32,000 nucleotides of DNA from Bacillus subtilis subsp. subtilis str. 168. GTDB taxonomy: Bacteria > Bacillota > Bacilli > Bacillales > Bacillaceae. The DNA lies in contig NC_000964.3 in the NCBI RefSeq assembly GCF_000009045.1, positions 3,810,001 through 3,842,000 of the forward strand. Reading direction: 5' to 3'. The stretch's first letter is position 1; each line of letters begins with the position of its first letter. The notes under the pieces were generated by a model. The model did no database searches, was not told the DNA's origin, and saw only the letters and a list, made by a program, of their open reading frames with translations. Of this stretch, positions 1 to 32,000 are shown piece by piece. Position numbers and translations under genes: made by a program.

Positions 1-89
1 TAATTATAATAGTCTACTTTACGACATTTTCTGAGCATTTTCTCTTTTGTTGTATACTGATATTGTACGTTATAAAGGAGGATTCACTT

Positions 90-611
90 ATGTTGAAAAT
101 ATTCACGACGCAGTTAACAGGTATTTTTTCCCGCATTCAGGATAAGGAATCTGACGCGATTGAAGATGGGGCGCGGCTGCTTGCTCAAGCGGTGATCAGC
201 GGGCATTCCATTTATTTATACGGAGCGAATGAGCTTCAGGGCGTCTTTTATGAGGCCACCGAAAGCAAAGAACCCTTCCCATCTGTCAAAGCCTTTCCAG
301 AAAACGCTGAGGAAGTGACAGAAAGCGACAGGGTGCTGATGTTTTGCTCAGGGACGGGCACAGCCGAAGAACAGGAGCTCGCAAAAGAGCTTTATGAAAA
401 AGGTGCGGGAGTCGTATGCGTATCGCCCGCAGCCAAAGACAGTGCGGGAATAGAACAGTATTGTGATGTGCATATTGATTCTAAATTAAAAATGCCGCTT
501 GTTCCCGATGAAGACGGCACCCGTTACGGGTTTCCCTCTTTAATGACAGCACTGTATGTCTATCACGCTTTATCGTTTACACTAAAAGAAATTCTGCAAG
601 AGTATGCATAA
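90..611 (+). CDS. ywjG: Conserved Bacillus protein YwjG (DUF2529-type, SIS-like), 173 aa
   Basis: ORF 63..611. I prefer the ATG at 90 (MLKIFTT...), 8 nt after AAGGAGG at 75-81. Recognised from memory as YwjG, convergent with pyrG. A hairpin terminator follows. Confidence 0.85.
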   Translation: MLKIFTTQLTGIFSRIQDKESDAIEDGARLLAQAVISGHSIYLYGANELQGVFYEATESKEPFPSVKAFPENAEEVTESDRVLMFCSGTGTAEEQELAKELYEKGAGVVCVSPAAKDSAGIEQYCDVHIDSKLKMPLVPDEDGTRYGFPSLMTALYVYHALSFTLKEILQEYA

Positions 612-649
612 TATCTTATTGTACATGCTGGAACTTGCCGGAAACAAAT

Positions 650-692
650 AAAAAAGACTTGCCCGCTTTTGACAAACGGCAAGTCTTTTTTA
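650..692. terminator. Bidirectional intrinsic terminator shared by convergent ywjG and pyrG
   Basis: Stem AAAAGACTTGCC (652-663) pairs with GGCAAGTCTTTT (678-689). An A-run precedes it and a T-run follows, so a U-tract forms on either strand. Confidence 0.8.
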
Positions 693-2327
<1,635 letters not shown>

Positions 2328-2400
2328 CTACATTTTTAAAATGTACTATTTTATAAAAAATCATTTAGCCTTTTAAATGATTTATAAGAAAAATGAGGGG

Positions 2401-2441
2401 TGAAAATAAGAAAGCTCCCTTTCAATTTCTTGAAAGGGAGC
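2401..2441 (-). terminator. pyrG leader attenuator (intrinsic terminator inside the 5' leader)
   Basis: On the minus strand, GCTCCCTTTCA (2441-2431) pairs with TGAAAGGGAGC (2424-2414) and is followed by TTTCTTATTTT. It lies between the predicted start site (2479) and the pyrG ATG (2300). Confidence 0.8.
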
Positions 2442-2473
2442 ATAACGTACTATGTTCTCTCTTCGTTTTTGAA

Positions 2474-2515
2474 GAGCCCAAAATACATACTACATAGTTC
2501 GACTATGAAAGTCAA
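2474..2515 (-). promoter_or_regulatory. pyrG promoter plus GGGCTC initially transcribed region (reiterative-transcription sensor)
   Basis: Minus strand: TTGACT (2515-2510), 17-nt spacer, TAGTAT (2492-2487), 7 nt, then GGGCTC (2479-2474). This matches the B. subtilis pyrG CTP-sensing arrangement as I remember it. Confidence 0.7.
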
Positions 2516-2541
2516 GATCGTTTTGAAGATGAAATCTGATA

Positions 2542-3063
2542 CTATTTAATTTCCTCTTCTTCATCATCATAGTCTTCATCATCTTCATCAATAATATCTT
2601 CTTCGATCTCAAGATCATCGTCGTCTTCATCAAGATCTTCTTCGTCAAAATCGTCGGCTTCAAGATCGAGTTCTTCCTCAACTTCATCCAAATCAAGGTC
2701 GTCTTCGTCGATCTCTTCAAACTCGTCAAGATCAAGATCTTCTTCGACTGCTTTCTTCGCTTTTTTCTTTTTCGCCTTGACTGTCGGCTGAGTTTCTTCA
2801 TCAAGCTGATCATAAGGATACCAGCTGCGAAGCCCCCACGTCTGGTCAGAAAGCGCCAGGAAGCGGCCGTCAATGTTTAAATCTGTATAAAATTGAGCAA
2901 TGCGGTCTCCAAGCTCTTCTTTTTTCACGCCGAGCAAAGATGCGATTTCATTTAAAAGCTCCTGAAAAGGAACTGGTTTTTTATGTTCTTCAAATAATTC
3001 GTGAGCGATTTCAACTAAAGCCATTTCCTTTAGCTCTTCCTGTGAATATTGTTTGATACCCAA
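2542..3063 (-). CDS. rpoE: RNA polymerase delta subunit
   Basis: 173-aa ORF with TTG start after AAAGGGAG. N-terminal MGIKQYSQEELKEMALVEIAHELF domain, then a C-terminal tail of about 70 residues that is almost pure Asp/Glu. Matches RpoE from memory. Confidence 0.95.
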   Translation of the reverse strand: MGIKQYSQEELKEMALVEIAHELFEEHKKPVPFQELLNEIASLLGVKKEELGDRIAQFYTDLNIDGRFLALSDQTWGLRSWYPYDQLDEETQPTVKAKKKKAKKAVEEDLDLDEFEEIDEDDLDLDEVEEELDLEADDFDEEDLDEDDDDLEIEEDIIDEDDEDYDDEEEEIK

Positions 3064-3245
3064 GGTCGGACACTCCCTTTCTATTACTTATATGTATCTG
3101 TTTTATCAATAATGAAAGCGATTTTGTATCGTTCTTATACAAACCATACCTCTCATTATAAACAAAATAAAACAGAATATGCTACCCTTAACAGCGTTAA
3201 TTTAAATAATTTTACAAGAGTGATCCGACTGAGAGATGTTTTCCG

Positions 3246-4385
3246 TTAATCCGCGAGCATTCTGGAGATGACCAGTCTTTGAATTTCTTGAGTGCCTTCA
3301 TAGATTTGCGTGATTTTTGCATCACGCATATAGCGTTCTACCGGATAATCTTTTGTATAGCCGTAGCCGCCGAAAATCTGCACGGCTTCGGTCGTTACCT
3401 TCATCGCCGTATCCCCAGCCATCAGTTTGGACATGGCGGAAGCTTTTCCATATGGAAGGCCCGATGATTCTAACCATGCAGCCTGATAGGTCAGTAGCCT
3501 TGAAGCTTCTATCATTGTCGCCATATCCGCGAGTTTAAAAGCGATGCCCTGCTGCTCGGCGATCGATTTTCCGAATTGCTTTCGCTCTTTTGCATATTGA
3601 AGCGCCGCATCAAGCGCTCCTTGGGCGATGCCTACAGCTTGTGCAGCTATGCCGTTTCTGCCTCCGTCAAGCGTCTTCATCGCGATTTTGAAGCCTTCTC
3701 CTTCTTCTCCGAGACGCTTTGATGCGGGCACTACACAATCTTCGAACATGATTTCCGTTGTCGGTGAAGAACGGATGCCCAGCTTCTTTTCTTTCTTGCC
3801 TGTAAAAAATCCTTCAAAATCCTTTTCTACTATAAAAGCGGTAACGCCTTTTTTCTTTTTCTCGGGATCGGTGACGGCAAAAACAATGTAAATATCAGCA
3901 ACGCCGCCGTTTGTGATAAACACTTTGGAACCATTTAACACATAGTCATCGCCGATTCGTTCAGCAGTTGTTTTCATGCTGCCGGCGTCAGAGCCAGACC
4001 CTGCTTCGGTCAAAGCGAATGCGCCGATTTTCTCTCCGAGAGCCAGCTGTGTTAAGTACTCTGTCTTCTGTTCCTCTGTCCCAAAGGCAAACAGCGGCCA
4101 GCTGCAAAGAGAGATATGGGCGGAAAGCGTCACACCGGTGGAGGCGCACACTTTTGACAGCTCTTCCACCGCGATGACGTAGGCTAAATAGTCACTTCCA
4201 ATTCCGCCGTAATCTTCAGGCCATGGAATTCCCGTCAGGCCCAGATTTGCCATTTCCCGAAACAGCTCGCGATCGAAGCGTTCTTGTTCGTCCCGTTCAG
4301 CCGCTGTCGGGGCCACCTCATGCTTCGCAAAATCGCGCACCAATTTTCGTATCATCTCATGTTCTTCTGATAATGAAAAATTCAT
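3246..4385 (-). CDS. acdA: Acyl-CoA dehydrogenase
   Basis: 379-aa ORF with typical ACAD architecture, including C-terminal [14 protein letters not shown] carrying the catalytic Glu. Its ATG overlaps the fadF stop as ATGA (4382-4385). Confidence 0.93.
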
Positions 4386-6499
4386 TGCTTCTCCCCCATT
4401 TTCAGATCAGCGCCTAAAACGGATTGAGCCAGAAGCTCGACGACGTCGTACGTTTTGACTTGGTCTTCGGCTTCCTTCGCCTTTGTGCCGTCCCCAAGCA
4501 TCGTGAGACAATACGGACAGCCAGAACTGATCACCGATGGGTTGACTGCGAGCGCTTGCTCTGTCCTGGCGACGTTAATCCTGTTGCCTGTTTCTTCCTC
4601 CATCCACATTAATCCCCCGCCGGCTCCGCAGCACATGCCGGTTTCCCGGCTTCTCTCCATTTCAACAAGCTGCACGCCCGGAATGGCTTTCAAAATCTCT
4701 CTCGGCGGATCATAGACTTCATTGTACCGGCCCAAATAGCACGAATCATGGAAGGTAATCGTCTCATGAAGCGGGTGCTGCGGTCTTAATTTTCCGTTTT
4801 TCACAAGCTCGGCCAGCACTTCTGTATGATGATAAACCTCGCCTTCAAATCCGAAATCCGGATATTCGTTTTTAAATAAATTGTATGCATGGGGATCGAT
4901 CGTAACGATTTTTTTGACATCATTTTTTTCAAATTCAGAAATATTCTTCTCAGCCAGCTCTTGGAACAAAAATTCATTTCCGAGGCGGCGCGGCGTGTCT
5001 CCTGAATTTTTTTCTTTATTGCCGAGAATCGCGAAGGACACGCCCGCGTGATTGAGCAGCTTGGCAAAGGAAATTGCGATTTTCTGGCTTCTGTTGTCGT
5101 AAGACCCCATGGAGCCTACCCAGAAAAGGTACTCAAATTCTTTTCCTTCTTTTTTCATTTCTTTTACAGTCGGAATCTCAGCATCCGGCGCCTCGTCACG
5201 CCAATTTTCACGTTCCTTGCGGTTGAGTCCCCACGGATTCCCTTGCCGCTCAATACTTGTCATTGCGCGCTGGGCGTCACTGTCCATTTTTCCTTCTGTC
5301 AGTACGAGGTAGCGGCGGAGGTCGATGATTTTATCCACGTGCTCATTCATGACCGGGCATTGATCCTCACAGTTCCGGCAAGTGGTGCATGCCCAAATTT
5401 CTTCCTCTGTGATGACGTCGCCGATCAAGCTTGGATTGTAATCAAGCGCCGCTGCGGCTTCCTGCGATCCGCTGCCCGCTGACGCCGCAGCCAGCTGATT
5501 GCCTCTCGTATGCCGAAACGCTGCTGCGGGCACCCATGGGGAGCGCGAGGTGACGGCAGCGCCTTTTTCCGTGAGATGGTCTCTGAGACGCAAAATCAAG
5601 TCCATCGGAGAAAGCATTTTTCCGGTGCCTGTTGCAGGACACATATTGGTACAGCGGCCGCACTCGACACACGCGTATAGATCAAGCAGCTGAGACTGTC
5701 TGAAATCCTCAATTTTTCCCGCTCCGTAGCTTTCTTTCGTTTCGTCGGTAAAATCAATTTTTTCAAGTTTTCCGGCAGATTCCATTCGATTGAAAAAGAC
5801 GTTTGCCGGGCCGGCGATTAAATGGGCATGCTTTGACTGAGGCACGTACACTAAAAAGCTAAGCAAGAATAGGAGATGGATCCACCATGCGATATAGAAA
5901 ATCACCGCCGCGCCTGTTTTCCCGACACCGCTAAGCATAAACGCAATACCTGAGGCAATTGGCTCGCTCCAAGAAAGCCCATGCTCATGCCAAATCAGAT
6001 TCATCCCGTTCCCAAGCAGAACGGTCAGCATTAATCCTCCGATAAAAATGAGAACGAGTCCGGCTTTGAAACCGCGTTTCAGCCTCACGAGCTTTTCGAT
6101 ATAACGTCTGTAGAATGCCCACCCAACAGCAATTAAAATGAGAAACGTAACAATTTCCTGAAAAAAGGTGAAGGCGGGATAGACCGGGCCAAGCGACAGA
6201 TTCCGGCCGGGAGCCAGTCCTTTGATGATAAAGTCAATTGCTCCGAACTGAACCAATATAAATCCGTAGAAAAACATGACGTGAATGATTCCGCTTTTCT
6301 TGTCCTTGAGCAGTTTTTTCTGTCCGAATACATTCACCCATATGGCGTGAAGCCGTTCCTTGAACCGTTGATCAAATTGTTCTTTCTGGCCGAGCTTGAT
6401 GTAGGCCAGTCTCGTTTTGACCAAGTAAACAAACAAATAGACAGCGTAAGCGGTTACAATCAGAAATAATAATGCATTTGCGATGAGAAAGCCGCTCAT
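4382..6499 (-). CDS. fadF: Membrane-anchored iron-sulfur oxidoreductase (N-terminal multi-TM domain, 2x[4Fe-4S] ferredoxin domain, CCG/HdrD-like domain)
   Basis: 705-aa ORF. ATG at 6497-6499 follows AAAGGGGG. Hydrophobic N-terminal segment of about 230 aa. Motifs [31 protein letters not shown] and SGCPYC. Known as ywjF/fadF in B. subtilis. Confidence 0.9.
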
Positions 6500-6578
6500 T
6501 CCAATTCCCCCTTTTTACTGATAAAGACCGCGATCCCCTACCCCCGAATCTGTATAAGATTATCTTTATGATAAATAA

Positions 6579-6596
6579 TGAATGAGTGTTCAGTCA
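6579..6596. promoter_or_regulatory. Candidate FadR (YsiA) operator in the fadF / clsB divergent intergenic region
   Basis: Imperfect inverted repeat TGAATGA-GTGT-TCAGTCA. On the minus strand it overlaps a TTGACT -35-like hexamer for fadF. The fadF-acdA-rpoE unit is remembered as FadR-repressed. The exact consensus is quoted from memory only. Confidence 0.45.
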
Positions 6597-6653
6597 ATAA
6601 TTAAATTCCTGCTGTTCGGGCACACTACCTTTACTACGGAAAGGAGTGCCGGT

Positions 6654-7850
6654 ATGAAGGTATTTATCGTGATTATGATCATTGTCGTTATTTTCTTTGC
6701 CTTGATTCTGCTTGATATCTTCATGGGCCGTGCCGGATACAGAAAAAAGGCGTACGAGCCTGTTTTTTCAAAAAAGAAGAGTGACATCGAATTGATCCAC
6801 TGCGGCGCTGATCTCGTTGAGCGGATGATGAATGATATTCGCCAGGCCGCCTCTTCTGTTCACATGATGTTTTTTATTATGAAAAATGATGAGGTCAGCC
6901 ACAATATGTATACCTTGCTGAAAACAAAAGCCCAAGCTGGCGTATCCGTTTATTTGCTTCTGGATTGGGCGGGCTGCCGGGCAATTAAAAAAACGGCGCT
7001 TCAGACGATGAAAAATGCCGGCGTCCATGTCCATGTGATGAATCGTCCCCGTTTTCCTTTTTTCTTTTTTCACATGCAAAAACGGAATCACCGGAAGATT
7101 ACGGTGATAGACGGAAAAATCGGTTATATCGGCGGGTTTAATATCGCCGAAGAATATCTTGGAAAGAAGGCGAAGTTCGGCAATTGGGAGGATTATCATC
7201 TGCGCATGATCGGAGAAGGCGTACATGATCTTCAAACGCTTTTTGCTTCTGATCTAAAACGAAATACCGGAATCGAACTGGGTTCGGATGTTTGGCCAAA
7301 GCTTCAGCAAGGGACTATTTCTCACAAGATCTATGCGACCGACGGTTATTCCCTTGAAAACATATACTTGGCCAACATTGCCCAAGCGAAGAATCGCCTT
7401 ACGGTTTGCACGCCTTATTACATTCCATCAAAACCGCTTCAAGAGGCCCTTATTAACGCAAGAAAAAACGGCGTATCCGTGAGAATCATTGTACCGATGA
7501 AATCAGACCATCCGCTGGTACGAGAAGCGGCTTTTACGTATTATTCGGAGCTCTTGGATGCCGGCTGTCTTATTTATCGTTATTATCAAGGGTTTTATCA
7601 TGTAAAAGCCCTCATCATAGACGACCATCTCAGCATTATCGGAACAGCCAACTTCGATAAACGGAGCCTGTTCTTAAATGAAGAGGTGAATGTTGAAATT
7701 GATGACGAAGCGTTTACAAGTGAAGTCTATGCCACAATTGAGGAGGATATGAAAAAGTCGGAGCTGCTGACGATGGAGGATTTCAGCAAGCGCACATTCA
7801 GGCAGCGCCCGGCGGAATGGCTCGGCAGGGCATTATCTTATTTCTTATAA
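6654..7850 (+). CDS. clsB: Cardiolipin synthase (phospholipase D family, two HKD motifs), 398 aa
   Basis: ORF 6582..7850. I prefer the ATG at 6654 (MKVFIVIMII...), which follows GAAAGGAG. HKD motifs HRKITVIDG and HVKALIIDD. One N-terminal TM helix. Known as ywjE/clsB. Confidence 0.9.
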   Translation: MKVFIVIMIIVVIFFALILLDIFMGRAGYRKKAYEPVFSKKKSDIELIHCGADLVERMMNDIRQAASSVHMMFFIMKNDEVSHNMYTLLKTKAQAGVSVYLLLDWAGCRAIKKTALQTMKNAGVHVHVMNRPRFPFFFFHMQKRNHRKITVIDGKIGYIGGFNIAEEYLGKKAKFGNWEDYHLRMIGEGVHDLQTLFASDLKRNTGIELGSDVWPKLQQGTISHKIYATDGYSLENIYLANIAQAKNRLTVCTPYYIPSKPLQEALINARKNGVSVRIIVPMKSDHPLVREAAFTYYSELLDAGCLIYRYYQGFYHVKALIIDDHLSIIGTANFDKRSLFLNEEVNVEIDDEAFTSEVYATIEEDMKKSELLTMEDFSKRTFRQRPAEWLGRALSYFL

Positions 7851-7862
7851 AGGAGAGTTCCT

Positions 7863-8825
7863 ATGATTTTCAGATTCGGGTTCGTTTCAAATGCGATGAG
7901 CCTTTGGGATGCGTCTCCCGCTAAAACATTGACATTCGCGCGTTATTCAAAGCTTTCAAAGACTGAAAGAAAAGAAGCGCTTCTGACTGTGACAAAAGCC
8001 AATTTGCGCAATACGATGAGAACCCTTCACTATATCATCGGCCACGGCATTCCTTTGTACCGTTTTTCCAGTTCGATTGTGCCGCTGGCTACGCATCCCG
8101 ACGTGATGTGGGATTTTGTAACACCGTTTCAAAAAGAGTTTCGGGAGATTGGAGAGCTTGTTAAAACCCATCAACTGCGAACAAGCTTTCATCCAAATCA
8201 ATTCACTCTGTTTACGAGCCCGAAGGAATCCGTCACAAAAAATGCGGTAACAGATATGGCGTATCACTACCGCATGCTTGAGGCCATGGGCATTGCTGAT
8301 CGCTCCGTTATCAACATTCATATTGGCGGCGCTTACGGAAATAAAGACACCGCCACTGCACAATTTCATCAAAATATAAAACAGCTGCCGCAGGAGATCA
8401 AAGAGCGGATGACACTTGAAAATGATGATAAAACATATACAACGGAAGAAACGCTTCAGGTCTGTGAGCAGGAGGATGTTCCGTTTGTCTTTGACTTTCA
8501 TCATTTTTACGCCAATCCAGACGATCACGCCGACCTGAATGTAGCACTGCCCCGCATGATCAAAACGTGGGAGCGGATCGGCCTTCAGCCAAAGGTTCAC
8601 TTGTCTTCCCCAAAATCGGAGCAAGCGATACGCAGCCACGCCGATTATGTTGACGCCAACTTTTTGCTGCCACTGTTGGAACGCTTTAGGCAATGGGGAA
8701 CTAATATTGATTTCATGATTGAAGCAAAGCAGAAAGACAAGGCGCTTCTCCGCTTGATGGATGAATTAAGCTCCATCCGCGGTGTCAAACGCATCGGGGG
8801 CGGTGCGCTGCAATGGAAGTCATAA
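7863..8825 (+). CDS. uvsE: UV damage endonuclease (UvdE family)
   Basis: 320-aa ORF starting 12 nt after the clsB stop, with AAAGGAG as RBS. Sequence [15 protein letters not shown]... matches B. subtilis UvsE (ywjD) from memory. Confidence 0.9.
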
Positions 8826-8848
8826 ATGTGCAAAAATAGGTTTACGAC

Positions 8849-8877
8849 TTGTCAGCTTTGGGAACTTAGGCTATATA
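8849..8877 (+). promoter_or_regulatory. Candidate sigma-A-type promoter for ywjC
   Basis: TTGTCA (8849-8854), 17-nt spacer, TATATA (8872-8877), about 28 nt upstream of the ywjC ATG. Hexamer match only. Confidence 0.35.
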
Positions 8878-8905
8878 AGACAACAATCGATGGAGGAGAA
8901 AGATC

Positions 8906-9178
8906 ATGAAAAATATCAAGTCTCTGAAAGTAGCCGCACAGGCCTTTACTTTAAGAAATTTGATTCATCTTTATAAAATGTGCCATTCCGGAAGCCACGA
9001 GGTTTATATTTATTCAAAGAAAACGATGTGCAAAATCAAAAGCTTAATTGAGCTTGAAACGTTCCGCATGGCTCATAATGAAAAGGAATATCTGATCGTA
9101 GTTGAAGGAACAAAAGCATCACAGCTCATTGAAAAATTCCAAAATCTCATCGAGCCTGCTGAGAGAGAAGCGCTCTAA
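8906..9178 (+). CDS. ywjC: Small protein of unknown function, 90 aa
   Basis: ORF with ATG 7 nt after GGAGGAG. Ends just before a strong bidirectional terminator. Recognised as YwjC by position. Confidence 0.8.
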   Translation: MKNIKSLKVAAQAFTLRNLIHLYKMCHSGSHEVYIYSKKTMCKIKSLIELETFRMAHNEKEYLIVVEGTKASQLIEKFQNLIEPAEREAL

Positions 9179-9186
9179 CTTACATA

Positions 9187-9219
9187 CAAAAAAGGATAGA
9201 CATCTGTCTATCCTTTTTC
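9187..9219. terminator. Bidirectional intrinsic terminator between convergent ywjC and ywjB
   Basis: AAAAAGGATAGACA (9188-9201) pairs with TGTCTATCCTTTTT (9205-9218), with A/T runs on both sides. Confidence 0.8.
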
Positions 9220-9744
9220 TTATGCTCTTACATAATGGAGCTGAACCGCTTGTCCAAATTGTTTTGTCCCTTTTAACCGCAGTTTTGTTTCATTTGTTAG
9301 TTCGTGAAACAGCGGGATGCCGCTTCCTAAAACGACGGGAATAACAGTGATGATGAATTCGTCGATGGCATCTTCTTTCATAAAGTCATTCACAAGCTCT
9401 GCCCCGCCAGCTATCCAGATGTTTGAGCCTTTTTCCTGTTTCAAACGGGCAGTGAAGGCTCTGGCTCCCTCATTGATAAACGTCACATGTTCATCTTGAT
9501 AACTGTCGGGCGATCCTGTAAAAACATAGCAGGTTTTATCCTGATACGGGAAAACCGGTGTTAGCACTTTAACGTGCTCATATGTGCTCCGCCCTAAAAT
9601 GACTGTATCAACAGTCTGATAAAAATCACTGTAGCCGTTGTCACCTTCACCTTCAAATTCATCCAGCCAATCGATGCTTCCATCTTCTTTTGCGATCATC
9701 CCGTCCAATGAAACAGCAATGTACAGCACAGTTTTTCTTTCCAT
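9220..9744 (-). CDS. ywjB: Dihydrofolate-reductase-like / RibD C-terminal domain reductase, 174 aa
   Basis: ORF with ATG 9 nt after the ywjA stop codon, RBS GAGGAG. Sequence pattern VLYIAVSLDGMIA...ILGRSTYE...IWIAGGAELV is typical of the DHFR-like fold. Confidence 0.85.
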   Translation of the reverse strand: MERKTVLYIAVSLDGMIAKEDGSIDWLDEFEGEGDNGYSDFYQTVDTVILGRSTYEHVKVLTPVFPYQDKTCYVFTGSPDSYQDEHVTFINEGARAFTARLKQEKGSNIWIAGGAELVNDFMKEDAIDEFIITVIPVVLGSGIPLFHELTNETKLRLKGTKQFGQAVQLHYVRA

Positions 9745-9753
9745 GTTCTCCTC

Positions 9754-11481
9754 CTATCGATGCACCATTTGCCCGAATTGCGCTTGATGCAGCCTGCTGT
9801 ATAGGCCTCCGGCTTCGATCAGGTCTTGATGACGGCCTTGTTCTTCAATACCGTTGTTTGTGACGACTACAATTCTGTCCGCGTCTTTGATTGTTGCCAG
9901 CCTGTGGGCGATGACAAGCGTCGTGCGCCCCTCAGACAACTCTTGAAGCGCCTTTTGGATCGCCGCTTCCGTCTCTGTATCAAGGGCTGAGGTGGCTTCG
10001 TCGAGAATCAAGATCGACGGATTTTTCAAGAACATCCTTGCAATTGACAGACGCTGTTTTTGCCCGCCGGAAAGCTTCACGCCGCGTTCGCCAATCATAG
10101 TATCCAACCCATCGGGCATGTTATGGACGAGCTCTTCCAGATGCGCCTGCTTCACAGCTTGCCAAATGTCTTCTTCTGATGCGCCTAGTCGGCCGTAGGC
10201 GATATTTTCTCTAAGCGTGCCCGAGAATAAGAAAACGTCCTGCTGCACGACGCCAATCTGCCCGCGCAACGAAGAAAGCGTCATGTCTTTTATACTGATG
10301 CCGTCAATCGTAATGTCGCCCTCCGATGCTTCATAAAAACGCGGAAGCAGACTGCAAAGCGTTGATTTCCCAGCACCTGACGGACCGACGAACGCCACCG
10401 TTTCCCCCGCTTGAATGGATAGGTTGATGTCATTGAGGACATTGTGATGGTCATCATAGCCAAACGAAACATGTTTATAGCGGATATTGCCCTTCAGGCC
10501 GGAAACATCTTTCGAATCAGGTGAGTCCTGAATATCCGGCTCTGTCTCCATGAGCTCCATATAGCTTTTGAAACCCGCGATCCCCCTCGGATACATTTCG
10601 ATAATGGCATTAATTTTGTCAATAGGCCTGAACAGCACATTCGTCAAGAGTACAAACGCCACAAATTCCCCGTACGATAAGGAGCCGCGAATGACAAACC
10701 ACGTCCCGCACAAAAGGACAAACAGCGTGACAAACCGGGTCAGCATATAGCTGATTGAACCGTTTTTCGCCATGATTTTGTAGGAAGAAAGCTTTGTGAC
10801 ACGAAAACGCTGGTTGTTGACGGCGAAGCGTTCTTTTTCAAATGCTTCATTTCCGAACGCCTGCACAAGCCGGATGCCGCCGATGTTATTTTCTACACGC
10901 GCGCTGAAGTCTCCGATATCCTTGTTCAGCGTGGTAAATGCTTTGGTCATTTTTTTGTTGAAATAAAGCGCTAGCCAAATGACGATCGGCATAATGATAA
11001 ACGTTAATAAAGCAAGCTGCCAGTTAATAAACAGCATCACTCCGAACGCCCCGAGAATGGTCATGACCGCAATGAATAAGTCTTCCGGTCCGTGATGGGC
11101 GACTTCACCGATATACATTAAATCGTTCGTGAGCTTCGACATCAGCGTTCCCGTCTTGTTGTTGTCGTAAAATTTGAACGAGAGCTTTTGCAAATGGTCA
11201 AAAAGCGACTTTCTCATATCAGTCTCAATATTGATACCAAGCATGTGTCCCCAGTAGGTCACGATATACTGAAGAGCCGAGCTGAGCGCGTACACCGCAA
11301 ATAACCCGATTGAGGTCGCGATGATCAGTCCCCAGTCCCTGCCCGGCAGCAAGGTATCAATAAAATAATTGACGATCAAAGGAAAACTCAGCTCCATTAA
11401 ACCTCCCGCGATCGCTGAGAAAAAGTCGAGAAAGAACAACGTTTTATATGGTTTATAATATGAAAAAAATTGCCGCAGCAC
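9754..11481 (-). CDS. ywjA: ABC exporter, fused permease and ATPase (MsbA/MDR type), 575 aa
   Basis: ORF 9754..11496. I prefer the GTG at 11481, which follows GGGGGAAG. Six-TM N-terminal half. Walker A GPSGAGKST, signature LSGGQKQR, Walker B ILILDEATSALD. Confidence 0.9.
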   Translation of the reverse strand: MLRQFFSYYKPYKTLFFLDFFSAIAGGLMELSFPLIVNYFIDTLLPGRDWGLIIATSIGLFAVYALSSALQYIVTYWGHMLGINIETDMRKSLFDHLQKLSFKFYDNNKTGTLMSKLTNDLMYIGEVAHHGPEDLFIAVMTILGAFGVMLFINWQLALLTFIIMPIVIWLALYFNKKMTKAFTTLNKDIGDFSARVENNIGGIRLVQAFGNEAFEKERFAVNNQRFRVTKLSSYKIMAKNGSISYMLTRFVTLFVLLCGTWFVIRGSLSYGEFVAFVLLTNVLFRPIDKINAIIEMYPRGIAGFKSYMELMETEPDIQDSPDSKDVSGLKGNIRYKHVSFGYDDHHNVLNDINLSIQAGETVAFVGPSGAGKSTLCSLLPRFYEASEGDITIDGISIKDMTLSSLRGQIGVVQQDVFLFSGTLRENIAYGRLGASEEDIWQAVKQAHLEELVHNMPDGLDTMIGERGVKLSGGQKQRLSIARMFLKNPSILILDEATSALDTETEAAIQKALQELSEGRTTLVIAHRLATIKDADRIVVVTNNGIEEQGRHQDLIEAGGLYSRLHQAQFGQMVHR

Positions 11482-11523
11482 CCTATCTTCCCCCAATGTA
11501 TAAATAACTGATAATATTTCTCA

Positions 11524-11551
11524 ATTATACTATACACGGGCTGTTTTGTAA
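11524..11551 (-). promoter_or_regulatory. Candidate sigma-A promoter for ywjA-ywjB
   Basis: Minus strand: TTACAA (11551-11546), 16-nt spacer, TATAAT (11529-11524). Lies about 40 nt upstream of the ywjA start. Confidence 0.4.
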
Positions 11552-11569
11552 GATCAGATTTCTTTTTTC

Positions 11570-13072
11570 TTACAGAACACCTGAAAACAGGCGGGCAAAC
11601 GACTCTTTTGTCCGGTCAGCCACACCTCTTTTATAAAAGCCGACAGGGCTGAGCTTTTCACTTTCCTGCATATCCTCTTCAAAATGGGCCTCAAGGGTTC
11701 GGATCGCTTCGGCATCCGTGAAGAACACATTCACTTCAAAGTTGAGCTGAAAGCTGCGCATGTCCATATTCGCGGTACCGACGGAGGCGAGATCGCCATC
11801 AATGATCATGACTTTTTGATGCATGAAGCCTTTTTGGTAGGAGTACACTTCAATGCCCTCAAGGAGCAGCTCCGGGAAATAGGACCTCGACGCGTATTGG
11901 GTCAAAAAGCTGTCGTTCTTCTCCGGCACCATAACCCTTACCTCTACCCCCTTTGTCGCCGCTGCTTTTAGCGCCGTGCGAATGGATTCATTGGGGACAA
12001 AATAGGGCGTGGCGATCCATATTGATTTCTGCGCTGAAGAAATCATTTCATAATAAAGGTCGCTCATGCTTTCCTTCATGTCAGGGCCTGTCGCGACAAT
12101 TTGATAAATGCCTCCTCCTTCCACGGGAACCGGGGTATTGTACTCCTCTTGATCAATTAGCACTTCATTGGAGACATATTCCCAATCCAGCATAAAGATA
12201 GCGTGGAGCGTTTGCACAATTTCCCCCTCAAGCCGCAGGTGTGTATCTCTCCAAAATCCGATGTACGGATCTCTGCTGATATATTCCTTCCCGACATTTA
12301 ATCCACCCACAAAACCGGTTTTCCCATCGATGATCACGATTTTCCGGTGATTTCTGAAATTCAGCTTCTGGTTGAAAAACCCGTATTTCAGCGGAGAAAA
12401 CGGGACGATGTCCACCCCCGCTTGTTTCATTCTCATAATATCTCTTCTTGCCAGCTTCATGCTTCCTGCCGCATCGTATAAAAACCTCACCTCGACACCC
12501 TGGCGCGCTTTCTCCATCATAATATCCATCATGCCGCGTCCGAGCATGTCTGATTTAAACATGTAGTATTCAATATGTATGTAAGATTCCGCTTTTCTCA
12601 TTGCTTTGAAAATGTCCGGGAAGGTTTCTTCGCCGTTTTTCAGCACTTTGATGTTGCTTTTCGTATTGATATTCATATGGGCAGCCCTGATGGAATATGT
12701 AAAGAACCTCTCTTGATTGTCCTTCAGCCCTGTCACTTCGGGCGTTTCCTCCTTGTCAAACAGCTTCCTGAGCTTTTCCCTGTTGTACATTCGTTTTGTC
12801 TTAAACAGCTTTCCCTTTACATAAAGCTGTCCCGAAAACAGATAAAACACGTAGCCGACGATTGGAAAAAAGACAAGAATATGGATCCATAGCAGCGTGT
12901 GCTGCGAGGTGCGGTTTTCAAGAATTAATGAATAGATGCTGAACAAAATAATGCTTATATAGCAAAGCAATCCTCCGTAAAACTCAAGTCTGGAAACCGG
13001 AAAAAACCAAATGACATATGCCCCGATGAGCATCATATATAAAAAGAAAAATTCCAGTCTCCTTTTCAGCAT
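11570..13072 (-). CDS. ywiE: Cardiolipin synthase paralog (phospholipase D family, two HKD motifs), 500 aa
   Basis: ORF 11570..13087. I prefer the ATG at 13072, which follows GGAGAG. Two N-terminal TM helices. HKD motifs HRKIVIIDG and HQKVMIIDG. Confidence 0.9.
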   Translation of the reverse strand: MLKRRLEFFFLYMMLIGAYVIWFFPVSRLEFYGGLLCYISIILFSIYSLILENRTSQHTLLWIHILVFFPIVGYVFYLFSGQLYVKGKLFKTKRMYNREKLRKLFDKEETPEVTGLKDNQERFFTYSIRAAHMNINTKSNIKVLKNGEETFPDIFKAMRKAESYIHIEYYMFKSDMLGRGMMDIMMEKARQGVEVRFLYDAAGSMKLARRDIMRMKQAGVDIVPFSPLKYGFFNQKLNFRNHRKIVIIDGKTGFVGGLNVGKEYISRDPYIGFWRDTHLRLEGEIVQTLHAIFMLDWEYVSNEVLIDQEEYNTPVPVEGGGIYQIVATGPDMKESMSDLYYEMISSAQKSIWIATPYFVPNESIRTALKAAATKGVEVRVMVPEKNDSFLTQYASRSYFPELLLEGIEVYSYQKGFMHQKVMIIDGDLASVGTANMDMRSFQLNFEVNVFFTDAEAIRTLEAHFEEDMQESEKLSPVGFYKRGVADRTKESFARLFSGVL

Positions 13073-13142
13073 CCTGATTCTCTCCAATCTGATTCAATTA
13101 CCTCTGTATTACCTCTTTTTTCTAATCGATAAACCTTGTAAG

Positions 13143-13176
13143 TAAAAAACCTCTCCGCCAAAGGAGGAGAGGTTTA
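13143..13176 (-). terminator. Orphan intrinsic terminator (minus strand) with no annotated gene in front of it
   Basis: AAACCTCTCC (13147-13156) pairs with GGAGAGGTTT (13166-13175). On the minus strand the stem is followed by TTTTTT (13149-13144). It lies about 70 nt upstream of the ywiE start. Confidence 0.7.
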
Positions 13177-13528
13177 GAGAAAACTAACTGTCACGGAATT
13201 CATCCGCATCGTTTCTGCAGAAATAAAGCAAGACTATTGGCAACGCCGAGTGACAACATGAGCGGCAAGCTGAACCCGCTCAGCACTCCGGCAAGCGCCG
13301 AAAAGAAGGCGGCGCTGTGACTGCAAATACGGTGGATAGAGTAAATTTGATACCCATTCTGATGAGAGAAAATATATAAAACGGGAAATTGATCAGAAAG
13401 ATATAAGGAGTTAGTCAGGCTGAATCATAATCTGGCTGTTCCGCCGGTTTAAAATGAGTAAAATCCTTGATGTTATTTCCATATACAAACATAACAGGAT
13501 TCCCGGCAGCCCAGCCATTACCTTGGCA

Positions 13529-13557
13529 GAAAAAACCCCCTCTTGCAAGGGGGATTT
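13529..13557 (-). terminator. narGHJI operon terminator
   Basis: CCCCC (13536-13540) and GGGGG (13549-13553) flank an 8-nt loop. A T-run follows on the minus strand. It starts directly after the narI stop (13558-13560). Confidence 0.75.
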
Positions 13558-14229
13558 TCACGAGCGTTTCCGATATACAACGTAGCTGCGGGTCAGATAC
13601 TTGAGCGGCAGACTGAACACATGAACCAATCTCGTAAACGGCCACAGGATAAAAACGACGTATCCTATCACAATATGAAACTTAAACCATAGCGGGACAC
13701 TCTCCATCAAAGAGGCGTCAGGCCTGAACAAAACGATTTCCCTGAACCAGGGCCCGACTGTGGTCCGGTAATCAAATCCTTTCGAATCAATGTTGAGAAA
13801 CGTGGCCGCAACGCCTGACAGCATCATGAACAGCAGCAGGAGGAGCGTAAGGATATCGGATGGCGAGCTCGTTTTGCGGATTCTTTTGTCAAACAGCCTT
13901 CTGTACGTCAGGATGACAAGTCCGGTACATGCCGCAATGCCCGCCGGCAAGCCAGCGCCAATCGCCATTTTGTGATACATATGCTCTGAAATGCCAAGGG
14001 AAGCATACACGCCTTCTGGGATCAGAATCCCCATGACATGCCCGCCGACAACGCACAGCAGTCCCCAGTGAAAAAGTGTGCTGCCAGCCGCAAGTTTTTT
14101 CTTTTCTAACAGCTCGCTTGATTTCGCCGTCCAGCCAAATTGGTCATGCTGATAGCGGTAAATATGGCCGCCGATAAAGATTGTCAATACAATGTATGGC
14201 ATAATACCCCAGAGGATCTGCCCGCTCAT
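13558..14229 (-). CDS. narI: Respiratory nitrate reductase gamma subunit (membrane cytochrome b)
   Basis: 223-aa, five-TM ORF. Overlaps the narJ stop by 4 nt. Matches NarI from memory. Confidence 0.95.
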   Translation of the reverse strand: MSGQILWGIMPYIVLTIFIGGHIYRYQHDQFGWTAKSSELLEKKKLAAGSTLFHWGLLCVVGGHVMGILIPEGVYASLGISEHMYHKMAIGAGLPAGIAACTGLVILTYRRLFDKRIRKTSSPSDILTLLLLLFMMLSGVAATFLNIDSKGFDYRTTVGPWFREIVLFRPDASLMESVPLWFKFHIVIGYVVFILWPFTRLVHVFSLPLKYLTRSYVVYRKRS

Positions 14230-14780
14230 GCCTGAACAGCCCCTTCAACGCTTTCACGTACGCCAATGTTTTCAAGCGCGGCCAGCAGCACGTGCAGCAG
14301 TTCAGCGTATATACTGTCATTTTTTTCGAGACGGGATGCCAGCTCCCTCACATTGGACAGATATTTCTCAAACACGCTTCTCGCTGCTTCAATTTCTGCA
14401 GCCGCAGCAAATTCCAGCATCAGCGGCAGATAATCAGGCAGCTCTTTCTCTGTCGGCAGGAAACCGGATTGCTCGTATGTGTTTTTTAAATGCAGCAATT
14501 CAATGCCGCGTTCCCTTTGCTCGCCTGAGTTAAAGTAGGTGACATACATATTTGTTTTTTTCCCGAAGTCGAATGTATAGACATAGTGTTCAATCAGCGC
14601 TTCCGGAGAATAGCTGGCTGACGTCTCGAAAAAGTGCAGCAGCTTCTCCCGGATTTGCCGGTTGCCGATTTCTTGGATAAGAGCCTTCCAATCGGGAAGC
14701 TCGGCTCTCCACTCTTCATCCGGATAAGAGAGAAGACAGGAAAGAGCAGAGAACGTGATTTGCCGGTCTGTGGTGTTCAT
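14226..14780 (-). CDS. narJ: Nitrate reductase assembly chaperone (delta subunit), 184 aa
   Basis: ORF 14226..14795. I prefer the ATG at 14780 (MNTTDRQ...), which follows GAGGTG. Acidic, TorD/NarJ-like, located between narH and narI. Confidence 0.92.
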   Translation of the reverse strand: MNTTDRQITFSALSCLLSYPDEEWRAELPDWKALIQEIGNRQIREKLLHFFETSASYSPEALIEHYVYTFDFGKKTNMYVTYFNSGEQRERGIELLHLKNTYEQSGFLPTEKELPDYLPLMLEFAAAAEIEAARSVFEKYLSNVRELASRLEKNDSIYAELLHVLLAALENIGVRESVEGAVQA

Positions 14781-14805
14781 CTTGTTACACCTCATTTATC
14801 AAAAG

Positions 14806-16269
14806 TTAGAAACAGGAGCCGGGGCCGCCTGAAAATGATAAGCCGCAGCTTCCTTGTTCAGCGTATAAATCTGATACTTCTTCTCGATGGCTGCTCGGAA
14901 TCACAAAGCGGTCATCATATTTGGCAATCGCAAGCAGCCGATACATATCTTCAATTTGCTGTTCTGTTAAGCCGACACTGGAGATCAGTTCCGGATCGAT
15001 TGATTTATTCGTCTGGACCGCTCTCATATACTGGCGCATGACAGACATTTTCTTTAATGTTGACCGAATATGATCCGTATCACCGGCTGTTAACAGCTGC
15101 GCCAAATAATCTATCGGGATTCTCATTTGGTCGATAGCCGGAAAAATATCTTCCGCCGTTTGCCGGCTGCCTTTTCCTTCAAAGAGATTCATAATCGGGC
15201 TGAGCGGCGGAATGTACCACACCATTGGCAGCGTGCGGTACTCAGGATGAAGCGGCAGCGCGATCTTCCAGTCAATGATCATTTTATAGATCGGTGATTG
15301 CTGCGCGGCCTCTATCCATTCAGCCGGAATGCCTTGTTCTTTTGCCAGTTTGGCAACCTCAGGATCATTCGGATCAAGAAAAACGTCCAATTGGGAATGG
15401 TAGAGATCCTTTTCATTTTCAACAGATGCCGCTTCCTCCACTTTGTCCGCGTCATATAGCATGACGCCGAGGTAGCGGATTCTGCCAACACACGTCTCAG
15501 AGCAGATGGTTGGCAGTCCCGCCTCCAAACGCGGAAAGCAGAGTGTGCATTTTTCCGCTTTGTTCGTTTGCCAGTTAAAATAGACTTTTTTATAAGGACA
15601 GGATGAGACGCAATATCTCCATGAACGGCATGCGTTTTGATCCACAAGCACAATGCCGTCCTCCTCGCGTTTGTACATGGCGCCGGATGGACAGGATGAG
15701 ACGCATGCCGGGTTGATGCAGTGCTCGCAAATACGGGGCAAATACATCATAAAGACGTCATCGAATTCTGTTTTGATCGATTCCTCCATCTTTTGTACGT
15801 TGGGATCTTCAAGTCCCGTAATGTGGCCGCCTGCGAGATCGTCCTCCCAGTTCGGTCCCCATTCGATATTCATGAAATCCCCCGTCAAGGACGATTTCGG
15901 GCGTGCTACCGGCTGGTGTTTTTTCTGCGGGCTGTTCGTTAATGTTTCATAATCATAGTTCCAAGGTTCATAGTAATCATCAATTGACGGCTGATTCGGA
16001 TTATAGAAAAGGCCTGCAAGCCGATTGGTTTTCGAGCCCGATTTCAGCTCGAGCTTTCCTTTTTTCAATGTCCAGCCGCCTTTATATTTGTCCTGGTCCT
16101 CCCATTGCTTCGGGTAGCCGATGCCCGGCTTTGTTTCTACATTATTGAAGTACATATATTCCGCACCGGAACGGTTTGTCCACGTGTTTTTGCAGGTGAC
16201 GCTGCACGTGTGGCAGCCGATGCATTTATCCAAGTTCATGACCATACCGATTTGCGCTTTAATCTTCAA
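14806..16269 (-). CDS. narH: Respiratory nitrate reductase beta subunit (four Fe-S clusters)
   Basis: 487-aa ORF with TTG start after AAGGAGG. Cys groups CIGCHTCSVTC, CEHCINPACVSSCP, CRSWRYCVSSCP and CTLCFPR...CSETCVGR. Overlaps the narG 3' end by 11 nt. Confidence 0.96.
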   Translation of the reverse strand: MKIKAQIGMVMNLDKCIGCHTCSVTCKNTWTNRSGAEYMYFNNVETKPGIGYPKQWEDQDKYKGGWTLKKGKLELKSGSKTNRLAGLFYNPNQPSIDDYYEPWNYDYETLTNSPQKKHQPVARPKSSLTGDFMNIEWGPNWEDDLAGGHITGLEDPNVQKMEESIKTEFDDVFMMYLPRICEHCINPACVSSCPSGAMYKREEDGIVLVDQNACRSWRYCVSSCPYKKVYFNWQTNKAEKCTLCFPRLEAGLPTICSETCVGRIRYLGVMLYDADKVEEAASVENEKDLYHSQLDVFLDPNDPEVAKLAKEQGIPAEWIEAAQQSPIYKMIIDWKIALPLHPEYRTLPMVWYIPPLSPIMNLFEGKGSRQTAEDIFPAIDQMRIPIDYLAQLLTAGDTDHIRSTLKKMSVMRQYMRAVQTNKSIDPELISSVGLTEQQIEDMYRLLAIAKYDDRFVIPSSHREEVSDLYAEQGSCGLSFSGGPGSCF

Positions 16270-19200
16270 GCCAATCGACCTCCTTCAGCTTGCGGATGAC
16301 GACGTTCAGGTCGCGCTGATTCCCCGTTGGACCGTAATAATTAAAGCCGTAGCTGAGCTGGGCGTAGCCACCGATCATCTGTGTCGGCTTGACGTGAATC
16401 CTTGTCGGGCTGTTATGGGTGCCTCCGCGGTTATTCGTCAGCTTTGTGCCGGGCACGTTGATGTGGCGGTCCTGGGCATGGTGCATAAACGCCATTCCTT
16501 TAGGAATCCGATGAGACAAAACGGCTCTCGCGACGACAACGCCGTTTCGGTTGAAGCATTCAATCCAATCGTTGTCTTTGATATCCGTGTCCTCTGCATC
16601 ATCTTTATTCATCCACACGGTCGGCCCGCCGCGGAACAGCGTCAGCATCGGCAGAGAATCAAAATACATGCTGTGGACAGACCATTTATTATGCGGCGTC
16701 AAATAATTGAGGACGATTTCTTTTCCCTCTTGATCAGGCCGTTTGCTCAGAAACGGGCGATGCTGGAGGATCGGTTTGAATGTCGCCATCGTTTCACCGA
16801 ATTCCATCATCAGTTCATGATCGACATAATAGGATTGTCTGCCTGTCAGCGTCCGCCACGGAATTAATTTTTCAACATTCGTTGTAAACGGCGAATACCT
16901 GCGCCCTCCTTTTTCAGAGCCGGTAAACGCTGGAGACGTGATCACCGTTTTCGGCTGGGCTGTAATTTGTTCGAACGTAAAGCATTCTTCCTCGCGTTCT
17001 TCCGCCAGGTCTTTCAGCTTCAGGTTCGTGATGTTTTCAAGTGATTCCCATGCTTTTACTGCGACCTTTCCATTCGAAGTGGATGATAGGGTTAAAATCG
17101 CTTCTGCAGCCTGCTTTGCTTCACTTATATTTGGACATCCCTTTGCCACGCTGTCCGAGGTGATTTCTCCCAGTCTCTGTTTGAGTGATTCATATTCATC
17201 GGCTATTGACCAGCTCATCCCTTTTGTTCCGCTCGGCTTTAAAGCAACGTTCGGACCAAGTGCAGTCATTTTATGAAAAATGTGTTTGTAATCCCGTTCA
17301 ACGACTTGGATGTTCGGCATCGTTTTTCCCGGAATGGCTTCACATTCGCCTTTGCTCCAGTCATTGATTTTGCCGAATGGCTGGGCCAATTCCTGCATGG
17401 TGTCGTGGAGCAGCGGTGTCGCAACCACTTCTTTCACCGGCTCCATATCGACTTCTTCTGCCAGATCGGAAACGGCTTTTGACAGCGCCTTGAAAATATC
17501 CCAGTCTGACTTCGATTCCCACGGAGCCGAGATCGCAGGAGCAAATGGATGAATGAACGGATGCATATCTGTGCTGCTGAGATCGTGTTTTTCATACCAT
17601 GTCGCCGCCGGCAGCACGATATCGGAATACAGCGCCGTACCCGCCATTCGAAAATCAAGATTGATTAATAAGTCGAGCTTTCCTTCCGGCGCCTGCTCCC
17701 GCCATTTGATTTCTTCTGGGCGGATGCTGTCGCTGTCGTCATTCATTAAACCGTTCGTTGTCCCCAGCAAATGCTTGAGAAAATATTCATGCCCTTTTCC
17801 TGAGCTTGAGATCAGATTTGCCCGCCATACAAAGAGATTCCTTGGGAAATTCACTTCATTGTCAGGATCTTCAATCGCGAATTTCAGTTTTTTCTCTTGG
17901 AGCTGTGAGGCCACGTACGCACCTACGTCTTCAGGTGTTGCTGCCCCTGCTTTTTCAGCTTCTTTATACAGATCGATGCCATTTTGATTGAAAGTCGGGT
18001 AAGACGGAAGCCACCCTAGCCGCGCCGCCAGCACATTGTAATCAGCGTGGTGCTTGTAGCGGGATGAAGCAGCAATCGGTGATGCCAAATCACTGATCGG
18101 CTGGTCCTCATAACGCCACTGATCTGTCGCAAAGTAGAAAAATGAGGTGCCATTTTGCAGCTTGGGCACGCCTTCCCAGTCCTTTGCAGTTGCAATCGTC
18201 TGCCACCCTTCAGCAGGTCGGAGCTTTTCCTGCCCCACGTAATGGGCCCAGCCTCCGCCGTTTACGCCTTGGGCGCCTACAAGTAAAACAAGATTTAACA
18301 CTGCTCGGTAGATCGTGTCGGAGTTGAACCAGTGGTTAATGCCGGCCCCTACGATAATCATGGACCGGCCGTCTGTATCGATCGCATTTTGGGCAAACTC
18401 TCTGGCAATCTTAACGACAGCTTCTTTTTTGATTCCTGTCATTTGTTCCTGCCAGGCAGGCGTAAACGGCTCAGGGTCATCATAGGAGACAGCCGATCGT
18501 TCGCCGATGCCCCGGTTCACGCCGTAGTTAGCCAGTATCAAGTCAAACACGGTCGTGATGTACGTTTCTTCACCGTTCAGGTTCATTTTTTTAATAGGAA
18601 GATCCCGCTCGAGCACTTTGTTTCCGTCATTTGAAAAATACGGGATGCGCACCGTGCCGATTTCGTCCTCTATTCCCAGCACAGAGAGACGGGGTTCAAT
18701 CGGTTCCCCGGTTTCTTCATCAATCATGTGCAGGTTCCATTTCTGCTGCCCGTCCCAGCGCGAGCCCATTGTCCCTTGGGGTATGGCAAATGAACTTGTC
18801 TGTTCATCCCAAACCGCAGGCTTCCACTGATCATGCTTTGTCTTCCGCCCGATGTCCTTCGCATGCAGAAACCGTCCCGCTGTGTATACGCCATTTTCTT
18901 TTGACAGAGTGACGAGAAATGGAAAATCAGTGTATTGCTTCGCGTACTCAATAAAACGTTCAGTTTCTTGGTTCACGTAAAATTCCTGCAGAATAACGTG
19001 ACCCATCGCCATCGCAAGCGCCCCGTCAGTCCCTTGGCGAATACTCAGCCAGTCATCCGCGAACTTTGAGGATTCCGCAAAATCTGGACTGATCGAAATG
19101 ACCTTAGCGCCTTTATAGCGGGCCTCCGCCAAAAAATGCGCGTCAGGCGTTCTCGTTAACGGAACGTTGGAGCCCCATGTGATAATATAGCCGGAATTGT

Positions 19201-19945
19201 ACCAATCACTGCTTTCCGGAACGTCCGTCTGGTCACCCCAAATTTGCGGGGATGCTGGAGGAAGATCCGCATACCAGTCATAAAAACTGAGCATAGGGCC
19301 TCCGATTAACGACATAAACCGGGAGCCTGATGCGTGGCTGATCATGGACATGGCCGGAATCGGAGAAAAACCGACGTTTCGGTCAGGCCCGTATTTCATC
19401 ACTGTATACAGCAGAGAGGCTGAAATCAGCTTCAGCACCTCCGGCCATTCAGCGCGCACAAAACCGCCTTTCCCTCTCGCCTGTTTATAGGACTTCGCTT
19501 TTTCAGGGTTTTCGACGATCGATTTCCAGGCTTCCAATGGATTTTGATGCGTCTGCAATGCCTCCCGCCACAAATTGATCAGCACACCGCGCACGTATGG
19601 ATATTTCACACGGAGCGGGCTGTAGATATACCATGAAAAACTGGCCCCCCGCGGGCAGCCTCTCGGTTCAAAATCAGGCATATCCGGGCCTGTTGATGGA
19701 TAATTCAAATTTTGCCCTTCCCACGTGACTATTCCGTTTTTCACATAAATATTCCAGCTGCAAGACCCTGTACAGTTGACGCCGTGGGTGGAGCGAACGA
19801 CTTTGTCGTACTGCCATCTGTTTCTGTATACATTCTCCCAATCGCGATCCTCGCGGGTAGTTTGGCTATGTTTATTTGAATGGTGTTCGATAGGAGAGAA
19901 ATAATTCAATCTCCTAAACAACGGACTCCTTTTCTTTTTCTTCAT
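16259..19945 (-). CDS. narG: Respiratory nitrate reductase alpha subunit (molybdopterin catalytic subunit)
   Basis: 1228-aa ORF. ATG follows AAGGAG. FS0 cluster motif HGVNCTGSCSW. Full-length Mo-bisPGD oxidoreductase architecture. Confidence 0.97.
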   Translation of the reverse strand: MKKKKRSPLFRRLNYFSPIEHHSNKHSQTTREDRDWENVYRNRWQYDKVVRSTHGVNCTGSCSWNIYVKNGIVTWEGQNLNYPSTGPDMPDFEPRGCPRGASFSWYIYSPLRVKYPYVRGVLINLWREALQTHQNPLEAWKSIVENPEKAKSYKQARGKGGFVRAEWPEVLKLISASLLYTVMKYGPDRNVGFSPIPAMSMISHASGSRFMSLIGGPMLSFYDWYADLPPASPQIWGDQTDVPESSDWYNSGYIITWGSNVPLTRTPDAHFLAEARYKGAKVISISPDFAESSKFADDWLSIRQGTDGALAMAMGHVILQEFYVNQETERFIEYAKQYTDFPFLVTLSKENGVYTAGRFLHAKDIGRKTKHDQWKPAVWDEQTSSFAIPQGTMGSRWDGQQKWNLHMIDEETGEPIEPRLSVLGIEDEIGTVRIPYFSNDGNKVLERDLPIKKMNLNGEETYITTVFDLILANYGVNRGIGERSAVSYDDPEPFTPAWQEQMTGIKKEAVVKIAREFAQNAIDTDGRSMIIVGAGINHWFNSDTIYRAVLNLVLLVGAQGVNGGGWAHYVGQEKLRPAEGWQTIATAKDWEGVPKLQNGTSFFYFATDQWRYEDQPISDLASPIAASSRYKHHADYNVLAARLGWLPSYPTFNQNGIDLYKEAEKAGAATPEDVGAYVASQLQEKKLKFAIEDPDNEVNFPRNLFVWRANLISSSGKGHEYFLKHLLGTTNGLMNDDSDSIRPEEIKWREQAPEGKLDLLINLDFRMAGTALYSDIVLPAATWYEKHDLSSTDMHPFIHPFAPAISAPWESKSDWDIFKALSKAVSDLAEEVDMEPVKEVVATPLLHDTMQELAQPFGKINDWSKGECEAIPGKTMPNIQVVERDYKHIFHKMTALGPNVALKPSGTKGMSWSIADEYESLKQRLGEITSDSVAKGCPNISEAKQAAEAILTLSSTSNGKVAVKAWESLENITNLKLKDLAEEREEECFTFEQITAQPKTVITSPAFTGSEKGGRRYSPFTTNVEKLIPWRTLTGRQSYYVDHELMMEFGETMATFKPILQHRPFLSKRPDQEGKEIVLNYLTPHNKWSVHSMYFDSLPMLTLFRGGPTVWMNKDDAEDTDIKDNDWIECFNRNGVVVARAVLSHRIPKGMAFMHHAQDRHINVPGTKLTNNRGGTHNSPTRIHVKPTQMIGGYAQLSYGFNYYGPTGNQRDLNVVIRKLKEVDWLED

Positions 19946-19983
19946 GAGAGTTCACTCCTTCCGAGTCAGGTGATGCTAAGTTC

Positions 19984-20026
19984 ACTATAAACAGAGACAG
20001 CGTGTTTCCTTGTGAACTATGTCACA
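19984..20026 (-). promoter_or_regulatory. narG promoter: Fnr box plus -10 hexamer
   Basis: TGTGAACTATGTCACA at 20011-20026 is a perfect TGTGA-N6-TCACA. TATAGT on the minus strand sits at 19989-19984. Box centre to hexamer centre is 32 bp, which is class II (-41.5) geometry. Confidence 0.8.
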
Positions 20027-20121
20027 CACTCTGCTTTTTTCACAAAATGTTCACACAAAGGAGAAGGAAGGCTGCGTTCAGGCAGGACGCTTGGGTCATT
20101 AGCTGCCTTTCATTCAAAGAT

Positions 20122-20148
20122 CAAAAAAAACCGGCTCTATTTAAGAAC
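20122..20148 (-). terminator. arfM terminator
   Basis: Minus strand: CCGGTTCT / AGAGCCGG stem with one mismatch, followed by a T9 run (20130-20122). The 5' arm overlaps the last arfM codons. Confidence 0.55.
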
Positions 20149-20617
20149 CGGGCTCAGCGTTTTCATCCTGTGATGTATGCAGATACCGCAAAAATAATTG
20201 ATAGGAACAAAAAACATTTTGCTGAAGCATAGCCAAAAAGTTCATTTGCAGCTGCGGATGATAAGACATCATTTTCTTAAATATGTAATATGGGATGTTG
20301 AGAATCAGAATGTCTGAAGTGGCATTGACTGAGATAAAGGGCGATAAATAAAGCCCGCCTTTTTCATCAATCGGAAACACATCGCCTTTTTCCCACAGCG
20401 CAACGGTTTTCGACCCTTCAGGGAGCCTTGTGTCCATAAAACGGACACTGCCTTTTAATACAATATAAACAGATTGAGAATGAAGAAAAGATGGAGACTG
20501 ATCACATGAACCGCGGATAAACGTGCCGTTTTTCAGCAAGGTTTCGACAATGGATAGAGGCACTTCATTAAACATAGGAAGTTGTTTCAGAAATAATAAA
20601 TAGTCACACTGATTCAT
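20141..20617 (-). CDS. arfM: Anaerobic respiration/fermentation modulator; cNMP-binding-like domain only, 158 aa
   Basis: ORF 20141..20710. I prefer the ATG at 20617 (MNQCDYLLFLKQLPMF...), 8 nt after AGGAGG. Crp/Fnr-like beta-roll sequence with no C-terminal helix-turn-helix. Confidence 0.88.
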   Translation of the reverse strand: MNQCDYLLFLKQLPMFNEVPLSIVETLLKNGTFIRGSCDQSPSFLHSQSVYIVLKGSVRFMDTRLPEGSKTVALWEKGDVFPIDEKGGLYLSPFISVNATSDILILNIPYYIFKKMMSYHPQLQMNFLAMLQQNVFCSYQLFLRYLHTSQDENAEPGS

Positions 20618-20674
20618 AGGAAAACCTCCTGTGCTAAGGATAGCTTTAGTGTAGCTCGACTGAGCCTGTACAGC

Positions 20675-20690
20675 AGTGATGTATTTCACA
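20675..20690. promoter_or_regulatory. Fnr box in the arfM / ywiC divergent intergenic region
   Basis: AGTGATGTATTTCACA matches TGTGA-N6-TCACA at 9 of 10 defined positions. TACACT (minus, 20653-20648) lies 32 bp from the box centre. TATCAG (plus, 20712-20717) lies 32 bp away on the other side. Confidence 0.7.
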
Positions 20691-20760
20691 GCCTGTATGA
20701 TGAATGTCACTTATCAGGAGGGTGAATGCATTTATAATGAAAGAAAAAAGGAGGATTTCG

Positions 20761-21480
20761 ATGAAGGCGCTGATTCCGAAGCAGCACGGGGCGTGGGCGA
20801 TGCTGCTGATCCCATTTTTACTCGGCATGGTCAAGGGAGGCCCCGTTATTTGGCATATTCCGCTCTTCCTTGGTTGGCTTTTCCTATACTTAGCGGTTTA
20901 TCCCGTTACGCTTGCCTTAAAAAAGAAACAAAGCAAACCATATCAAAAGTGGATGTGTTATTACGGTTTTCCCACCTGCTGCTTTTTGATGATCTCGGTC
21001 TTTCATAAGCCGCCTCTCATCTGGGTGGGCGTTTCTTTACTGCCGCTGTTTCTCATACATATGTATTTTGCCCGCAGAAAAAACGAACGAGCCTTATTGA
21101 ATGATGTTGCAGGTGTCTTGTTCTTTTGTTCGGGCGGGTTTGCGAGCTGCTGGCTGGGGATGGGAACCCTTGACGGCTGGGCTTGGTTTATTTTCTTGCA
21201 GTCTGCTTTATTTTTTATCGGGAGTTCCTTTTATGTGAAATCGGTGATCCGCGAGAGAAAAAACAGGGCATTTGCATACTGGTCATGGGGATATCACCTG
21301 CTGCTCCCCTTTTTATCCGCTCTTTTCGGAGCAGGATGGGCGTTTCTCGCTTTTATCCCGAGCAGCTTGCGGGCATGGTTTTTTCATGGAAGGGATTGGC
21401 CCGTAAAAACGATTGGCATTCTGGAAATCGTGAATGCCTGCTTCTTTCTTGCCGTCATGTGCCTGTTTATCACAAGGTAA
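20761..21480 (+). CDS. ywiC: Integral membrane protein, YwiC family, 239 aa
   Basis: ORF 20704..21480. I prefer the ATG at 20761 (MKALIPKQHGAW...), which follows AAAGGAGGA. Hydrophobic multi-TM sequence throughout. Confidence 0.85.
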   Translation: MKALIPKQHGAWAMLLIPFLLGMVKGGPVIWHIPLFLGWLFLYLAVYPVTLALKKKQSKPYQKWMCYYGFPTCCFLMISVFHKPPLIWVGVSLLPLFLIHMYFARRKNERALLNDVAGVLFFCSGGFASCWLGMGTLDGWAWFIFLQSALFFIGSSFYVKSVIRERKNRAFAYWSWGYHLLLPFLSALFGAGWAFLAFIPSSLRAWFFHGRDWPVKTIGILEIVNACFFLAVMCLFITR

Positions 21481-21512
21481 AAAAACAAGGACACCGCTGT
21501 CCTTGTTTTTTT
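21479..21512. terminator. Bidirectional terminator between convergent ywiC and fnr
   Basis: ACAAGGACA (21485-21493) pairs with TGTCCTTGT (21498-21506) around a 4-nt loop. An A-run precedes it and a T-run follows. Confidence 0.8.
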
Positions 21513-22228
21513 CAGTCAATATTGCAAATCTCCAGCGGGCAATTTTCACACTCAATCTCACATCGTAAATAGTCCCGCTTGTGCAAAATAATTTTTCCGG
21601 ATTCGTCTATCGAAATAACCCCTTTTTTGCGGAGATCTCCGAGCATACGATTGACGCTTTCCCGTGCAGCCGCGCAAAACTTTGCCAAATCCTGATTTGT
21701 CAGGACAATGTTAATCAGAATGCCGTCGCTTCGCTCCACTCCGTAGCTGTTTGATAAGCGGATAAGGGTAGAATAGAGCGCCCCCTTTTTGCCATGAAGA
21801 AGCAGATCCCTGATTTTGGACTGAATCTTCCGGAGGTGCGTGCTCATCCATTTCATGAACTCAAATGTCAAAGCGCCGTTTTGGATTAATTCTTTTTCCA
21901 GCTTATTTTTATTAATGACGAGCACCTCGCCATCCTCTAGTACTTTTGCACTGAGCATATACCTTGGTTCTTCAGTGAAAAGTGTTAATTCTCCGACGAT
22001 ATCATGCTTTTGGCAGATTCTAAGCGTCAGGTCTTTTCCGTCAGATGTCAGCTTGCCGATTTCAATGAGTCCTGATTGAATCAGATAAAGCTCTTCTGCA
22101 TCCATTCCTTCCCGAAACAAATACGTGTGTTTTTCCATTTTTCTTTTCGTGCTGATCGATTCCAGCAATTCATACAGATCGCTGGATATAAGATCACTAT
22201 CAGATGGTCGAACAGAGAGAAAATTCAT
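21512..22228 (-). CDS. fnr: Anaerobic transcriptional regulator Fnr (Crp/Fnr family)
   Basis: 238-aa ORF. ATG follows GAGGTGA. cNMP-like domain, helix-turn-helix LAKFCAAARESVNRMLGDLRKKG, and C-terminal Cys cluster CEIECENCPLEIC. Confidence 0.96.
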   Translation of the reverse strand: MNFLSVRPSDSDLISSDLYELLESISTKRKMEKHTYLFREGMDAEELYLIQSGLIEIGKLTSDGKDLTLRICQKHDIVGELTLFTEEPRYMLSAKVLEDGEVLVINKNKLEKELIQNGALTFEFMKWMSTHLRKIQSKIRDLLLHGKKGALYSTLIRLSNSYGVERSDGILINIVLTNQDLAKFCAAARESVNRMLGDLRKKGVISIDESGKIILHKRDYLRCEIECENCPLEICNID

Positions 22229-22326
22229 GAGCTCACCTCGAAGAAAGTCACGTTGTGTGTTTATTGTAACGTGAATTGATTTGTACCCATCGAGAAAAAA
22301 CTAACAATCTTGTGAATGCCCCAGTG

Positions 22327-23514
22327 TTAGTTGATGCTCTGGCTGTTTCTCTCCGTGTGTGTTTTCATTCTTTCCTGCCAATACATCCATATGACAAGGA
22401 CAAAACTGGCTAACGCCACCTCTGAAAGCGCCATAAACCCGATCGCGTACTGGCCTGTTGCCTGAAATACACTCGCCAATATGAGCGGAGGAAAAAAGCC
22501 GCCTAAACCGCCCATGGCAGACACAATCCCATTGGCAATCCCCGCTTGCTTCGAAAAATAGAAAGGCACCAGTTTAAAAACAGTTCCGTTTCCTATGCCT
22601 GAGCAGACGGCCACGGTTAATGATCCAAACGTATAAAGGCCGATTGTCGGCGAGAACGATAGGATAATGCCTGATAATGTAAGCCCGGCAAAAACAAACA
22701 TCAAGATGCGGAGCGGGCTCATTTTATCAGCCAGGAATCCGCCCGCAGGCCTGAGCAGCGTAGAAACCGCAATAAAGCCAGCCGTCCGCAAGCCGGCATC
22801 TGCAGGATTCAGCCCAAAATGCTCCACCAGAAAGTTCGGCAGATAGATAGTGAAGGCGACAAAGGCACCGAACGTAATAAAATAAAACAGGCTCAGAAAC
22901 CATAGCACATGATTTCGGTAAACAGCTTTGATTTGAGTCTTAACAGAAACTTTGACCTTCTTCTCATGCCTGTCGCCAAACAATACGTGCAGTAAGGCAA
23001 AGACAGCCAGCAAAATCAGATACATTTGCACGGTTGATTTCCACCCGACGGCTTGAGCGATAACCGGCGCTGCAAATGTCGTAACGGCTGTCCCGATATT
23101 TCCTGCACCGTAAATCCCATTGACGACACCGTGCTTTTCTTTCGGATAATATTTCGGGAGGGAGGTCACCCCAATGGAAAACACCGCTCCCCCGATCCCT
23201 AAGAAAAAGCCGCCTGCGATTAAATCAAACAGAGAATCCGCGATACTGATCCAAAATACAGGAAATAAAAGCAGGATGAAGCTGACCATAAACATGAGCC
23301 GCGCGCCAAACCTGTTCGTTAAATACCCTAAAGGAATGCGGAGAAGCGACCCGAGGATCACAGGAATCGCGGTCACTAAAGAAATCTCACCCTTGCTTAA
23401 ATGAATATCTAATGTGATTTGGGAAATGAGTGATGAAATCAGCACCCAAACCATAAACCCTGCCACCAAGCTTAATGACTGTAACGATAATTGAATGTGT
23501 TGACGGTTGATCAT
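22327..23514 (-). CDS. narK: Nitrate/nitrite transporter (MFS, NNP family), 395 aa
   Basis: ORF 22327..23571. I prefer the ATG at 23514 (MINRQHIQ...), which follows AAAGGGG. 12-TM MFS-like sequence immediately upstream of fnr. Confidence 0.92.
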   Translation of the reverse strand: MINRQHIQLSLQSLSLVAGFMVWVLISSLISQITLDIHLSKGEISLVTAIPVILGSLLRIPLGYLTNRFGARLMFMVSFILLLFPVFWISIADSLFDLIAGGFFLGIGGAVFSIGVTSLPKYYPKEKHGVVNGIYGAGNIGTAVTTFAAPVIAQAVGWKSTVQMYLILLAVFALLHVLFGDRHEKKVKVSVKTQIKAVYRNHVLWFLSLFYFITFGAFVAFTIYLPNFLVEHFGLNPADAGLRTAGFIAVSTLLRPAGGFLADKMSPLRILMFVFAGLTLSGIILSFSPTIGLYTFGSLTVAVCSGIGNGTVFKLVPFYFSKQAGIANGIVSAMGGLGGFFPPLILASVFQATGQYAIGFMALSEVALASFVLVIWMYWQERMKTHTERNSQSIN

Positions 23515-23551
23515 TTGGCTTGCCCCTTTCAATGATTCAATAATCAGTCTT

Positions 23552-23594
23552 ATCATACAAAAACTAGCCAAACAGGATTGTGAATTACATCACA
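23552..23594 (-). promoter_or_regulatory. narK-fnr promoter: Fnr box plus -10 hexamer
   Basis: TGTGAATTACATCACA at 23579-23594 is a perfect consensus box. TATGAT on the minus strand sits at 23557-23552. Centre-to-centre distance is 32 bp. Confidence 0.8.
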
Positions 23595-23606
23595 CGTTTT
23601 TCTCAT

Positions 23607-23644
23607 AAAAAAAGGACAAAGCCCGAAGACTTTGTCCTTTTGAT
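23607..23644 (-). terminator. ywiB-argS terminator
   Basis: AGGACAAAG pairs with CTTTGTCCT around an 8-nt loop (23612-23640). A T-run follows on the minus strand. Located just after the argS stop at 23650. Confidence 0.8.
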
Positions 23645-23649
23645 CGTGA

Positions 23650-25320
23650 TTACATTTTTTCCGGAGCCGATACGCCGATCAGCTGAAGCGCATTGTTCAG
23701 CGTAATTTGCGTTGCCTTCATTAAAGCCAGGCGCGCGCGGCTTTTCTCTTCATTTTCAGGGTCGATGACTTTCTCTGCGTTGTAGAAGCTGTGCAGAGCA
23801 GAAGCCAGATCATAAATATAGTTAGTGACACGGTGCGGAATTCGTTTTTCCGCTGCTTCCGCCACTGCCTCTGGGAAGCCGCCGATCGTTTTCAGCAGAT
23901 CGTATTCTTTTTCTGATTGAATATGGCTGAAATCAAGATCTGCCGCCGGTTTAAGCCCCTGCTCTTCCCCTTGGCGAAGCATGCTGCAAATACGGGCATG
24001 CGCGTATTGTGCATAATACACAGGGTTTTCGTTAGATGTTGATACAGCAAGATCTAAGTCAAAATCCATATGGGTGTCTGCACTTCGCATTGCAAAGAAG
24101 TAACGCACGGCATCCAAGCCGACTTCTTCAATCAGGTCACGCATCGTTACGGCTTTACCGGTCCGTTTGCTCATTTTCATTTTCTCGCCGTTTTTGTAAA
24201 GGTGAACGAGCTGAATGATTTCTACTTCAAGCGTTCCTTTTTCATAGCCCAGCGCTTCGATTGCCGCTTTCATACGCGGGATGTAGCCGTGGTGATCGGC
24301 GCCCCAAACGTTGATCAGCTTATCAAAGCCGCGGTCAAGCTTGTCCTTATGATACGCGATATCAGGAAGAAGGTACGTGTACGTGCCGTCCTTCTTGATC
24401 AATACGCGGTCTTTATCATCGCCGAAAGTCGTGGAACGGAACCAAGTCGCGCCGTCTTCTTCATAGACGTGGCCTTTTTCGCGGAGCGCTTCAAGCGCCT
24501 TGTCGATTTTTCCATTTTGGTACAGTGAAGTTTCTGAATACCACACATCAAACGGCACACGGAAGTTTTCCAAGTCCTTGCGAAGCTTTTCCAGCTCGTA
24601 TTTCAGGCCGTATTCACGGAAAAACGCGAGGCGTTCACTTTCCTCTTCGTTAACGAAACGATCACCGTATTCCTCAGCGAGACGCTTTCCGATCGCAATG
24701 ATATCCTCACCGCGGTAGCCATCCTCCGGCATCGGTTTTTCCAATCCGAGTGCTTCAAAGTAACGGACTTCAACAGAAAGCGCCAGATTGTTGATTTGGT
24801 TTCCCGCATCGTTAATGTAGTATTCGCGGCTTACATCGTAACCCGCTTTTGAAAGCACGTTGCACAAGGAATCGCCGACAGCCGCCCCGCGCGCATGCCC
24901 GAGGTGAAGGTCTCCCGTCGGATTCGCTGATACGAATTCTACCTGAACTCGTTCACCGTTTCCGATGTTCGTTTCCCCGTATGCTTCCCCTGCTTCCAGT
25001 ACAGACGGAATCAGCTTTGTTAAATATTGATTGTTCATATAGAAATTGATAAAACCCGGGCCGGCGATATCCAGTTTTTCAATCGAAGCCTTCCCTTTAT
25101 CAAAATGGGCGACAATCTCTTCAGCGATTTGACGCGGCGCTTTTTTTGCCACTCTTGCCAACTGCATCGCCATATTCGTTGAGTAGTCGCCGTGTGTTTT
25201 ATCTTTCGGTGTTTCTAAAACAACATTGGGAATCTGGCTTTCTTCAGCCAGTCCCGCTTTCAGAACGGCCGCTTTGATTTCTTCTTTCAGCACGTCCTTC
25301 ATTTGTTCCGCAATGTTCAT
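23650..25320 (-). CDS. argS: Arginyl-tRNA synthetase
   Basis: 556-aa ORF. Class I HIGH-type motif in [18 protein letters not shown]-like motif MKMSKRTGK. Its ATG overlaps the ywiB stop as ATGA (25317-25320). Confidence 0.97.
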
Positions 25321-25745
25321 GCGTGAGTTCCTCCCTCATACGTGATCGTCATATTATGTAAATGCTCCTGCTCGTCTCCGACATGCATGTCATATGCGAT
25401 GCTGATACGGCCTTTTTCTTCATCGAGATCAGATTGAATCGATTTTGTGCTTGTTTTCAGCTCAAGCTCACCAAATGACATTTTATATTTAGCAATTGTG
25501 GAAGCTCCCGTTACGAAACGCTGATTCATTTTGACAGCGCCTGACCTCATGACCAGGACTTCGCCTTCGCTTACTTTCACAATCGTTTTGACTTTGCCTA
25601 AGTCGTGTTCTTCATAATAAGATAGATACACTTTATTTTGTTTTACATAGTAAAATCCGGTGGTGCGGAATTCGATGACTTCTTGGTTTCCGTCATCCTC
25701 GATCACAGACTTCACATGGAGTGTTATCGGTGTCTCTTGCTTCAT
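25317..25745 (-). CDS. ywiB: Conserved beta-barrel protein (DUF1934 family), 142 aa
   Basis: ORF with ATG after AAAAGGA. Translationally coupled to argS. Recognised as YwiB by sequence and position. Confidence 0.88.
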
Positions 25746-25784
25746 TCTGACACGTCCTTTTCATCATTCCACTTTGACTTGAAT

Positions 25785-25813
25785 AGTATAATCATTCGGT
25801 TTGTAAACTTCAA
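25785..25813 (-). promoter_or_regulatory. Candidate sigma-A promoter for ywiB-argS
   Basis: Minus strand: TTGAAG (25813-25808), 17-nt spacer, TATACT (25790-25785). Lies about 40 nt upstream of the ywiB ATG. Confidence 0.4.
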
Positions 25814-25977
25814 CTGCTTCTATCTTACCATCATTGCTCATCAGATTTGAAGATAAACCTCATAAAAAGCATTTCCTTATATAGAAGAGAAAATCATATC
25901 ACTAATTACCTTTAGGAAATGTTACATTTTTCCGAAATCTATCATTTCCTTTTCACATTTTTTTCAAAATATATGTA

Positions 25978-26006
25978 TTGAATTAGTAATTTGATAGTTT
26001 TAAGAT
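25978..26006 (+). promoter_or_regulatory. sboA-alb operon promoter
   Basis: TTGAAT (25978-25983), 17-nt spacer, TAAGAT (26001-26006). Lies about 50 nt upstream of the sboA ATG, inside a very AT-rich 312-bp intergenic region. Confidence 0.6.
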
Positions 26007-26057
26007 AAAAGTACAACATAGATCTGCTAGAAAAACAAAAAAAGGGAGGATTCAATT

Positions 26058-26189
26058 ATGAAAAAAGCTGTCATTGTAGAAAACAAAGGTTGTGCAACAT
26101 GCTCGATCGGAGCCGCTTGTCTAGTGGACGGTCCTATCCCTGATTTTGAAATTGCCGGTGCAACAGGTCTATTCGGTCTATGGGGGTAA
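26058..26189 (+). CDS. sboA: Subtilosin A precursor peptide (sactipeptide bacteriocin), 43 aa
   Basis: Not in the ORF track (under 60 aa). AAAGGGAGGA at 26041-26050, ATG at 26058, product MKKAVIVENKGCATCSIGAACLVDGPIPDFEIAGATGLFGLWG, TAA at 26187-26189. Matches SboA from memory. Confidence 0.95.
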   Translation: MKKAVIVENKGCATCSIGAACLVDGPIPDFEIAGATGLFGLWG

Positions 26190-26298
26190 GGATCTCCCAA
26201 AAGGGCATAGTCATTCTACTATGCCCTTTTTAAGTAAATTACAATTTTTAACTAAAATCTACCTCTTGGATATACATACACAACCGTTTTTCATTTGA
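26146..26298 (+). CDS. sboX: Overlapping out-of-frame ORF sboX, 50 aa; annotated in B. subtilis but translation is uncertain
   Basis: A TTG at 26146 in the +1 frame relative to sboA reads MKLPVQQVYSVYGGKDLPKGHSHSTMPFLSKLQFLTKIYLLDIHTQPFFI. TGA at 26296-26298. No obvious SD sequence. It runs through the sboA terminator hairpin. Confidence 0.4.
   Translation: MKLPVQQVYSVYGGKDLPKGHSHSTMPFLSKLQFLTKIYLLDIHTQPFFI
26199..26233 (+). terminator. Intra-operon hairpin / partial terminator between sboA and albA
   Basis: AAAGGGCATAGT (26200-26211) pairs perfectly with ACTATGCCCTTT (26218-26229) around a 6-nt loop, followed by TTTTTAAG. Confidence 0.75.
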
Positions 26299-26322
26299 AT
26301 CATATGTATAGGGGATGGTATT

Positions 26323-27669
26323 TTGTTTATAGAGCAGATGTTTCCATTTATTAATGAAAGTGTAAGAGTTCACCAGCTTCCTGAGGGCGGCGTGTTAGAA
26401 ATCGACTACTTGCGCGATAATGTCTCCATTTCTGACTTTGAGTATTTGGATCTCAACAAAACGGCTTACGAGCTCTGCATGCGCATGGATGGCCAAAAAA
26501 CAGCTGAGCAGATTTTAGCTGAGCAATGTGCAGTGTATGATGAATCACCGGAAGACCATAAAGATTGGTATTACGACATGCTCAACATGCTCCAGAACAA
26601 GCAGGTTATTCAGCTTGGAAACCGGGCCAGCCGCCATACAATCACCACGAGCGGAAGCAATGAATTTCCGATGCCCCTGCACGCCACCTTTGAACTGACG
26701 CACCGCTGTAATTTGAAATGCGCCCACTGTTATTTGGAAAGCTCACCTGAAGCGCTCGGCACCGTGTCGATTGAGCAATTCAAAAAAACGGCTGATATGC
26801 TGTTTGATAACGGTGTATTGACATGCGAAATCACAGGTGGAGAAATTTTTGTCCATCCAAACGCCAATGAGATTCTTGACTATGTGTGTAAAAAGTTCAA
26901 AAAAGTCGCTGTCTTAACAAACGGAACACTCATGCGAAAAGAGAGCCTGGAGCTTTTGAAGACTTACAAGCAAAAAATCATCGTCGGCATTTCTCTAGAT
27001 AGTGTCAATTCCGAGGTCCATGACTCCTTTAGAGGGAGAAAAGGCTCTTTTGCCCAAACTTGTAAAACGATAAAATTGTTGAGTGACCACGGTATATTTG
27101 TCAGAGTCGCTATGTCTGTCTTCGAAAAAAACATGTGGGAAATCCACGATATGGCCCAAAAGGTTCGGGATCTCGGGGCGAAGGCGTTTTCTTACAATTG
27201 GGTTGACGATTTCGGAAGAGGCAGGGATATTGTCCATCCAACGAAAGACGCCGAGCAGCACCGCAAGTTTATGGAATACGAGCAACATGTGATTGATGAG
27301 TTTAAAGATCTGATTCCGATTATTCCCTATGAGAGAAAACGCGCGGCAAATTGCGGCGCTGGCTGGAAGTCCATTGTGATCAGTCCGTTCGGCGAAGTAC
27401 GTCCTTGCGCCCTCTTTCCAAAGGAATTTTCATTGGGAAATATTTTTCATGATTCCTATGAAAGCATCTTTAACTCCCCTCTCGTCCATAAACTGTGGCA
27501 AGCGCAAGCGCCGCGGTTCAGCGAACATTGCATGAAAGACAAATGCCCGTTCAGCGGCTATTGCGGAGGCTGTTACTTAAAAGGGCTGAACTCTAACAAA
27601 TATCACCGGAAAAACATTTGCTCTTGGGCGAAAAATGAACAATTAGAAGACGTGGTCCAGCTTATTTAG
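26323..27669 (+). CDS. albA: Radical SAM / SPASM sactisynthase forming the subtilosin thioether bonds
   Basis: 448-aa ORF with TTG start. CxxxCxxC motif CNLKCAHC at 26707-26730 (Cys129/133/136). C-terminal Cys-rich SPASM region CGAGWKS...C...CMKDKCPFSGYCGGC. Confidence 0.96.
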   Translation: MFIEQMFPFINESVRVHQLPEGGVLEIDYLRDNVSISDFEYLDLNKTAYELCMRMDGQKTAEQILAEQCAVYDESPEDHKDWYYDMLNMLQNKQVIQLGNRASRHTITTSGSNEFPMPLHATFELTHRCNLKCAHCYLESSPEALGTVSIEQFKKTADMLFDNGVLTCEITGGEIFVHPNANEILDYVCKKFKKVAVLTNGTLMRKESLELLKTYKQKIIVGISLDSVNSEVHDSFRGRKGSFAQTCKTIKLLSDHGIFVRVAMSVFEKNMWEIHDMAQKVRDLGAKAFSYNWVDDFGRGRDIVHPTKDAEQHRKFMEYEQHVIDEFKDLIPIIPYERKRAANCGAGWKSIVISPFGEVRPCALFPKEFSLGNIFHDSYESIFNSPLVHKLWQAQAPRFSEHCMKDKCPFSGYCGGCYLKGLNSNKYHRKNICSWAKNEQLEDVVQLI

Positions 27670-27681
27670 GAGGGAAACGAT

Positions 27682-27843
27682 TTGTCACCAGCACAAAGAA
27701 GAATTTTACTGTATATCCTTTCATTTATCTTTGTCATCGGCGCAGTCGTCTATTTTGTCAAAAGCGATTATCTGTTTACGCTGATTTTCATTGCCATTGC
27801 CATTCTGTTCGGGATGCGCGCGCGGAAGGCTGACTCGCGATGA
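27682..27843 (+). CDS. albB: Small two-TM membrane protein (subtilosin immunity), 53 aa
   Basis: Not in the ORF track. TTG at 27682 follows AGGAGGGAA. Product MSPAQRRILLYILSFIFVIGAVVYFVKSDYLFTLIFIAIAILFGMRARKADSR. Its TGA overlaps the albC ATG (ATGA at 27840-27843). Confidence 0.85.
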   Translation: MSPAQRRILLYILSFIFVIGAVVYFVKSDYLFTLIFIAIAILFGMRARKADSR

Positions 27844-28559
27844 GCATTTTGGATATACACGATGTATCCGTTTGGTATGAACGGGACAACGTCATCTTAG
27901 AACAAGTGGATTTACATTTAGAAAAAGGCGCCGTTTACGGGTTACTTGGGGTAAACGGCGCCGGAAAAACGACACTGATTAATACGCTGACAGGCGTGAA
28001 CCGCAATTTCAGCGGGCGTTTTACACTGTGCGGAATTGAAGCGGAGGCCGGCATGCCGCAGAAAACATCAGATCAGCTGAAGACTCACCGTTACTTCGCC
28101 GCCGATTATCCGCTGCTATTTACAGAAATTACGGCGAAGGACTATGTGTCTTTCGTCCATTCGCTTTATCAAAAGGATTTTTCAGAGCAGCAGTTTGCCA
28201 GTTTGGCCGAGGCCTTTCATTTTTCGAAATACATCAATAGGAGAATTTCGGAGCTGTCCTTGGGGAACAGGCAAAAGGTTGTATTGATGACAGGCTTATT
28301 GCTGCGCGCTCCCCTGTTTATTTTGGATGAGCCGCTCGTCGGTTTGGATGTGGAATCGATAGAGGTCTTTTATCAGAAAATGCGTGAGTACTGTGAAGCA
28401 GGCGGAACCATTTTGTTTTCTTCTCATCTGCTCGATGTCGTGCAAAGATTTTGTGATTATGCGGCTATTCTTCACAACAAACAGATCCAAAAGGTCATTC
28501 CGATTGGAGAGGAGACCGATCTGCGGCGGGAATTTTTCGAGGTGATCGGCCATGAATAA
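27840..28559 (+). CDS. albC: ABC transporter ATP-binding protein
   Basis: 239-aa ORF. Walker A GVNGAGKTT, signature LSLGNRQK, Walker B LFILDEP. Confidence 0.93.
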   Translation: MSILDIHDVSVWYERDNVILEQVDLHLEKGAVYGLLGVNGAGKTTLINTLTGVNRNFSGRFTLCGIEAEAGMPQKTSDQLKTHRYFAADYPLLFTEITAKDYVSFVHSLYQKDFSEQQFASLAEAFHFSKYINRRISELSLGNRQKVVLMTGLLLRAPLFILDEPLVGLDVESIEVFYQKMREYCEAGGTILFSSHLLDVVQRFCDYAAILHNKQIQKVIPIGEETDLRREFFEVIGHE

Positions 28560-29862
28560 CATAATCCCTATCATGTCTTTGCTGTTCAAACAGCTTTACA
28601 GCCGGCAAGGGAAAAAGGACGCCATCCGCATTGCCGCAGGCCTTGTCATTCTGGCCGTGTTTGAAATCGGGCTGATCCGCCAGGCCGGCATTGATGAATC
28701 GGTGTTGCGCAAAACGTATATCATACTCGCGCTTCTTTTGATGAACACATATATGGTGTTTCTTTCCGTGACATCACAATGGAAGGAATCTTATATGAAG
28801 CTGAGCTGCCTGCTGCCGATTTCTTCACGGAGCTTTTGGCTCGCCCAGAGTGTCGTTTTGTTTGTCGATACCTGTTTGAGAAGAACTTTATTCTTTTTTA
28901 TTTTACCGCTGTTCTTATTTGGAAACGGAACGCTGTCAGGGGCGCAAACATTGTTTTGGCTCGGCAGGTTTTCGTTTTTTACCGTTTACTCCATTATTTT
29001 CGGAGTTGTGCTAAGCAACCACTTCGTCAAAAAGAAGAACTTGATGTTTCTGCTGCATGCGGCGATATTCGCCTGTGTATGTATCAGCGCCGCTTTGATG
29101 CCGGCCGCCACGATTCCGCTTTGCGCGGTTCATATCCTGTGGGCGGTGGTCATTGACTTTCCTGTCTTTCTGCAGGCGCCTCCGCAGCAGGGCAAGATGC
29201 ATTCATTTATGCGGCGATCTGAATTTTCGTTTTACAAAAGAGAATGGAACCGATTTATCTCTTCTAAAGCGATGCTGTTAAATTACGCGGTAATGGCGGT
29301 ATTCAGCGGCTTCTTTTCGTTCCAGATGATGAACACCGGCATCTTCAATCAGCAAGTGATTTATATCGTGATTTCCGCGCTTTTGCTCATCTGCTCGCCG
29401 ATCGCCCTTTTGTATTCGATTGAAAAAAATGACCGGATGCTGCTCATCACGCTTCCGATCAAGCGAAAAACGATGTTTTGGGCGAAATATCGCTTTTATT
29501 CAGGCCTATTGGCAGGCGGATTTCTCCTTGTCGTGATGATTGTGGGTTTCATCAGCGGCCGTTCGATTTCAGTTCTCACTTTTTTGCAGTGCATTGAGTT
29601 GCTGCTGGCGGGAGCGTATATCAGGTTAACTGCGGATGAAAAAAGGCCCTCCTTCAGCTGGCAGACGGAGCAGCAGCTATGGAGCGGTTTCTCAAAATAT
29701 CGGTCTTATCTGTTTTGTCTTCCCCTATTCTTAGCCATATTAGCCGGCACCGCTGTATCCTTGGCGGTCATTCCGATAGCCGGTCTGGTCATAGTCTATT
29801 ACCTGCAAAAACAGGATGGTGGTTTCTTTGATACAAGCAAAAGAGAACGGCTTGGAAGTTAA
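28552..29862 (+). CDS. albD: Polytopic membrane protein (export/immunity partner of AlbC)
   Basis: 436-aa, highly hydrophobic ORF. Its ATG overlaps the albC 3' end by 8 nt. Confidence 0.9.
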   Translation: MNNIIPIMSLLFKQLYSRQGKKDAIRIAAGLVILAVFEIGLIRQAGIDESVLRKTYIILALLLMNTYMVFLSVTSQWKESYMKLSCLLPISSRSFWLAQSVVLFVDTCLRRTLFFFILPLFLFGNGTLSGAQTLFWLGRFSFFTVYSIIFGVVLSNHFVKKKNLMFLLHAAIFACVCISAALMPAATIPLCAVHILWAVVIDFPVFLQAPPQQGKMHSFMRRSEFSFYKREWNRFISSKAMLLNYAVMAVFSGFFSFQMMNTGIFNQQVIYIVISALLLICSPIALLYSIEKNDRMLLITLPIKRKTMFWAKYRFYSGLLAGGFLLVVMIVGFISGRSISVLTFLQCIELLLAGAYIRLTADEKRPSFSWQTEQQLWSGFSKYRSYLFCLPLFLAILAGTAVSLAVIPIAGLVIVYYLQKQDGGFFDTSKRERLGS

Positions 29863-31012
29863 CCTGCTGAAGACTCATCAATTTTCAACTATTTCAATCG
29901 CCGCGAGCTTTCTGAAACCGATCGAAAGCGCGGCGGAACCTGAGGAAGAAACGATTTATTTTTACGGCGCCGCCGCATACCTGAAGGAGCAAATCATTGA
30001 CGCTTTTGGTTATGCTGCCGGCAGCCGTTTCATGTACTCAGCGAATCTCTTTTTTGATCAGCAGCTGAAAACCTGCGGGACCCGTTTGATTCACCCATTA
30101 TATAACGGGAATCTTCATGTTGACGCCCTGATGAAAACTTTTGCAGACTTGTCTTTCCCTTCTTCTCTTTCATTCGAAGCATTTGAAAAGGCCAGGAATG
30201 AGCTGCTGCTGAAAATCGAAAAGAAATTCACTGATCCCTTCTCCTACTCGGCGGCTCGCTTGGCTGAGGAGGTCTTCGGAAACCCGATGTACGGCACAGG
30301 CATGTTTGGCCGGAGAGACAGGATAAAGGCGATTCATCCTAAACGGTTTCTCGACGCAACGGACTTTATCGTTGATTTAGTGTCCCAGCAAAAACAGCTG
30401 AACATATTGGGACAAGTACAAGCATGTGATGTTCGGGGACATGCCCCGCAAACGTCCGCTGTAACGTCCGGAAGAATACCCGTAAACCGGCATGTTTTTG
30501 AAACAGAGACACGCAGCGCTGCAGGTCCTTCCGTCTTGACACTCGGATTTGACTGCGGAGAGATGAAAGATGCCAGCGATTATATCAAAATACAGCTAAT
30601 AGACGGATTACTGGGAAAGTACGGCCATTCCGCTTTATTCAAGCACTTCAGAGAGAAGGATCTGGCAGTCTATCACGTTATCACCCGTTACGATGTCATG
30701 AACAATTTGCTGCTTGTTTCAATATGTACAGATCAGCTTCATGAGAAAGACATTCCCCCGCGCGTTTTGGAAGCTGTCTCAGCTTTTCATACAGATGAGC
30801 GGGAACTAGAACAGGCAAAGCAGTTTTTACGCAATGAATTGCTGCTGCAATTCGATTCTCCCGAAGGTCTATTGGCCTATATGGGGGTCCTGCGCCGCTT
30901 CTCCTGCACGAAAGAAGCCTTGCTGGATGGCATCTCAGCGGTTACATGCCGTGATGTATTGCAATTCATAGCGACCATCAATTATATCGGAGCTCATGTA
31001 GTAAGGGGATGA
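29852..31012 (+). CDS. albE: M16-family peptidase-like protein lacking the zinc-binding motif
   Basis: ORF 29816..31012. The start is uncertain: ATG 29816, TTG 29828 or TTG 29852. I use 29852 because I remember AlbE as 386 aa. AYLKE sits where an M16 HxxEH motif would be. Confidence 0.85.
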   Translation: MEVNLLKTHQFSTISIAASFLKPIESAAEPEEETIYFYGAAAYLKEQIIDAFGYAAGSRFMYSANLFFDQQLKTCGTRLIHPLYNGNLHVDALMKTFADLSFPSSLSFEAFEKARNELLLKIEKKFTDPFSYSAARLAEEVFGNPMYGTGMFGRRDRIKAIHPKRFLDATDFIVDLVSQQKQLNILGQVQACDVRGHAPQTSAVTSGRIPVNRHVFETETRSAAGPSVLTLGFDCGEMKDASDYIKIQLIDGLLGKYGHSALFKHFREKDLAVYHVITRYDVMNNLLLVSICTDQLHEKDIPPRVLEAVSAFHTDERELEQAKQFLRNELLLQFDSPEGLLAYMGVLRRFSCTKEALLDGISAVTCRDVLQFIATINYIGAHVVRG

Positions 31013-31016
31013 AGAG

Positions 31017-32000
31017 ATGGAAAAGAAAGCCTTTTTTCAACAGCTGGATGAACGAACCGATATCAGATACACAGACAGCGGACTAAAAATATTCAGATTG
31101 AAATTCCCCCGCGCCCACCTGCGGCTGTGCAATGTAAAAATCGATTTTGGAAGCCGGGATGTATGTATACGGGCAGAATCCGGTGATACACTGCTTCCGT
31201 ATGGCACAGCACATTTTTTAGAGCATCTTCTCTTCTGGCATAACGGCCGCAATCTGTACAGTGATTTTTTTGCGCATGGCGCGCTTTTAAACGCATTCAC
31301 TACCTACACCGATACCAATTTCATGTTTACCTCATTACCGGATCGGCTCAGACAAACGATTCCCATCCTGCTTGATGCTTTATGGAACCACTCATTTGAC
31401 AAGAAGATTGTCGCTCAGGAAAAAGCTGTGATTACAAGCGAAATTCAAACAGCACACCTTAACCATCAGCTCTCATATCATTATCAGCTGATCAGCATGC
31501 TTTCTCCCTCCTCACCAGCTGCCGTTTTCCCCGCAGGCAGAATCGAAGATATTGAGGCGCTGGACATCAGTGATTTACAAAAAGCCTATAAGGCTGCCTA
31601 CCAAGCCCATCGGATGACGCTGTTTTTGATTGGGGGCTCAGAAAATACAGAAACGCTTTTGCCTCCTCACCTCCAGCTGGAAAAGCGTCCGGATTATCAT
31701 GCTGAAAGAAAAATCATCCCGGCATGCCCTCCAGTCCTCTCACAAAAAATGATGCTGGGTGATGAGGAGCGGATGGAAGATACCTGGACCGGATTACAGA
31801 TCGGCGCACTTCCCGGGCAAAACGATCTGTTGTCGATAAAGCTTTATTGGGATATCGCGGCTCGTATTCTATTTCAATTAGATTCACCGTTTTTTCAAGA
31901 GATTCAGCAAACGTACCGCCTGGAAATCGATCGCTTGTCAGCCGAGACTTATATATATGAGGATGGCGGTTTCTTGATCCTTCACAGTCAAGGGACCCAT
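31017..32000 (+). CDS. albF: M16-family zinc metallopeptidase (5' partial, runs off the window)
   Basis: Not in the ORF track (no stop in the window). ATG at 31017 follows AAGGGGA. The frame is open for all 328 codons to 32000. Inverted zinc motif HFLEH at 31212-31226. Confidence 0.9.
   Translation, partial: MEKKAFFQQLDERTDIRYTDSGLKIFRLKFPRAHLRLCNVKIDFGSRDVCIRAESGDTLLPYGTAHFLEHLLFWHNGRNLYSDFFAHGALLNAFTTYTDTNFMFTSLPDRLRQTIPILLDALWNHSFDKKIVAQEKAVITSEIQTAHLNHQLSYHYQLISMLSPSSPAAVFPAGRIEDIEALDISDLQKAYKAAYQAHRMTLFLIGGSENTETLLPPHLQLEKRPDYHAERKIIPACPPVLSQKMMLGDEERMEDTWTGLQIGALPGQNDLLSIKLYWDIAARILFQLDSPFFQEIQQTYRLEIDRLSAETYIYEDGGFLILHSQGTH

What the first reader, a model, noticed from the sequence alone, without database searches (positions are those of the whole stretch)
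26058..26189. Unlisted 43-codon gene encodes the subtilosin A sactipeptide precursor (sboA)
The ATG at 26058 sits 7 nt after AAAGGGAGGA. It reads MKKAVIVENKGCATCSIGAACLVDGPIPDFEIAGATGLFGLWG, with stop TAA at 26187-26189. The gene is below the 60-aa cutoff, so the ORF track misses it. Three Cys (precursor C12, C15, C21) lie N-terminal to F30, T36 and F39. That is the donor/acceptor layout of a sactipeptide, and the next gene is a radical-SAM/SPASM enzyme. From memory this is SboA of B. subtilis: an 8-residue leader and a 35-residue head-to-tail cyclised product with three Cys-S to alpha-carbon links. It is the key accessory gene here, but it is not novel.
Basis: partly seen in the sequence, partly recalled or inferred. 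Interest (0 to 1): 0.7.

Follow-up and report, generated by a model that had tools for sequence, protein, structure and literature searches.

The report
Known subtilosin A precursor gene sboA

Summary
The observation and the interpretation both hold. Window 26058-26189 (+) is an ATG-started 43-codon ORF ending in TAA, 7 nt after AAAGGGAGGA. Its product is the exact catalogued sequence SBOA_BACSU, found on at least 1000 public contigs. Residues 9-43 are 100% identical to the solved structure of mature subtilosin A (PDB 1PXQ, E=1e-20). It scores 90.8 bits against Pfam PF11420 (cutoff 25).

The next gene is an equivalog-level AlbA sactisynthase (1065 bits, cutoff 850) with CxxxCxxC at C129/C133/C136. 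It is followed by albB, albC, albD, albE and a truncated albF.

Across ten B. subtilis-group species, sboA shows 42 synonymous against 3 non-synonymous codon differences. The gene is therefore real and under very strong purifying selection.

A 13-bp hairpin with a T-run follows the stop codon and is conserved in all ten species, with a paired arm change (T-A to C-G) in B. atrophaeus. It is most likely a leaky terminator that lets the precursor transcript outnumber the enzyme transcripts.

The overlapping annotated ORF sboX is not conserved as a coding frame.

The locus matches the B. subtilis 168-type sbo-alb operon beside the nar/fnr anaerobic cluster. It is already known, and interest is low.

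The parts
25978..26006 (+). Putative sigma-A promoter of sboA. It has -35 TTGAAT (25978-25983), a 17-nt spacer and -10 TAAGAT (26001-26006), placing a start site near 26011-26014.
   Evidence: Inference from the sequence. It matches 8 of 12 consensus positions, below the scan threshold, so one search does not list it. In the ten-species alignment the -10 reads TAAGAT, TATCAT or TAATAT, and T1, A2, A5 and T6 never change. The site has not been mapped here. Direct ResD, AbrB and Rok control of the sboA promoter is taken from the literature.
26041..26050 (+). Ribosome-binding site AAAGGGAGGA, 7 nt before the ATG.
   Evidence: It is conserved in nine of the ten B. subtilis-group loci and altered only in B. 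atrophaeus.
26058..26189 (+). sboA coding sequence: 43 codons plus TAA. The leader MKKAVIVE is 26058-26081, the 35-residue core is 26082-26186 and the stop is 26187-26189.
   Evidence: The core is 100% identical to PDB 1PXQ. PF11420 scores 90.8 bits. The sequence is exactly SBOA_BACSU. There are 42 synonymous versus 3 non-synonymous codon differences.
26199..26231 (+). Hairpin after the stop codon, read as an intrinsic, probably leaky, terminator between sboA and albA. The arms are 26199-26211 and 26218-26230, the loop is 26212-26217 and the T-run is 26227-26231.
   Evidence: Folding gives -20.7 kcal/mol with z=-5.05, and 0 of 200 shuffles fold as well. A hairpin is present in all ten B. subtilis-group loci, with at least one paired arm change (T-A to C-G) in B. 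atrophaeus. A terminator is drawn at this position in a published locus figure. The simple terminator scan missed it, probably because the A/T extension of the stem takes up the T-run.
26146..26298 (+). Annotated overlapping ORF sboX. It has a TTG start, encodes 50 aa, lies in a different frame from sboA, and reads through the hairpin.
   Evidence: The sequence is exactly SBOX_BACSU. The frame is truncated to 21-36 aa in seven species and read through to 60 aa with a changed tail in one, so only B. stercoris keeps the 50-aa form. The literature already notes a 22-aa truncation in W23-like strains. No convincing Shine-Dalgarno sequence precedes it.
26323..27669 (+). albA: radical-SAM/SPASM sactisynthase with an N-terminal PqqD-like RRE. 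It forms the three Cys-S to C-alpha thioethers.
   Evidence: NF012164 AlbA equivalog scores 1065 bits against a cutoff of 850. Radical_SAM, SPASM and PqqD domains are present. CxxxCxxC lies at C129/C133/C136, which is the published numbering. The sequence exactly matches B. subtilis AlbA.
27682..27843 (+). albB: a 53-aa small membrane protein. Its role in immunity comes from the literature and my recollection.
   Evidence: ORF. It is 85-100% identical across the B. subtilis-group loci at the same position. There is no significant family hit.
27840..28559 (+). albC: ABC-transporter ATPase for export and immunity.
   Evidence: PF00005 at 7.4e-22. The best NCBIfam matches, all below their cutoffs, are the lantibiotic-protection (TIGR03740) and daunorubicin-resistance (drrA) ABC ATPases. 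An export role is stated.
28552..29862 (+). albD: a 436-aa polytopic membrane protein, the presumed permease partner of AlbC.
   Evidence: ORF. No family hit. Syntenic and 80-94% identical across species.
29816..31012 (+). albE: M16-type peptidase-like subunit. The ORF is measured from the first ATG, and the true start may lie a few codons downstream.
   Evidence: Peptidase_M16_C. The best PDB match is 7Y8U chain E, 'AlbE homolog', at E=1e-19.
31017..32000 (+). albF: M16 zinc-protease subunit, with its 5' part only because the window ends inside it. With AlbE it removes the leader and is implicated in head-to-tail cyclisation.
   Evidence: The best PDB match is 7Y8U chain F, 'AlbF homolog', at E=8.8e-21. 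The AlbE/AlbF role is stated.

Best explanation
Window 26058-26189 is sboA, the structural gene of the sactipeptide bacteriocin subtilosin A, in its native sbo-alb operon on a B. subtilis 168-type chromosome.

Proposed mechanism, step by step:
1. A promoter roughly 45-80 bp upstream drives transcription. It is activated by ResD under oxygen limitation and repressed by AbrB and Rok.
2. The strong Shine-Dalgarno sequence gives efficient translation of the 43-residue precursor.
3. A conserved hairpin with a T-run straight after the stop codon ends most transcripts. The rest read through into albABCDEF(G), so the precursor message exceeds the enzyme messages.
4. AlbA binds the 8-residue leader through its RRE domain. 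By radical-SAM chemistry it abstracts the C-alpha hydrogen of F22, T28 and F31 (core numbering). It links them to C13, C7 and C4, giving a nested hairpin.
5. The AlbE/AlbF M16 protease pair removes MKKAVIVE and is implicated in joining N1 to G35 head to tail.
6. AlbC and AlbD, with AlbB, export the product and protect the producer.

What is shown here: the gene, its identity, its selective constraint, its neighbours and the conserved hairpin. What comes from published work on this same locus: the chemistry, the regulation and the AlbEF role. What is inferred: the promoter hexamers and the leaky-terminator role of the hairpin.
For: Identity:
- The ORF and Shine-Dalgarno sequence are exactly as described.
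- The core is 100% identical to the mature subtilosin A structure 1PXQ at E=1.1e-20.
- PF11420 Subtilosin_A scores 90.8 bits against a cutoff of 25.
- The sequence exactly matches SBOA_BACSU, on at least 1000 contigs.

Neighbouring genes:
- AlbA is an equivalog at 1065 bits against 850, with C129/C133/C136 matching the published cluster ligands.
- AlbE and AlbF match the crystallised AlbEF homologues in 7Y8U.
- AlbC is an ABC ATPase.

Conservation:
- The 12 kb from ywiC/fnr to albF is collinear with all ten B. subtilis-group species. B. stercoris is the nearest at 95.6% nucleotide identity.
- There are 42 synonymous versus 3 non-synonymous codon differences.
- SboA is 100% identical in nine of ten species, while AlbA is 90-99% and AlbF 67-92%.
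- The hairpin has z=-5.05 and is conserved, with a paired arm change (T-A to C-G) in B. atrophaeus.

Literature:
- Chemistry, leader dependence and the RRE: PMC8172795 and PMC9828075.
- ResD, AbrB and Rok regulation and oxygen limitation: PMC11756287.
- AlbE/F processing and AlbC export: PMC12300986 and PMC12350095.
Against: - Nothing in the sequence contradicts this reading.
- No expression or peptide data exist for this particular strain.
- The window ends inside albF, so the 3' part of albF and albG cannot be seen.
- The proposed promoter matches only 8 of 12 consensus positions and was not picked up by the consensus scan.
- The terminator scan did not call the hairpin.
- The primary papers on the transcription start, sboX and regulator footprints were not available to read.
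- The enzyme that performs the head-to-tail ligation is still only implicated in the literature, not demonstrated.
Confidence: 0.98

Rival explanations
1. The gene is intact but the locus is non-functional in this strain. The unseen part of the operon (the 3' part of albF, and albG) could carry a lesion, or the locus could be silenced, so that no mature subtilosin is made.
For: - The window stops inside albF.
- Natural loss alleles exist. Some B. atrophaeus entries fuse sboA out of frame to albF through a deletion of about 5 kb.
- Production has reportedly not been detected in some undomesticated strains.
Against: - All visible genes are full-length and uninterrupted.
- The SboA, SboX and AlbA sequences exactly match the widespread B. 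subtilis alleles.
- The cluster is reported as conserved in all B. subtilis isolates.
Confidence: 0.03
2. The functional product of this stretch is a different overlapping ORF. Candidates are sboX (26146-26298, +) and the 57-aa antisense ORF (26027-26200, -).
For: - sboX is an annotated protein, SBOX_BACSU.
- Both ORFs exist mechanically.
- From my recollection of Zheng et al. 2000, which I could not read here, an sboX-lacZ translational fusion is expressed.
Against: - Substitutions fall 7/1/38 on codon positions 1/2/3 of the sboA frame, so selection acts on that frame.
- Only B. stercoris keeps the 50-aa sboX form. Seven species truncate it to 21-36 aa and one reads through to 60 aa with a changed tail, and the frame runs through the terminator hairpin.
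- The start is TTG with no good Shine-Dalgarno sequence.
- Neither Pfam nor NCBIfam matches it.
- The literature already doubts that it is produced in W23-like strains.
- By my recollection, an in-frame sboX deletion has no phenotype.
Confidence: 0.01
3. It encodes a variant peptide with different activity, such as the haemolytic subtilosin A1 (T6I), or a differently cross-linked relative.
For: - Variants exist in databases. B. tequilensis has V5I, A20V and I32V.
- The B. vallismortis, Paenibacillus and Anaerocolumna relatives are 76-81% identical.
- The T6I variant is described in the literature.
Against: - The core here is identical at all 35 positions to 1PXQ.
- Core residue 6 (precursor T14) is Thr, not Ile.
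Confidence: 0

Closest known systems
SboA / subtilosin A of Bacillus subtilis 168 (UniProt SBOA_BACSU; PDB 1PXQ; Pfam PF11420)
   Same: All 43 residues are identical. The locus has the same leader/core split, the same three Cys donors and Phe/Thr/Phe acceptors, the same flanking genes (ywiB and argS upstream, albA to albF downstream) and the same overlapping sboX ORF.
   Different: Nothing detectable. The strain is unnamed, and albG and the end of albF lie outside the window.
SboA variants in other B. subtilis-group species (B. tequilensis, B. vallismortis)
   Same: They share the operon architecture and the cross-link residues. Cys12/15/21 and F30 are invariant in the alignment.
   Different: B. 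tequilensis has V5I, A20V and I32V. The B. vallismortis entry P0005 has lost its stop codon and is only 81% identical. The window carries the consensus sequence.
Subtilosin-family clusters outside Bacillus (Paenibacillus MAG L011, Anaerocolumna L012; staphylococcal hyicin 4244-type clusters in the literature)
   Same: The precursors are 76-77% identical, and all three Cys and F30 are kept. L011 has the complete sboA-albABCDEF order.
   Different: Their AlbA is only 56% and 36% identical. Anaerocolumna shows no detectable AlbB, AlbD, AlbE or AlbF in the 12-kb locus, and its C-terminus (GLFGIAS) differs at the ligation site.
Other type I sactipeptides (thurincin H, thuricin CD Trn-alpha/beta, SKF, huazacin)
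   Same: They have the same layout of N-terminal Cys donors and C-terminal acceptors in a nested hairpin, made by an rSAM/SPASM enzyme with an RRE. The SkfB model is a distant second hit for AlbA.
   Different: Their precursor families are unrelated in sequence and their leaders are longer. Most are not head-to-tail cyclised. AlbA barely accepts them as substrates.

Membership tests
Subtilosin A precursor (SboA; Pfam PF11420) | Sequence match to the family model above the curated cutoff | tested here: met
   PF11420 scores 90.8 bits against a cutoff of 25, covering profile positions 1-35 of 35.
Subtilosin A precursor (SboA; Pfam PF11420) | Core identical or near-identical to the experimentally solved mature peptide | tested here: met
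   Residues 9-43 are 100% identical to PDB 1pxq_A over all 35 positions, E=1.1e-20.
Subtilosin A precursor (SboA; Pfam PF11420) | Short N-terminal leader (8 residues) before core residue Asn1 | tested here: met
   The mature chain begins at precursor residue 9, so the leader is MKKAVIVE.
Subtilosin A precursor (SboA; Pfam PF11420) | Donor Cys at core positions 4, 7 and 13, and acceptors Phe22, Thr28 and Phe31 | tested here: met
   The sequence has C12/C15/C21 and F30/T36/F39 in precursor numbering.
Subtilosin A precursor (SboA; Pfam PF11420) | Exact catalogue identity with B. subtilis SboA | tested here: met
   The exact-sequence look-up returns the cluster with representative SBOA_BACSU, named 'subtilosin A [Bacillus subtilis]'.
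sbo-alb biosynthetic operon | Adjacent rSAM/SPASM sactisynthase AlbA with an RRE and a CxxxCxxC motif | tested here: met
   NF012164 equivalog at 1065 bits against 850. Radical_SAM, SPASM and PqqD domains. C129/C133/C136.
sbo-alb biosynthetic operon | AlbE/AlbF M16 protease pair downstream | tested here: met
   PDB 7Y8U chains E and F ('AlbE homolog', 'AlbF homolog') at E=1e-19 and 8.8e-21. Only the first 327 codons of albF are in the window.
sbo-alb biosynthetic operon | AlbB, AlbC and AlbD export and immunity genes | tested here: met
   AlbC is an ABC ATPase. The AlbB and AlbD ORFs are present and syntenic at 80-100% identity in ten species. Their functions are taken from the literature, not tested.
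sbo-alb biosynthetic operon | albG and a complete albF | not testable with these tools
   The window ends at 32000, inside albF.
Sactipeptide (RiPP class) | Cys sulfur to alpha-carbon thioether bonds actually formed, the leader removed, and the backbone cyclised head to tail | not testable with these tools
   This needs MS or NMR on the peptide from this strain. The expected monoisotopic [M+H]+ is 3400.58. It has been shown experimentally for the identical sequence in B. subtilis 168.
Sactipeptide (RiPP class) | Expression under oxygen limitation or stationary phase through ResD, AbrB and Rok | not testable with these tools
   From the literature only. The promoter hexamers are inferred from the sequence.

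The most novel reading that the evidence does not exclude
SboA is identical at all 43 residues in nine species, even where the locus DNA has diverged by up to about 20% and where the housekeeping ArgS next door has changed. This could mean more than antibiotic potency is at stake, for example a tight co-evolutionary lock with AlbA, AlbEF and the immunity proteins, or a second physiological role for the peptide. In parallel, the annotated gene sboX may not be a gene at all but a by-product of the sequence around the conserved terminator hairpin.
Probability: 0.1. Interest if true: 0.3.

Novelty: already known. Interest (0 to 1): 0.07.

Why it matters
It matters only as an annotation point. A biologically important 43-codon gene falls below a 60-aa ORF cutoff and would be missed without targeted small-ORF or RiPP-precursor detection.

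The peptide was discovered in 1985 and its structure solved in 2003-2004. Its enzymology (AlbA in 2012, AlbEF in 2022) and its regulation are well described.

The comparative results here add modest supporting detail but no new biology. They are the extreme purifying selection on sboA, the conserved hairpin with a paired arm change, and the non-conservation of sboX.

Tried and rejected
- The consensus promoter and terminator scan of 25700-26400 found no + strand promoter and no terminator. The hairpin is nevertheless real, so the scan result was set aside as a limit of the method.
- NCBIfam has no model matching the 43-aa peptide, but Pfam does.
- The Rfam scan of the whole window found nothing in the sboA-albA region.
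- The genome-contig scan did not return B. subtilis itself. I take this to be masking of the window's source rather than absence, because exact-sequence look-ups place SboA, SboX and AlbA in B. subtilis.
- Five attempts to read the primary papers failed because they are not held. These were Nakano 2000, Zheng 1999/2000, Albano 2005 and Strauch 2007.
- A literature search for the sboA-albA terminator returned only irrelevant papers.
- I first mis-set the albF start by one base and corrected it to 31017.
- I considered and rejected three alternatives: the antisense 57-aa ORF and sboX as the selected frame (the codon-position pattern rules them out), and the T6I subtilosin A1 variant (Thr is present).

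Full report
**Observation**

AAAGGGAGGA occupies 26041-26050, followed by a 7-nt spacer and an ATG at 26058. Forty-three codons give MKKAVIVENKGCATCSIGAACLVDGPIPDFEIAGATGLFGLWG, followed by TAA at 26187-26189. The ORF shows up in the mechanical ORF list only when the cutoff is lowered to 25 aa, which explains why a 60-aa track missed it. Cys residues are at precursor positions 12, 15 and 21. Phe30, Thr36 and Phe39 follow, as stated.

**Identity**

- A sequence search of the Protein Data Bank returns a single hit, 1PXQ chain A. This is the 35-residue NMR structure of mature subtilosin A, labelled 'Subtilisin A' in the file. It aligns to residues 9-43 at 100% identity with E=1.1e-20.
- Pfam PF11420 (Subtilosin_A) scores 90.8 bits against a cutoff of 25.
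- The full 43-aa sequence is present verbatim in the 15-billion-protein collection. It is the representative of a cluster named 'subtilosin A [Bacillus subtilis]' / SBOA_BACSU, seen on at least 1000 contigs.
- The 1PXQ alignment fixes the leader as MKKAVIVE (8 residues) and the core as 35 residues.

**Surroundings**

- The next gene (26323-27669) matches the NCBIfam equivalog 'subtilosin maturase AlbA' at 1065 bits against a cutoff of 850. It has PqqD-like RRE, Radical_SAM and SPASM domains.
- Its only CxxxCxxC motif lies at C129/C133/C136. These are the residues reported as ligands of the SAM-cleaving cluster. Its sequence exactly matches B. subtilis AlbA entries.
- Downstream come a 53-aa ORF (albB), an ABC ATPase (albC) and a 436-aa membrane protein (albD).
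- Then come two M16-type peptidase homologues. Their best solved relatives are chains E and F of 7Y8U, the 'AlbE homolog' and 'AlbF homolog'.
- albF starts at 31017 and runs off the window.
- Upstream, on the minus strand, are a DUF1934 protein (ywiB position), arginyl-tRNA synthetase, an MFS transporter (narK position), a Crp/Fnr regulator and the respiratory nitrate reductase.

**Taxonomy**

One scan of the one-genome-per-species collection returned twelve loci. The window's last 12 kb is collinear with all ten B. subtilis-group loci. Nucleotide identity ranges from 80.6% (B. atrophaeus) to 95.6% (B. stercoris). B. subtilis itself was not returned, presumably because it is masked as the source. 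The exact protein matches put the window in B. subtilis sensu stricto, 168-type alleles.

**Is the gene real and under selection?**

- Across the ten species, sboA has 42 synonymous and 3 non-synonymous codon differences. All three non-synonymous changes are in B. tequilensis.
- Differences fall 7/1/38 on codon positions 1/2/3 (statistics, with the caveat that the species share ancestry).
- SboA is 100% identical in nine of ten species. By comparison, AlbA is 90-99%, AlbE 70-95%, AlbF 67-92% and ArgS 96-99%.
- This settles that the sboA frame is the selected one, not the antisense ORF or the overlapping one.

**Mechanism**

The chemistry comes from published work on this same sequence. AlbA depends on the leader and on its RRE. 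It abstracts the alpha-hydrogen of the acceptor residue and joins the Cys sulfur to it. This gives three thioethers from C4, C7 and C13 to F31, T28 and F22 in a nested, type I hairpin (the specific pairing is from my own knowledge and agrees with the nested layout). The leader is then removed and the 35-mer is closed head to tail, steps attributed to AlbE and AlbF. AlbC exports the product. ResD activates the operon under oxygen limitation, and AbrB and Rok repress it.

From the sequence I infer two things.

- **Promoter.** A sigma-A promoter with -35 TTGAAT (25978-25983), a 17-nt spacer and -10 TAAGAT (26001-26006). The T1, A2, A5 and T6 positions of the -10 are invariant across species.
- **Terminator.** A 13-bp hairpin (26199-26230) with a T-run lies directly after the stop codon. 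It folds at -20.7 kcal/mol, z=-5.05. It is kept in all ten species, with at least one paired arm change (T-A to C-G) in B. atrophaeus. I read it as a leaky intrinsic terminator that lets sboA mRNA outnumber alb mRNA. A published locus diagram marks a terminator there.

**sboX**

The overlapping 50-aa TTG-started ORF (26146-26298) is exactly SBOX_BACSU. Only B. stercoris keeps the 50-aa form. Seven species truncate the frame to 21-36 aa, and one reads through to 60 aa with a changed tail. The frame runs through the hairpin and has no family match. The literature already notes a 22-aa truncation in W23-like strains, which equals the 28-aa form I find in B. spizizenii. It is unlikely to be a conserved functional gene.

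**Comparison and verdict**

Every testable defining feature of SboA and of the sbo-alb operon is met. Only the actual chemistry and expression, and the presence of albG, cannot be tested here. This is the known gene in its known context. Novelty is 'already known' and interest is low. The only adjustments are that the cluster is core rather than accessory in B. subtilis, and that 0.7 overstates the interest.

Noticed in passing
window 26146-26298 (+): The annotated overlapping ORF sboX (exactly SBOX_BACSU) is not conserved as a reading frame. Only B. stercoris keeps the 50-aa form; seven species truncate it to 21-36 aa and one reads through to 60 aa with a changed tail. It reads through the terminator hairpin, so it is probably not a conserved functional gene.
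   Followed up: yes
window 26199-26231 (+): A conserved 13-bp hairpin with a T-run lies between sboA and albA (z=-5.05). B. atrophaeus keeps it through a paired arm change (T-A to C-G). The simple terminator scan missed it. It is probably a leaky terminator that sets the ratio of precursor to enzyme transcripts.
   Followed up: partly
window 26058-26189 versus L001-L010: SboA is 100% identical in nine of ten species. That is more conserved than the adjacent housekeeping ArgS (96-99%) and far more than its own maturation enzymes (AlbF 67-92%).
   Followed up: yes
L001 11245-11376 (B. atrophaeus albF region; equivalent to window 31297-31425): The database 'SboA' variants P0011 and P0012 have C-terminal tails that map out of frame into albF, and P0010 and P0014 carry the same tails. 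P0014 is from B. atrophaeus. These genomes therefore carry deletions of about 5 kb that fuse the first 25-28 codons of sboA to albF and remove albA to albE. They are natural loss alleles, not peptide variants.
   Followed up: partly
L011 6001-11623 (Paenibacillus MAG); L012 3664-7618 (Anaerocolumna sp. AGMB13025): Subtilosin-family precursors 76-77% identical to SboA occur outside Bacillus. The Paenibacillus MAG has the full sboA-albABCDEF order, with AlbA 56% identical. Anaerocolumna (Clostridia) has only an AlbA-like enzyme (36%) and an ABC ATPase nearby, with no detectable AlbE or AlbF in the 12-kb locus. Its C-terminus is also different (GLFGIAS), which raises the question of how, or whether, it is cyclised.
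   Followed up: partly
window 2403-2479 (-): Rfam PyrG leader (89.6 bits against a gathering score of 65) lies directly upstream of the CTP synthase gene at 693-2300 (-).
   Followed up: no
window 20050-20118 (-): Rfam Bacillaceae-1 sRNA scores just above its gathering score (37.1 against 35). It lies just upstream of the start of the narG gene (16259-19945, -), between it and the 189-aa ORF at 20141-20710.
   Followed up: no
window 13558-23571: The sbo-alb operon lies about 2.5 kb from the anaerobic respiration cluster, which includes nitrate reductase, a Crp/Fnr regulator and a NarK-like MFS transporter. This fits their shared induction by ResDE under oxygen limitation. The arrangement is known for B. 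subtilis.
   Followed up: partly
window 29816-29862 (+): The albE ORF measured from its first ATG overlaps the end of albD by 47 nt. The true start is probably a few codons downstream. I did not resolve this.
   Followed up: no
Genome-contig collection: The species-representative scan returned ten B. subtilis-group species but not B. subtilis itself, although the exact proteins are catalogued from B. subtilis. The source region is presumably masked in that collection.
   Followed up: no
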